IMG/VR virus record: IMGVR_UViG_2778261216_000004
Direction: 5' to 3' (one strand)
Source of the DNA: a virus
Lineage: Duplodnaviria; Heunggongvirae; Uroviricota; Caudoviricetes
Length of the DNA: 37,627 nucleotides
The notes under the pieces are model-generated. The model saw nothing but the letters and a program-made list of their open reading frames with translations, had not been told where the DNA came from and did not search any database. The first letter of the stretch is position 1, and every line of letters begins with the position of its first letter. Made by a program: the position numbers and the translations under genes. This document shows, one piece after another, positions 1-37,627 of this stretch.

Positions 1-996
1 TTAACGAACCAGCCAGACCAGCATCAGGATAATCGCGACTAACAGTATCCACAGCGCGGGACGCGTTGCCATATTTTGCAACGTGTCCATCATCGGTGGA
101 AAAGGATTAAGCAGCGGTTGCATAACACGCGGATCAATCCCTTTAACCCGCCGTTGATAAAGCTGATTAAGAATATCCTCGGCCTGGGCAGAAGAAAGCG
201 ATGATTGCGCAGAAAGACCATATTTTTGCTGGATATATGCCGATAACGCCGCCAGTTCACTGGCATCTAAAGGTTGTTTTAGCGTCATCTGTAGTGATTC
301 CAGCGTCGGCGTATTTTGCTGGCTTAGCGTCTGACGCGCCTGTAGCCAGGTCACCAGATGGTTAAACAGTTTCGCTGGAATTAACTCGCCATCTTTCACC
401 CCGGAAAGTTCCAGCATCGATTGCCAGATCTGTTTGCTGGGTTCCCCCGTTGCCGCCGCAAGTTTGGTCACCAGCTGTTTTAGCGCATTGTGCTCCGCCG
501 GTAATAAAGGACGGTCGGTCGCCTCGCGCTGCTGTGGTTGCGGAATAACCATCTTCCCTTCCTGCAACAGGGTGAGAATGGTTTTTAATTGCTCCGGTGA
601 GAGCTGATTCAGCGGCGTCTGACCAAAGTTATGACGGATATAATCCGTGACCGCCTGACGATTATTCCCCAGACGTAAATACTCCCCTAATTGCGCTAAA
701 AGCTGGCGGGCAGAATGGCTTTTTTGCGCGGCCAGCAGACGTTGCGCCAGGTTATGCTCAGCGGCAGGGAAGTGACGCGAAAGCAGCGGTGAATCTCCCG
801 ACAGACCAATATCGTGCCTGATACCCGCCCACAGTTCTGCTCTTTGCTGTTGCGTCAGTGAGGTCACTTTCGTCATTAAGCTTTCCAGCGAAGTACGTTG
901 CTGACTGGATAAAGGCTGATTGCCCGCGCCAGACGGCAGGTTATCTCCCTGACCTGGTGGTTGCCCAGGAGGAGGGCCGGAAATAGGTTGTATCAT
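1..996 (-). CDS. flk: Flagellar regulator Flk (host gene)
   Basis: Full-length 331-aa ORF, Gln/Leu/Ser-rich with a C-terminal hydrophobic anchor (ALWILLVAIILMLVWLV), matching Flk as I recall it. It lies 99 bp from a divergent MKILVDE start typical of pdxB, the arrangement I recall for E. coli. Confidence 0.75.
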   Translation of the reverse strand: MIQPISGPPPGQPPGQGDNLPSGAGNQPLSSQQRTSLESLMTKVTSLTQQQRAELWAGIRHDIGLSGDSPLLSRHFPAAEHNLAQRLLAAQKSHSARQLLAQLGEYLRLGNNRQAVTDYIRHNFGQTPLNQLSPEQLKTILTLLQEGKMVIPQPQQREATDRPLLPAEHNALKQLVTKLAAATGEPSKQIWQSMLELSGVKDGELIPAKLFNHLVTWLQARQTLSQQNTPTLESLQMTLKQPLDASELAALSAYIQQKYGLSAQSSLSSAQAEDILNQLYQRRVKGIDPRVMQPLLNPFPPMMDTLQNMATRPALWILLVAIILMLVWLVR

Positions 997-1094
997 TACG
1001 TATCCTTATACCTGAAATCTTCGCAAGTATGCCTGGCCGCGAGATTATGGCACACTTGTCCGGTTAACTCTCGTCTCATACAGGTAACACAAAC

Positions 1095-1117
1095 GTGAAA
1101 ATCCTTGTTGATGAAAA
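1095..1117 (+). pseudogene. pdxB: 5' fragment of pdxB (about 7 codons, VKILVDE) left at the prophage junction; candidate att core
   Basis: GTGAAAATCCTTGTTGATGAAAA encodes the PdxB N-terminus and then diverges into a short out-of-context ORF that stops after 7 more codons. Everything to the right is phage-like. Confidence 0.45.
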
Positions 1118-1198
1118 AAACAAAGATTTAATTTCTTGATATAAAAGGATTTGTATCAGCGCATGTCCACGCAGTGACCACATTTTCGAGAGGTAGAG

Positions 1199-1228
1199 TA
1201 AGCCCGCAACATTGCGGGCTTTGTCTTA
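1199..1228. terminator. GC hairpin with T-rich tail at the prophage edge
   Basis: AGCCCGCAAcatTGCGGGCT followed by TTGTCTT on the plus strand, immediately after the methyltransferase stop. It would stop read-through from the host pdxB promoter into the prophage and may also end the com/methyltransferase transcript. Confidence 0.45.
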
Positions 1229-2017
1229 TGGTTCGATCGCCGTTTTGAGCCGTTGTGTTGCTACATCAAAATAATGATCACTGGTTTCTATACCAATAAA
1301 TTTGCGTCCTGCTTTCAGTGCTGCAACACCCGTTGTTCCCGATCCCATAAAAGGATCAAGGACTGTTCCACCACTATTCGCAGTCCTGACCAGTTCTGCC
1401 ATAAGTTCTTCTGGTTTTCCGGTCGGGTGCATTTTCTTTGATGGGATAACCGGGAACGTCATGCAGCCGTCGAACGGTCCCGAAGGCGATTTACCTAAAT
1501 GGCCTTTACTGCCCCAGACGATGTATTCGCACTGATGCCGGAAATACCCCGTATGGGGTGTTCGTGACCCCCTTCCTTTGTTCCACGCAATGATTCCACG
1601 CCATGTAAAACCGCTGGCCTGAAACGCATCGGTTAAAGCTGGCAGTTGTCGCCAGTCAGTAAATACCAGGGCATAACCGCCCGGCCTGACTGCGCGGTGT
1701 GCCTGTGCCATCCATAATTGTGTCCAGTAAGCCCACGAACGGGCATCCATGTTTTCACCCGCAAACCCATCAAAGCGATGAAGGTTCTCGCCGTTCAGAT
1801 ATTTTGCGTGGCTGCCCTGGTTGGTGCGTCCGGCCTTGTGTGTCGCGCCCGAACTGTAAGGCGGGTCAGTGATTAAGGCATCAATACTTTCTGGCTCAAT
1901 CAGCGGCAATATTTCCAGCGCATTCCCACGACAGAGCGTGGCATTGTCAGTCTGATAAACCTTAGTGTGTTCCGGTGTATGTGCTGGTTGGTGCTGGATT
2001 GCGATCCCCACGGTCAT
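1226..2017 (-). CDS. DNA N6-adenine (or N4-cytosine) methyltransferase, beta-class
   Basis: 263 aa with DPPY (motif IV) near the N-terminus and a DPFMGSGTTG (motif I) near the C-terminus, the order typical of N4/N6 MTase family proteins. Its 5' end overlaps the com-like ORF. Confidence 0.85.
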   Translation of the reverse strand: MTVGIAIQHQPAHTPEHTKVYQTDNATLCRGNALEILPLIEPESIDALITDPPYSSGATHKAGRTNQGSHAKYLNGENLHRFDGFAGENMDARSWAYWTQLWMAQAHRAVRPGGYALVFTDWRQLPALTDAFQASGFTWRGIIAWNKGRGSRTPHTGYFRHQCEYIVWGSKGHLGKSPSGPFDGCMTFPVIPSKKMHPTGKPEELMAELVRTANSGGTVLDPFMGSGTTGVAALKAGRKFIGIETSDHYFDVATQRLKTAIEP

Positions 2018-2159
2018 AACTCCTCATGTGTGTGGGGTGCTCAATGGCTCTCGTTATCTGGTTAAGTGTTTTGCAGCGCGGACATTTTATTTCAATGTAG
2101 TGAAATGAGGCGCGGGCAAGTAGTTTGTTGCAATTTTTGCATCGTACATTTTGCGTCAT
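1962..2159 (-). CDS. com: Com-like zinc-finger translational regulator
   Basis: 65 aa from an ATG with a GAGGTG ribosome-binding site. MTQNVRCKNCNKLL...IEIKCPRCK matches the Mu Com CxxC...CxxC motif (Mu Com: MKSIRCKNCNKLLF...IEIRCPRCK). It overlaps the downstream methyltransferase start as com overlaps mom in Mu. Confidence 0.75.
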   Translation of the reverse strand: MTQNVRCKNCNKLLARASFHYIEIKCPRCKTLNQITRAIEHPTHMRSYDRGDRNPAPTSTYTGTH

Positions 2160-2203
2160 TTGCGGCACCTCTTGTGTGGTTACTGCTGCCGATATGATAA
2201 CAA

Positions 2204-2241
2204 ATCGATCGTTTTTATCGATCGGATTTATTGCATCGATC
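2204..2241. promoter_or_regulatory. Three ATCGATC (GATC-containing) repeats upstream of com
   Basis: ATCGATC at 2204-2210, 2217-2223 and 2235-2241, 45-80 bp upstream of the com start. This resembles the Dam-methylation-sensitive GATC cluster upstream of the Mu mom operon. Confidence 0.4.
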
Positions 2242-2271
2242 TGTTATGCCTATTGCTTATGGATGGGGATA

Positions 2272-2308
2272 CCAAAAAGAAAACCCGCAGTTTTTACGCT
2301 GCGGGCTT
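2272..2308 (-). terminator. Rho-independent terminator (hok-like transcript)
   Basis: On the minus strand, AGCCCGCAG-cgtaaaaa-CTGCGGGTT followed by TTCTTTTT, about 85 nt downstream of the hok-like stop. Confidence 0.5.
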
Positions 2309-2394
2309 GTTGTTCATGTCTGTGAGATAGGGTGCCTTATCGACCTTACCCTGGCAACCGATTGACGGGGGATTACTCCCCCGTCGCGGTTTCC

Positions 2395-2535
2395 TTACTG
2401 CTTACACTGTAAGAACGCCGCAAACTCCGCTCCCCAGAAGCTCATCCGTATTTCACACAGCGAACCGTGCAGCATCCAGATGATGAGGATTACCGTCACG
2501 CAGAATGTGATGGCCGTAAGCGATTTTTGCGACAT
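2395..2535 (-). CDS. hok: Hok/Gef-family type I toxin (small membrane peptide), not in the ORF track
   Basis: 46-aa ORF MSQKSLTAITFCVTVILIIWMLHGSLCEIRMSFWGAEFAAFLQCKQ with an AAAGGAG ribosome-binding site. It has a hydrophobic N-terminus, the conserved SLCEIR motif and an AAF motif as in Hok/HokA. The flanking UTRs are rich in hairpins. Confidence 0.7.
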   Translation of the reverse strand: MSQKSLTAITFCVTVILIIWMLHGSLCEIRMSFWGAEFAAFLQCKQ

Positions 2536-2726
2536 GGCGCTTGCTCCTTTGTTGGAGAGGCGCTAACCTATCACTTGCTTAAGGTAGATATGTTAGGGCC
2601 TCGGTTAAACAGAAATGTTTTCCGGGGCCTTTCCACATCTGGCCTTCGGGTATTCCCTCCGACCATCAGTCGAAAGGCACCCGCGCGTAATCTATCGCTT
2701 TTTTGTTGCTCCGGCAATTCTGCCCA

Positions 2727-2987
2727 TTAATTCTGAGGTAAAGGCAAACTCATCTGATTGTTTCCCCTGTGTGAAGCTGGCAGCTCATGCCACGGGATAC
2801 CTTCTGAAGAGAGAGCGCCGGAGGCGTGTTTTGATGTGAATTTATGGAAAGCTTCCAGTGTTGAGAAGCATACGCCGCATTCCAGATTGTTACACTGGTA
2901 ATACTTTTGCCGCACGGTGTTTGAATCATTTTCAGGACGACTGGTGCGGATACGGGCAGATGCGCCACAAAGCGGACAACGAAACAT
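2727..2987 (-). CDS. ogr: Ogr/Delta-type zinc-finger late transcription activator
   Basis: MFRCPLCGASARIRTSR...YYQCNNLECGVCF matches P2 Ogr (MFHCPLC...RTSR...YHQCQNVNC). Strong AGGGAGG ribosome-binding site. Confidence 0.85.
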   Translation of the reverse strand: MFRCPLCGASARIRTSRPENDSNTVRQKYYQCNNLECGVCFSTLEAFHKFTSKHASGALSSEGIPWHELPASHRGNNQMSLPLPQN

Positions 2988-3245
2988 AGCGACCTCCCTT
3001 AACGTGGTGCTGCCACCATTCTAAGTTGCCCCAACTCAGATTCCAACAGCAACTCCGCTTTGAGCAAGTCACTGAAGTAGGCTTTGTCGTGGCGAATAAA
3101 TTACATGAGTATCTCAATGATGTCATTTGAGTAGGATTTTAATGTATAACAATAAGGCTTGTGTTAATCTTAAAGTTGAATTGTGGTTTATGAAAAAAAC
3201 AAATGCTGATTCTCAACGAAAATTTCACTGAAATAAGGGTTGTAA

Positions 3246-4304
3246 ATGACAAAAACTATATCGATTTTTAATAACAAAGGTGGTGTTGGTAAAACAACTA
3301 TAATTTGGAATCTTGCAGTATCGCTAGCAGATAAAGGAAAAAGTGTTTTATTAATAGACTTTGATCCCCAGTGTAATCTCTCAATTGCATGTATTGGTGA
3401 TGAGGAATTTTCAGAGTTATTGGAACCTTCAGATGATTTCCCTTTTGGAAAAACGGTTAAAGCATTTGCATTGCCTTACATACAACAAAATACTATAGGT
3501 GAAGTTTATACAACAGAACCTAAGACTAAGACAGATGCAGGCGTTTTGCATATTGTTCCTGGAGACTTTTGGCTTAATACATTTTCAGATATTTTAAATG
3601 TCGGCACTGATGTTATAAGTGGCGCAGGGTTATATCGTTTTATTTTGCCAGATTTGATAACAAAAAAAGCATCAGAGAAAAATGATGTTATTTATGATTA
3701 TGTCCTAATAGATTTACCTCCCTCATTCAATACGCTTGTTAGATCGTCATTGTACTGCTCGGACTATTTTTTAGTTCCTTGCACACCTGATTTATTCTCT
3801 TCATATTGTGTAGGGCTGATTGGTGAGATGTTGCCATCATTTATACGTGATTGGGAGCAGGGCAAGGAAAGATATCTATCAGGTAACCCACGAGATAATA
3901 TTATATCTCAGAAAGGGATGCCTAAATTTGGCGGTTGGATATTCAATGGTTTTGATACGAGAAAGCAAAATGATGTTAAACAAGAGGTTGGTGCAGATGC
4001 AGTTCATCACCGTTCAATAAGAAAAGCGATAGAGGAAAAAATGCTTCCTCAGCTTTCACAGATTTCATCTTACAACGCGGTTCCTAATTTTACTGATTAT
4101 GAACCAGTTGGAAAGATTGAGGACCTCAACGTTATGGCTCCTGATAGTATTATTCAAAATATACCTATTCGCTATTTGTCTCGAGTTAGGCCAACGAATG
4201 CTCTTCGTGGGCGGGGGCAATGGGCAGTTAATCAGGTAGAACTAATGAATGAGATGGCTGGTGAGTATGATCATTTAGCTGAACACATAATAAATAATTT
4301 TTAA
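3246..4304 (+). CDS. Orphan ParA/MinD-family ATPase with an uncharacterised ~150-aa C-terminal extension
   Basis: Deviant Walker A NNKGGVGKTT, the DFDPQCN motif and a Walker B-like YDYVLIDLPP. The gene and its flanks are visibly AT-rich compared with the prophage. No parB-like partner is adjacent. Confidence 0.8.
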   Translation: MTKTISIFNNKGGVGKTTIIWNLAVSLADKGKSVLLIDFDPQCNLSIACIGDEEFSELLEPSDDFPFGKTVKAFALPYIQQNTIGEVYTTEPKTKTDAGVLHIVPGDFWLNTFSDILNVGTDVISGAGLYRFILPDLITKKASEKNDVIYDYVLIDLPPSFNTLVRSSLYCSDYFLVPCTPDLFSSYCVGLIGEMLPSFIRDWEQGKERYLSGNPRDNIISQKGMPKFGGWIFNGFDTRKQNDVKQEVGADAVHHRSIRKAIEEKMLPQLSQISSYNAVPNFTDYEPVGKIEDLNVMAPDSIIQNIPIRYLSRVRPTNALRGRGQWAVNQVELMNEMAGEYDHLAEHIINNF

Positions 4305-4452
4305 CATGCAAAACAAAGTGTGCGCCTTTATAAGGTGCACATTGAGTTAATTTTCTTAATTTCTCCTAAAAAATGAAAGAACTATACATCCAATAAGTAC
4401 ACTCTGTTATTGGTAATATTTACTCATTTTTGATTTAATATCTACAAATCGC

Positions 4453-5553
4453 TCACTCTGTTTCCGCTATCCATTCCGGGATTTTTGCCTCAAGCTCAAG
4501 CTGCGTGGTAAAGCCGCTGTTATCAATGGTGTGCTCGGCTTTTGCAATGATCCAGTCCTGATTGTCGATGTCACTTTTGAAGCCTGTCACCGTGCCATGC
4601 ATTTCGGGGTAGAGTTCTGCGCGTCCACGTGCCAGCGTGATGGAGAATGATGCGGCTCTGCGTTGTAGCTGCTGCCACTTTGCCGCCGCTGCGCGTCTTG
4701 CTGCCTGTTCGTTCTGATAAGTTTTGCGTAACACAAACACGTTGCCTTCCGAACCTTCCATATAGTCACCTTCACGGCTGCTGCTTTTCTCTTTTTTCGG
4801 TTTGCGGCGTTTCACGCTGACTTTTTTCTTTTTCCCGTAATTAAGATCAAGCCAGTAAGCGCGTACCCCCGTATACGCTTCGCGGTCAGCAATGCGGAAC
4901 TGATGGCGATCGCCACTGCTGCGAGTGATGGCGAACGATGGCAACGGCTGGCCCTGTGCGTTCACGCCACCGCCTGGCATGATGAATAACAGATTACCGC
5001 TTTTTACTGTGGTGATTGCGCCCAGCATTTCCGCCATGCGCGTAAGGAAGGATATGTCGCTTTCTTCAGTCTGGTCAGCGTGGTCGATTTCAATATCCAT
5101 CAGCATTTCGCTGATTTGCGGTTTCAGACCATACCGATGAGCGATGGCGGATACCACACGCTCAACGGTCACATCATGCCAGGACACCTCACGTTTAACG
5201 TTAAATTCATCCCGAAAATCTGCGCTTCTGGCTGAAACAGTCAGCCTGTCCGGCGGTCCTTCGTGAGCGATTTCATCAACAATGTAAGTGCCTTTTTCTG
5301 TCAGCGGTTCTCCTTTCCAGCCCATGAGAACCGTCAGGCGCGCGCCCCGTGGCGGTAGCTGCAACTGACCATCCACATCATCCAGCGTGATGGTGAGCTG
5401 GTCCGCCTCAAATCCCCGGTTGTCGGTCAGTGACAGGCTCATCAGGCGCTCTGCCACGCCGGACAGCGTTTTCCCCTCCGCGAGAATATCAAAATCCGGC
5501 ATTTTTACGGGGTCTGTGCTCTGACTGAGCAATTGCATGGTGGTGTCGGTCAT
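4453..5553 (-). CDS. D: Tail protein D (late control gene D family)
   Basis: Matches P2 gpD motifs (LSLTDNRGFEADQL, REGDYMEGSEGNVF). Start set at the internal ATG with an AGGGAGGGA ribosome-binding site rather than the ORF-track start. Confidence 0.85.
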   Translation of the reverse strand: MTDTTMQLLSQSTDPVKMPDFDILAEGKTLSGVAERLMSLSLTDNRGFEADQLTITLDDVDGQLQLPPRGARLTVLMGWKGEPLTEKGTYIVDEIAHEGPPDRLTVSARSADFRDEFNVKREVSWHDVTVERVVSAIAHRYGLKPQISEMLMDIEIDHADQTEESDISFLTRMAEMLGAITTVKSGNLLFIMPGGGVNAQGQPLPSFAITRSSGDRHQFRIADREAYTGVRAYWLDLNYGKKKKVSVKRRKPKKEKSSSREGDYMEGSEGNVFVLRKTYQNEQAARRAAAAKWQQLQRRAASFSITLARGRAELYPEMHGTVTGFKSDIDNQDWIIAKAEHTIDNSGFTTQLELEAKIPEWIAETE

Positions 5554-5710
5554 CTGTTCCCTCCCTGTGCGGCATGGTCGCATGTGCGTGCGGAGTGGGT
5601 TACTGCTTTTTGTTGTCGCCGTGGCGGGAGAATAGCGCAGGGGTGAGATTACGCGCGTGGTGGGTGATGATTGTTGCTGAATCATTTAACGGATACAAGG
5701 GGCTGAAGCT

Positions 5711-6895
5711 ATGAGTGAAACTCGTTTTCATGGTGCCCGTGTTACGGAAAGTACCGACCTGGTAACAGCGATTAATGATGTTGATTCCAGTGTTATCGGT
5801 ATCGTGGCAACGGCGGATGATGCGGATGCGGAGCTGTTCCCGCTGAACAAGCCCACACTGCTGACCCGCGTCAATGACGTGCTGGGAAAATGCGGAACAA
5901 CGGGGACGCTTTATCGTGCGCTTAAGGCCATCGCAGACCAGGTGAGCACAAAGGTGATCGTCGTTCGCGTGGCTGAACACAAAGAAGAAGACGGAAAAAC
6001 GCAGGATCAACTGGTTATCGGTGGTTCTGAGAATGACGGCAGCTATACGGGGATGTATGCGCTGCTTGTTGCAGAGCAGGATGAAAGCATCGGATACCGT
6101 CCGCGTATTCTGGCCGCGCCGGAGCTGGACACGGAGGCGGTGACAAAATCCCTGTGCGTGATTGCGGGTAAACTGCGCGCGTTTGTCTATGCCTCATGTC
6201 ATGGCTGTGACACGATGGCTGATGCGATTACCTACCGCCAGAAATTCAACGAACGTGAGGTGATGCTCTTATGGCCGGACTTCATCGCCTACAACCCGAA
6301 AAGTGGCAAAAACGAAACGTTCCCCGCGCCTGCCTATGCGTGCGGCCTTCGTGCGTACATTGACCATGAGCAGGGATGGCACAAATCACTCTCCAACGTT
6401 CCGGTTAAGAATGTGCTGGGGATGTCGAGGCATGTGTTCTGGTCGTTGCAGGCCGAAGACAGTGATGCCAACAGCCTCAACAACAAAGAAATCACGACCA
6501 TTATTCGTCGCAACGGGTTCCGCTTCTGGGGCAACCGCACACCGGAAACGAACGCCTACATCTTTGAGGTGTACACCCGAACCGCACAGGTGCTGGCTGA
6601 TTCAATTGCGGAAGCGCAGTTTGAAACCATCGACAGTCCACTGACGCCTGCGAACGTGAAGGATGTTATCAGTGCCATCAGGGCAAAACTGGATTCGCTG
6701 GTTACTGCCGGGAAACTGATTGGCGCGGAGTGCTGGTATGACGTGGTGGATAACAGCACCACGAATTTACGTCAGGGGCGCGTGCGTATTCGCTACAAAT
6801 ATACGCCTGTTCCCCCGCTGGAAGACATGGAGCTTTACCAGTCGTTTACTGATGAATTCTTTGGTCCCGCATTTGCGGTGCTGGGAGGTGCCTGA
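5711..6895 (+). CDS. FI: Tail sheath protein FI
   Basis: 394 aa; N-terminal region (IGIVATADDADAELFPLNKP) resembles P2 FI. Confidence 0.9.
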   Translation: MSETRFHGARVTESTDLVTAINDVDSSVIGIVATADDADAELFPLNKPTLLTRVNDVLGKCGTTGTLYRALKAIADQVSTKVIVVRVAEHKEEDGKTQDQLVIGGSENDGSYTGMYALLVAEQDESIGYRPRILAAPELDTEAVTKSLCVIAGKLRAFVYASCHGCDTMADAITYRQKFNEREVMLLWPDFIAYNPKSGKNETFPAPAYACGLRAYIDHEQGWHKSLSNVPVKNVLGMSRHVFWSLQAEDSDANSLNNKEITTIIRRNGFRFWGNRTPETNAYIFEVYTRTAQVLADSIAEAQFETIDSPLTPANVKDVISAIRAKLDSLVTAGKLIGAECWYDVVDNSTTNLRQGRVRIRYKYTPVPPLEDMELYQSFTDEFFGPAFAVLGGA

Positions 6896-7407
6896 TGGCT
6901 GTACCAAAACATCTTCGCTTTTTTACGCTGTTTGTGGATGGTGAAAACGAAGTGGGTAAGGTGACGTCCGTCACTCTACCTAAGCTGACGCGCAAAACCG
7001 ACAGCTACCGGGGTGGTGGCATGATGGGTGCGGTAAGTATTGATCTCGGTCTGGACGACTCCGCGCTTGATGCGAGCTTTGTCATGGGGGGCGCAGTTCG
7101 TGAGCTGTTCCTTAAGTATGGCGGCACGATTGACGGCACGCTGCTGCGTTTTGCGGGTGAATACTACACCGATGCAGAAAGCGACCTGTATGAAGTCGAA
7201 ATGCGCGGACGTGTGACGGAAATTGATATGGGGGAAGCCAAACAGGGCGAAGCCACATCACACACTTACGCCATTAAAAACACCTACTACAAGCTGAGTG
7301 TTAACGATCGCCCGTTGTGGGAGATTGACCTGCTGAACTTCATTTACCGGAAGGACGGCAAGGACATTGTGCCCGATCGCATCCGTTCCGCGCTCGGGCT
7401 TGGCTGA
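6895..7407 (+). CDS. FII: Tail tube protein FII
   Basis: 170 aa, start overlaps the FI stop; P2 FII-like. Confidence 0.9.
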   Translation: MAVPKHLRFFTLFVDGENEVGKVTSVTLPKLTRKTDSYRGGGMMGAVSIDLGLDDSALDASFVMGGAVRELFLKYGGTIDGTLLRFAGEYYTDAESDLYEVEMRGRVTEIDMGEAKQGEATSHTYAIKNTYYKLSVNDRPLWEIDLLNFIYRKDGKDIVPDRIRSALGLG

Positions 7408-7461
7408 TAAGTAATATGCAGGCGGCGCAGTGCGTCGCCTCTGACTGAAAGGAATTTCCTG

Positions 7462-7827
7462 ATGAAAGAGACGAAAAACATCGATACCGAAAACACGGTA
7501 GTTGCTGACACTGTGAAAGAAACCAGTGAACGTGGTGTAAAACTTACCCAACCAATTGAGCGAGGCGGCGAAAAAATCACGTATGTGGAGATCACCGGGG
7601 CTATTGAGCAGGCTGGATCTCTGCGAGATTTGTCGCTGTCTGATGTGCTGAATCTGAAAGCGGAATCCATGTTTACGCTGCTGTCACGCGTGACATCACC
7701 GCGACTGGATGAAGTGACGATCAAAAAAATGGCATCCCGTGACTTTATTCAGTTATGTGTGGTTGCCGTAAATTTTTTGAGCGGTGCGGACTCTGGCGGG
7801 AAGAACGAACAGGCGACGGAAGCCTGA
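7462..7827 (+). CDS. E: Tail assembly chaperone E
   Basis: ORF between FII and T with an AAAGGAA ribosome-binding site. It contains the slippery site used to make E+E'. Confidence 0.8.
   Translation: MKETKNIDTENTVVADTVKETSERGVKLTQPIERGGEKITYVEITGAIEQAGSLRDLSLSDVLNLKAESMFTLLSRVTSPRLDEVTIKKMASRDFIQLCVVAVNFLSGADSGGKNEQATEA
7773..7779 (+). other. Programmed -1 ribosomal frameshift site T TTT TTG giving the E+E' fusion (7462..7991)
   Basis: The heptamer TTTTTTG lies in the E frame; the -1 frame continues as the overlapping 7755..7991 ORF. Same slippery sequence and arrangement as P2 E/E'. Confidence 0.7.
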
Positions 7828-7941
7828 TCACGGTTGTGTGCTTTGAGCACATAGAAGACTTTGTGGCAGATATTGCCGTTATTTTTAACTGGTCGCCCGC
7901 CGAAATCTTCATGATGACGCCCGGCGAAGTGGTTAGCTGGC

Positions 7942-10785
7942 GTGAGCGGGCGGCACTTCGCAGCGGGAATGCAGACAATGAAGACTCTTGATATCCGGGT
8001 CGCTTTCAGCGCCGTTGACAGGCTGACCCGACCTGCCGAAAACGCACGCCGCCTGATGGGGCAGTTTGGTGACTCCATCCAGCGAACGCAGGGGGCGATC
8101 AAAAATCTCGAGCGTCAGGCGCGATCATTTGAGCGCGCCCGCGACGCTGTCAGTAAAGCGGATGCGGGTATCGTGAAAGCACGACGCCAGCTTAACGCCC
8201 TTAATCAGTTACAACGCACGGGTACAGTGCTCAGCGAAAAACAACAAAAGCTGATGCAGCAGTTAAGCACCCGGCTTGAACGCCTGAATGAATCGCGCAC
8301 ACGGGAAATTCAGAAAATGCGGGAGCTTGGCGGAGAGCTGAAACGCCACGGCATTTCCCTGACAGGCAGCGATAACACCATCCAGCAGGCCATCAGACGC
8401 ACCGAACAGTACAACAACCAGCTTGAACGCGAACGGCAGGCGCTTGCGCGTGTAACGCGGGCGCGTGAGCGGTATTCGCGCGCGCAGGAAACCGCGGGAA
8501 AACTGAAAACAGGTGGTGCGCTGGCAACTGGTGCTGCAGCGGCGGGCGGCTATGCTGCCGGGCGTTTTTTGCAGCCTGCGATCGGGTTCGGCAAAGAGAT
8601 GTCCCGCGTTCAGGCACTGACGCGAATCGACAAAAACAGCCCGCAGTTTAAGGCGCTGCGTGAGCAGGCGTTAAAACTTGGTTCTGAAACACAGTTTACT
8701 GCGAGTGATGCCGCCAGTGGGCAGAGCTTTCTGGCAATGGCTGGTTTTACTCCGCAGGCCATTCAGGCCGCATTGCCCGGTGTTCTTAATATGGCGCTGG
8801 CAGGTGGCGTCGAACTCGGCGAGACGGCTGATATAGGCTCCAATATCCTCACACAGTTCAACCTGACAGCCGATCAAATGGACCGGGTTGGCGATACGCT
8901 GACAGCGGCATTCACCCGGACCAATACTGATTTACGCGCGCTGGGCGAAACCATGAAGTATACCGGTCCGGTTGCCGCAAAACTTGGTATCAGTCTTGAA
9001 GAAGCGGCAGCCATGGCCGGGATGCTTGCCAATAATGGTCTTCGTGGAAGCGATGCTGGTACGGCCATGCGCGCAAGTCTGTCCCGCCTTGCATCACCGC
9101 CAAAAGCTGCGGCTGATGCGCTGAAAGAGCTGGGGGTGTCAGTTGCTGACGCCAGAGGCAAAATGCGCCCGATGGAGGATGTGCTGCTTGATCTCTATAA
9201 GGCGACACAAAAATACGGACAGGTGGACCAGGTTTCCTTCTTCAAGGACATCGCCGGAGAAGAGGCGTTCGTTGGTTTGCAGACGCTTGTTGCGGCGGCT
9301 GGTTCAGGAGAGCTGCAAAAACTGACCAGAGAATTGCAGGGGGCAAGGGGAGAGGCCGATCGCGTTGCAAAAGTAATGGCCGATAATCTTGATGGGGACC
9401 TGAAAAATCTCGACAGCGCATGGGAAGGTCTTCGTATTCGCATCAGTGATCTGGTTGACGGTCCGCTGCGTTCTGTCACGCAGTGGCTCACGCGGGTGCT
9501 TGAAAAAATCACCTCGCTGGCGCAGGCCCATCCGGTACTGACGCGCCAGCTACTGATAGCAGGCGGTGCGTTGCTGGCAATGACTGCAACGGTTGGCTCG
9601 TTGTCGCTGGCTATTGGTGTGCTTGCTGGCCCGCTGGCAAAACTGCGTCTTGGTTTTTCTCTCCTGACCGGATCAATGAATGCTGTCAGGGTCCTGCCAG
9701 CACTATGGGGAATGGTGACGGGTTCCGTTTCTTTGCTGGGAGGTGCTATCGGGGCGCTGTTCAGTCCGGTCGGATTGATTGCTGCTGCGTTTGTGGCTGC
9801 GGCGGTTCTCATCTGGAAATACTGGGAACCCATTAAGGCGTTTTATGCCGGGGTGTTCAACGGGATTATGGAACGGCTGGCTCCGTTGCGCGAAACCTTT
9901 GAACGGTTTGGCCCTGTTTTTGACGCAATCGGAAGCGGGATCAGTCAGGTGTTTAACTGGTTTAAATCGCTGCTGTCACCGATGGAGTCCAGCAAGGAAA
10001 CGCTGGATAAATGTACCAGTGCTGGCGAGATATTCGGTAACGTTCTTGGCGGTGCGTTACAGCTTGTTCTGACACCTGCAAAAATGCTACTGGATACGCT
10101 GGCGTGGATACTTGAAAAACTTGGCGTCCTTCCGGATGAAGCGGAAAGGGCGCGCAAGAAAATCGAAGACGCACAGCGTGCGGCCATTCTTCAGGACAAG
10201 GTTGCCTTGCTTCAGGGGGACCTTGCGAAAATCAATCCGCCGAAGCCTGTGGAAAATGGCAATGGCACCGGGGGTGATAAACCCAAAGACAACAAACCAT
10301 TCACAGACAGCAATACCGGGACGCTACGCAGACTCAGCAAAATTGCTGATAACACAGGTAAGCTGGTTGATGAGACGAAAAAACGTATTGGCCCCGGCGA
10401 TATTGTCTTTAAGAACCTGCCCCGCGCACTTGCCGTTCGTGGGGAGTGGCAGGAGCGGAAGAGTGCGCAGGTCAGTAAGCCTGCTTCCGCAATCAACATC
10501 ACACCCGTGGTCCCGACTCCTCTGCCTCCGGCGCTGGTCCCTGTTGTTGCGGCCAGCTCCCGCCCGGTGGCGGAGGCCATACGATCGCCAGTGGCATCAG
10601 TTCCTGCAACTTCCCGTAACCGGGAGCCTGTTGTCTCCGGATTTGGCGGTGAAATTCATGTTCATCTGCATAACGTTGTTACGCAGAATCCCCGCGAACT
10701 GGCGAAACTGGTCGGTGAAATGGTCAGGGCAGAAATGGAACGGCGCGCCCGTGCCGGGCGTGGCAGTTTTTGCGATAAAGATTGA
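7942..10785 (+). CDS. T: Tail tape-measure protein T
   Basis: 947 aa, coiled-coil N-terminus, Gly/Ala-rich hydrophobic middle, position after E/E'. The exact start is uncertain (alternative ATGs at 7969 and 7978). Confidence 0.85.
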   Translation: MSGRHFAAGMQTMKTLDIRVAFSAVDRLTRPAENARRLMGQFGDSIQRTQGAIKNLERQARSFERARDAVSKADAGIVKARRQLNALNQLQRTGTVLSEKQQKLMQQLSTRLERLNESRTREIQKMRELGGELKRHGISLTGSDNTIQQAIRRTEQYNNQLERERQALARVTRARERYSRAQETAGKLKTGGALATGAAAAGGYAAGRFLQPAIGFGKEMSRVQALTRIDKNSPQFKALREQALKLGSETQFTASDAASGQSFLAMAGFTPQAIQAALPGVLNMALAGGVELGETADIGSNILTQFNLTADQMDRVGDTLTAAFTRTNTDLRALGETMKYTGPVAAKLGISLEEAAAMAGMLANNGLRGSDAGTAMRASLSRLASPPKAAADALKELGVSVADARGKMRPMEDVLLDLYKATQKYGQVDQVSFFKDIAGEEAFVGLQTLVAAAGSGELQKLTRELQGARGEADRVAKVMADNLDGDLKNLDSAWEGLRIRISDLVDGPLRSVTQWLTRVLEKITSLAQAHPVLTRQLLIAGGALLAMTATVGSLSLAIGVLAGPLAKLRLGFSLLTGSMNAVRVLPALWGMVTGSVSLLGGAIGALFSPVGLIAAAFVAAAVLIWKYWEPIKAFYAGVFNGIMERLAPLRETFERFGPVFDAIGSGISQVFNWFKSLLSPMESSKETLDKCTSAGEIFGNVLGGALQLVLTPAKMLLDTLAWILEKLGVLPDEAERARKKIEDAQRAAILQDKVALLQGDLAKINPPKPVENGNGTGGDKPKDNKPFTDSNTGTLRRLSKIADNTGKLVDETKKRIGPGDIVFKNLPRALAVRGEWQERKSAQVSKPASAINITPVVPTPLPPALVPVVAASSRPVAEAIRSPVASVPATSRNREPVVSGFGGEIHVHLHNVVTQNPRELAKLVGEMVRAEMERRARAGRGSFCDKD

Positions 10786-10791
10786 GGAGTC

Positions 10792-11286
10792 ATGGCCATG
10801 ATGATGATCTACGGCATGTTTGTTTTTGAGCTGCGCACATTGCCGCATCAGCAGTTACAGCAAAACAAAAGCTGGCGGCATGTGAAAAATGAACGCGTTA
10901 ACCGTTCAGCAAGCTGGCAGTATATCGGTGCAGGTGATGATCGCATTGTGCTTTCCGGCGTGCTTTATCCTGAAATTACAGGTGGCGAAGTGTCGCTTTC
11001 GTTGCTGACCACGCAGGCATATACAGGACGCCCCTGGCCTCTGATTGATGGTGTCGGGCAGATTTACGGCATGTATGTACTGACTGAAACGAATACGACC
11101 CGTTCCGAGTTTGATCGCTACGGTAAGGCGAAAAAGATAGAATTTTCACTGACTCTTGAACGCTGTGATGAGGATTTGCGGGAGCGCCTGCAATCCTCAT
11201 CGTTCAGCGATATGTTGTCCGGCTTCAAAGATAAGGTGACATCATCCCTTAATAGCGCGGCCAGCTCAGTTAAGGGGCTGCTCTGA
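10792..11286 (+). CDS. U: Tail protein U
   Basis: Matches P2 gpU (MMMVLGLFVF...WQYIG.GDD...LSGVLYPE). Confidence 0.85.
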   Translation: MAMMMIYGMFVFELRTLPHQQLQQNKSWRHVKNERVNRSASWQYIGAGDDRIVLSGVLYPEITGGEVSLSLLTTQAYTGRPWPLIDGVGQIYGMYVLTETNTTRSEFDRYGKAKKIEFSLTLERCDEDLRERLQSSSFSDMLSGFKDKVTSSLNSAASSVKGLL

Positions 11287-11442
11287 TTTAACGTATGTCG
11301 CCAATTTCCTGATGAAGGTGACTGGCGACTTGCTGTTGTATGTCCTTCTCAGAAAATTGTTTTTGAATAACAAATAACAGGATTTTATAATCTCTTAACC
11401 TTATAACATGTGTGGTCTGAAATAATAATTAAGGAGATTATC

Positions 11443-12015
11443 GTGCTGTCTTACTTAATGGCAATTCACTTTGTTTTATTTGGGGACTCTACTAATTTAA
11501 AAAACTTCTGGAAATATGAAGTAATTCGGCGGAAACGTATGGATATCTGGAGGCTTTTAAGAGAGAAAAAACAGCGTAACCGGAATTTCCTTTTCTGGTG
11601 GCGGTTGGCTAACGAAATGTATATTAATGGTAATAAATTACATAAGAAAGCAGCCAAAAAGTTAAACAGTAAAATAATTAACAAATTTGGTTGTGAAATT
11701 GGATTGGGCGCAAATATTGGAAAAGGGTTAACAATTCCCCATCATGCTGGAATTGTTGTTCATTTTGCTGTTGATGCTGGTGAAAATCTGGTGTTACGAC
11801 AGAATACTACCATTGGACAGATAGATGGTGACATGCCTGGTTCAAGAGTAAAAATTGGTAGTAACGTTGATATCGGAGCTAATTGTTGCATCATTGGATT
11901 ATCACGTAAAATTGGGGATAATGTAAAAATAGGTGCAATGTCTTTTATAAATAAAGATATACCATCGAACTGCACATATATAACTAAAAAGAGCGGTGTT
12001 GTATTGTATAAATAG
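11443..12015 (+). CDS. Hexapeptide-repeat (left-handed beta-helix) acyltransferase, accessory gene
   Basis: Repeats of the IG.N..IG type resembling WcaB/CysE-like acetyltransferases. GTG start with an AAGGAG ribosome-binding site. Visibly AT-rich. Sits at the position of P2 Z/fun. Confidence 0.7.
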   Translation: MLSYLMAIHFVLFGDSTNLKNFWKYEVIRRKRMDIWRLLREKKQRNRNFLFWWRLANEMYINGNKLHKKAAKKLNSKIINKFGCEIGLGANIGKGLTIPHHAGIVVHFAVDAGENLVLRQNTTIGQIDGDMPGSRVKIGSNVDIGANCCIIGLSRKIGDNVKIGAMSFINKDIPSNCTYITKKSGVVLYK

Positions 12016-12022
12016 AGTACAT

Positions 12023-12058
12023 AAAGCCATCTATATTTCAATCGATGGCTTTTTCTCT
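12023..12058 (+). terminator. Hairpin terminator between the convergent acyltransferase and tfa genes
   Basis: AAAGCCATC-(12 nt loop)-GATGGCTTT followed by TTTCTCTTT. Confidence 0.5.
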
Positions 12059-12637
12059 TTATTGTGGGGCGACTGGCCACTCAACATCCGCTGCTACCGC
12101 TGTATTAACACGATTCAACAATACCCGGTATGTCTTCCATGCAGCCAGTAACGATGCCTCTTCCTCCGTTGCAATATCCAAATCTACGGCATCCTGAAGT
12201 GGCGCAATATGCTCGCTGGCTACCTGCATCAGGCTGTTTTTTGTTTCTTCCGCCTCCCTTATCCGAAACAGTTTTTCTGCTTCTGCATCTTTCACCCAGG
12301 ATGTGCCGTTCCACTTCTGATACTCTCCATACGGCGACAACCAGGTAACATTTTCCGGTAATGGACCGAGTTCAGAAATAAATAACGAGTCCCCTGATGC
12401 CACGTCATAAACCGTTTTACCCCGATGGTCTTCAACGAGATGCCACGATGCCTCATCACTGTTGAAAACGGCCACGAAGCCAGCCGGAATATCTGGCGGG
12501 GCAATATCGGTACTGTTTGCAGGCAGACCTGTATGAGGCGGAATGTATGCGTCACCTTCACCAATAAATTCATTAGTTCCGGCCAGCAGATTATAAATTT
12601 TTATGGTCCGTGGTTGTTCACTCATTCTGAAATCCAT
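12059..12637 (-). CDS. G: Tail fibre assembly protein (G-like chaperone)
   Basis: Tfa-like N-terminus ([24 protein letters not shown]). Start set at an internal ATG 3 codons into the ORF. Confidence 0.8.
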
Positions 12638-12645
12638 GTTCACCT

Positions 12646-13548
12646 CTACTTAATATCAGAGACAGAATATTGTTTATTGAGCGTATGGGTGTGAGCACCA
12701 ATAACGATGCTACTTCTGTGGCTATGTGCGCCAGAGGTGACATTACCTACGGGATTTTCTGGATTAATCCGGTGTATATGCGAATCAGGGCGAAACCGGT
12801 TATTAGCCTGATGTTGTATCAGTACATCATCAGCCTGATGTTCAGGGTTAATACAGACCTGCCCGGAACGTGAGCAATACGTCCGATAATCGCCGCATCC
12901 AATATATTTAGCATCCGCATAACGGCAAACAGAATTACCCGGACAGTATGCATATGTGCCAAATACTGCCGACTGGCGGGATTGTGCGTATTCCCAGTTA
13001 ATTGATTCTGTTTTTTTATTAAAGTTATCCCAGGCCTGCTTCATCTGGCGGGCAACACTTTCAAACGGTACCTGACCACATCCAGCCCCCATCGCAGGGA
13101 ATACCACCGTCTTTATTTTCCTGTCTGTCGTTGCGTTTTTATTGTGCTGAAAGATGGCAAGCAGAGCGGCCCAGGTTGCGTTATATACAGCGTCTGTTCC
13201 GTCAATTGTCAGCGGAACACGCATTGTTGGCGCATGTACCAGCCAGGGGTGATGATTATGCCCCGTTTCAATAACAAACGCAGATCCTACAGGCTGCTCG
13301 CCTAGATATTCACGAAGAATATGATTCTGAACGCGGGACTGTAACTGAGTACCGAAGAATGCGGTAATGGCGGCATCAACACCGCCATCCATCAGGCCGA
13401 AACTATTTGCCGCACTTACCATACAGTCAAATTCTCTGATTGTTTCAAATGGCTTTCCGACAATATTCACATTATCTGCGTTTGCAAATACCCGCTTAAA
13501 TGCTTCAGCCATTTCTGTTACTGGTGCAGAAAGAATGAGCGTAATCAT
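12646..13548 (-). CDS. Macro-domain protein with a Cys-rich, His-x-His C-terminal tail
   Basis: [19 protein letters not shown] and [10 protein letters not shown] fit the macrodomain NAAN...GGGV.GAI signature. Its ATG overlaps the H stop (ATGA) and has a GAGG ribosome-binding site. C-terminal [18 protein letters not shown] resembles the H tip repeats. Confidence 0.7.
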
Positions 13549-15341
13549 GCAAGCCTCACAATATAGTTAAATGCGATGTTTTTGACGGTGTTTTCCGCGT
13601 TACCAGCAGCGTTAACGGTGATGGTGTGTCCATGTGAGCCAATCGCAACCGAGTGCGTGTGTGCACCAATACCGACAGTGTGCTGATGAGAACCAATACC
13701 TACAGTATGAGAATGTGAGCCAGAGGAACCTGTTGTTGCTGATGTATATTGAGTTGCCAGACGCCCAGATGTCAGTGGAATTTTCCCCCCCTGGTTTGCA
13801 CCATCTGATGTTGGTATTGAATGCGTGTGACTCCCGGCGTTACTGGTAGTTTTGGTCCCATAGTCAAATAGTGAGGTTGTTTTCGTCCCGTAATCAAACG
13901 ACGATGTGGTTTTCGTACCCAAATCCGTACTGGATACGCTGGCGCTGTGGGTGTGCGATTTAATGCCGTCCTGTTCCTGAGACAATACGGCACGACCACT
14001 GGCGGGCTTGCCCTTAATCGTCCAGCCACGCATATCAGGGATCACGCCTGACGGATAAGCGGCTGCAAGTTTCGGGTATGCAGATTTGTCAAAAGTCTGC
14101 CCCACCATGATAGCGTAACCGTCAGGCGGCGTATCTGACGGCCACGGCAGAGGTATTCCCGGTGGTAATGCTTCAATTCCCTTTGTGCCATCAAAAGCAA
14201 CACCACTGATGGGGTGTGCTGTTTCCAGTTTACTTGCAGATACTGCGTTACCTGTTGCGGATAATGCGCCAATATCCTGCACTGTGGGCTTGTTTTTATC
14301 CGTGTAAGTGCGGTACCAGATGGTTTTTTTTCCCTTGTCCAGTATCACCCCGGTAAATTGCGCCCGGTGTTCTTTTGTGGTCGGATCTGAATCTTCCAGC
14401 CCTGTGGTGATCCTGACTATTCCGCCGATGATTTCGCCAAACACTTCAATCAGGCAGCCGCCCAGGCCGATATCACCGTACCCCGTGTCAGTAAGCACGC
14501 AGTGCTGTGACAGCGAAATATTAGCCCTGAATATCCAGCTCCCTGTTCTGAAGGCGCCACGCTCATTCAGCCACTCCACGAATTGTTCCGTTGTCCAGCG
14601 TTGTCCTGCTTTACCTATGTACCCGTTTTTTGCATAAACGCGTGGTGTGCCCACGTTGATCAGGAACAGCTCCTTGTTGGGGATGTCCTCACCATTGCGG
14701 TTTTTCGCAAGCCGACCATCAGCGTTGTCCATGGCGATCTTTATGGCCTTTGGCGTGGCTGCCCGGGTCTCTGATGTACTGGTGGTGTCGCTGCTTAACT
14801 GAGTAAAACCTTTTGTGGTCAGCGAGGCATCCGGGTGACGTCGTGACTGTTCATGCTCTTTCAGTTTGTCATCCACGTAATCCACTGTGGCCATCACCAT
14901 GGTGTTATCCACGGTAAGCGCCACGGTGGCAGTGCTGGATACGGTCAGAATGGTGCGAAATGTTTGTGCACGTCCGGACCCTTCGGCAACGGTTGGTTTG
15001 TAACTTTCGGCAGTATTGCCCACCGCGATTAAATCGCCGTGCTCATCAAACACACCAATTTCCCGGATCCAGAATCCGCCCGTTTCAGGAGGAATAACCA
15101 GCTCCGCAATAATGCGGTTCTGATGTGTTGCGTCCAGGATGACGCGATTAACAGTGTGTCGCCACACCTCATGCACCAGACGGATCTGCTTACTGTCTGG
15201 TGTGGGCAACGTGCCGCCACCGTCGCCCACGGCCATATGAGTCAGGCGGACAGGCTTACCATCTGGCGCGGCTGCCTGAGCTAATTTTTTTGCACCCGTA
15301 TCGGTGATAACGGTTTTAAATTTTCGTGTTGTGGTACTCAT
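13545..15341 (-). CDS. H: Tail fibre protein H
   Basis: N-terminal 150 aa match P2 gpH ([26 protein letters not shown]); C-terminus has His-x-His repeats and ends [15 protein letters not shown]. Confidence 0.85.
13845..13935 (-). repeat. Three imperfect 30-bp tandem repeats inside H (encoding DYGTKTTS(S/L)F)
   Basis: Protein-level repeat [28 protein letters not shown] and the corresponding DNA periodicity. Confidence 0.5.
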
Positions 15342-15343
15342 GC

Positions 15344-15874
15344 TTAATCGCCTGGATAAATGGTAATAACTTCACCGTCATAAGTTGCCGCCGCTGCGAA
15401 AATATCCCCCGGAATTTCCTGAATGATATTCAGCCCTGTCATGTGGCGGCTGACCGGACGGGCATCAGCAATCAACCGCTCCATTTCCAGATACATTTCC
15501 TCCGTCACGCCACTGTCCAGTGTGCCGACTTCAACGGTAAATGTTCCCGGTTCTCCGCCGAACTCCCACCACTCAGACACGCGAATGAGGTATCCCAGCG
15601 GTTCAATGGCCCTGCGCAGTGCGCTGATGGTCCCTTTGTGTCGGTGTATCAGCCATGCATCACGAATAACCTGTCGCTTTGTCTCTTCCGGCCAGTTGCG
15701 ATCCCAGCGGTCAACGGAAAATGCCCAGGCGAGATAAGGCAGCAGATGCACCGGGCAGGTGTCCGGCGACCACAGCGTGTTGAGGTCTACCGGGATGTCT
15801 GTAATGCGCGCTCCGACAGCTTCGGCACAACGCATGAAATTGCTGGCTGATGGCGGTAACAGTGAATTACTCAT
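15344..15874 (-). CDS. I: Baseplate protein I
   Basis: Matches P2 gpI ([28 protein letters not shown]). Start set at the internal ATG overlapping the J stop. Confidence 0.85.
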
Positions 15875-16763
15875 TACGCCCACCTTCGCTGATGGTGAAT
15901 GACTCACAGCGCGCCGCCTGTATGTCGCTGATGGCCATATTCTGTGTAGGTTCGATTATCTCCACGCGTTGCACACCGTGCACATGCAGTGCGGCAGCAA
16001 TGGCGGACAACGCCACGTCCTGACCGATAAGCCCCTGCTCAGCCAGCCACTTCCTGAACGACGATTCAGCCGCAGCCAGAATAGGTTCGGATTCCGGACC
16101 GGGGTAAAAGTACAGTTTTGCATTCAGCCGCCATGTCACGATGCTGGCGCTCTGTACGGTCAGGCGGTCGGCCACCGGGCGGGTATCCTCTGCATTCAGA
16201 ACGGCGCGAACGGTATTAAGCAACGCCTCCGTTGCTGTGCCGTCGCCTTTAGTGGACAGAATGGAAACCGTCACATTTGCCGGAGACGGACTGATAGCCC
16301 GCGCATCACGCACCAGACCGCTGGCGCTGCGGGCAAAATACTCGTATGCACCTGACGGGCCAGCAACACTCAGGCCGTCGTACGCCCGCTGCGCCCGCAG
16401 TCTCAGCGAGGTGTCGCTCTCCATCACCGCGTCGGTGGTATCCGTTGCCGGAGTGATAACCAGGCGCTTTGTGTTCATATTGCCCGCGAGGTTGTCCAGG
16501 TCTGTCCCGGCGCTGTGGCTTAACATGCAGGCGCGTGCACCCTCATTGACCCGCTGGCGTAACAGCATTTCACGAAACGCTGTTGTCTGGGCGATAACGT
16601 TCAGTGGTTCCGATTCCAGCTCCAGCGCGGCGGAGACGGCTTCACGCTGTTCGGCGGGATAAGCCGCAATCATCATGGCCTTTGTGTCAGCCAGAATTGC
16701 TTCAAAGTCAGGCTCCGCGATGATGGCGGGTTCCGGTAACTGGGAAAGGTCAACGGCGGGCAT
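15867..16763 (-). CDS. J: Baseplate assembly protein J
   Basis: 298 aa, P2 gpJ-like, in the conserved W-J-I order. Confidence 0.9.
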   Translation of the reverse strand: MPAVDLSQLPEPAIIAEPDFEAILADTKAMMIAAYPAEQREAVSAALELESEPLNVIAQTTAFREMLLRQRVNEGARACMLSHSAGTDLDNLAGNMNTKRLVITPATDTTDAVMESDTSLRLRAQRAYDGLSVAGPSGAYEYFARSASGLVRDARAISPSPANVTVSILSTKGDGTATEALLNTVRAVLNAEDTRPVADRLTVQSASIVTWRLNAKLYFYPGPESEPILAAAESSFRKWLAEQGLIGQDVALSAIAAALHVHGVQRVEIIEPTQNMAISDIQAARCESFTISEGGRNE

Positions 16764-16766
16764 GAT

Positions 16767-17117
16767 TTACTCCCTCAGCGTGATGGTTAACTCAACATTC
16801 TGCATGGTCTGCATGACAGTGCCCGACAGCGTCACCCCGGCGCGGCCTCCCGCTTTCCAGACAACGTCGATGGCATCCAGGGCAATGCGGGGTTCCCATC
16901 GTGTCAGCGCAATCACGGCAGCACTCATGCATTGCAGACGCGTGGTGTTATTCATGGGTTCGTCAATCAAATCAGGCACAAGGCTGCCATATTCCCGTCG
17001 CATAACCCGGCTGGCCAGCGGGGTGGTCAGGATGTCCCTGACTGACTGTTTCAGGTGCTCCATATCGTTCAGGTTTCCCGTTCCGTCCGGGTTCATTCCT
17101 GTGTAGCGGGTTGTCAC
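16767..17117 (-). CDS. W: Baseplate wedge protein W (gp25-like)
   Basis: 116 aa, GPW/gp25 family features, conserved position. Confidence 0.85.
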   Translation of the reverse strand: MTTRYTGMNPDGTGNLNDMEHLKQSVRDILTTPLASRVMRREYGSLVPDLIDEPMNNTTRLQCMSAAVIALTRWEPRIALDAIDVVWKAGGRAGVTLSGTVMQTMQNVELTITLRE

Positions 17118-17695
17118 TGCGGGCCTCCTGTCGAATCGCTGCCACCTTTAACGCCACCGTGCTTATGCGTATGCACTGTGATGCCGTTTGAGGTGAAATC
17201 GCCGCCGCTGTGCGTGATATTGCCGCTCATCTTTCCCCCTTTTGTGACGTCAAGCGTCGCTGTTCTCAGAAGGTCTGTGCATTCCACGACGGGCGTATCC
17301 AGTGTCACGCTGACGGATGCCTGCAGGGTGGCTGTTTTCATGCCGCTGGCGCTCAGTGCGCCAGCGTCTGCGTCGTAGCGGAACACCGCGCCATCCGGCG
17401 CGCTGACCACGATTTCTTTCAGGCTTTTGCCGGGGGCCGGACTGGCATCACTCCACAGGCTGCCAATTATCATGGCGGTTTCCGGGTTGCCGCCAATGCA
17501 GGCAATTACCACCTGTTCGCCCACTGATGGCGGCAGCCACACATTGAAGGCCCCCGCGCGCGTGGTGTTCCAGCGCAACCAGCCTGTTTCCAGTTCGCCG
17601 CTGCGAACGCGCACGCGCCAGGACTTCTCATCAACTTCAGAGATGATCCCGGTGCGGATGATATTGCTCAGCAGTCGCATGAGTTCTGCGCTCAC
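17114..17695 (-). CDS. V: Baseplate spike protein V
   Basis: 193 aa, P2 gpV-like, conserved position. Confidence 0.85.
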   Translation of the reverse strand: MSAELMRLLSNIIRTGIISEVDEKSWRVRVRSGELETGWLRWNTTRAGAFNVWLPPSVGEQVVIACIGGNPETAMIIGSLWSDASPAPGKSLKEIVVSAPDGAVFRYDADAGALSASGMKTATLQASVSVTLDTPVVECTDLLRTATLDVTKGGKMSGNITHSGGDFTSNGITVHTHKHGGVKGGSDSTGGPQ

Positions 17696-18336
17696 CGTAC
17701 AGCCTCCGCAATCCGGCCCAGCACCGTGTTATAAATCAGGCGCTCATCTGCCTGGCTGATACCCAGCAGCTCACGTACCGGGTAATCGGTGAAAATGCCC
17801 GGCGCAACCTGATCGCGCTCACCGAACTGATGAACGCGTGCAATACGTGCGGCCACGCCGCTGTAACCCACCGTCACACCGGAAGCATCTGCACGGGCTT
17901 TCAGGTAGCGGGCGGTGCGCAGTTTTACGAACATGGGGACGCGCTTTGTGCTGTCCTGGTTGATGCGCCTGGTGCGTATTTCCAGAAAACGGTTGATGTC
18001 ATCCCGGTAAAACGTGCGGATATTGTTTTTATCCTCATCCCACCCGGTAATGGTTCGCCCGTATTTCCCCGTGTCGTGATGCCAGTTTTTCAGCGTGCGT
18101 GCTTCGTTATTCCAGATAAAGCGAATGCGTTCCTGTATCCTGGTTACGCGGCGTCTGCGTGGTGTCCACGCGGTCCCGTCCGGCGCTTTCTGTGACCGGA
18201 TACGCGCCTGCTGGGCGCGGCGTAAATCCTGTGCCAGCTTTCTGGCGATGTTATTGATGGCCTGCTGATTCAGGCTGTCGCGGATGGCCTCAAGGGTTTC
18301 ATCCACGCGGGTGAATGCCTTATCCATCGCTTTCAC
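17692..18336 (-). CDS. S: Tail completion / virion morphogenesis protein S (long form)
   Basis: Position between R and V; longer than P2 S (about 150 aa by memory). Confidence 0.7.
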   Translation of the reverse strand: MKAMDKAFTRVDETLEAIRDSLNQQAINNIARKLAQDLRRAQQARIRSQKAPDGTAWTPRRRRVTRIQERIRFIWNNEARTLKNWHHDTGKYGRTITGWDEDKNNIRTFYRDDINRFLEIRTRRINQDSTKRVPMFVKLRTARYLKARADASGVTVGYSGVAARIARVHQFGERDQVAPGIFTDYPVRELLGISQADERLIYNTVLGRIAEAVR

Positions 18337-18787
18337 CCCACGTCACATCCTGGAATACATGCGACCAGTCGCCTTCGGAAGATGGCAGGCGGGGTTTTGG
18401 CTCCGGCAGGTGTTCTGCCTGCGGGGTGCCCTGACTGATGCGCGTGATGCGAACGCGTTCCCGCAGGGGGAGCGTAAACAGGAGATCGGCGCTGTCATCG
18501 TCATTGATAACGGCGGAGAATTTGATGTCCTGATTACGCTCAGGGTTGAGCAACAACTGTGGCTGATTTTCGGATAACCACGCCAGCAGCGGCAGCGTGA
18601 GGTCGTCCAGCTCCCCGGCGTAATCCATGACAAACATCACCATCTGATAGCGGTAAACAAACGATGGGGTTTCTCCTGTCGTTTCAATGTTGCCGCTCTC
18701 CACGAAAATGGTGAATTTTTCCGGGTTAGCCTGACACCATCGGCATGAACGGGTCATGGCTTCACGCAGGGAATCAGTTTTCAGCAT
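18320..18787 (-). CDS. R: Tail completion protein R
   Basis: MLKTDSLR...LPLLAWLSENQP resembles P2 gpR. Confidence 0.8.
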   Translation of the reverse strand: MLKTDSLREAMTRSCRWCQANPEKFTIFVESGNIETTGETPSFVYRYQMVMFVMDYAGELDDLTLPLLAWLSENQPQLLLNPERNQDIKFSAVINDDDSADLLFTLPLRERVRITRISQGTPQAEHLPEPKPRLPSSEGDWSHVFQDVTWGESDG

Positions 18788-19064
18788 GGTTGTTATCCTC
18801 GTTGTTCAGTCGTTGCAGCCTGCGCTGTTCCAGTAATTCAATGGCCCGTTTATCCGCGTTACAGGTTTCCAGTGCATCCAGAAGGCGGTCGCCCCATATA
18901 CCGAGATTTCCCCATGTGGGAGTGTCAGGGAAGGGGGGAGGCATTACCGGTATGGTCAGCGTCTGCGGTATAAGCCGGACTGACGGCGCTGGCAGTGGCG
19001 CGTTCTGCGTGCCTGCGCAACCTGTCAGTAAAACGAGCGTCAGGCAAAGCGAGGGCGCATTCAT
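18774..19064 (-). CDS. Outer-membrane lipoprotein spanin (LysC/Rz1-like)
   Basis: Lipobox LLTGC signal and Pro-rich body. It overlaps the 3' end of the LysB-like gene in another frame. Confidence 0.55.
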   Translation of the reverse strand: MNAPSLCLTLVLLTGCAGTQNAPLPAPSVRLIPQTLTIPVMPPPFPDTPTWGNLGIWGDRLLDALETCNADKRAIELLEQRRLQRLNNEDNNHAEN

Positions 19065-19332
19065 CTTTTGCAATATCGTTGCGTAGCTGTTCACGTCTGG
19101 CCTCTCCGTCCTGATTTCGCTGTTGATTTTCCACGCGGAGTTGCGCCAGCACCTGCTGCATATCCTGTACCCCGGTGCTGATGATATTCAGTGTGTCGAC
19201 GGTACTTTTCAGGGCGCTGGCCTGCGCTTCGTTTCTGGCGTTCTCCCGGCCCAGCGACCACGACAGACGCATGGATGTTCCCCATGCGGCAATCAGAAGG
19301 AAAGCGACGCCCAGCGTGGGCCAGAGCTTCAT
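18925..19332 (-). CDS. Inner-membrane spanin (LysB/Rz-like)
   Basis: N-terminal transmembrane segment (MKLWPTLGVAFLLIAAWG) followed by a coiled-coil. Start ATG overlaps the endolysin stop. Confidence 0.6.
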   Translation of the reverse strand: MKLWPTLGVAFLLIAAWGTSMRLSWSLGRENARNEAQASALKSTVDTLNIISTGVQDMQQVLAQLRVENQQRNQDGEARREQLRNDIAKDECALALPDARFTDRLRRHAERATASAVSPAYTADADHTGNASPLP

Positions 19333-19721
19333 GTCGGATAGGCTCCGTGTGGTAACTGAAAATGCGGTCCGTCTTTCAGGGTCTTCCAGTCGCCGCCCCA
19401 TTCCACCGGAATATTCAGTTCCCGGCTGGCCTGTCTGAATGCTGCTGCGATTTTTTCGTACAGCGGCCATTCCCATGACACCTGACTGCCGATATAAGCC
19501 ACAACATCCACGGCATGCCCCGTAAGGTGGCGGCTGTTCATGGTCTGGCTCTTACCCGTGGCCACCAGTTGCTTCTGGCGGTAACGGCTGCGCACCCCTT
19601 CGGTGATACCAAAATCCACTTCCGAGATTTCCAGTGCCCGTCGGGTCACTTTCACCAGATCAGGATTTACGCCCTGCAAATTCTTTTCGCTCCGGCTGCT
19701 GAATTTAAATGTGTTGCTCAT
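19329..19721 (-). CDS. Endolysin, M15-type peptidase
   Basis: SRHLTGHAVDV...WGGDW...DGPHFQL resembles the His/Asp zinc-peptidase motifs of M15 endolysins. Confidence 0.7.
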   Translation of the reverse strand: MSNTFKFSSRSEKNLQGVNPDLVKVTRRALEISEVDFGITEGVRSRYRQKQLVATGKSQTMNSRHLTGHAVDVVAYIGSQVSWEWPLYEKIAAAFRQASRELNIPVEWGGDWKTLKDGPHFQLPHGAYPT

Positions 19722-20041
19722 TCGTCCTTCTCCTTCACCCTGCGATTAAAGGCCGCAATAACCTTGTCGCGTGCTTTCTCTGCCCCCATAAAACCGATTG
19801 ATGCGCCGATAAACGTCACGGCATCTTCAGGAAAACCGAAGAAGCGCAACGACCCGGCCACGGCCATGGCAAGAACGCCGCACGCCAGCGATCCCGTTAC
19901 TGTCTGAACCAGTGTTCGTCCGTCATAAAGACTCATCAGCGCGGAAATGCTGACTGCCGCGCCTACTGCATACACCGTTGGCAGGTGGTCAAAGAGCCAC
20001 GCAATAACCTGCTCTGTGATCCCTGTTTGAATGGTGCTCAC
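19718..20041 (-). CDS. Putative holin
   Basis: About 107 aa with three predicted transmembrane segments, between X and the endolysin. Putative GTG start with a GGGGGGAG ribosome-binding site just after the X stop. Confidence 0.45.
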   Translation of the reverse strand: MSTIQTGITEQVIAWLFDHLPTVYAVGAAVSISALMSLYDGRTLVQTVTGSLACGVLAMAVAGSLRFFGFPEDAVTFIGASIGFMGAEKARDKVIAAFNRRVKEKDE

Positions 20042-20043
20042 TG

Positions 20044-20250
20044 CTACTCCCCCCACAACTGAATCATTTCTCGTTTCTTCTTCTCCGGCTCCGGCATCTC
20101 CACGTCCTGCCCGGCGTCCAGAAATACCTGCTGACAGAGTCCGGGGTTGGCATCCAGCACCTTTTCGGTGACGCCCTGCGTCGTGCCGTAGTACCGGAAA
20201 CAGAGCGAATCCACGGTGTCGCCTTCCAGTGCCTTCACTTTCATCAGCAC
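20044..20250 (-). CDS. X: Tail protein X (LysM-like)
   Basis: LEGDTVDSLCFRYYGTTQGVTEKVLDANPGL resembles P2 gpX. Confidence 0.8.
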   Translation of the reverse strand: MLMKVKALEGDTVDSLCFRYYGTTQGVTEKVLDANPGLCQQVFLDAGQDVEMPEPEKKKREMIQLWGE

Positions 20251-20747
20251 AGCTCCGCAAAAATTCGCGGGCGGCGCAGAATGTCAGAGATGGCCCAGCT
20301 CACATCGCGCCACAAATCCGATGTCTGTATATCCAGTGCGTCCGCCCGGCGGTCGCCCTTATCCGTTGTGTCCGCATCGCGGTAACGCTCCAGAATCAGG
20401 GCGCGTGTGGCGGTATAAACGGCATTGCGCCAGTGCCAGAGATTGACGCTTTCTCCGTTAATTACGGGTGCCGGAACATCGGCCAGCGTCTGATGGCCAG
20501 CCGCCTGCTGTTCCTGCTGCCACGCTTCCAGCTCGCGGGTAACGTGTGCCACGGCCCCGGTGGCGGTATGCAGCAGGCGGGAGGTGGTCACACGGCCCGG
20601 CAGTCGTATCGCCAGACGCAGCTCACGCAGCACAATATCCGGCCAGAATGCGCCTGCTGAAATACGGGTATCACCATCATCGGTATCGGTGATGTCGTCC
20701 TCTGCAGGGCCGGGGTTGGTTCTGGCAACCATACTCATGGGGTTCAC
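20244..20747 (-). CDS. L: Head completion protein L
   Basis: 167 aa, conserved position. Confidence 0.8.
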   Translation of the reverse strand: MNPMSMVARTNPGPAEDDITDTDDGDTRISAGAFWPDIVLRELRLAIRLPGRVTTSRLLHTATGAVAHVTRELEAWQQEQQAAGHQTLADVPAPVINGESVNLWHWRNAVYTATRALILERYRDADTTDKGDRRADALDIQTSDLWRDVSWAISDILRRPRIFAELC

Positions 20748-20839
20748 TCCTGAAAAAATCGGGCGGTGGGTGCGCGGTGTAAACGGTCACGGAGTCAAAC
20801 CGGAACACCGCGCACGCCGCCCGCTGACGGGGTCAGTCG

Positions 20840-21640
20840 TTAACCGCGCTTCGCCTTCTGCGTCGCGGTGGTTTTTCGTGTTGCAGGCTTCCGCGTTGTC
20901 TTTTTACTTTTGCTGCTTTCGTCCTGCGCCTGCGGTGTGCTGGCATCTTCTGGTGCGGCTGCGGAATCGGCTTTTTTCAGGGCGCGGGAAAGGGTTGCAA
21001 TCTCGCGTTTCACACCTGCGTTCGGGTTCAGGTGCATCGCTTCGCGCAGCAGCTTCAGTGATGAGGCCATGCTGTCCGCATCGGTCAGGCCACGACGGGC
21101 AAAGGCGCACGCCTTGCATAATTTGGCGCGCACTTCGTCCGGCATGTCCTGGTCGGTGACAATCTCCCGGAGGGTGTCCAGTGGTTCGATAAAGGCGGAC
21201 AAATCCGCGTCGGCATCCGTCCCGGCCTGCGTCAGTACCGGATTACAGATTTCTTCGGTCAGTACCGTGGCAGCAGTACGGCCAAAGTTATCCGGCATGA
21301 TGAGGTTGTGACGGACCACATACGTACCAATACGCAGCGCCAGCGGAAGATCGCCGCAGTCAATTGCCCACACCATCAGCGTGGCAATCACTTCATCCTG
21401 CTGCCCGCCGTCAGCCTCCAGCGTTCCCTCAATCCAGCCGGAAAAGTCCGGCAACAACTCTTTTTTGATGGCGGCTTTCGCGCTTCTGGCCTGTACGCCC
21501 TTAAGCCGGGCCTGTGCCAGACGCAGACGATACAGCACCTCTTCATGCGCGGTACGCGCGGCGTGGTCCACGCCTTCATTCGCCCGGCCTGCGCGCTGTG
21601 CCATCACGTTCTGCCAGTGTTGCTGTGCAGGAGTAATCAT
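20840..21640 (-). CDS. M: Terminase small (endonuclease) subunit M
   Basis: Matches P2 gpM (DMPDEVRAKL, NPNAGVKREI), with a basic C-terminal tail. Confidence 0.85.
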   Translation of the reverse strand: MITPAQQHWQNVMAQRAGRANEGVDHAARTAHEEVLYRLRLAQARLKGVQARSAKAAIKKELLPDFSGWIEGTLEADGGQQDEVIATLMVWAIDCGDLPLALRIGTYVVRHNLIMPDNFGRTAATVLTEEICNPVLTQAGTDADADLSAFIEPLDTLREIVTDQDMPDEVRAKLCKACAFARRGLTDADSMASSLKLLREAMHLNPNAGVKREIATLSRALKKADSAAAPEDASTPQAQDESSKSKKTTRKPATRKTTATQKAKRG

Positions 21641-21685
21641 TTGTTCTCTCCGTTACTGGCGGGCATGATGCCCGCCGTGAGTTGA

Positions 21686-22738
21686 TTAGCTGTCGGCGAA
21701 CTTCAGGCCAGTGACCATCGCGCACTTGCCATAGTCTTCAACGACATAAGCGTCATTGATGGACTGGTAGGTGGCGATGCGGTTGTATTCCGGCTCGTCT
21801 TTCATCAGGCGACGCATTGAACCTTTCTGCCAGTAAATCGACAGGTTGTTGAACGAGGTGATCAGCATCGTTGCATCCGGGAAGAACGGCGCAAGGAACA
21901 CGCCCAGCCCGCCAATGGTGCGCGATGACAGGATGAGCTGCCCGGCAAGTAATTCCGCATTGGGATTCTGGCCGCTGATGCTGTTCAGCACGGGCAGACG
22001 CAGCGAGTTAAACAGGTTGCGCCCCATAATCACCACAAGGTCGTCAGCTTCCTTGTGCCATTCATCCAGCAGGGATGAGCGTGCGTCCTGTACCAGTGCA
22101 TCAGCGTTCGCATACTTACCCGCGTGCGCCACGGTGTTGTCCATGTTGCGGGAGGTCAGCGTCACGTCATTCATAACGCGTTCTCTGGCGTCGGTTCTGA
22201 TGTGCTCCAGCCATCCCACGTTAACGTCCTGAAGCAGCTTGTTGGTGCTGAAGTTGGACTCATCCGCGTGAGACGTGCCGTTGAAACCGATCATGATGCG
22301 GTCAAGCGCCACCTGTCGGGCAATCTGTGCGCTGATGCGGGACTGAAAATCAGGATGTGCCGCCCAGGCATCAAGCTGCGGATATGAAATAAACGTGTCG
22401 TAGTTCACCTGTTCGCACTGGTATTTGCGGTTTTTCAGATCAACCACGTTATTCGGGTTACGGCGTTTTGTGCCGTCATAACTGGTATTCGTGCGTGCAA
22501 TTGGCCCGGTGGTGTCCAGGAGGATTTTTTCGCCTTTCTGGTCGGTCACGCCGATCACGTTAATTCTTTTTGTAAATTCGGTGCTTTCCTTTGAGGCGTT
22601 TTCAAAACGCTGCTGCACCGAGGGTTCCACGGTAAATCGCGATACCAGTGCGGAAACCGGGATATTGTTAAGCGACGCCTGCTGCGCCATATAGCAACCC
22701 AGCTTGTTGCGGGTAATATCTGACATCACCAGATTCAT
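21686..22738 (-). CDS. N: Major capsid protein N
   Basis: Matches P2 gpN (FTVEPSV, YDTFISYPQLDAWA, MIGFNG, DVNVGWL). Confidence 0.9.
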   Translation of the reverse strand: MNLVMSDITRNKLGCYMAQQASLNNIPVSALVSRFTVEPSVQQRFENASKESTEFTKRINVIGVTDQKGEKILLDTTGPIARTNTSYDGTKRRNPNNVVDLKNRKYQCEQVNYDTFISYPQLDAWAAHPDFQSRISAQIARQVALDRIMIGFNGTSHADESNFSTNKLLQDVNVGWLEHIRTDARERVMNDVTLTSRNMDNTVAHAGKYANADALVQDARSSLLDEWHKEADDLVVIMGRNLFNSLRLPVLNSISGQNPNAELLAGQLILSSRTIGGLGVFLAPFFPDATMLITSFNNLSIYWQKGSMRRLMKDEPEYNRIATYQSINDAYVVEDYGKCAMVTGLKFADS

Positions 22739-22761
22739 AAAAAATTTGCTCCTTTGTCTTA

Positions 22762-23598
22762 TCAGAAGTCAGCCAGCTGGTCGGAGGCTGCGCCCGTTGC
22801 GGTGAAGCGGTTCTGCGGATCGCCGTCCTGCGTGCGCAGTTTTTCCTTCAGTGCTGTCAGCTCTGTGGTCAGTGACGTGATTTTCTGGCGGTCCTGCTGA
22901 TGGCGGGTTTCCAGCACATTAAAACGGTCGATAATGTCGGCCTGTGACGTTGCGACGCCTTCCACCGCTTCCTGAATACGGGAAAAACTGGCGTCATCCG
23001 CTTTGCGGCCACGGCCAATAATCCCCATTACGCGGTTAAACCACTGGGTGCCTTCTTCCTGGCGTTGTTCTGCCATTTCGATGATTTCAGACTCGATGGC
23101 TTCGGAGATAAGCGGCGCTTCACCCTGGACACTGTTGAACGTCATTACCGCCTGACGTTGCTGTGCCGTGAATTTCAGGCGCTCAGTGCCCAGGCTTGCC
23201 GGGGTGTCGGTCATCGCCAGCCCGACCAGATAGGCGCGCCCGTTAACGGAGAACTGCGGGTGCAGTTCGATACTGGAATAGATTTTCTTGCCGTCCGCGA
23301 CAAGCTGCTTCATGCGCTCGGTCGGTTCGATTTCTGCATACAGCGCAGTACGTCCGGCCAGCGGACCTTCCGTAATGTCTTCCGTACTCAGTGCGGTGAC
23401 ATCGCCCATTGCGGAAAATTCGCTTGACGGGCATGGCGAGAGATAGTGCTCAACGTTCACGCGGGCAGCGTAAACATCCGGGTTGAAGTTCTCGGCGGCT
23501 TCACGCAGATGCACCGGACTGATTTCACGGCCATCAACAGTTGATCCGGAGACAGCCACGCGAAACTTTTTGCGGGATGTCTTTTTTTCATTAGCCAT
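22762..23598 (-). CDS. O: Capsid scaffolding protein O
   Basis: Matches P2 gpO (YLVGLAMTDTPASLGTE). Start set at the internal ATG (MANEKKTSRKKFRVAV). Confidence 0.85.
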   Translation of the reverse strand: MANEKKTSRKKFRVAVSGSTVDGREISPVHLREAAENFNPDVYAARVNVEHYLSPCPSSEFSAMGDVTALSTEDITEGPLAGRTALYAEIEPTERMKQLVADGKKIYSSIELHPQFSVNGRAYLVGLAMTDTPASLGTERLKFTAQQRQAVMTFNSVQGEAPLISEAIESEIIEMAEQRQEEGTQWFNRVMGIIGRGRKADDASFSRIQEAVEGVATSQADIIDRFNVLETRHQQDRQKITSLTTELTALKEKLRTQDGDPQNRFTATGAASDQLADF

Positions 23599-23752
23599 AG
23601 TTTTTGCCCCTCTGACTGGTTCTTCAGTCATGATGGCAAAGCGTAACAGGCTGATACAAAGGGCTTTTGTTGTAAGAAAACGGCCAGAACAGGGGGTTAA
23701 GGAGAACAGTTTCGCGCGCGGGTAATCTTCCTGTAATTACTCAGGGGGAGCA

Positions 23753-25504
23753 ATGATTCAGGACGCTTTTGTGCGCCAGCGTGCGCGGCAACTTTACTGG
23801 CAGGGTTATCCGCCCGCAGAAATATCACGTCTGATGGGAATAAACCCGAACACGATTTATGCGTGGAAAAAACGCGACCAGTGGGATGAAACGCCACCCG
23901 TGCAGCGTGTCACGCAGTCCATCGATGCGCGCCTCATCCAGCTTACTGAAAAACAGAATAAAACAGGCGGTGACTTTAAGGAAATAGACCTGCTGACCCG
24001 GCAGCTTAAAAAACTGCATGATGGCCAGCCGGATGCGACGGTCACAGGAAAGAAAGGCCGGGCGAAAAAACTCAAAAATCATTTCACGCCGGAACAGATT
24101 GCCGCACTGCGGGAAAAAATCATCAGCAGGCTGGAGTGGCATCAGCGGGGCTGGTTTGACTCCCTGACCCTTTGCAGGGAAGCCGGGATACGTAACAGGA
24201 TGATCCTGAAATCCCGACAGATTGGGGCGACCTGGTATTTTGCACAGGAAGCTCTGCTGATGGCGCTGCGTGACGATGTGGCGCAACCTTACCAGCGTAA
24301 CCAGATTTTTTTGTCTGCGTCGCGTCGTCAGGCGTTCCAGTTTAAAAGCATTATTCAGAAGGCCGCGGCTGAAGTTGATGTGGAGCTGAAAGGGGGCGAT
24401 AAAATCATCCTCTCCAACGGCGCAGAGCTGCATTTTCTCGGCACTTCTGCTGCGTCGGCACAGTCCTATACGGGCAATTTTTATTTTGATGAATTTTTCT
24501 GGGTCAGTCGCTTTGCTGAACTGCGCAAGGTAGCTGGCGCTATGGCAACCCTCAGCGGACTGCGGCGCACCTACTTCTCCACGCCATCCACCGAAACGCA
24601 CGAGGCATACGCCTACTGGAACGGCGACCGCTGGAACGAGAAAAAGGCCTCGCATAAACGCCAGCGTTTTTCTGTGGACTGGAAAACGCTGCATAACGGG
24701 CTTATCTGCCCTGACCGGACGTGGCGGCAAATTGTCACGCTGGAAGATGTGGTTAATCACGGCTGGAAACACACCGATATTGACGAAATCCGTGATGAAA
24801 ACACCGAAGACGAGTTCCTCAATCTCTATATGTGTGAGTTTGTTCGCGAAGGGGAATCGGCATTTAACCTGAATATCCTGATTGGCTGCGGTGTTGACGG
24901 ATACGACGACTGGAAAGACTGGAAACCTTTTGCTCCCCGCCCGATGGGGAATCGTCCGGTATGGATTGGGTATGACGCAAACGGCAGCAGTGGCAACGGC
25001 GACAGCGGCGCTGTGTCCGTGGTGGTTCCTCCGGCTGTTCCTGGTGGCCGTTTTCGAACGGTGGAGACGCGACGCGTTCAGGGGCTGGAGTTTGAAGAAC
25101 AGGCCAGAGTCATTGAAGAGTTCACGTATCGCTACAACGTGGAACACATCGGCATTGATGTGACGGGCGGGAACGGGGAGGCTGTTTATCAGATAGTGAA
25201 ACGGTTTTTCCCTGCTGCTATTCCGTACACCTTCACGCTGTCATCAAAACGGTCGCTGGTACTGAAAATGCTGCAAATAATGCGTGCCGGGCGGTGGGAA
25301 TACGATCGCGCCGAACGCGAGCTGGTCGCGGCCTTTAACGCCGTGCGTAAGGTGAAAACACCGGGCGGCTTTATCACTTACGAAACGGACCGCGCGAGGG
25401 GGATCAGCCACGGCGACCTTGCGTGGGCAACCATGCTTGCTGTCATTAACGAACCGATTGGCGGCGAAGGAGAAAACGAGCGTTTCACGGTTATGGAGTT
25501 CTGA
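23753..25504 (+). CDS. P: Terminase large (ATPase) subunit P
   Basis: 583 aa, divergent from O as in P2. Confidence 0.9.
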   Translation: MIQDAFVRQRARQLYWQGYPPAEISRLMGINPNTIYAWKKRDQWDETPPVQRVTQSIDARLIQLTEKQNKTGGDFKEIDLLTRQLKKLHDGQPDATVTGKKGRAKKLKNHFTPEQIAALREKIISRLEWHQRGWFDSLTLCREAGIRNRMILKSRQIGATWYFAQEALLMALRDDVAQPYQRNQIFLSASRRQAFQFKSIIQKAAAEVDVELKGGDKIILSNGAELHFLGTSAASAQSYTGNFYFDEFFWVSRFAELRKVAGAMATLSGLRRTYFSTPSTETHEAYAYWNGDRWNEKKASHKRQRFSVDWKTLHNGLICPDRTWRQIVTLEDVVNHGWKHTDIDEIRDENTEDEFLNLYMCEFVREGESAFNLNILIGCGVDGYDDWKDWKPFAPRPMGNRPVWIGYDANGSSGNGDSGAVSVVVPPAVPGGRFRTVETRRVQGLEFEEQARVIEEFTYRYNVEHIGIDVTGGNGEAVYQIVKRFFPAAIPYTFTLSSKRSLVLKMLQIMRAGRWEYDRAERELVAAFNAVRKVKTPGGFITYETDRARGISHGDLAWATMLAVINEPIGGEGENERFTVMEF

Positions 25505-26550
25505 TGAGCAGAAAAAATAAAAAAGTGCGCATGAGTTCACGCATTGATCTCGCTGATGCGCTCAGGAAAGAATCATCGCTCAGTGCATTCACATTTGATG
25601 GTCCTTATCGCCTGACCGGGCATGACCTGCTGGACAATATGTACTGTGCTGATAACGGGCGGTGGTATGAAACCCCGGTGGACTGGTACGGTCTGGCAAG
25701 AGCAGCCCGGCAAACGTCCTGGCATCAGTCTGCGCTTTACTTTAAGCGCAATGTATTACTCGGTTGCTACATCCCGCACCCGCTGCTTTCCCGGCAGGAT
25801 TTCTCGGCGCTGGCGCTGGACTGGTTTGTGTTCGGTAACGCATTCCTTGAGCTTCGAAGCAATATGCTCGGCGAACCGCTTAAATTACGGCACGCCCTGG
25901 CGAAATACATGCGACGCGGAAGCGATCTTGAATCATGGTGGTATGTGCAGGATGGCAAGGACGCGTTCCAGTTTCGCCCTGGCAAAGTGTGCCACCTGAT
26001 GAATCCGGACATTAACCAGGAAATTTACGGCATGCCGGAATATCTTGGCGCATTACTCTCGGCCAGCCTGTCTCATTCGGCGGACATGTTCAGAAAACTG
26101 TATTACGACAATGGATCCCACGCCGGGTGCATCATCTACATCGGTGCAGCGCAGGTAAACCGCGAAAGCATGGACTCCCTGAAAGAAACGTTACAGGGTG
26201 CGCGTGGTGGTGGTGCATTTAAAAACGTGCTCATTCATGCGCCCAACGGGGGCAGAGAGGGGGTGCAAATTTTGCCGTTCCAGCAGATCACCGCAAAGGA
26301 TGAGTTCATGAATGTTAAGGCGGCATCCCGTGATGATGTGCTGGCTGCGCACCGCGTTCCGCCGCAACTGATGGGGGCGATGCCGGGCGAAAAAAGTGCG
26401 TTTGGTGATGTGGAGAAGGCTGCGCGGGTTTACGCAATTAACGAGCTGATGCCCGTCATGGAGGCCATGAAGCACATCAATGACTGGCTTGGCGAAGAGG
26501 TGATCAGCTTTAACCCTTACGCACTGTTAGACACCCAGCCCACATCCTGA
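25504..26550 (+). CDS. Q: Portal protein Q
   Basis: 348 aa, start overlaps the P stop. Confidence 0.9.
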   Translation: MSRKNKKVRMSSRIDLADALRKESSLSAFTFDGPYRLTGHDLLDNMYCADNGRWYETPVDWYGLARAARQTSWHQSALYFKRNVLLGCYIPHPLLSRQDFSALALDWFVFGNAFLELRSNMLGEPLKLRHALAKYMRRGSDLESWWYVQDGKDAFQFRPGKVCHLMNPDINQEIYGMPEYLGALLSASLSHSADMFRKLYYDNGSHAGCIIYIGAAQVNRESMDSLKETLQGARGGGAFKNVLIHAPNGGREGVQILPFQQITAKDEFMNVKAASRDDVLAAHRVPPQLMGAMPGEKSAFGDVEKAARVYAINELMPVMEAMKHINDWLGEEVISFNPYALLDTQPTS

Positions 26551-26576
26551 CGCGCTTCGCTTGTCTGCTGCTTCGC

Positions 26577-26601
26577 CGGGGCATAAAAAATTTATGCCCC
26601 G
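26577..26601. terminator. Strong hairpin after Q
   Basis: CGGGGCAT-aaaaaattt-ATGCCCCG. No clear U-tract. Confidence 0.35.
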
Positions 26602-26878
26602 ACTCTCCAGCTCCTGTATCAGTCAGATAATTTCACGACGCCTTCCAGTTTATCGCCACCATCGACGGTCAGACTCTTACGCAATCCCACCGCGTTGACT
26701 GTATGTTCTCGCCGCCTCAGTGCGATTTTGACGGCCTTACCTTTCAACCCATCAAATCAAAAACCCTTACGTCTTTTTCACGCTCAGCGTGAGAAATACA
26801 GCCATTCTGTTGTGTCGCTGCGACATCGCTCAGGGAATGCTATTTACCCCCTGAAACGCGGGCTGTTCCCCCGTCACC

Positions 26879-26904
26879 TGCGCGCAGAAAAAGCGCGTTT
26901 TTTT
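26879..26904 (+). terminator. Rho-independent terminator in the cos-proximal non-coding region
   Basis: CGCGC-agaaaaa-GCGCG followed by TTTTTTT. Confidence 0.45.
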
Positions 26905-26973
26905 GTGCACGCACGGATCCTTGACGGATCCAGCCGCCACGCGGGCTGGAAGGGCAAAAATTCGTTCAAAAAA

Positions 26974-27001
26974 ATTGTGCAAATTTGTGCACTATTGTGC
27001 A
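26974..27001. repeat. Three TTGTGC(A) direct repeats phased at exactly 10 bp
   Basis: aTTGTGCaaa/TTTGTGCact/ATTGTGCagc, followed by the hairpin AGGGCGAT-N8-ATCGCCCT at 27003-27026. Confidence 0.5.
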
Positions 27002-27294
27002 GCAGGGCGATGTGCGATTATCGCCCTGGTTTGAGGGGGATCAGGTGTTATTTTTATCTGTCGTCAGTGGGCTAAACCATCCACAATTTACATCGCATGA
27101 CTGATGCGTTCTGTCCTCGTGTTTCTCCTGCCACAATGCTTTTCCGCCAGCCTTTATGATGGCTCTTTCAACATCCCGCTCGTATCGCAAGGGCTGAAAT
27201 ACGTCATTAATGAAATATTCGCTTATGTCCGGAAGCGATACTGCAAAATTATTTGTTTGTTGCGCCGTCCTGCTATGCAGCAAAGCGGCATGCT

Positions 27295-27630
27295 TTAATG
27301 CGTCCTGTGCTTTCTGGAATTTAAGTGCATAGTCAGTGGCGATTTTTCCAGTTCAGCGATTCGGTTGTCTTTGGTTTCCAGCCAATCAAGTAGCGCCAAT
27401 ACTTCAGGATCCCCGACATCCAACACTGTTACGCGTGATTTTTCATAATGTTCGTCAGCAAGAGTTCGGCCAATTTTGAAATCTCCATCATCACCATAAC
27501 CGGAGCAGGCATAAACAACCTGTGCTCCAGATATTCGCTGAATTGACATTTCCTCGCCGCAAATAGGGCATTTCGGTACTGGCACAGGTGAATAACGTTC
27601 ACGTAATGCCTGATAGTTGATTTCGCTCAT
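27295..27630 (-). CDS. Hypothetical protein with a CxxC motif, third gene of the parM/parR-like operon
   Basis: 111 aa, AAGGAG ribosome-binding site, CPICGEEM motif. No family assigned. Confidence 0.5.
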   Translation of the reverse strand: MSEINYQALRERYSPVPVPKCPICGEEMSIQRISGAQVVYACSGYGDDGDFKIGRTLADEHYEKSRVTVLDVGDPEVLALLDWLETKDNRIAELEKSPLTMHLNSRKHRTH

Positions 27631-27693
27631 TAAGTCGTTCTCCTTGTTTATGTTCTGAGGTGGAGAGCAGGGCGAACTCGCCCTGATGTTGTG

Positions 27694-28005
27694 TTATTCA
27701 GGAAATAACGCCCGGATATTTCCGGCCATCTGACTGGTTATCTGTGCGGTTGATACTGGCTGTGATGCGGGGCGTTCTGTCCTGGTTTGTGTCACTGATA
27801 ACGCTTCATCACCAGCCCATGCAGCCAGTCGATAAGCCTCTGCCGGATTCATTTTCAGAAGTGCCAGCCCGGCCAGAAAAGCCACGCGTTGGCCGCTTTT
27901 GCGGGCTTCTGGTGTAAGGCTGTCCAGCCAGGCGCATGCTTCTCCTTCGTTCTTGACGGCGGTGGGCTTCAGATAGAAACTTATCCGTCTGGTTGGAGTC
28001 GTCAT
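27694..28005 (-). CDS. parR: ParR-like DNA-binding adaptor
   Basis: RRISFYLKP...ARKSGQRVAFLAGLALL resembles R1 ParR (RRTIAFKLNP...RAALTAGLAL). AGGAG ribosome-binding site; the ATG lies 4 nt after the parM-like stop. Confidence 0.55.
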   Translation of the reverse strand: MTTPTRRISFYLKPTAVKNEGEACAWLDSLTPEARKSGQRVAFLAGLALLKMNPAEAYRLAAWAGDEALSVTQTRTERPASQPVSTAQITSQMAGNIRALFPE

Positions 28006-28009
28006 TGGT

Positions 28010-28969
28010 TTACTCCTTGTCCATTGCGTACAGCCCATTAACTAGAGCAAACTGTGGCACCCCGTCCGCGATGAAAGTCGCATTAACTCCGCAGGCTTCG
28101 CGGATAGCGGGTGCCACAATCTCCGCCCCTCCACCGACAACCATCACCCGCCCGTAACCCGAAAAACCCGCCAGCGCGCGGATCACGCGTTGTTTCAGTG
28201 TTTCTTCCTTTTCACGAATTACCGCCATCAGGCTGGCGTAATGCGCGTCATTGTGGATGTGCTGGCGCAGCCAGGCTTCATCATGGCGATGTTCGATAAT
28301 GGTATTGGCGATGTGGTGACTGGTGCGCATACCGTTAGTGGCCATCACCGACAGTACGGCATCGGCCATCAGAGAAACGCCCACGTGTGGATCGCAAAAC
28401 ACCTGGCTGATACCTGCCAGTTGCCCCTGAACCTTTGCCACATCCAGCGTGGTTCCGCCCAAATCCACAATCAGCAGGGATTCAAACGGACTCATGTCAG
28501 CCAGTGCCTTAAAGCCAGCCGGAATGGATTCAGGCATAACCCGTACGTTACGGATAGTGAATGCTTCGCCGTTCTGGTACTCCACCGGGCGCATGACGTT
28601 CGCTTTTTTGCGGTTGATGTTGGCCATGTCCGGCTGTGCGTTTGTATCGAAATACTCGCTTAGTGGCAGGGTGACAACCACATCCACTTCCTGTGGTGTG
28701 ATGCCTGATTTGACCAGCGCGTGATGAATGGCAATTATATTCACATCGCTGTACTGGTATTGCGTGTCGGTCGTCTGGACAAAGCGATCGCTGACCGGAT
28801 CAAAACCATAGCGCACGCCATCAAGCATGTAGTTCGCGGGCTGCGTGCCACCGAACGGCGCAGACCATTCCGACTTGAAGCTGTTCGGGCTGATGGCGTT
28901 GCGGCGTTCGCCGTTCTCAGTCCATGCCAGCTTGATGTTGGTGGAGCCGTCGTCGATACAAATTTTCAT
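28010..28969 (-). CDS. parM: ParM/StbA-like actin-like ATPase
   Basis: MKICIDDGSTNIKLAW...ISPNSFK...YQYSDVNIIAIHHAL...LIVDLGGTTLD...VGGGAE closely follows R1 ParM motifs (MLVFIDDGSTNIKLQW..., IIDLGGTTLD, VIGGGAE). Confidence 0.8.
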   Translation of the reverse strand: MKICIDDGSTNIKLAWTENGERRNAISPNSFKSEWSAPFGGTQPANYMLDGVRYGFDPVSDRFVQTTDTQYQYSDVNIIAIHHALVKSGITPQEVDVVVTLPLSEYFDTNAQPDMANINRKKANVMRPVEYQNGEAFTIRNVRVMPESIPAGFKALADMSPFESLLIVDLGGTTLDVAKVQGQLAGISQVFCDPHVGVSLMADAVLSVMATNGMRTSHHIANTIIEHRHDEAWLRQHIHNDAHYASLMAVIREKEETLKQRVIRALAGFSGYGRVMVVGGGAEIVAPAIREACGVNATFIADGVPQFALVNGLYAMDKE

Positions 28970-29006
28970 GTCGCTTTTCCTTATGTTGATTAATTAATCG
29001 GTTACA

Positions 29007-29112
29007 GGATTTTTAAATCCCGCTTTTGCCTGTTTTGTGCGCGCTTCATATATCGCGGCACGTTTTTTGCTCATTTACGGGATTTGTGAATCCCGTTTCT
29101 GTCTGTTTTTTG
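29007..29112. repeat. Two ~33-bp direct repeats, each a hairpin with a T-rich tail, spanning the A stop and the parM-like upstream region
   Basis: GGATTTTTAAATCCCGCTTTTGCCTGTTTTGTG (29007-29039) and GGGATTTGTGAATCCCGTTTCTGTCTGTTTTTTG (29079-29112). Confidence 0.45.
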
Positions 29113-31869
29113 TTCCCAACGGGTCAGGCCACCCCGCAGCAGGTCTGCTTTGCGGTGGGCGCGTTCAGTGGTTTCACTGATTCTCTGTGCGTGCTCTGCG
29201 TCACGGATGGCGCGCAGCATGTCAGAAAGCACGGTAACGGGTGTCTTCATGGTGTTCTGGTCTTGCTGAAGTGTGGATGCCAGGCGTGCGGCGGCTTCGG
29301 GGTCTGATGCCCCCAGCTGTTCCAGATAGCTGGCGACCGGGTTATGGCGGATCTCCGTGCTGCTTACGCCGTGATTACGGCTCAGGCGCTGCCAGAGCTG
29401 CGTGATTCGGCTGTCCGGGCGGGGATCCGGTTTGCGTACAATTTCAAATCCCTGCGGTGCAATGATGCTGCCGTCAACGTACAGACTGCCGCCCCGTAAC
29501 AGGTGCTGCATCTGTTGTTCACCGATATGCAGGCCGAGAGATTCAGCAGACTCCCGCCATTCTTTAGCGAGTAATTCGTGGTTATCAGGCAAAGGCCGCT
29601 GCTGTTTGCGGCTCTGTGTCCAGCCCTGCATTTCATCACTGCTATTTTTTGCCTGTTTGTCACGAAGCGAACGCATCAGCGCCCGGCGTTCGTGCCGTTT
29701 CAGTGAGCGCATCCATTCGTTCACTTCAACGCCGTCAGGGAGCTGCGGCCACGGTGCTGGCCGTTCTTCCGGCTGTTCTGTCCCGTTGTTGTCCGTTTCC
29801 TGTACACGGGGACAGTTATTGCCACGAGTCCAAGGGGCGGCAGGGCCGCCCTGAAGGTCAAAACCATTTTCGTGGGCGCTGTCTTCCGGTTCTGGTTTAC
29901 GTCTTACCAGCTTCCAGTTATCCGGATGCGTGCACACACGGGAGGATTCCCCGATGAGTGGTGACCAGATCCCGTAAATCTGTACGCTCTGTTCGCCGTA
30001 ATCGTTCAGCTCATCTGCGAGGTCGTAGGCGGTGCGAATCAGGTAGTCTTTGCGTGGAACAAGCACGCCGCCCTGTTTCTCTATGTAGGTGGCAAAACAT
30101 CCGGCATCAGCGGCAGCAAGAACCGCATCCATTGCGTCATTTTCCAGACGTTGCGGTCCCTGTGGGTTACGTGCCATCTGACAGGCAAGGCGGCGCAGTT
30201 CACGCCACACCTGACGGGAAGGGATGCCAAAGAACTGGAACTGGCGGACCCGGTGAAGGCGCGCCCAGCCGATGGCGCGTTCCACGCTTTCTGCCATCGT
30301 CTTTCCTGATTCGTCGTCGATGCGCGGTTTGCCTGTTTTCGGGTCAATGCCATCCACGGCGCGGCTGTCCAGGTTCTTTCCGATGTAGGTGGCGATGTAG
30401 CTGGTTGGTGTGCCTTTTGAGCCGTCGACGTACTCTGCCTTAAAGCGCGGAGTTATGTCATTGCCCAGCTCGTGGCGGTCTTCGCGAATGGCAATATCAC
30501 GGGTGATGTCCACGATGCTGTCGATTTCTTCAGGATGTGCAAAGACCATCATGTGCCAGTGCACGGTGCCGTCATGGTGAGGCTCCACCGTGCGAATGCC
30601 ATACCAGCGCAGGCCGTCGCGGTTCAGTTTTTTGCGGACCGCCTTAAAAAACGTGTTAACCAGGTAATCGCTGGAATCGCGCATGGTGGCCCCGTTCCAT
30701 TTGGGGTTCGGATGACCGTTCTCCGTTGTTGCGTGGTACTTCGAAGGGGTAGTGACAGTCAGAAACACCGCTTTGTCGCCACGGGCTTCGGCCAGAAGTT
30801 CCAGCCCCTTCATGGTGGCCATCATTTCTGCCTTACGGTGAACCGGGTTACTTACTCCCGCGTAATACACCGTCTCGAGATCAATCGTGAACCCGTCTTC
30901 ATTTTCCAGCATGAAACTTTTCAGGAAATCGCGTGTTTTCTCGCGCTGTGCGCGAAACTCGCTTAACGCGTCCTGGCTCAGATAGGGTGATGTTTTTCTG
31001 GAAACCAGACAGGCGGCGCGGAGTTGTTCTTCCCGCCACTCGCAACGTAACAGCCACAGTTTGCGTTTCCACCATTCTGCACAGGTCAGGCGAAGGATTG
31101 CGCCCGGCAGCAGCTCCGTGTCCGGTTCGTTCCTCCGGTCTTTGTCTGTTGTCAGTGCGTCATAATGTGGAGGCATGGCGTGCAGGTGTAACGCCATGCG
31201 GGCCAGCATCTGATACGCCTTCAGCGTTACATCCATGGTCAGTTCGCCATCGGTCGCGCCAAAGCCATCGCAGAGTTTTTCGAAGGTGCTGCTGAACATC
31301 GCCGCCGTCATGGTGGCCAGTGTCTGTATCTGGTGTTTGTTGAGCTGCGGCAGGTAAAGCAAATCGTCCAGGCGTTCGCGTCCGGCAAGGGAGCGATAAC
31401 CCTGTGTCAGCCAGCGGTGATCGGTGCGCTCCAGACGTTCGAATATTTTGCGCAGGTTTCCGCGCGCGTAGCGTTCAGCCTGCCAGCTCTTTTTGCCTTT
31501 CTGACGATCGGCTTCCTGTTTTTTGCGCAGGAAGGAGAGGTGGCGAATAAGCGGATCGCGCAGATAGGACGGCAGCAGGCGCAGCGAGGCCATGGCTTCA
31601 TCCACCGCGCCGCGTGCCTGTTTTCTGGCATCTCCTGCCAGTGTGATGGTTTTGTCCTGTTTTTCCTGTGCGTCCAAGCTTTTATTAATCAGGTTGCCCA
31701 GCGGCGTTGCGGAGAACGCCGCATCAGCCATTTCCTGGCGGCGCTCGTTCTCTACCCGGTAGGCATCCAGCCAGGAGGAAAGCGCGGATTCAGGAGCGGG
31801 GATCCCCGTTCCTTCACGCCCCACTGCGTGGCGCGGTTGTTGCCAGTCCCTGATGTACTCTGCCGTCAT
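29071..31869 (-). CDS. A: Replication initiation protein A (rolling-circle nickase family)
   Basis: 932 aa, large early protein in the P2 gene A position. Confidence 0.8.
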   Translation of the reverse strand: MTAEYIRDWQQPRHAVGREGTGIPAPESALSSWLDAYRVENERRQEMADAAFSATPLGNLINKSLDAQEKQDKTITLAGDARKQARGAVDEAMASLRLLPSYLRDPLIRHLSFLRKKQEADRQKGKKSWQAERYARGNLRKIFERLERTDHRWLTQGYRSLAGRERLDDLLYLPQLNKHQIQTLATMTAAMFSSTFEKLCDGFGATDGELTMDVTLKAYQMLARMALHLHAMPPHYDALTTDKDRRNEPDTELLPGAILRLTCAEWWKRKLWLLRCEWREEQLRAACLVSRKTSPYLSQDALSEFRAQREKTRDFLKSFMLENEDGFTIDLETVYYAGVSNPVHRKAEMMATMKGLELLAEARGDKAVFLTVTTPSKYHATTENGHPNPKWNGATMRDSSDYLVNTFFKAVRKKLNRDGLRWYGIRTVEPHHDGTVHWHMMVFAHPEEIDSIVDITRDIAIREDRHELGNDITPRFKAEYVDGSKGTPTSYIATYIGKNLDSRAVDGIDPKTGKPRIDDESGKTMAESVERAIGWARLHRVRQFQFFGIPSRQVWRELRRLACQMARNPQGPQRLENDAMDAVLAAADAGCFATYIEKQGGVLVPRKDYLIRTAYDLADELNDYGEQSVQIYGIWSPLIGESSRVCTHPDNWKLVRRKPEPEDSAHENGFDLQGGPAAPWTRGNNCPRVQETDNNGTEQPEERPAPWPQLPDGVEVNEWMRSLKRHERRALMRSLRDKQAKNSSDEMQGWTQSRKQQRPLPDNHELLAKEWRESAESLGLHIGEQQMQHLLRGGSLYVDGSIIAPQGFEIVRKPDPRPDSRITQLWQRLSRNHGVSSTEIRHNPVASYLEQLGASDPEAAARLASTLQQDQNTMKTPVTVLSDMLRAIRDAEHAQRISETTERAHRKADLLRGGLTRWEQKTDRNGIHKSRK

Positions 31870-31875
31870 AGTGAT

Positions 31876-32241
31876 TTACTTCGTCATGCCATTCAGGGTG
31901 TCGCGGCAGACTGTAGCCAGCCGCTGAATTTCCAGCACGGTGTCTTCTGTGTCGGCATGGCGATGTGTGATGCGGATGCTGTCGGCAATCACATCGACGA
32001 TTGCAGAGGATGGGCGCTGGTAAATGCCAATAACGGACGGGGTGCCACCTTCAATGCGGTAAAGCCTGTAATTTCCCTCGTGGCTGTCAATCATGTAGCG
32101 ACCATCAATAACAATATTTCCGTCAGCGAGCTGCGGTACAGGCAGGGATTTCAGGTACATGTCATAACGATCACGCACGCGAGCGGCAAGATCACGTTCT
32201 GTGTTGAGCAGGTATTCAAGAAAGTCGTTGGCGAGAATCAT
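31876..32241 (-). CDS. Hypothetical early protein
   Basis: 121 aa, AGAGGA ribosome-binding site, immediately upstream of A. Confidence 0.55.
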   Translation of the reverse strand: MILANDFLEYLLNTERDLAARVRDRYDMYLKSLPVPQLADGNIVIDGRYMIDSHEGNYRLYRIEGGTPSVIGIYQRPSSAIVDVIADSIRITHRHADTEDTVLEIQRLATVCRDTLNGMTK

Positions 32242-32313
32242 TGCGGCAATCCTCTTGTTACAGATGTGCGAAGGCCTCCCGCCGCAAGGTGCAGGAAAGG
32301 CCCGGAACAGGAG

Positions 32314-32544
32314 TTAATGGAGTTTGTTTTGCTGCTGGATGAGCTGTTGAAGCTCGTGCAGATCATCCGCCAGATAGCTGAAAACAGAGGCGGAATAAAT
32401 GTTTGATAGTGCGTGGCTGCGCTCATGCAGCATATTGATGTGCATGATTTGCGCGACGCGTGATGCGCGGGAAAGTCTGCGGTTGATTTCAGTCTGGATG
32501 TGACGACGCTCCGCGATAGCGCGGTGTGGTTTGCGGTTTGCCAT
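32314..32544 (-). CDS. Hypothetical small early protein
   Basis: 76 aa, weak ribosome-binding site. Confidence 0.4.
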   Translation of the reverse strand: MANRKPHRAIAERRHIQTEINRRLSRASRVAQIMHINMLHERSHALSNIYSASVFSYLADDLHELQQLIQQQNKLH

Positions 32545-32723
32545 GGTGTGGCCCCTTGTGTAGTAAGTTGTGAAAACTCACCATCCAGAGCTGCGAAACT
32601 GTGGGTGGCGAGACGTACGAGGTTCGCAGTACCGGCTACACAAGAACCCGGCCCGACCGAAGTCGGCCCCGTACGCCCCGCCATAATTCTGACGCGAAAA
32701 AGACGTGGCAATACAGTACGCAC

Positions 32724-32744
32724 AAAAAAACCGCTGGCGCGGTT
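32724..32744 (-). terminator. Rho-independent terminator on the minus strand inside the early region
   Basis: On the minus strand, AACCGC-gcca-GCGGTT followed by TTTTTTT. Confidence 0.55.
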
Positions 32745-32930
32745 GTGCGCTTGTGTAGTCAGCAGGCTGCGAAACCCGGCACCCGTTTTATGAGATGCAG
32801 CGGAAATGTAACCTGACTGATTGCGGCATGGCAAGCGGTTTTTGTGTTGCGTACAGTGGTGTGTATAATCGCGGCACAAAAATAGAACGTGCCGAAGGAT
32901 ACTGGCATTTATTGACAATGGAGGTCGCTT

Positions 32931-33398
32931 ATGTCTGTTGCTATGGAGCATGCAGATCAAGAATTCGTTTTCCATCTGTGGTACAGCTACTGGCTGGAAG
33001 AGATGGTTTTCATACTCAACAACAAGGCCGCTTTTGTGCTGCGCTCTGGAGCCTTGATTGCTGCGGTGTTGTCTTTTCTTCTGATTGAGTTCCCTGCCCT
33101 GATGAGTCTTTGCGGACTGGTGTTTTTTGGTTTTTCCTGGTTTTGCAGCAAGTGTGAATTCGTCGCCGAACTGGCGTGCTGGCAGAAACAGAGCTATCTG
33201 CGTCTGATTACGCAAAGGGATTTTATGACCACTGAACGCCTCACTGAGCGCATTCTGCATCTGGAAGAAACGAACAGCGCATACATGAAAGCGATTGTCA
33301 GGCCCGCAAAAAACAAAGCGAGTGCATCTGTTGGGTTGTCTGCCAGCGAACATTTGCGTTACTCCGAAAGGTTAATTTGCTGGTTGTGCAGTTTCTGA
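32931..33398 (+). CDS. Membrane protein with its own promoter, opposite in orientation to the early operon
   Basis: 155 aa with 2-3 hydrophobic segments and a coiled-coil C-terminus. GGAGG ribosome-binding site and a TATAAT -10 box at 32866-32871. Confidence 0.55.
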   Translation: MSVAMEHADQEFVFHLWYSYWLEEMVFILNNKAAFVLRSGALIAAVLSFLLIEFPALMSLCGLVFFGFSWFCSKCEFVAELACWQKQSYLRLITQRDFMTTERLTERILHLEETNSAYMKAIVRPAKNKASASVGLSASEHLRYSERLICWLCSF

Positions 33399-33463
33399 AC
33401 TGTGAAGAGCCTGTTGGCATCTCGGAAATGATGATGGATGTAATTCCTGGTGGTTGATGGTGC

Positions 33464-33730
33464 TCATGCTCTGGCTTCCTTCAGTAGCTGGTTAAACATG
33501 TGAGTAAGTGGATTGCTACACCCGAACGGCATCGGGTTTACGTGGTAAGAAGCCTGGCCTCCTGTTTTGCGAGCGCGACCACCTGTGCTGCGGTTTGTTC
33601 TGATGACTAAGCCGCCGCGCCAAAGTTGGCGTAACTCAGCATTAATGGCTGTGGTTGGAGTATTCAGTGCTGCGGCGATCTCTCCGCCGCTACACCCCGG
33701 ATGAGTAGCGATGTAGTCCAGAATGGTCAT
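33464..33730 (-). CDS. Small winged-helix-like DNA-binding protein
   Basis: 88 aa; GGEIAAALNTPTTAINAELRQLWRGGLV looks like a helix-turn-helix. Confidence 0.45.
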   Translation of the reverse strand: MTILDYIATHPGCSGGEIAAALNTPTTAINAELRQLWRGGLVIRTNRSTGGRARKTGGQASYHVNPMPFGCSNPLTHMFNQLLKEARA

Positions 33731-33930
33731 CTACGTGGCTCCTGTACTTGTCGGATAAGATTCACCCGCGCCACGTTGGTGGCGCAGAAATAAGTGCCGT
33801 CAGTGAGGTAGATGTGGTGTGCATCCTTTTCCGAACGATGTTTGTCGATAGTGGTAATCAGGCGTTCCTCGACCTCGTATTCGCGCCCTCTGGAGGTAAA
33901 GCGAACGACGGAAAAATGCTTAATTGCCAT
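33727..33930 (-). CDS. Hypothetical early protein
   Basis: 67 aa, stop overlaps the next gene's start. Confidence 0.4.
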   Translation of the reverse strand: MAIKHFSVVRFTSRGREYEVEERLITTIDKHRSEKDAHHIYLTDGTYFCATNVARVNLIRQVQEPRR

Positions 33931-33953
33931 TGCGCCCCTTTTGTCCAGTAACC

Positions 33954-34364
33954 CTATGCGTTAAATACGGCACGTTGCGCGTCATCAATGAATACAGCTT
34001 GAGAGCGTTCTATCAGGCGGAGATTTGTCAGAAGCGCTGATTCCCTTATGGGGTGAGGAGTGATCAGGTATTTGTTCTGTAATCCGGCGATAATGGTGTA
34101 TCGCTGTGGCTCCGAGCCAATAGTGTAAATAAGGCGTCCGGTGTCAGATAAATCCAGTCCGGTGACTGGTTTAGTTTTGAGAAGCGCAAGTTCCACACCC
34201 TGTTCTTCGATGATTTTGGCAGCTTCTGCCGTGACTTTTGCGACTATCATTGTGTGGGTTGCGACGTCCATGTGAGCATTGGCCACGGCTTTTTTCGCTA
34301 CTTCGCTTTCCATCTTTGAAATTTCTTTCAGTGCTCTGATGATACCTTCTTCTTTTGCGTGCAT
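33954..34364 (-). CDS. Hypothetical early protein
   Basis: 136 aa in the early operon orientation. Confidence 0.5.
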   Translation of the reverse strand: MHAKEEGIIRALKEISKMESEVAKKAVANAHMDVATHTMIVAKVTAEAAKIIEEQGVELALLKTKPVTGLDLSDTGRLIYTIGSEPQRYTIIAGLQNKYLITPHPIRESALLTNLRLIERSQAVFIDDAQRAVFNA

Positions 34365-34567
34365 TTTTGTATCTCCGTTATTTGCGTGTGCGAATACCTC
34401 CGTTAATACGGATGGTTTTCACGTTTTCTTATTTAATTTGATGTTTTATTTGTATCGTTATTCATCAGAGAAAAAACGCTCGATCTTTTTCACTGAATTA
34501 ATAATTCGCATAATCCCAATGGCGCAGGCCACCGAAATAATCAGAACAAGCCATGAGATAAATATAC

Positions 34568-34810
34568 TCATGCGATATTCCCCAGCTTATACGGTTCAAT
34601 ATGTTCTCCGCATTCTGCGGCACAGATCAGCTCGGAAAGTTCGTTAAGTGCATCCAGATCATCAGCGTAAAAAGCCACGTCATACAGACTCCGGATTGCC
34701 CTGGTCAATGAGTCACGGGCTGCACGTTCAGCATGAACGCCTGATGCACTTAAGCGAAAATAAAAACGCTCAAGTGCTTTGTTGATGAGTGTTTTATATT
34801 CTTTGTCCAT
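34568..34810 (-). CDS. Hypothetical early protein
   Basis: 80 aa in the early operon orientation. Confidence 0.45.
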   Translation of the reverse strand: MDKEYKTLINKALERFYFRLSASGVHAERAARDSLTRAIRSLYDVAFYADDLDALNELSELICAAECGEHIEPYKLGNIA

Positions 34811-34821
34811 TGTAACACCCT

Positions 34822-35109
34822 TTAATCTGCTTTCTGTATTTCAGCTTCTGAATCCATACAAATAATTTCGATATAGGGTTCATCGCCATTAACTTGGCGT
34901 GCCTTTTCAGCTTCGCTAATGATTTCTCGTACGGTCTGGTACGGAAGTTCCACAAGCAGTCGCGTGCCGTTCAGATAAACGTAAGTGGCTTCGTCGGCTC
35001 CGTTTTTACCTGCCGGAGTCACTCCGTCAATAGCGGATGCACGTAATAACAGTTCACCGCGAAAATCAATAAAACGGATAAATACACCTTGTGCATGGTC
35101 TTTGGTCAT
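34822..35109 (-). CDS. Hypothetical early protein
   Basis: About 95 aa from an internal ATG. Confidence 0.4.
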   Translation of the reverse strand: MTKDHAQGVFIRFIDFRGELLLRASAIDGVTPAGKNGADEATYVYLNGTRLLVELPYQTVREIISEAEKARQVNGDEPYIEIICMDSEAEIQKAD

Positions 35110-35119
35110 AAAGCACCCG

Positions 35120-35578
35120 TTATAAATCAGCCTGTTTAATAAAACTTTGCCCGCGAAGCAGACGATCAACCGTGCGAAGTGCTTCGTATAATGTGAAATC
35201 CTGCCCGAACTGATTGTCGCCACAGCTCAATGCAAAAATGCGGTTTCCGGTAAACGGATTGCGTGGGCATTTGTGGATCACGATTCCAGCTTTCTCAATC
35301 AGCCAGGCGTGCTCGCCGATTTGTTTTACAGCGTGGCCATCCGGTGTTGCGTGTGTTTCGCTCAGGCTGTAGCGAGAGTTGCTACGCGATGCACTGGTAG
35401 CGAAACGGTTAGCGTGGCGTTCCGCCCCGTTGCGGAAGCGTTGCTGTGAAGAATTGCGCTGTTGCTTCATGTCAAAAACTCCGTGCCGATTTACTTCCCC
35501 GGCATAACACCCATTTTCAAAGTAATTGCGACGAAATCCCGTGTTATGGGGCTTGCCATTTCGCTGTTGCTTATTCAT
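35120..35578 (-). CDS. Hypothetical early protein
   Basis: About 152 aa from an internal ATG (MNKQQRNG...). Confidence 0.4.
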   Translation of the reverse strand: MNKQQRNGKPHNTGFRRNYFENGCYAGEVNRHGVFDMKQQRNSSQQRFRNGAERHANRFATSASRSNSRYSLSETHATPDGHAVKQIGEHAWLIEKAGIVIHKCPRNPFTGNRIFALSCGDNQFGQDFTLYEALRTVDRLLRGQSFIKQADL

Positions 35579-35589
35579 TTTTCGTGCCT

Positions 35590-35796
35590 CTACCCGATGA
35601 GCCAAATAACAAACGCCATGAGCAGCGCACCAATGGTGATCGGAAAAAGACCTCTGGCATAAGCGGCGAGGTAATGAACGTTGAGAACAATAAAGCGTTC
35701 TTTTTGTCCTGTTAGCTTGCTAAGCAGATAAATCGCTATTACACCCACTTCTAGGAATACAAGGTCCAAAATGGCGCTGGTGATATTGCTGGTCAT
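35590..35796 (-). CDS. Small hydrophobic protein downstream of cox
   Basis: 68 aa with two predicted transmembrane segments. Confidence 0.4.
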   Translation of the reverse strand: MTSNITSAILDLVFLEVGVIAIYLLSKLTGQKERFIVLNVHYLAAYARGLFPITIGALLMAFVIWLIG

Positions 35797-35802
35797 TTAT
35801 GA

Positions 35803-36090
35803 TTAAAGCCCCAGCCACAACAACCATGCATCGCGGCGTTCTTTCGGCTGATCAAAAAACGCTTTGCGCATACCTGCGTTAAATGCTGGCAGATATACCC
35901 AGTTTTCTGATGCTCGCGTCTTCACTGAACCTGGTTTCACAAAGTCAATCGTTGGTAACTTTGCAGCGTCAATCATGGTTCTGACGGTTGATTCTTTGCG
36001 ACCAATCATCTTGGCAAATAGTTGATATGGCACCGCTTCAAGTGGATATGGTGCTACCTGAATGAACCCCTCAAGCTCTGATTCGCTCAT
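35803..36090 (-). CDS. cox: Cox-like excisionase and lysis-lysogeny regulator
   Basis: PYQLFAKMIG...WVYLPAFNAG...WLLWLGL matches P2 Cox (IPYQEFAKLIG...YWVYLPAWNNG...WLMWLGL). AGGAG ribosome-binding site. Confidence 0.8.
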   Translation of the reverse strand: MSESELEGFIQVAPYPLEAVPYQLFAKMIGRKESTVRTMIDAAKLPTIDFVKPGSVKTRASENWVYLPAFNAGMRKAFFDQPKERRDAWLLWLGL

Positions 36091-36205
36091 TGTGGTAATC
36101 TCCTTAATTCGTCCAAATGGCCCAAAATGGCTTATATAGGCTTATTTTGGCTATTTGAATGTTTTGTATTACATGTAACCCAATAGCGTGGAGTTTAGAT
36201 CACAT
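36091..36205. promoter_or_regulatory. Divergent C/cox switch region with direct-repeat operators
   Basis: Repeats AAATGGCccaAAATGGCttat and GGCTTATTTTGGCTATTT between the divergent cox and C starts. Confidence 0.45.
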
Positions 36206-36526
36206 ATGATCCATAAATCAAGCCTTGGAGAAAAACTTCGCCTGATTCGAGAGGCAGAGGGATTGTCACGTAGAGAGATGGAAGAGGTGACAGGGGTATC
36301 TCAAAACAATCTCAAAAATTATGAAATATTGGGAAGAATGATACCTGGAGAAACGCTACTCCTGATTTTGAATCATCCTCGTTTTCGGAAGTATTCGGAT
36401 TGGGTGATGTTTAATCAAACTAATGCTGCGACGGGGCAGATTGCTCCGCCTCTCTCTCTTGATGGCTTCTTCGATTCGGAGGGCGATCAGGTTTCAACCG
36501 AAACAAACCAAAAATCACCCCGCTAA
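36206..36526 (+). CDS. C: Immunity repressor C (helix-turn-helix)
   Basis: EKLRLIREAEGLSRREMEEVTGVSQNNLKNYE; overall layout like P2 C, upstream of int. Confidence 0.75.
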   Translation: MIHKSSLGEKLRLIREAEGLSRREMEEVTGVSQNNLKNYEILGRMIPGETLLLILNHPRFRKYSDWVMFNQTNAATGQIAPPLSLDGFFDSEGDQVSTETNQKSPR

Positions 36527-36607
36527 GGCCAGAAAACTGGTTAGACCTGCTCTTTGTCTGGTCTGATTATTGCTGGAAAGAGGCTGGAGAAATTGTAGAG
36601 CGGTTCA

Positions 36608-37627
36608 TTGGAGGGCTTCGCAATGTCAATTAAGAAGCTCGAAGATGGTCGTTATTTGCTGGACATCAGGCCGAACGGACGCAAGGGAAAGCGCGTGCGT
36701 AAGGTATTTGACAAAAAATCGGTAGCGGTGGCCACTGAACGCTACATCATGGCGAACGCTGAAAAGCGGGAATATATACAGGGCTACCGTGATCGCCGAA
36801 CGCTAAATGATTTGCTTGAGTTGTGGTGGATGTATCACGGTCAACACAGGCGTAAGGCGGAAGAAGACCGAAAACAACTGCGCAACATAATCAATGAGCT
36901 TGGCGCTGATATGCAGGCTGTGGATCTTGATAAGCTGAAAATTATCGCGTGGCGTTCTCAAAAGATAGCTGATGGATTGAAACCGTCATCTGCTAACAGG
37001 TACATGAATCGGTTATCCGGAATGTTTACCGTGCTGAAAAAAATAGGTCTTTGGGATGCAGAACATCCGGTAAGGGGAATTTCTATTCTTTATGTATCTC
37101 CACGAGAAATGGCGTTCCTGTCACAGAAGGAAGTTGCGTTATTGCTCGATACATTGGAGGGCGATTACTGGCGTGTTGCTCTTTTGTGTTTAAGCACAGG
37201 AGCGCGCTGGAGTGAAGCCTGTAAGCTCCGTGGTGAACAGATAGTTCATAACCGAGTGACGTTTCTTGAAACCAAAAATGGCCGAAAGAGAACAGTGCCA
37301 ATTTCGCAGGCAGTTTGTGAGGCGATCAAAACCAGAGAAACAGGCGGCTTGTTTGAGGTGAAGTACCGGGAATTCTGCTTGGCGCTGAAAAGAGTTAAGC
37401 CCGATTTACCAAAAGGCCAGGCTGCACATGTGCTGCGGCATACGTTCGCCAGCCATTTTGTGATGAACGGAGGAAACATTATTGCGCTTCAGAAGATTCT
37501 TGGCCACGCAACCATTCAGCAAACAATGGCATATGCACATTTTGCACCGGATTACCTGCAGGATGCGGTGGCCCTTAATCCGTTGAAAGGTGGCGTGAGT
37601 GTCCACGCAGTGTCCACGGGGGATTAA
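36608..37627 (+). CDS. int: Tyrosine integrase, P2 family
   Basis: Matches P2 Int (SIKKLEDGRY, IKPSSINR, LCLSTGARW, HVLRHTFASH, YAHFAPDYLQDA). The stop codon is at the window edge. Confidence 0.9.
   Translation: MEGFAMSIKKLEDGRYLLDIRPNGRKGKRVRKVFDKKSVAVATERYIMANAEKREYIQGYRDRRTLNDLLELWWMYHGQHRRKAEEDRKQLRNIINELGADMQAVDLDKLKIIAWRSQKIADGLKPSSANRYMNRLSGMFTVLKKIGLWDAEHPVRGISILYVSPREMAFLSQKEVALLLDTLEGDYWRVALLCLSTGARWSEACKLRGEQIVHNRVTFLETKNGRKRTVPISQAVCEAIKTRETGGLFEVKYREFCLALKRVKPDLPKGQAAHVLRHTFASHFVMNGGNIIALQKILGHATIQQTMAYAHFAPDYLQDAVALNPLKGGVSVHAVSTGD

Follow-up and report, generated by a model that had tools for sequence, protein, structure and literature searches.

A plasmid R1-type parMR cassette tied to replication gene A in P88-like prophages of Escherichia coli

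Background

Why should a phage that integrates into the chromosome of its host carry a partition cassette of the kind found on low-copy plasmids? This question is raised by a stretch of viral DNA of 37,627 nucleotides (IMG/VR record IMGVR_UViG_2778261216_000004), the whole of which is hereafter called the window. The window is a P88-like (Xuanwuvirus), P2-like prophage of E. coli and encodes an integrase, a repressor and Cox. The annotation places a near-identical prophage between pdxB and flk, and pdxB has been described as the integration site of PhiSM in strain K-12 (PMC6456863). P88 and PhiSM can both be induced, give plaques and are able to lysogenise K-12 (PMC5285337, PMC6456863). The interval between gpA and gpQ (old/tin) in P2-like phages is a known defence hotspot, and about a quarter of these phages have been reported to carry a putative plasmid partitioning system within it (Rousset et al. 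2022, PMC9122126). A preliminary description, made from the sequence of the window alone, had interpreted three minus-strand open reading frames in this same interval as a partition operon, and had suggested that the prophage may persist as an episome, may interfere with resident plasmids, or may have put the module to another use. In this study, we report a computational characterisation of the region, covering the families to which its proteins belong, its upstream repeats, and its distribution among bacterial chromosomes, plasmids and phages. The cassette is real and conserved; the presence of a partition system in P2-like phages was already known (Rousset et al. 2022), and the novelty of the finding in that respect is low.

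Results

ParM and ParR belong to the plasmid R1 family

The parM gene (28010..28969, minus strand) encodes an actin-like segregation ATPase of 319 aa. Its product matched the Pfam families StbA_N (PF06406, E=3.7e-82) and ParM C-terminal domain (PF21523, E=1.3e-68), and a PDB sequence search returned 1mwk (E=1.2e-92). Identity to ParM of plasmid R1 was 46% across 318 aa, and the motifs DDGSTNIK, PESIPAG, DLGGTTLD and GGGAE were intact and aligned with those of R1 ParM. The protein therefore combines the N- and C-terminal ParM domains with intact phosphate- and adenosine-binding motifs that define the R1 family, and the agreement of Pfam, PDB and R1 motifs places it inside the ParM/StbA family, as had been proposed.

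The longest open reading frame for parR spans 27694-28038 (114 aa). Both the RefSeq annotation and the Pfam and PHROG alignments assign the start to the ATG at 28005, which gives an adaptor of 103 aa (27694..28005, minus strand). This start lies 4 nt after the stop of parM, the terminal part of which includes an AAGGAG at 28013-28018, and the earlier reading of a small ParR-like protein coupled to parM is borne out. ParR matched Pfam Plasmid_stab_B (PF10784, E=4.2e-23, with profile positions 1-71 of 72 aligned) and PHROG 2515, 'partition protein' (E=2.4e-57); no match to it was found among PDB sequences. The N-terminal part, predicted to bind DNA, is kept across all alleles (RRISFYLKP and LAGLAL), and the C-terminal tail NIRALFPE is conserved, while the linker between them is variable and fast-evolving and several divergent alleles exist. 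Alignments showed that the two N-terminal segments and a tail of the form N-x-x-x-(L/F)-F-P are common to the ParR alleles and their plasmid homologues. ParR thus resembles the adaptors of the R1 family in being small and encoded directly after parM, and a ribbon-helix-helix fold is presumed from the full-length Pfam match.

parMR is a constant neighbour of gene A, and cargo varies in the slot that follows parR

Directly upstream of the cassette lies replication gene A (29071..31869, minus strand; P2 gpA family, 932 aa; PF05840, E=1.7e-130), which is the final essential gene of the early operon, and downstream of the interval lie the portal and terminase genes; the location between gene A and the packaging region was correctly described before. 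Comparison with P88 and others revealed that the 3' end of gene A is changed in the window by a 1-nt indel at ~29113-29123, intact alleles stopping at 29046, and RefSeq flags the gene as frameshifted in an identical genome. Owing to this frameshift, the element itself may be impaired.

Gene A adjoins parMR in 78 of 80 IMG/VR loci. The order gpA-parM-parR-cargo-portal also holds for P2-like prophages from Plesiomonas, Hafnia, Serratia and Enterobacter, the ParM proteins of which are 54-62% identical, and all ParM proteins at or below 52% identity are encoded without gene A nearby. In a neighbour-joining tree the gpA-linked ParM proteins formed a single clade with moderate support (61 of 100 bootstraps). 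The median dN/dS of parM was 0.076, and a value of about 0.08 indicates strong purifying selection on the gene. As judged from these comparisons, the cassette is a long-standing, vertically inherited part of one integrating P2-like lineage (P88/Xuanwuvirus and relatives) and not a recent acquisition.

The part of the interval that does vary starts after parR, where 30 cargo types were found among 55 loci with 99-100% identical ParM. In relatives this slot holds AbiL, IetAS (IetA), RmrA, PDC-M11 (PDC-M11A) and others, so that it varies in content and includes members of known or candidate defence families; neither holds for parMR, which is a constant module tied to gene A and not hotspot cargo. 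The placement in an accessory and defence hotspot, as first described, is therefore right for the slot after parR and wrong for parMR itself. The beginning of the slot is marked by a GC-rich hairpin (27668..27685, minus strand; CAGGGCGAGTTCGCCCTG), which separates parR from the cargo gene and is common to some relatives.

The third open reading frame (27295-27630) has the features noted for it before, namely a length of 111 aa, a CxxC motif (CPIC at residues 21-24) and a strong ribosome-binding site (AAGGAG 9 nt upstream). Its product is the N-terminal part of an Ead/Ea22-like protein (PF13935, E=2.2e-25). Comparison with the intact allele, which encodes 196 aa, showed that a 1-nt deletion in an A-run at ~27348 truncates the gene, the full extent of which is 27041..27630 (minus strand), and that an open reading frame at 27041-27283 is its out-of-frame C-terminal part; the domain is thus matched but the reading frame is broken. 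The comparisons indicate that this gene is unrelated cargo in the adjacent hotspot, a pseudogene here, and not part of the parMR module. Of the three-gene operon that had been proposed, parM and parR stand as a pair, constant together with gene A, and the CxxC gene drops out as variable cargo. A PADLOC scan of ParM, ParR and the third open reading frame returned no defence-family match, and for this reason a defence reading of the three proteins was dropped. Downstream of the cargo gene, a terminator scan identified a terminator-like hairpin followed by a T-run (26977..26992, minus strand), which is probably the end of the transcription unit ahead of the cos/portal region.

Two palindromic boxes form a candidate parC

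Upstream of parM, a 38-nt sequence is directly repeated at 29002-29039 and 29075-29112; the two copies are 82% identical, and each carries one GGG-N10-CC(C/T) palindrome. Hairpin-bearing direct repeats had been noticed here before; there are two copies, and the distal one lies wholly outside the region initially delimited. This distal repeat (29075..29112, minus strand), with the palindromic box CGGGATTCACAAATCCCG, lies within the 3' end of gene A, with its centre ~125 nt before the parM ATG. The proximal repeat (29002..29039, minus strand) carries the box GGGATTTAAAAATCCT; it lies ~52 nt before the ATG, and 73 bp separate its box from the distal one. On the basis of repetition, uniqueness and comparison between lineages, the two are considered candidate distal and proximal parC sites, the proximal one being also a candidate operator. 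The core box motif occurs at only these two sites in the window, and 100 shuffles gave 0 matches. In three diverged lineages the boxes are found at -125/-52, -131/-59 and -128/-55, with a spacing of 72-73 bp, and the 73-bp spacing is present in 73 of 76 P88-type loci; in the Serratia and Enterobacter lineages the repeats are arranged otherwise. The candidate parC thus consists of two palindromic 16-bp boxes, as against ~ten 11-bp iterons upstream of plasmid-type parM.

The possibility that the boxes form an RNA hairpin or a terminator of gene A was considered and rejected, as they are not followed by a T-run and the differences among alleles are not compensatory. The boxes more likely represent a DNA site bound by a protein.

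Between the proximal repeat and parM lies a conserved leader, GATTAATTAATCAACATAAGGAAAAGCGAC (28970..29001, minus strand), which includes the parM ribosome-binding site TAAGGA. It is AT-rich, with possibly a weak -10 element, is conserved in E. coli-type, Plesiomonas and Hafnia loci, and is nearly invariant across 51 haplotypes. A sigma-70 promoter scan ahead of parM called no consensus promoter, and because of this the timing of expression is read from the position in the operon. A terminator scan of the coding strand between gene A and parM revealed no terminator-like site; since the two genes also share a strand and are separated by a gap of 76-101 nt, co-expression of parMR with gene A could be expected.

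The cassette resides in chromosomes

In a census of 5426 complete E. coli genomes, the cassette was present in 1307, at 1453 chromosomal and 2 plasmid places. Among the 72,556 plasmids of PLSDB, ParM at least 95% identical was encoded by six, only one of them a phage-sized circle; at the DNA level seven plasmids matched the region, two of which were phage-sized and the rest of which (228 kb to 1.4 Mb) contained an embedded prophage. A 34.5-kb circular replicon from strain Z1323PEC0009, which was submitted as an E. coli plasmid (NZ_CP148288.1), represents an entire P88-like genome, integrase included. The ParM proteins of other plasmids were at most 52% identical, and the candidate parC region was found on plasmids only where the whole prophage was present. 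Among 50,697 phage records, ParM matches occurred only in Xuanwuvirus-type records and in the P1-like phage D6, the ParM homologue of which is 47.5% identical. A 44-kb plasmid of Apirhabdus with a '61%' ParM was examined as a possible P2-like phage-plasmid and rejected, since it is an ordinary plasmid with Rep3, ParA and UmuDC whose parM is broken.

These distributions give no support to a stable plasmid lifestyle, and persistence as a stable episome, as suggested in the preliminary description, is contradicted by them and by the presence of the integrase. The parMR genes were intact in visibly degraded prophages, including one of O157:H7 beside an IS3 and one locus with a truncated gene A, and this may hint at a benefit that does not depend on propagation of the phage.

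Discussion

We propose that the region is a bona fide type II (ParMRC, plasmid R1 family) cassette that segregates or positions the phage's own DNA while this is transiently an extrachromosomal circle, a reading to which we give slightly better than even chances. Given its position at the distal end of the early operon (Cox to gene A), and with no terminator between gene A and parM, parMR would most likely be made when that operon is on. The operon would be on during the phases in which A-dependent rolling-circle replication copies the phage genome as a circle outside the chromosome, the first between infection and integration, the second once the prophage has been induced and excised. ParR dimers would attach to the candidate parC, which overlaps the parM leader, at its two GGG-N10-CCC boxes with their spacing of 73 bp, and the conserved C-terminal tail of ParR would capture the ends of ParM filaments. 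ATP-driven polymerisation of ParM would then drive the phage circles away from each other, and each cell half or daughter cell would retain a copy. By analogy with SrpMRC of SXT/R391, the expected gain would be more reliable establishment of lysogeny and less frequent loss of the excised element. Of the uses suggested in the preliminary description, repurposing for such transient extrachromosomal phases is the plausible one.

The closest relative by sequence is ParMRC of plasmid R1 (parA/stb locus), with which the phage cassette shares both ParM Pfam domains, a ParR of family PF10784 and the order parC-parM-parR, parC being a candidate here. It differs from the R1 locus in sitting in an integrating P2-like phage and not on a low-copy plasmid, in having two 16-bp boxes where R1 has two clusters of 11-bp iterons, in its shorter ParR, and in probably lacking a strong promoter of its own. 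The nearest functional analogy is the SrpMRC system, which is expressed with excision functions and lowers the loss of excised SXT/R391 (Carraro et al. 2015, PMC4489591). Both are actin-type partition cassettes on elements that are normally integrated and that undergo rolling-circle HUH replication only when excised; residence on an integrating element is observed for the phage cassette, and co-expression with excision or replication genes could be expected from its position. The likeness is one of function and not of SrpM sequence, as SrpM is no more than a distant relative of R1 ParM and no ParR domain can be recognised in SrpR (PMC4489591), whereas the phage cassette is a close member of the R1 family, and the host element of SrpMRC is an ICE. 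In the literature on P88, Xuanwuvirus and CP-933T we found nothing specific on ParM function, nor anything specific on expression of the cassette in an EHEC ciprofloxacin data set.

An alternative which we regard as unlikely is that ParM and ParR position or spread replicating circles during the lytic cycle, and serve the efficiency of replication and packaging, and hence burst size, rather than inheritance. The circles that P2-type phages package are monomeric. The position of the cassette in the early operon, immediately behind the replication gene and without an intervening terminator, would suit such an organiser, as would its retention in all diverged P2-like relatives examined. There is also a precedent in prophage CGP3 of Corynebacterium glutamicum, an integrated prophage in which the actin-like protein AlpC and the DNA-binding adaptor AlpA (AlpAC/alpS) are induced early and act on circular phage DNA, the adaptor binding sites in its own upstream region, and are required if the virus is to replicate efficiently (Donovan et al. 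2015, PMC4446434). AlpAC, however, belongs to another actin-like family and an actinobacterial host, and its demonstrated role is in replication efficiency. Moreover, most P2-like phages, including P2 and 186, do not carry the cassette, from which it follows that it is not required for P2-type replication or packaging.

That the cassette instead maintains a stable low-copy episome, making the phage a facultative plasmid, was the idea of the preliminary description and a possibility also suggested by Rousset et al. (PMC9122126), and we consider it improbable. The 34.5-kb circle NZ_CP148288.1 speaks for such a state, as does the presence on the same prophage of a Hok/Gef gene together with an orphan ATPase of the ParA family; a circular contig can, however, also result from spontaneous induction, and no theta-type plasmid replicon was seen. 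Phages P1 (ParAB), N15 (SopAB) and D6 (StbA) likewise bear plasmid partition genes, but they lysogenise as plasmids, that is, as autonomous replicons, whereas the P88-like phage has an integrase, has a near-identical prophage counterpart between pdxB and flk, and occupies the chromosome at 1453 of its 1455 places, with only one or two phage-sized circles in PLSDB and with PhiSM integrating at pdxB in K-12 (PMC6456863).

Use of the cassette as a weapon, in which ParR, ParM or parC would disturb the partition of resident plasmids (incompatibility) or act against other phages, is in our opinion highly doubtful. Its location between gene A and the portal gene, in a known defence hotspot (PMC9122126), and the divergent ParR alleles with their fast-evolving linker would be in keeping with such a role. 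The interval is the same as the old/tin hotspot of P2, but parMR is constant beside gpA, only the stretch after parR is hotspot-like, and the PADLOC scan was blank for all three proteins. Interference with resident plasmids, which had also been suggested, is not supported, as the candidate parC occurs on plasmids only together with the whole prophage, and the plasmid ParM proteins, at most 52% identical, have upstream iterons of a different type. Finally, a non-functional relic of an old plasmid-phage recombination, merely carried along, would fit the lack of a reported phenotype and the minimal, two-box candidate parC, but is made very improbable by the low dN/dS of parM, by open reading frames that stay intact and in the same order in lineages with identity as low as 54%, and by the conserved position and spacing of the boxes.

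Conclusions

For the window itself, the analysis is mostly a clarification, which resolves the region into ordinary annotated genes and one broken cargo gene. The profile searches proposed in the preliminary description assigned ParM and ParR to R1-type families and the third protein to the Ead/Ea22-like family PF13935. The cassette adjoins one of the best-studied defence hotspots, and in the mining of the gpA-gpQ interval parMR should be treated as a fixed boundary marker and not as cargo. Tentatively, the cassette may be a working actin machine acting on the rolling-circle circles of the phage, either improving the chance that the phage is retained by an infected or transiently derepressed cell line or permitting a facultative plasmid-like carrier state when integration fails; if this is true, roughly one E. 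coli genome in four would contain a phage that passes through a hidden extrachromosomal phase under a minimal two-box centromere. If the cassette does act on transiently extrachromosomal phage DNA, the need for active partition known from SXT/R391 would extend from ICEs to tailed phages, and models of the lysis-lysogeny outcome would gain one more parameter.

Partition genes and the upstream two-box element

Between the portal and terminase genes (23753-26550) and replication gene A (29071-31869), the minus strand carries three co-oriented ORFs. Two of them had been recognised in the preliminary description as an actin-like ATPase with ParM/StbA motifs and a small ParR-like protein, and profile searches confirmed both assignments. 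The 319-aa product of parM (28010-28969, minus strand) carries both ParM domains of Pfam (StbA_N, E=3.7e-82; ParM C-terminal domain, E=1.3e-68), matches PHROG 691 'partition protein', and aligns over its full length with the solved structures of R1 ParM (E about 1e-92), with which it shares 46% identity and the aligned motifs DDGSTNIK, PESIPAG, DLGGTTLD and GGGAE. The parR gene follows directly; its product matches the whole Pfam profile Plasmid_stab_B (E=4.2e-23) and PHROG 2515 (E=2.4e-57). The likely start of parR is the ATG at 28005, which lies 4 nt past the parM stop and gives a protein of 103 aa, and the AAGGAG of parR sits within the 3' end of parM.

The direct repeats with hairpins described upstream of parM were also found, as two 38-nt repeats (29002-29039 and 29075-29112), each containing a GGG-N10-CC(C/T) palindrome. 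The core box motif has no further copy in the window and was found in 0 of 100 shuffles. In the E. coli type, the distances from the starts of the boxes to the parM ATG are 125 and 52 nt; the corresponding values are 131 and 59 nt in Plesiomonas and 128 and 55 nt in Hafnia. Their spacing is 73 bp in 73 of 76 P88-type loci, across which the GGGA...(A/T)CCC arms are conserved and the inner bases variable. A conserved leader, TTAATTAATCAAC...TAAGGA, follows the proximal box. Plasmid-type loci, in contrast, carry 11-bp iteron arrays upstream of parM, and the Serratia and Enterobacter phage types differ from the E. coli type in having an inverted arrangement. The two boxes are likely to constitute a centromere, to which ParR would bind, and an operator.

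Distribution and evolution of parMR

The parMR pair is an old and constant component of this phage lineage. Gene A adjoins it in 78 of 80 IMG/VR loci, the other two beginning at a contig end, and among 5426 complete E. coli genomes parMR was present in 1307 and this type of gene A in 1443. ParM homologues with only 54-62% identity came from Plesiomonas, Hafnia, Serratia and Enterobacter, and every one of them is encoded in a P2-like prophage that keeps the gene order gpA-parM-parR-cargo-portal; in some cases one or two small ORFs precede parM. All examined homologues at or below 52% identity lacked gene A and lay in a plasmid or ICE context. ParM at less than 60% identity occurs on more than 5000 plasmids, and the only plasmid records with ParM at 95% identity or above are those containing the whole prophage. 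Neighbour-joining placed the gpA-linked ParMs in a single group within the plasmid ParMs (bootstrap 61/100).

The parM gene is under strong purifying selection (median pairwise dN/dS 0.076, maximum 0.17), and parR evolves faster (dN/dS about 0.33). Changes in ParR cluster in a linker. Even alleles just 52% identical overall retain RRISFYLKP and LAGLAL in the N-terminal part and NIxx(L/F)FPE as the C-terminal tail. This is the pattern expected of a protein whose predicted DNA-binding head and ParM-binding tail are joined by a flexible linker. At least three ParR allele classes, mutually only about 52% identical, were observed (in E. albertii, in O157:H7 TW14359 and at a further locus, L047); they adjoin ParM proteins of 98-99% identity behind near-identical upstream boxes, which points to recombination breakpoints at the parM/parR junction.

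The variable slot after parR

The third ORF (27295-27630), a 111-aa 'CxxC protein' originally counted as a member of the operon, proved to be variable cargo outside the module. It corresponds to the N-terminal portion of an Ead/Ea22-like protein (PF13935, E=2.2e-25), and in the RefSeq annotation 27041-27630 is an ead/Ea22-like pseudogene with a frameshift, which differs from an intact 196-aa allele by the absence of one A in the A-run at about 27348. The ORF matched no known defence family; the slot in this prophage holds only a broken gene. Across 55 loci with 99-100% identical ParM, the stretch between the parR stop and the portal gene showed 30 arrangements of 991-4169 bp, and at many loci homology ended immediately past the parR stop. 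Relatives carry AbiL, IetA with a subtilase, RmrA or PDC-M11A, and more distant ones HicAB or a KAP NTPase, in this position. These arrangements indicate that the P2 old/tin defence hotspot, in which the whole operon had been placed, begins after parR; the placement holds for the slot but not for parMR, which is constant next to gene A.

Prophage setting and other genes

The cassette region is 100% identical to chromosomes of bovine E. coli isolates and 95-99.5% identical to Xuanwuvirus phages (P88, P884B11, PhiSM and others; Peduoviridae). In a near-identical genome the prophage is flanked by pdxB and flk, and pdxB is the integration site of PhiSM (PMC6456863). The window also encodes an integrase (36608-37627), a repressor-type HTH protein (36188-36526) and Cox (35803-36090). 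Compared with the alleles of P88, E. albertii, Salmonella and others, gene A has a 1-nt indel near its 3' end (at about 29113-29123), which swaps roughly the last 17 residues and shifts the stop from 29046 to 29071; RefSeq flags gene A as frameshifted in an identical genome, and the element itself may therefore be impaired. Together with the ead frameshift, this indel suggests early prophage decay or sequencing errors.

Another variable spot of the early region lies around a 371-aa ORF (32238-33353, minus strand) whose match to the Ash family is weak (E=9e-06). It overlaps 32848-33446, the sole stretch without alignment to the OkiPb01696 prophage, which is elsewhere 96-99% identical. Late control gene D and ogr flank the gene of a 352-aa orphan ATPase of the ParA/MinD family (3246-4304, plus strand; AAA_31, E=8.7e-30), within a low-GC island (3001-4500, GC 0.35-0.37); no ParB-like partner was seen, and the PADLOC match of the ATPase (PDC-M28B) is weak and covers the P-loop only. 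Near the attR end lies a 46-aa Hok/Gef toxin gene (2395-2535, minus strand; PF01848, E=3.7e-07), a second plasmid-type maintenance determinant, since R1 has both parMRC and hok/sok. A Mu Com-like zinc-ribbon gene (1962-2168, minus strand) overlaps the start of an N6/N4 DNA methyltransferase gene (1226-2017, minus strand; type II or orphan by PADLOC, E=2.5e-63), a layout similar to com-mom, although the enzyme differs. A 300-aa macro-domain protein (12646-13548, minus strand; PF01661, E=8e-19) is encoded between the tail-fibre and tail-fibre assembly genes, and a nearby low-GC stretch contains an ORF (11410-12015, plus strand) resembling hexapeptide acetyltransferases, for which the annotation of a near-identical genome gives serine O-acetyltransferase.

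Possible function of parMR

All identified genes between Cox and the third ORF, both included, are on the minus strand, and a terminator-like hairpin (26977-26992) follows the cargo gene. As no terminator-like site was found on the coding strand between gene A and parM, and no consensus promoter before parM, the simplest reading is that parMR would be transcribed together with the early replication operon, at a time when the phage DNA would exist as a free circle replicated by the A protein. Among precedents, srpMRC of SXT/R391 comes closest: this actin-type partition cassette resides on an integrating element, is expressed only around excision and lowers loss of the excised form (PMC4489591). 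A second precedent is AlpAC of prophage CGP3, which has a role in replication efficiency (PMC4446434). On these grounds we favour, with modest confidence, a role of parMR in segregating or positioning the phage's own transiently extrachromosomal DNA.

The main rival, a purely lytic role like that of AlpAC, appears rather unlikely. Maintenance of the prophage as a stable episome, as proposed initially, was not supported: in complete E. coli genomes the cassette is chromosomal at 1453 places and on a plasmid at 2, and there are no more than one or two circular records of phage size. One circular record deposited as an E. coli plasmid (NZ_CP148288.1, 34,461 bp) is a complete P88-like phage genome encoding integrase, parMR and all structural genes, and may represent either a genuine episome or the assembly of an induction product. 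Interference with resident plasmids, also suggested initially, found no support, as a search for the candidate parC region gave no match on unrelated plasmids. Selection and synteny speak against parMR being a relic. As a caveat to the favoured role, parMR is intact also in degraded prophages, which leaves room for a host-level role.

The cassette itself is already known: RefSeq and deposited P88-type genomes name the parMR genes, a partition protein is listed as cargo in the PhiSM paper (PMC6456863), and Rousset et al. (PMC9122126) reported a putative partition system in about a quarter of P2-like phages. No functional study of the cassette was found in the literature. This analysis adds the chromosome-to-plasmid count, the recognition of the third ORF as a pseudogene, the two-box element with its fixed 73-bp spacing, and the division of the region into a variable slot and a constant parMR pair.

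Follow-up and report, generated by a model that had tools for sequence, protein, structure and literature searches.

The structured non-coding island at positions 32545-32930 of the window (the whole 37,627-nucleotide stretch of viral DNA analysed here) is very probably an IsrK-C4 antisense-RNA immunity module, encoded on the minus strand. The window itself is a P88-like E. coli prophage (Xuanwuvirus, P2 family), which also encodes Cox and a P2 C-type repressor that is 36% identical to P2 C. The module has counterparts of the same kind in P4 (seqA-CI-seqC), in P1/P7 (immI) and in Gifsy-1 (isrK-STnc1160). Because two curated Rfam families, C4 (RF01695) and isrK (RF01394), cover the island, the RNA itself is not new, both families having already been described; we found no description in the literature of such a switch in a P2-like E. 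coli prophage, placed before an anti-repressor-like gene and a replication gene.

An earlier note on this DNA had pointed to nested direct and inverted repeats in the island, and all of these were found within 1-2 nt of the places it gave. Briefly, CTTGTGTAG has direct copies at 32555 and 32750 and an inverted one (CTACACAAG) at 32636, and GCTGCGAAAC occurs at 32590 and 32766, with an inverse of 10 nt (90% complementary) at 32620-32629. Words with two direct copies and one inverted copy in 32545-32930 were counted and compared to 2000 dinucleotide shuffles: at k = 9 one such word was observed against 0.0025 expected (reached in 0.2% of the 2000 shuffles), and at k = 7 six were observed against 0.29 expected (0/2000). 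The note's candidate small structured RNA was right in kind, as the island holds two RNA families on the minus strand whose repeats are RNA-RNA interaction sites. Its span also had to be shortened, with the left part being the RNA module and the right ~80 bp (32850..32930, plus strand) lying outside it, as the promoter and leader of a divergent cargo gene (promoter-like TATAAT at 32864-32869, Shine-Dalgarno sequence GGAGG at 32920-32924). The cargo ORF (32931-33398, plus strand, 155 aa) matches phrog_6315, of unknown function, and similarity to phages P88, P884B11 and phiSM stops at ~32847.

The C4-type antisense RNA lies at 32601..32688 (minus strand) and matches the complete Rfam model (RF01695, positions 1-87 of 87, 83.2 bits cf. 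a cut-off of 45, E = 4e-15). It folds into a long closing stem around two hairpins (minimum free energy -47.7 kcal/mol, z = -4.46), one of which is the tetraloop hairpin CCGAC-UUCG-GUCGG at 32666-32653, present as previously described except for a 2-nt shift in its coordinates. The loop of the second hairpin carries the a' site CUUGUGUAG (32644-32636), and the b' site CUGCGAA (32629-32623) is single-stranded. Over 22 loci the fold was 99.8% paired, and 15 of its 27 pairs co-varied with changes on both sides, cf. 33-46% paired in controls in which the partner was slid by 1-3 columns. The full-model score, the three-helix fold, the a2/b2 targets downstream and the a1/b1 copy upstream all place this RNA in the C4 family. 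In P1/P7 and P4, the C4-type RNA is released from a longer precursor, by RNase P at its 5' end, and acts as a repressor.

Upstream of C4 is an IsrK-like RNA at 32724..32798 (minus strand), which matches RF01394 over all 77 model positions (63 bits cf. a cut-off of 50). It is the counterpart of P4 seqA and P1 a1/b1 and contains a b1 site, UUCGCAG (32773-32767), and an a1 site, CUACACAAG (32758-32750). It ends in the intrinsic minus-strand terminator noticed earlier (stem 32744-32729, U-run to ~32724; -17.2 kcal/mol, z = -3.5), and it belongs to the isrK family by score and terminator; the evidence for its fold of two 5' hairpins plus terminator is the Rfam alignment. A terminator in a P2-type early operon had been called unexpected, but the records of P2 and 186 annotate terminators within their early operons.

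A separate promoter for the A-proximal genes, as the earlier note had considered, is plausible. A promoter-like site for the isrK/C4 transcript is found at 32805..32834 (minus strand; -35 TTGCCA at 32834-32829, an 18-nt spacer and -10 TACATT at 32810-32805), 7 nt upstream of the isrK start, and a consensus scan predicts a transcript start at ~32798. The -35 hexamer was TTGCCA in 11 of 13 P88-like loci and the -10 hexamer TACATT in 12, while the lambdoid loci and P4 have equivalent hexamers at equal distance upstream of isrK; we regard the site as a candidate promoter. The scan, which covered 31800-33800, called no promoter between the epsilon-like gene and the A-side genes. It did call one immediately before C4 (TTGCCA-17-AATTAT, 32711-32683), which we rejected as a likely source of C4 because its "-10" is the conserved 5' end of C4, such that transcription beginning 7 nt further on would leave the closing stem incomplete, and because the documented route in relatives is processing from read-through. 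As for control by LexA, the sole CTGT-N8-ACAG match in the window falls inside gene A (at least one match arose in 32 of 100 shuffles), and no SOS box was found near the module.

The two segments of C4 have cognate sites downstream. The b2 site UUCGCAG (32591..32597, minus strand) begins 4 nt past the C4 3' end; in 19 of the 22 loci the best b' match fell at +3 to +8 counted from the end of C4, and in two loci the scripted best match lay further downstream, yet the cognate b2 site is paired there in the alignment. The a2 site CUACACAAG (32563-32555, site 32552..32563, minus strand), extended to 32553 by two G-U pairs, overlaps the Shine-Dalgarno sequence AAGGGG (32557-32552) of the epsilon-like gene, the AUG of which is at 32544. 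Across the relatives the a':a2 duplex was 8-12 bp and abutted or overlapped the ribosome-binding site (the Shine-Dalgarno sequence) in 21 of 22 loci; at the cdtI locus the best a2 match was 7 bp, inside the ribosome-binding region itself. The ~90-nt nested stem-loop proposed previously (32555-32643) is real as complementarity but is not the RNA's own fold, being the pairing of C4 with its downstream target. An alternative hairpin at 32573..32612 (minus strand) pairs 32612-32602 with 32587-32577, holds b2 in its loop and is followed by UUUU (32576-32573); it uses the 3' strand of the C4 closing stem and is mutually exclusive with that stem (-16.5 kcal/mol, z = -2.6). Over 22 loci its pairing was 84.7%; both partners had changed in 7 of the 11 pairs, a covariation that 0/500 shuffles reached, and the hairpin is a candidate alternative terminator.

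Among P88-like relatives, the interaction sites vary more than the C4 and IsrK backbones. The isrK-then-C4 pair was present in all 25 related loci examined, P4 included; since a search of the genome collection gave only three close relatives, diversity was sampled via homologous proteins and their encoding contigs. In the 13 P88-like copies the backbone was near invariant and variation was concentrated in six sites, which change together and stay paired. The covariance analysis over homologous prophages that the earlier note had suggested showed that the repeats are conserved as pairs and co-vary: a':a2 was kept paired at 97.4% (5 of 9 pairs changed on both sides), b':b2 at 100% (4 of 7), and a1:a' with b1:b' at 100% (10 of 16). 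Taken together, the four pairings were 97-100% intact and 19 of their 32 pairs had changed in both partners, cf. 25-54% pairing when the partner was slid by 1-3 columns, and the observed score was reached in 0/500 shuffles. By duplex energy, the own downstream target ranked first for 22/22 C4s, and the cognate a':a2 duplex averaged -13.8 kcal/mol, cf. -6.2 kcal/mol for non-cognate duplexes. P88-like phages carry at least 10 a' and 5 b' variants on an almost identical backbone. Thus, with a'/b' differing among otherwise near-identical phages, the module would also set a second immunity specificity, which is based on RNA and does not depend on the C repressor.

We propose that transcription starts at the conserved promoter-like site, at ~32798, and that most transcripts would end at the intrinsic terminator to give an IsrK-like RNA of ~75 nt with b1 and a1. 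Read-through transcripts would hold the 88-nt C4, which by analogy with P1, P4 and Gifsy-1 would be cut out as a stable small RNA. The a' loop and b' single strand of C4 would then pair with a2/b2 of like transcripts, the a2 duplex covering the ribosome-binding site of the epsilon-like gene and blocking its translation, and lost translation together with premature termination would also silence the two genes that follow, orf121 and replication gene A. IsrK, through its a1/b1 copy, would compete for the C4 sites, as a decoy or an autoregulator. It was previously shown in Gifsy-1 that IsrK is the seqA homologue and that an ~80-nt RNA, STnc1160, is processed from read-through transcripts (PMC4825925), IsrK and C4 being structural homologues of P4 seqA and CI (PMC3632133), and full repression of ant in P1 requires C4 (PMC8198154).

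The same parts could also work mainly by the logic of Gifsy-1 IsrK, with a1/b1 pairing with a'/b' in cis in the read-through mRNA to form a translationally inactive fold, in which case the module would serve mainly to switch the anti-repressor on upon induction, instead of repressing constitutively through C4. We consider this a serious but somewhat improbable alternative. It fits the complete pairing and strong covariation of a1:a' and b1:b', and the minimum-free-energy fold of the whole 271-nt leader, which pairs the IsrK region with the C4 region. In Gifsy-1, moreover, the terminator is partly read through, IsrK in trans activates anrP translation 140-fold and the G28A/G31A mutations lose control (PMC4825925); the own promoter of IsrK, its Hfq binding and the partial read-through of its terminator are biochemistry from Gifsy-1 only (PMC4825925). 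However, a2/b2 are conserved and co-vary equally strongly, with a2 over the Shine-Dalgarno sequence, and a pure IsrK-activator model needs none of this; C4/CI RNA is genetically the repressor in P1 and P4 (PMC8198154, PMC3632133); and the upstream frame in the window does not stop at the epsilon AUG, unlike orf45 at anrP. We favour repression by C4, although the balance of repression and activation in the window module is uncertain, since the shown effect of short Gifsy-1 IsrK is activation of the downstream anti-repressor, which constitutive STnc1160 did not prevent (PMC4825925).

The first gene under this proposed C4 repression, at 32314..32544 (minus strand), encodes a 76-aa protein that matches the Pfam family 'Derepression' (PF25738, 32.5 bits cf. 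a cut-off of 27) and is 29% identical over 66 aa to P4 epsilon ('derepression', an anti-repressor; E = 4e-9). It is an epsilon homologue, with a predicted anti-repressor activity. It is followed by orf121 (32241-31876, minus strand), which has no Pfam match and no similarity to P4 orf151, and by the 932-aa replication initiator A (31869-29071, minus strand; Phage_GPA, E = 1.7e-130), and the order of an epsilon-like gene, an ORF of ~120-140 aa and GPA was kept in all P88-like loci. Since a gap of 72 nt separates the epsilon stop (32314) from the orf121 start (32241), control of A would rest on polarity and not on direct coupling, and C4 would likewise act on orf121 and A via polarity. Epsilon type did not follow C-repressor type: window and P884B11 are 48% identical in C but 100% in epsilon, whereas window and phiSM are 99% identical in C but 68% in epsilon. 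A specific partnership of epsilon with C is accordingly no more than putative.

The earlier statement that the island holds no credible ORF was essentially correct, although mechanical ORFs cross it, such as a 371-aa minus-strand ORF at 32238..33353, and there is a marginal match to Pfam Phage_ASH (PF10554) over 32810..32529 (minus strand; 26.5 bits cf. a cut-off of 26). The score just above cut-off could mean that the island encodes an 'Ash family' or 'secondary immunity repressor' protein, or else an orf45-like translated leader ORF from the conserved AUG at 32684, and several GenBank records do give CDSs here ('transcriptional regulator', 'similar to ash family protein', 'hypothetical protein'). 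In 8 of 13 P88-like loci the frame from AUG 32684 runs open for 148 codons to an ATGA at the orf121 start, and it stays open in only ~5% of synonymous epsilon resamples; in Gifsy-1, orf45 is translated (PMC4825925). We nevertheless judge a coding role very unlikely. The substitutions compensate one another as RNA pairs within six short sites, the backbone being invariant elsewhere, AUG 32684 lacks a Shine-Dalgarno sequence, and 2 of 13 close relatives have indels that throw the frame out of register or cut it short (E. albertii, 64 codons; L016, 16 codons). Over epsilon, the variable sites by epsilon codon position number 19, 19 and 37, a peak at epsilon third positions that are the second positions of the other frame. 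The P4 'ash/cI' ORF, of the same Pfam family, overlies a region the product of which is the CI RNA (PMC4825925), and in tblastn it matched N15 (gp32), phiKO2 and P1-like phages, in the last at or adjoining the cell-division-inhibitor gene icd. An overlapping 'Ash' or leader ORF was therefore rejected as a constrained protein, the protein-level constraint that marks a Phage_ASH member being absent, and we read the Phage_ASH match as a translation of RNA genes. The reading of the repeats as DNA sites (operators for C, Cox or another regulator, as the earlier note had suggested in part, or replication-origin iterons) draws on short direct and inverted repeats by regulatory genes, upstream of a replication gene, but is extremely unlikely, because the repeats change among phages with strict base-pair compensation, G-U included, which is an RNA signature, do not follow C or Cox type and coincide exactly with loops and unpaired stretches in the two curated RNA models, and the P2 origin nick site is inside gene A.

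The IsrK-C4 module follows the order in P4, which is PLE - seqA - cI/CI RNA - seqC - ... - epsilon - orf151 - alpha; the window likewise has promoter-like site, seqA/isrK, CI/C4, seqC, epsilon and replication gene on one strand, and the P4 coordinates (isrK 8692-8615, C4 8507-8420, epsilon 8175-7888) mirror this order. Both Rfam families occur in equal order and orientation, an intrinsic terminator closes seqA/IsrK, the antisense sites consist of two segments, each with one copy upstream and another downstream, a hairpin formed from the CI/C4 3' strand holds b2 in its loop, and the first recognisable regulated gene is of the epsilon family, followed by a small ORF and a replication gene. P4 reportedly has the terminators t1, t4 and timm. 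In contrast to P4, the window element is a complete P2-family helper-type phage and not a satellite, its replication gene is the rolling-circle initiator A (GPA) and not the alpha primase-helicase, C4 and epsilon are 56 nt apart (~245 nt in P4), the isrK-to-C4 spacer is 35 nt (107 nt in P4) and the a'/b' sequences are different. The window also has a P2 C-type protein repressor, so the RNA is not its sole immunity factor as it is in P4, a satellite with alpha. The leader is thus P4-like in its working, but the element is not a P4-like satellite.

The P1/P7 immI region has the order a1 b1 - c4 - a2 b2 - icd - ant1/2, and here too C4 is an antisense RNA that arises from its own target transcript, pairing through a'/b' with a2/b2 where ribosomes bind ahead of the next ORF, and the target encodes an anti-repressor (in the window a predicted one), which gives a second immunity layer above the protein repressor. 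P1 and P7 differ from each other in their a/b sites (summarised in PMC8198154), and so do P88-like phages. The window departs from immI in that its 76-aa product matches Pfam 'Derepression' only and, at the Pfam level, shows no sign of Icd or Ant, so that the regulated genes do not appear to be icd and ant1/ant2. Furthermore, its upstream element passes as isrK, with a terminator, and scores below the cut-off of the P1-type c4-a1b1 model (18.5 vs 46.7 bits), and the module lies within the phage early operon, upstream of the replication gene.

In Salmonella Gifsy-1 (isrK - orf45/STnc1160 - anrP) and in Stx and other lambdoid loci, isrK and C4 are spaced in a like manner, an anti-repressor gene lies downstream (a predicted one in the window), nucleotide identity to the window is ~69-73% over the RNA region and, in Gifsy-1, a conserved AUG at the C4 5' end is the first orf45 AUG. 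These loci belong to a different phage family and have an Ant/Rha/AnrP-type anti-repressor where the window has an epsilon type; unlike in Gifsy-1, the orf45-equivalent frame of the window has no stop at the AUG of the gene under control.

The module was found in 1163 of 5426 complete E. coli genomes (~21%) and is absent from P2 and 186. None of the eight RefSeq matches listed had an annotated feature over it, and several phage records annotate it as protein; recognising the module would therefore correct routine annotation. P2 was reported not to be mitomycin C-inducible, and O157 Sp13 to be mitomycin-inducible although its repressor lacks a peptidase motif (PMC2669165); 186 is induced via the LexA-controlled Tum protein (186 record). 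The known workings of C4/IsrK systems are unchanged by our finding, which shows that P88-like phages have, before an epsilon-like gene and a replication gene, the same RNA immunity circuit as P4, their own satellite, and which offers a concrete candidate for the derepression of P88-like prophages and for heteroimmunity among closely related prophages. A bolder and distinctly speculative proposal is that the P88-like module is a second, RNA-encoded immunity determinant under diversifying selection, which assorts independently of C and gates a broad-range epsilon-type anti-repressor together with A. If this is true, the module would be the missing induction or derepression switch of prophages such as O157 Sp13, would decide superinfection outcomes among co-resident P2-like phages, and would interact with P4-like satellites, whose RNA system is the same.

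The island (32545-32930) is exactly the interval separating two start codons, that of a 76-aa ORF on the minus strand (start 32544), which forms its left border, and that of a 155-aa ORF on the plus strand (start 32931), which forms its right border. The genes around it are those of a P2-type lysogeny and early region: an integrase (36608 onward), a P2 C-like repressor (36188-36526), Cox (35803-36090; Pfam Phage_Cox) and then several small ORFs on the minus strand leading up to the island, past which come the 76-aa ORF, a 121-aa ORF (orf121) and the 932-aa replication protein A (29071-31869; Phage_GPA). Nucleotide similarity assigns the window to a Xuanwuvirus (P88-like, Peduoviridae) prophage. 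Region 32300-32847 was 99% identical to P884B11, 92% to P88 and 83% to Citrobacter phage phiSM, and similarity to P88-like phages broke off at about 32847.

Using curated Rfam thresholds, two RNAs were assigned to the minus strand of the island, both as full-model matches: isrK (RF01394; 32798-32724; 63 bits, cut-off 50) and C4 antisense RNA (RF01695; 32688-32601; 83.2 bits, cut-off 45). The predicted C4 fold (-47.7 kcal/mol, z -4.46) is a long closing stem around two hairpins, the first with a UUCG loop. Upstream of isrK lies a conserved promoter-like site, TTGCCA-18-TACATT (32834-32805). Another full-length Rfam match, to IS009 (RF02111; 192 bits, cut-off 117), was found at 12096-12294 on the minus strand. 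Back-to-back with the isrK promoter-like site, the plus-strand segment 32850-33398 holds the 155-aa membrane-like ORF (phrog_6315, no known function), with its own TATAAT (32864-32869) and Shine-Dalgarno sequence; the same slot holds opposite-strand ORFs of 154-161 aa in related loci L010, L012 and L015-L017, is filled by other genes in P88, P884B11 and phiSM, and looks like a variable cargo slot.

All elements listed in the earlier note were present: the repeat CTTGTGTAG at 32555 and 32750 with an inverse copy at 32636, the repeat GCTGCGAAAC at 32590 and 32766 with an inverse at 32620-32629, a tetraloop hairpin (CCGAC-UUCG-GUCGG, 32666-32653, minus strand) and a minus-strand terminator (stem 32744-32729, followed by a T-run). 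When words with two direct and one inverted copy in 32545-32930 were counted against 2000 dinucleotide shuffles, six were observed at k=7 (0.29 expected; reached in 0/2000 shuffles) and one at k=9 (reached in 0.2% of shuffles), so the repeat pattern is far beyond chance. Read on the minus strand, the repeats are the six classical interaction sites of the C4/IsrK system. Within C4, a' (CUUGUGUAG, 32644-32636) occupies the loop of hairpin 2 and b' (CUGCGAA, 32629-32623) the single strand after it; b1 (UUCGCAG, 32773-32767) and a1 (CUACACAAG, 32758-32750) lie within IsrK; and b2 (32597-32591) and a2 (32563-32555) lie downstream of C4, with a2 entering the Shine-Dalgarno sequence AAGGGG (32557-32552), 7 nt before the AUG at 32544. 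The complementarity that had been read as a 90-nt nested stem-loop is therefore real, and is that of the C4-target duplex; the tetraloop hairpin and the terminator likewise stand as structures, and are C4 hairpin 1 and the IsrK terminator, respectively. A terminator inside the early operon had been called unexpected. GenBank records annotate such terminators in P2 (one, after gene B) and in 186 (tR1 and tM1), so in itself it is not surprising; a search of P2 and 186 for the isrK-C4 module found none.

We gathered 25 related loci, comprising P88-like phages and prophages (found by DNA similarity and via homologues of the 76-aa protein), lambdoid phages (Stx, Salmonella and Klebsiella phages) and P4. 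In all 25, isrK was followed by C4, both above the Rfam cut-offs. Among 13 distinct P88-like copies of a 311-nt region (mean identity 89%), the backbone was almost invariant and the differences clustered in a1, b1, a', b', a2 and b2. In the alignment of these copies, 97.4% of cells were paired for a':a2 and 100% for b':b2, a1:a' and b1:b', with 5/9, 4/7, 6/9 and 4/7 pairs, respectively, changed on both sides; when the partner was slid by 1-3 columns, only 25-54% were paired, and the observed covariation was reached in 0/500 shuffles. Across 22 distinct loci, the C4 fold was 99.8% paired, with 15 of 27 pairs co-varying. A partner for a' of 8-12 bp, 35-41 nt past the C4 3' end and abutting the ribosome-binding site, was found in 21 of the 22; the best a' match in cdtI was 7 bp at +45, inside the ribosome-binding region itself. 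The best b' match fell 3-8 nt past the C4 end in 19/22 loci; in two loci the script placed it further downstream, although the cognate site was nevertheless paired in the alignment count. Mean duplex energies were -13.8 kcal/mol for cognate vs -6.2 for non-cognate a2, and -9.6 vs -4.8 for b2, and every C4 (22/22) ranked its own target first. Judged by sequence, the window module has the defining features of a C4 system, and the compared loci show many distinct specificities. At L009, an E. coli locus (GCA_900448625.1, 3747-5051), the whole isrK-C4-epsilon-like unit is duplicated in tandem, with a'/b' of UUCGUUUG/GUGGAAA in one copy and UUUGCUAG/CUGCGAA in the other and nearly identical 73-aa epsilon genes, which suggests recombination between heteroimmune relatives.

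The 76-aa ORF (32544-32314) passed the Pfam 'Derepression' cut-off (32.5 bits, cut-off 27) and was 29% identical to P4 epsilon over 66 residues (E 4e-9). According to PMC2669165 and its references, P4 epsilon is an anti-repressor that inactivates the P2 C repressor. The window repressor belongs to the P2 C family (36% identity to P2 C). Gene order in P4 is isrK (8692-8615), C4 (8507-8420), epsilon (8175-7888), orf151, orf106 and alpha, compared with isrK, C4, epsilon-like, orf121 and A in the window. Epsilon type did not track C type, the two assorting independently among the window, L001-L003, L012 and L014: C and epsilon-like identities were 48% and 100% between the window and P884B11, 99% and 68% between the window and phiSM, and 66% and 100% between L012 and L014. 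The window and P884B11 had identical C4 a'/b' although C differs. If the 76-aa protein is an anti-repressor, the feature of C that it recognises is probably a conserved one; another explanation is that epsilon and C modules simply recombine freely.

Onto the observed RNA elements, promoter-like site, terminator, pairing sites, overlap of a2 with the Shine-Dalgarno sequence and gene order, a mechanism can be placed whose steps are taken from P1, P4 and Gifsy-1 (PMC8198154, PMC3632133, PMC4825925). The promoter would be constitutive, with IsrK the end product of most transcripts and C4 obtained by processing of those that read through. C4 would then bind b2 and a2 of read-through transcripts, whether these are made by the resident prophage or by a superinfecting phage with the same specificity, blocking the epsilon ribosome-binding site and causing premature termination, so that epsilon, orf121 and A would stay off. 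The a1/b1 sites of IsrK would compete for C4, giving autoregulation or, if abundant, relief of the block. Work by Citron and Schuster (1990) and Biere et al. (1992) reportedly gives these steps a further basis. A minus-strand scan from 33464 to 32800 found no other terminator, and transcripts from the early promoter Pe should thus continue into the IsrK element. Early transcription would then fill the cell with a1/b1 decoy, helping to clear the way for replication.

In an alternative fold, 32612-32602, the 3' strand of the C4 closing stem, pairs with 32587-32577 to form a hairpin (-16.5 kcal/mol) with b2 in its loop and UUUU after it. This hairpin, which excludes the closing stem, was 84.7% paired across the 22 loci, with 7/11 pairs changed on both sides, and its predicted fold looks like a weak intrinsic terminator. 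P4 is reported to have two terminators here, a CI-dependent one, t1, between PLE and cI, and an atypical one, t4, immediately following cI (Briani et al. 2000, cited in PMC4825925). By analogy, the IsrK terminator and the alternative hairpin would be their obvious counterparts. A third possible hairpin (32561-32583, minus strand; UGGUGAGUU/AACUUACUA), directly upstream of a2, uses a GGUGAG segment that can also pair with the C4 3' strand; at its position P4 has, judged by eye, GAUAGC/GCUAUU. Taken together, the three candidate structures look like a set of alternative folds of the attenuator type.

A serious variant of C4 repression is the logic of Gifsy-1, in which short IsrK activates, in trans, an otherwise locked read-through mRNA; it fits the same parts and may capture how the switch works during induction. 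A protein-coding island is favoured by CDSs annotated over it in several records and by a marginal match of the translated isrK-C4 region (32529-32810, minus strand) to Pfam Phage_ASH (PF10554). Moreover, the frame from a conserved AUG at 32684 stays open for 148 codons (32684-32238, minus strand), running the full length of the epsilon gene. In 8/13 P88-like loci its stop codon overlaps the orf121 start codon as ATGA, and only about 5% of synonymous resamples kept the frame open. However, substitutions in the island were RNA-compensatory, the frame is truncated in two close relatives, its AUG has no Shine-Dalgarno sequence, and variability over epsilon peaks at epsilon third positions (19/19/37); examination of the 148-codon frame for protein-type constraint found none. 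Phage_ASH also matches the old P4 'cI/ash' ORF (L005 8168-8584, minus strand), which overlies the region making CI RNA (PMC4825925) and with which tblastn gave matches in N15 (gp32), phiKO2 and P1-like phages, the last at or beside the cell-division-inhibitor gene icd. Phage_ASH has the appearance of a protein family modelled on an RNA gene. Phage-record annotations such as 'Ash family protein' stem from it, and possibly 'transcriptional regulator' as well. AUG 32684, in the C4 5' end, is the equivalent of the first AUG of Gifsy-1 orf45, for which translation was shown (PMC4825925), and by analogy the leader is possibly translated; the 148-codon frame may serve in ribosome transit or coupling, or may have arisen by chance. 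That the repeats are DNA operators or iterons is contradicted by compensatory change that tolerates G-U and by their independence of C and Cox types.

Both the C4 and IsrK families and the way they act are well documented in P1/P7, P4, N15 and Gifsy-type phages (PMC3632133, PMC4825925). In the literature searched, the module was not found described for any P2-family phage, and the genome paper on P88 is silent on it. On Sp13, a P2-like prophage of O157, Asadulghani et al. (PMC2669165) noted a gene resembling P4 epsilon and suggested that it might explain the unusual mitomycin inducibility of Sp13; in the passages on Sp13 drawn on here, no RNA is mentioned. The module is common among complete E. 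coli genomes (1163 of 5426), and 0/8 of the RefSeq matches listed had a feature over it.

What the first reader, a model, noticed from the sequence alone, without database searches (positions are those of the whole stretch)
32931..33398. Membrane-protein gene with its own promoter, opposite in orientation to the early operon
Seen in sequence: a plus-strand 155-aa ORF with a GGAGG ribosome-binding site and an upstream TATAAT box, embedded among minus-strand early genes, with hydrophobic segments and a coiled-coil tail. No minus-strand coding is convincing across its span. Inference: an accessory gene that can be expressed in the lysogen independently of the lytic promoter; small membrane proteins at such positions often mediate superinfection exclusion or abortive infection.
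Basis: inference. Interest (0 to 1): 0.45.

Follow-up and report, generated by a model that had tools for sequence, protein, structure and literature searches.

The report
Inverted prophage membrane-protein accessory gene
This is a real but rarely carried gene for a 155-residue inner-membrane protein that sits backwards in the early region of a P2-like E. coli prophage, probably serving the lysogen (most likely by excluding other phages), and its opposite strand is unusually free of stop codons.

Summary
The plus-strand ORF 32931-33398 is a genuine gene. Within E. coli its dN/dS is 0.18 and variation is concentrated at third codon positions. It matches phrog_6315 at E=1e-27, and the AlphaFold model scores pLDDT 88. 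It encodes a two-transmembrane helical hairpin, predicted N-in/C-in, with a conserved cytoplasmic helical domain.

It lies in a discrete 599-bp cassette (32848-33446). That cassette replaces a co-oriented 99-aa early gene in otherwise about 97% identical P2-like prophages. It is present in 12 of 5426 complete E. coli genomes, while the neighbouring isrK-C4 module is in 1163.

Relatives form a small orphan family (62 clusters at 90% identity, named members all Enterobacterales, no Pfam domain). They always point against the lytic genes in P2/186-like, Mu-like and lambdoid prophages. A conserved -10 element supports an own promoter. Expression in the lysogen and an anti-phage role remain inferences. 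SLATT membership is not supported.

A 371-codon minus-strand ORF with a Shine-Dalgarno sequence overlaps 141 codons. Across the family, the three sense codons that would create antisense stops are almost absent, but only in P2-like contexts (Fisher P=8e-18). This suggests the early lytic mRNA must stay translatable across the inverted cassette.

The parts
32848..33446 (.). Accessory cassette of 599 bp. It replaces a 298-bp segment that carries a 99-aa minus-strand gene in close relatives.
   Evidence: BLAST of the window against L027 shows homology of 83-97% up to 32847 and again from 33447, with nothing in between. Phage relatives align only outside this stretch. E. coli loci that carry the ORF align from 32859/32862 to 33389-33460.
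32842..32869 (+). Promoter-like site TTGTGT-16 nt-TATAAT. The -35 lies in the backbone and the -10 in the cassette. The predicted start is near A32876.
   Evidence: Read from sequence. TATAAT is conserved in six E. coli loci. TTGTGT-16-TAGAAT is found in the 37%-identical allele L025. The consensus score alone is not significant, 51 of 500 shuffles.
32872..32894 (.). Inverted repeat CGGCAC-N11-GTGCCG overlapping the predicted start site. It could be an operator or an RNA hairpin.
   Evidence: The fold of 32872-32945 gives -19 kcal/mol, z=-1.9. There is one compensatory A:T to G:C change in the other E. coli loci. It is not conserved in L025.
32920..32924 (+). Shine-Dalgarno sequence GGAGG, 6 nt before the ATG.
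   Evidence: All family members have a GGAG or AGGA-type site at a similar spacing.
32931..33398 (+). Gene for the 155-aa membrane protein. An identical 613-bp stretch in NZ_CP145668.1 is annotated WP_096849561.1, 'hypothetical protein'.
   Evidence: dN/dS 0.18. phrog_6315 at E=1.1e-27. AF2 pLDDT 88, pTM 0.77. Annotated by PGAP.
33027..33149 (+). Two-transmembrane hairpin. TM1 is residues 33-52 (33027-33086), the turn is E53-F-P55, and TM2 is residues 56-73 (33096-33149).
   Evidence: Kyte-Doolittle 19-residue windows above 1.6 span residues 32-72. The model has helices 2-50 and 55-98. Basic residues flank both outer ends in the family consensus.
32238..33353 (-). Antisense open reading frame of 371 codons. 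It comprises the antisense of the cassette, then an 'Ash-like' stretch over isrK and C4, then an alternative frame over the derepression gene. It ends in an ATGA overlap with the orf121 start at 32241.
   Evidence: SD GGAG lies 8 nt upstream. Pfam Phage_ASH matches aa 182-275 at E=9e-6. Equivalent ORFs of 205-220 aa exist in relatives without the cassette. dN/dS is 1.34 within the cassette part.
33372..33467 (-). A 31-codon remnant ORF. Its first 7 codons come from the replaced 99-aa gene. Its ATG overlaps the MarR-like stop (ATGA). It is in the same frame as the 371-codon ORF, separated from it by one TAA, which is the reverse complement of sense codon Leu148 (TTA).
   Evidence: Translation. 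Junction comparison.
32805..32834 (-). isrK promoter TTGCCA-18-TACATT. Its -35 lies 7 bp from the -35 of the ORF promoter, in a back-to-back arrangement.
   Evidence: The 5' end of isrK at 32798 fits.
32724..32798 (-). isrK (seqA-like) small RNA with its intrinsic terminator at 32744-32729.
   Evidence: Rfam RF01394, 63 bits against a gathering score of 50. Terminator.
32601..32688 (-). C4/CI-type antisense RNA.
   Evidence: Rfam RF01695, 83.2 bits against a gathering score of 45.
32314..32544 (-). Derepression (antirepressor) protein of 76 aa, downstream of the two RNAs.
   Evidence: Pfam PF25738 at E=7e-8. phrog_3688.
33464..33730 (-). MarR-like winged-helix early gene, the last early gene before the cassette.
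   Evidence: Pfam MarR_2 at E=1e-6. PGAP annotation.

Best explanation
The finding is a self-contained accessory ('moron') cassette that a P2-like, P88/Xuanwuvirus-type E. coli prophage carries in inverted orientation. It sits at the junction between the Pe early operon and the isrK-C4-antirepressor-gpA unit.

What the sequence and comparisons establish:
- The plus-strand gene is under purifying selection.
- It encodes a small protein predicted to sit in the inner membrane. The N-terminal helix and the conserved C-terminal helical domain are predicted to face the cytoplasm. Only a 3-5-residue turn is predicted to face the periplasm.
- It is optional cargo, and it always points with the repressor/integrase genes and against the lytic genes.

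Inferred:
- It is transcribed in the lysogen from its own sigma-70 promoter (TTGTGT-16-TATAAT).
- The protein acts in the lysogen's membrane for the benefit of host and prophage.
- The most likely action is to interfere with infection by other phages. It could block a membrane-level step of genome entry, or it could act as a membrane-perturbing abortive-infection effector controlled through its cytoplasmic domain.

Second layer, part shown and part inferred:
- Because the cassette lies backwards in the path of the early lytic transcript, its antisense frame is kept free of stops. In this window that frame is fused in frame to the backbone's long ORF over isrK and C4.
- The inference is that ribosomes can follow RNA polymerase across about 1.1 kb. 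That stretch would otherwise be untranslated and rich in terminators, and it precedes the replication gene.
For: Real gene:
- dN/dS is 0.18 with third-position variation dominant.
- phrog_6315 matches at E=1e-27 over residues 9-154.
- The family has 62 clusters, all about 150-165 aa.
- The AF2 model is confident.

Membrane topology:
- The hydropathy profile shows the hydrophobic stretch.
- Basic residues flank both cytoplasmic ends of the hairpin in the alignment.

Cassette and optional status:
- Exact junctions were mapped against L027.
- Near-identical relatives carry a 99-aa co-oriented gene, or SPFH/ead genes, in the same slot.
- The ORF is in 12 of 5426 genomes, against 1163 for the flanking isrK-C4 module.

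Orientation rule:
- It runs against the early genes in P2/186-like prophages of E. coli, Serratia, Yersinia, Sodalis, Regiella, Pectobacterium and Brenneria, and in unnamed IMG/VR viral contigs.
- It runs against the late genes in a Mu-like Salmonella prophage.
- It lies next to a cI-type repressor in a lambdoid contig.

Benefit independent of the phage:
- The gene is intact in a decayed prophage scrap between a type I R-M system and Hhe.

Own promoter:
- The -10 element is conserved.
- Pectobacterium has its own strong terminator after the gene.
- General principle: genes encoded antisense to prophage lytic genes are typical accessory loci expressed in lysogens (PMC7067206).

Antisense layer:
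- The 371-codon ORF has an SD and ends in an ATGA overlap with orf121.
- In 9 P2-context loci TTA is 3 and CTA is 1 of 155 Leu codons, and TCA is 0 of 127 Ser codons. About 51 such codons are expected from neighbours' codon usage.
- Control codons are used normally in the same genes: GTA, ATA, CCA, ACA, GCA, AGA and AGG.
- Ten clade representatives in P2 contexts have 5 such codons among 310 Leu+Ser codons. Non-P2 contexts have 34 among 104, P=8e-18.
- The minus-strand RNA over the cassette is 28% C and 20% G.
Against: - There is no experimental or annotation evidence for any function. PADLOC, NCBIfam and Pfam are empty. The PDB sequence and fold searches give only generic helical hairpins.
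- The promoter is not significant by consensus score.
- No terminator follows the gene in the window.
- A single small protein with almost no periplasmic exposure and no sensor partner is not a typical exclusion or Abi system.
- Most relatives outside E. coli have a conserved upstream micro-ORF that this copy lacks. The E. coli version may therefore work or be regulated differently.
- For the antisense layer, in the window alone an antisense-stop-free run of 147 codons is not rare. It occurs in 11.6% of such windows in its own genes.
- The Mu-like Salmonella copy sits inside a run of late genes yet has a closed antisense frame.
- In several genera, gaps of 60-190 nt remain between the antisense ORF and the next early gene.
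Confidence: 0.5

Rival explanations
1. The protein is a SLATT-type two-TM pore-forming suicide effector. On this view it is a true member of the SMODS/SLOG-associated 2TM superfamily acting in abortive infection.
For: The architecture is similar: an N-terminal helix, a 2TM hairpin and C-terminal helices. SLATT-annotated giant-virus proteins recur among the top BFVD Foldseek hits: 8 of the top 27, with probabilities up to 0.97 and TM-scores of 0.3-0.63 normalised to the query. One family member gives a co-linear SLATT_4 match covering residues 47-142 against profile positions 58-165.
Confidence: 0.15
2. The minus-strand ORF is the real (early) gene, and the plus-strand 155-aa ORF is a shadow.
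For: The long minus-strand ORF has an SD. The depositors of Yersinia phage vB_YenM_42.18 annotated the antisense ORF, gp08, and not the 155-aa gene. The antisense frame is open in all P2-context members.
Against: Substitutions concentrate at plus-frame third positions, and the minus frame has dN/dS 1.34. The plus-strand protein is intact and conserved where the antisense frame is closed, with 7, 16 and 11 antisense stops in L014, L031 and L041. The plus-strand protein folds confidently and matches a PHROG. The antisense products match no PHROG or Pfam family outside the Ash-like part. The 371-codon ORF runs across two RNA genes and across another gene in a different frame.
Confidence: 0.03
3. 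Both strands encode functional proteins, forming a true antisense overlapping gene pair. The membrane protein would be made in lysogeny and a hydrophilic early protein would be made from the opposite strand in lytic growth.
For: The antisense frame shows the same stop-codon depletion and the same context dependence. Start codons with SD-like sequences occur in several clades.
Against: The antisense amino-acid sequence is unconstrained within the E. coli clade. Start positions are not conserved between clades. The ORF length varies from 189 to 371 aa and depends on what lies next to the cassette. No family is recognised.
Confidence: 0.12
4. The protein is not anti-phage. It would modify host physiology or the prophage's own lysogeny control, for example by interacting with a membrane protein or a stress pathway, or by tuning the adjacent isrK/antirepressor module through the shared divergent promoter region.
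For: Its promoter is back to back with the isrK promoter, with the two -35 elements 7 bp apart. In Pectobacterium and Brenneria the cassette lies between cox and the repressor gene. The conserved surface is cytoplasmic. No defence-database hit was found.
Against: The family also occurs far from any isrK module: Serratia and Yersinia loci give no Rfam hit, and Mu-like and lambdoid contexts exist. The patchy 1% carriage and the survival in a defence island fit conflict-related cargo better.
Confidence: 0.2
5. The protein is the membrane toxin of a small toxin/antidote or leader-peptide-gated module. In most relatives a conserved acidic micro-ORF precedes it, and the E. coli copy would be a derivative that lost this partner.
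For: The micro-ORF is 26-45 aa with the motif '..FH[VI]LHKP[AE]PP[ED]..acidic*'. Its stop lies 5-6 nt before the ATG, and it is conserved from P2-like to lambdoid contexts, with mostly third-position changes. A structured leader with compensatory pairs precedes it. The stretch after TM2 is basic in the micro-ORF-bearing clades.
Against: The window's copy, the L025 clade and the Salmonella copy lack the micro-ORF yet are intact and under purifying selection. No toxicity data exist. Nothing in the window resembles the peptide.
Confidence: 0.1

Closest known systems
Prophage accessory ('moron') loci encoded antisense to lytic genes. Examples are P2 tin/old/fun, lambda bor/lom, and STMMW_20121 of ST64B (PMC7067206).
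   Same: It is optional cargo and a discrete cassette. Its orientation is against the lytic genes and it has promoter-like elements of its own. Carriage is patchy.
   Different: It lies not in the described P2 defence hotspot near the gpA/portal junction (PMC9122126) but in a slot between the last Pe-operon gene and the isrK promoter. Its product family has no known function. Its antisense frame is kept open.
Small inner-membrane superinfection-exclusion or abortive-infection proteins: T4 Imm, P22 SieA/SieB, HK97 gp15, lambda RexB (own knowledge).
   Same: It is a small prophage- or phage-encoded inner-membrane protein, plausibly made in the lysogen.
   Different: No sequence relationship was detected by Pfam, PHROGs or PADLOC. 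Almost the whole soluble mass is cytoplasmic. No phenotype is known.
SLATT (SMODS- and SLOG-associating 2TM effector) domains (Burroughs et al. 2015, own knowledge; Pfam SLATT_1-6).
   Same: It has a long helical hairpin with two TM segments plus flanking cytoplasmic helices. SLATT proteins recur among the best structural neighbours.
   Different: It is below every significance threshold by sequence and by fold. It stands alone without a nucleotide-signalling partner.
Translation-dependent bypass of RNA immunity in satellite P4. Translation of the nested kil/eta genes across the seqA/cI region prevents CI-RNA-dependent termination (Forti et al. 1999, own knowledge; P4 CI/seqA summarised in PMC4825925).
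   Same: A long ORF in the direction of the lytic transcript overlies the isrK (seqA-like) and C4 (CI-like) RNAs and their terminators. It is coupled to the downstream genes. In the window this ORF starts inside the inverted cassette.
   Different: Nothing here is shown experimentally. The helper-type phage carries the module, not a satellite. The stop-free antisense frame also occurs in genera whose loci gave no isrK or C4 hit.
isrK-orf45-anrP locus of Salmonella prophage Gifsy-1 (PMC4825925).
   Same: The immediate neighbour of the finding has the same parts in the same order: isrK with its own promoter and terminator, a C4-like RNA, then a small antirepressor-type gene.
   Different: That locus is the neighbour of the finding, not the finding itself. 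The 155-aa gene is not part of it and is absent from about 99% of E. coli genomes that have the module.

Membership tests
phrog_6315 (phage protein family of unknown function) | Significant full-length match to the family HMM. | tested here: met
   E=1.1e-27, 97.7 bits, residues 9-154 against profile positions 4-148 of 152.
Moron / prophage accessory locus | Dispensable insertion: present or absent between otherwise near-identical phage genomes. | tested here: met
   The 599-bp cassette replaces 298 bp in L027 and L001, with flanks 83-97% identical. It is in 12 genomes against 1163.
Moron / prophage accessory locus | Own promoter and terminator, forming an autonomous transcription unit. | tested here: inconclusive
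   A -10 element is conserved across alleles and genera. A terminator is present in Pectobacterium. However, the consensus score is not above chance and no terminator is found in the window.
Moron / prophage accessory locus | Expressed from the repressed prophage. | not testable with these tools
   This needs RNA-seq or TSS mapping of a lysogen.
SLATT 2TM effector superfamily | Match to a SLATT profile above the curated threshold. | tested here: not met
   The best match is SLATT_4 at E=0.11 and 12.7 bits (cutoff 27), in 1 of 53 members. The window protein and the family consensus give no match.
SLATT 2TM effector superfamily | Significant structural similarity to SLATT proteins. | tested here: inconclusive
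   BFVD Foldseek puts SLATT proteins among the top hits, but with E from 0.14 to 1.7 and query-normalised TM-scores of 0.3-0.63. The AFDB libraries were unavailable. The PDB has no informative neighbour.
SLATT 2TM effector superfamily | Genomic association with SMODS, SLOG, TIR, reverse transcriptase or other sensor/signalling genes. | tested here: not met
   It is a single-gene cassette, or micro-ORF plus gene, in all contexts examined. No constant partner with a known domain was seen.
Known anti-phage defence systems (PADLOC-DB v2) | Match to any defence-protein model. | tested here: not met
   No family at E<=1.
Holins | Match to a holin family and location in the lysis cassette, co-oriented with the late genes. 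| tested here: not met
   Only isolated sub-threshold hits (E 0.04-0.1) in single members. The gene lies in the early region, inverted.
Antisense overlapping protein-coding gene pair | Purifying selection on the amino-acid sequence of the second (minus) frame. | tested here: not met
   The minus register-0 frame has dN/dS 1.34 among E. coli alleles. Start sites and lengths are not conserved. Only the absence of stops is conserved.

The most novel reading that the evidence does not exclude
The cassette would be constrained on both strands for different reasons. The plus strand encodes the lysogen's membrane protein. The minus strand is selected only to stay translatable.

On this reading, in P2/186-like phages an inverted accessory gene is tolerated inside the early region only if ribosomes can follow RNA polymerase across it on the lytic transcript. 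That would prevent Rho-dependent polarity on the downstream replication genes. In the E. coli clade it would also let ribosomes run through the isrK and C4 terminators. This would be a design rule for inverted morons for which one literature search here turned up no description. It would be visible as near-total avoidance of TTA, CTA and TCA codons.
Probability: 0.35. Interest if true: 0.65.

Novelty: new member of a known kind. Interest (0 to 1): 0.45.

Why it matters
Taken alone, the gene is one more uncharacterised prophage accessory membrane protein. It is worth a phage-challenge experiment because it is compact (a 0.6-kb cassette), rare, mobile between phage types, and retained in a defence island. 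It is not surprising in kind.

Two things raise it above the ordinary.

First, it defines a cargo slot in P2-like phages of E. coli, next to the isrK promoter. This slot is separate from the hotspot near gpA described in PMC9122126. Other phages hold SPFH, ead/Ea22-like or small unknown genes there.

Second, the family shows a clean, context-dependent depletion of the three codons that would create antisense stops. If this reflects a need to keep the early transcript translated across an inverted insert, two consequences follow. It would explain how morons can be placed backwards inside essential operons of phages without a known antitermination system acting on their early operon. It would also warn annotators that long antisense ORFs of this kind are selected without necessarily encoding functional proteins. 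One deposited Yersinia phage genome already annotates the wrong strand.

Tried and rejected
- Pfam, NCBIfam and PADLOC scans of the protein gave nothing usable. The weak DUF2279, ATP-synt_I, HemY_N and Imm17 hits all cover the 2TM hairpin and lie below the cutoffs.
- The AFDB fold library was not available.
- SLATT membership was pursued with individual members, the family consensus and 53 members. It is not supported.
- I tested whether the consensus promoter is beyond chance. It is not.
- I looked for a terminator after the gene in the window. None was found.
- I looked for the relatives' micro-ORF upstream of the window's gene. It is absent.
- I assumed the window was identical to NZ_CP145668.1. 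This is wrong outside the right-hand ~10 kb, because coordinates differ upstream of about 27 kb. I therefore did not transfer that record's annotation to the rest of the window.
- A comparison with a DUF4760 gene annotated in that record failed for the same reason and was dropped.
- The idea that the gene is functionally tied to isrK/C4 was rejected as a general rule. Serratia, Yersinia and Mu-like loci have no such RNAs at the Rfam gathering threshold.
- One literature search for an earlier description of antisense-stop avoidance in inverted prophage genes found nothing relevant.
Full report
**Setting**

The window is a P2-like E. coli prophage of the P88/Xuanwuvirus type.
- Its right-hand part reads, on the minus strand: cox (35803-36090), a string of small early genes, a MarR-like gene (33464-33730), a P4-epsilon-like 'derepression' gene (32314-32544), orf121 (31876-32241) and the replication endonuclease gpA (29071-31869).
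- The repressor and integrase genes are on the plus strand at the far right.
- The 613 bp around the finding are 100% identical to E. coli S1-CHI-01-A (NZ_CP145668.1). The rest of the window is not collinear with that record.
- Rfam finds two RNA genes on the minus strand just left of the finding: isrK (32724-32798, 63 bits) and a C4/CI-type antisense RNA (32601-32688, 83 bits).
- isrK has its own promoter (TTGCCA-18-TACATT, 32834..32805) and terminator.
- Together with the derepression gene, these form a module with the same parts as the Gifsy-1 isrK-orf45-anrP locus. It resembles the seqA/CI immunity region of P4 (PMC4825925).

- the 155-codon plus-strand ORF;
- GGAGG, 6 nt upstream of the ATG;
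- TATAAT at 32864-32869;
- the all-minus neighbourhood.

The ORF is a true gene.
- Among six E. coli alleles (86-100% protein identity), variable columns fall 19/12/38 on codon positions 1/2/3, and dN/dS is 0.18. The other five frames give 0.31 to 2.1.
- It matches phrog_6315 end to end (E=1e-27).
- PGAP calls it in all twelve complete E. coli genomes that carry it.
- Hydropathy shows one 40-residue hydrophobic block (33-72), broken by E53-F-P55.
- An AlphaFold2 model from a 22-sequence alignment is confident (pLDDT 88, pTM 0.77). It shows two long antiparallel helices (2-50 and 55-98) followed by three short ones.
- In the family consensus, basic residues flank both outer ends of the hairpin: 'NRR' before TM1 and 'GKKAE.ARQQAKRY' after TM2. 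The turn is uncharged.
- The predicted topology is therefore N-in/C-in, with nearly all soluble mass in the cytoplasm. This is an inference from the positive-inside rule.
- The 'coiled-coil tail' is better described as a helical stalk plus a small bundle.

**What it is**

BLAST against a near-identical backbone (L027) places the boundaries at 32848 and 33446.
- These 599 bp replace 298 bp that encode a co-oriented 99-aa early gene (phrog_4144).
- The first seven codons of that gene survive as a scar.
- Other relatives hold SPFH, ead/Ea22-like or other small genes in the same slot.
- The flanking isrK-C4 module occurs in 1163 of 5426 complete E. coli genomes, while the ORF occurs in 12.
- In strain MDK9L1, the ORF and a piece of isrK are the only intact remains of a prophage, among IS fragments between a type I R-M system and the Hhe defence gene.

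The family is small.
- An exhaustive phmmer search of 1.84 billion representatives found 10 clusters.
- Profile searches found 25 and then 62 clusters at 90% identity. All are about 150-165 aa, none has a Pfam domain, and every member with a source name comes from Enterobacterales.

In every genomic context recovered, the gene points against the lytic genes and with the repressor/integrase genes:
- inside the early region of P2/186-like prophages of Serratia, Yersinia, Sodalis, Regiella and unnamed IMG/VR contigs;
- between cox and the repressor gene in Pectobacterium and Brenneria, where it has a 14-bp-stem terminator of its own and the Pe-like promoter lies beyond it;
- among late genes of a Mu-like Salmonella prophage;
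- at prophage ends;
- next to a cI-type repressor in a lambdoid contig.

This is the signature of a moron. PMC7067206 describes antisense placement as characteristic of accessory loci.

**Promoter**

By consensus score, TTGTGT-16-TATAAT is unremarkable. It scores 9 of 12, and 51 of 500 shuffles do as well. The stock scan did not list it.

The support is comparative:
- The -10 is invariant in six E. coli loci.
- A 37%-identical allele in the same slot (L025) has TAGAAT at the same 16-nt distance from the same backbone -35.
- In seven loci from six other genera, the only invariant block upstream is TGnTAnnnT. This is the pattern of an extended -10. It sits between a terminator-like hairpin and a second hairpin that shows six compensatory pairs.

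The -35 lies 7 bp from the -35 of the divergent isrK promoter. An inverted repeat (32872-32894) overlaps the predicted start and shows one compensatory change. Its role is unknown. Expression in the lysogen is therefore plausible but not shown.

**Function**

No database gives a lead.
- The only recurring theme is SLATT. SLATT-annotated giant-virus proteins are common among the best BFVD neighbours, but at E of 0.14 or higher. One of 53 members gives a co-linear SLATT_4 match at E=0.11.
- I therefore do not file the protein under SLATT. The resemblance is architectural only.

My best reading is a lysogen-expressed inner-membrane protein that protects the lysogen, most likely against other phages. 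This reading draws on its position, orientation, patchy carriage, mobility between phage types, survival in a defence island, and a non-enzymatic membrane architecture with a conserved cytoplasmic face. The conserved positions include E23, Y89, L92, the 'EE.DS' motif and the 'NPA.N.A' motif. Whether it blocks entry or triggers membrane failure cannot be decided here. I give the defence reading about 0.5 overall.

**The minus strand**

- A 371-codon minus-strand ORF (33353..32238) has GGAG 8 nt before its ATG and overlaps 141 sense codons.
- It then continues in frame into a backbone ORF that overlies isrK, C4 and the derepression gene (the last in another frame).
- It ends in an ATGA overlap with the orf121 start.
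- Its middle matches Pfam Phage_ASH and several PHROGs labelled as regulators.
- Relatives without the cassette have the same ORF at 205-220 codons. It starts 12-14 nt after the preceding gene and ends in the same ATGA.
- Upstream, the MarR-like stop overlaps the ATG of the 31-codon scar ORF. That ORF is in the same frame and is separated from the long ORF by a single TAA.

Within the cassette, this frame is the exact antisense register. Its stops can therefore arise only from sense codons TTA, CTA and TCA.
- The window gene has one such codon among 36 Leu+Ser codons, against 5.1 expected.
- This is weak evidence alone, because 11.6% of 147-codon windows in the phage's own genes are equally free of them.
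- Across nine P2-context loci from different clades, the pooled counts are TTA 3, CTA 1 and TCA 0, against about 51 expected.
- The same genes use GTA, ATA, CCA, ACA, GCA, AGA and AGG freely, and CTT is their commonest Leu codon. This excludes ordinary codon bias.
- Twenty further IMG/VR loci behave the same way.
- By contrast, the Mu-like Salmonella copy has 7 such codons. The lambdoid-context copy L031 and its close relative L041, whose contig gave no gpA, cox, repressor or integrase match, have 16 and 11.
- Ten P2-context clade representatives give 5 of 310 Leu+Ser codons, and non-P2 contexts give 34 of 104 (Fisher P=8e-18).
- The antisense amino-acid sequence is not conserved (dN/dS 1.34). 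Start sites and lengths differ between clades.

What is selected is therefore openness, not a protein sequence.

The explanation I favour, as inference, is that the early lytic transcript must remain covered by ribosomes across the inverted insert.
- An untranslated stretch of 0.6-1.1 kb that is richer in C than in G (28% against 20%) would invite Rho-dependent polarity on gpA.
- That untranslated mRNA is prone to Rho-dependent termination is established knowledge. A Rho review in the library, PMC12360218, surfaced but was not read.
- In the E. coli clade, ribosomes would also run through the isrK and C4 terminators. This would be analogous to translation of kil/eta across the P4 immunity region (own knowledge).

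Three caveats apply:
- The Mu-like copy sits among late genes with a closed antisense frame.
- Gaps of 60-190 nt remain in some genera.
- A real antisense protein is not excluded.

**Relatives' extra parts**

Most non-E. coli members carry a conserved micro-ORF of 26-45 aa. It ends '..FH[VI]LHKP[AE]PP[ED]..' followed by an acidic tail, with its stop 5-6 nt before the main ATG. It is present even in the most divergent lambdoid member. It is absent from the window, from the L025 clade and from the Salmonella Mu-like copy. It could be a leader or arrest peptide, or a small partner protein. It is not part of the window's feature, but it bears on how the family is regulated.

**Verdict**

The interpretation as an independently expressed accessory membrane protein is well supported comparatively, but the function is unproven. 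In kind it is a new, uncharacterised member of the familiar class of prophage morons. The selected stop-free antisense frame is the unusual part and deserves an experiment.

Noticed in passing
window 32314-32834 (-): An isrK (seqA-like) RNA with its own promoter and terminator, a C4/CI-type antisense RNA, and a P4-epsilon-like 'derepression' gene form an RNA-controlled antirepressor module just upstream of orf121 and gpA. It has the same parts as Gifsy-1 isrK-orf45-anrP. It is present in 1163 of 5426 complete E. coli genomes.
   Followed up: partly
window 32238-32855 (-); L001 2839-3456; L028 1194-1856: A long 'Ash-like' ORF in the early-transcript direction overlies isrK, C4 and the derepression gene (the last in another frame). 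It matches Pfam Phage_ASH and PHROGs labelled as regulators. It always starts within 12-14 nt of the preceding gene and ends in an ATGA overlap with orf121. It could be a real protein, or a translated spacer that lets ribosomes run through the RNA terminators.
   Followed up: partly
L010 5899-5994; L015 5882-5995; L021 4876-4995; L031 and others, upstream of the 155-aa gene: A conserved micro-ORF of 26-45 aa precedes the gene in most non-E. coli relatives. Its N-terminus is unconserved, its motif is '..FH[VI]LHKP[AE]PP[ED]..' with an acidic C-terminus, and its stop lies 5-6 nt before the main ATG. The proline-rich motif near the C-terminus suggests an arrest or leader peptide, or a small acidic partner. 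It is absent from the window.
   Followed up: partly
L010 5790-5905, L021 4765-4880, L023, L018, L029, L030: These relatives share a conserved leader. It has a terminator-like hairpin with compensatory changes and a T-run, then an invariant TGnTAnnnT (extended -10 pattern), then a second hairpin with six compensatory pairs, all upstream of the micro-ORF. There is no Rfam match.
   Followed up: partly
L006 3803-4468 (Yersinia phage vB_YenM_42.18, NC_070913, gp08): The deposited annotation calls the 221-aa antisense ORF and omits the conserved 155-aa gene on the other strand. This is probably a strand mis-annotation caused by the stop-free antisense frame.
   Followed up: yes
L004 3618-4982 (E. 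coli MDK9L1, NZ_CP081333.1): The 155-aa gene and part of isrK are the only intact remains of a P2-like prophage. They are flanked by pseudogenes and IS fragments and lie between a type I R-M/M48 peptidase pair and the Hhe anti-phage gene.
   Followed up: partly
window 32872-32894: An inverted repeat CGGCAC-N11-GTGCCG overlaps the predicted transcription start of the 155-aa gene. Other E. coli loci show one compensatory A:T to G:C change. It could be an operator or an RNA hairpin on either transcript.
   Followed up: partly
window 27694-28969 (-): A ParM-like segregation ATPase and a small partition/stability protein lie immediately downstream of gpA. This is a plasmid-type partition pair inside an integrated P2-like prophage.
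   Followed up: no
window 12096-12294 (-): A full-length Rfam IS009 match (192 bits). In the related prophage record these coordinates fall among tail-fibre assembly genes, but the window is not collinear with that record here.
   Followed up: no
L028 1870-3214 (E. coli EC42405) and L001 3468-3767: The slot between the MarR-like gene and the isrK promoter is a variable cargo site. In different prophages it holds an SPFH-domain gene plus ead/Ea22-like genes, a 99-aa phrog_4144 gene, or the inverted 155-aa cassette. It is distinct from the published P2 hotspot near gpA.
   Followed up: partly
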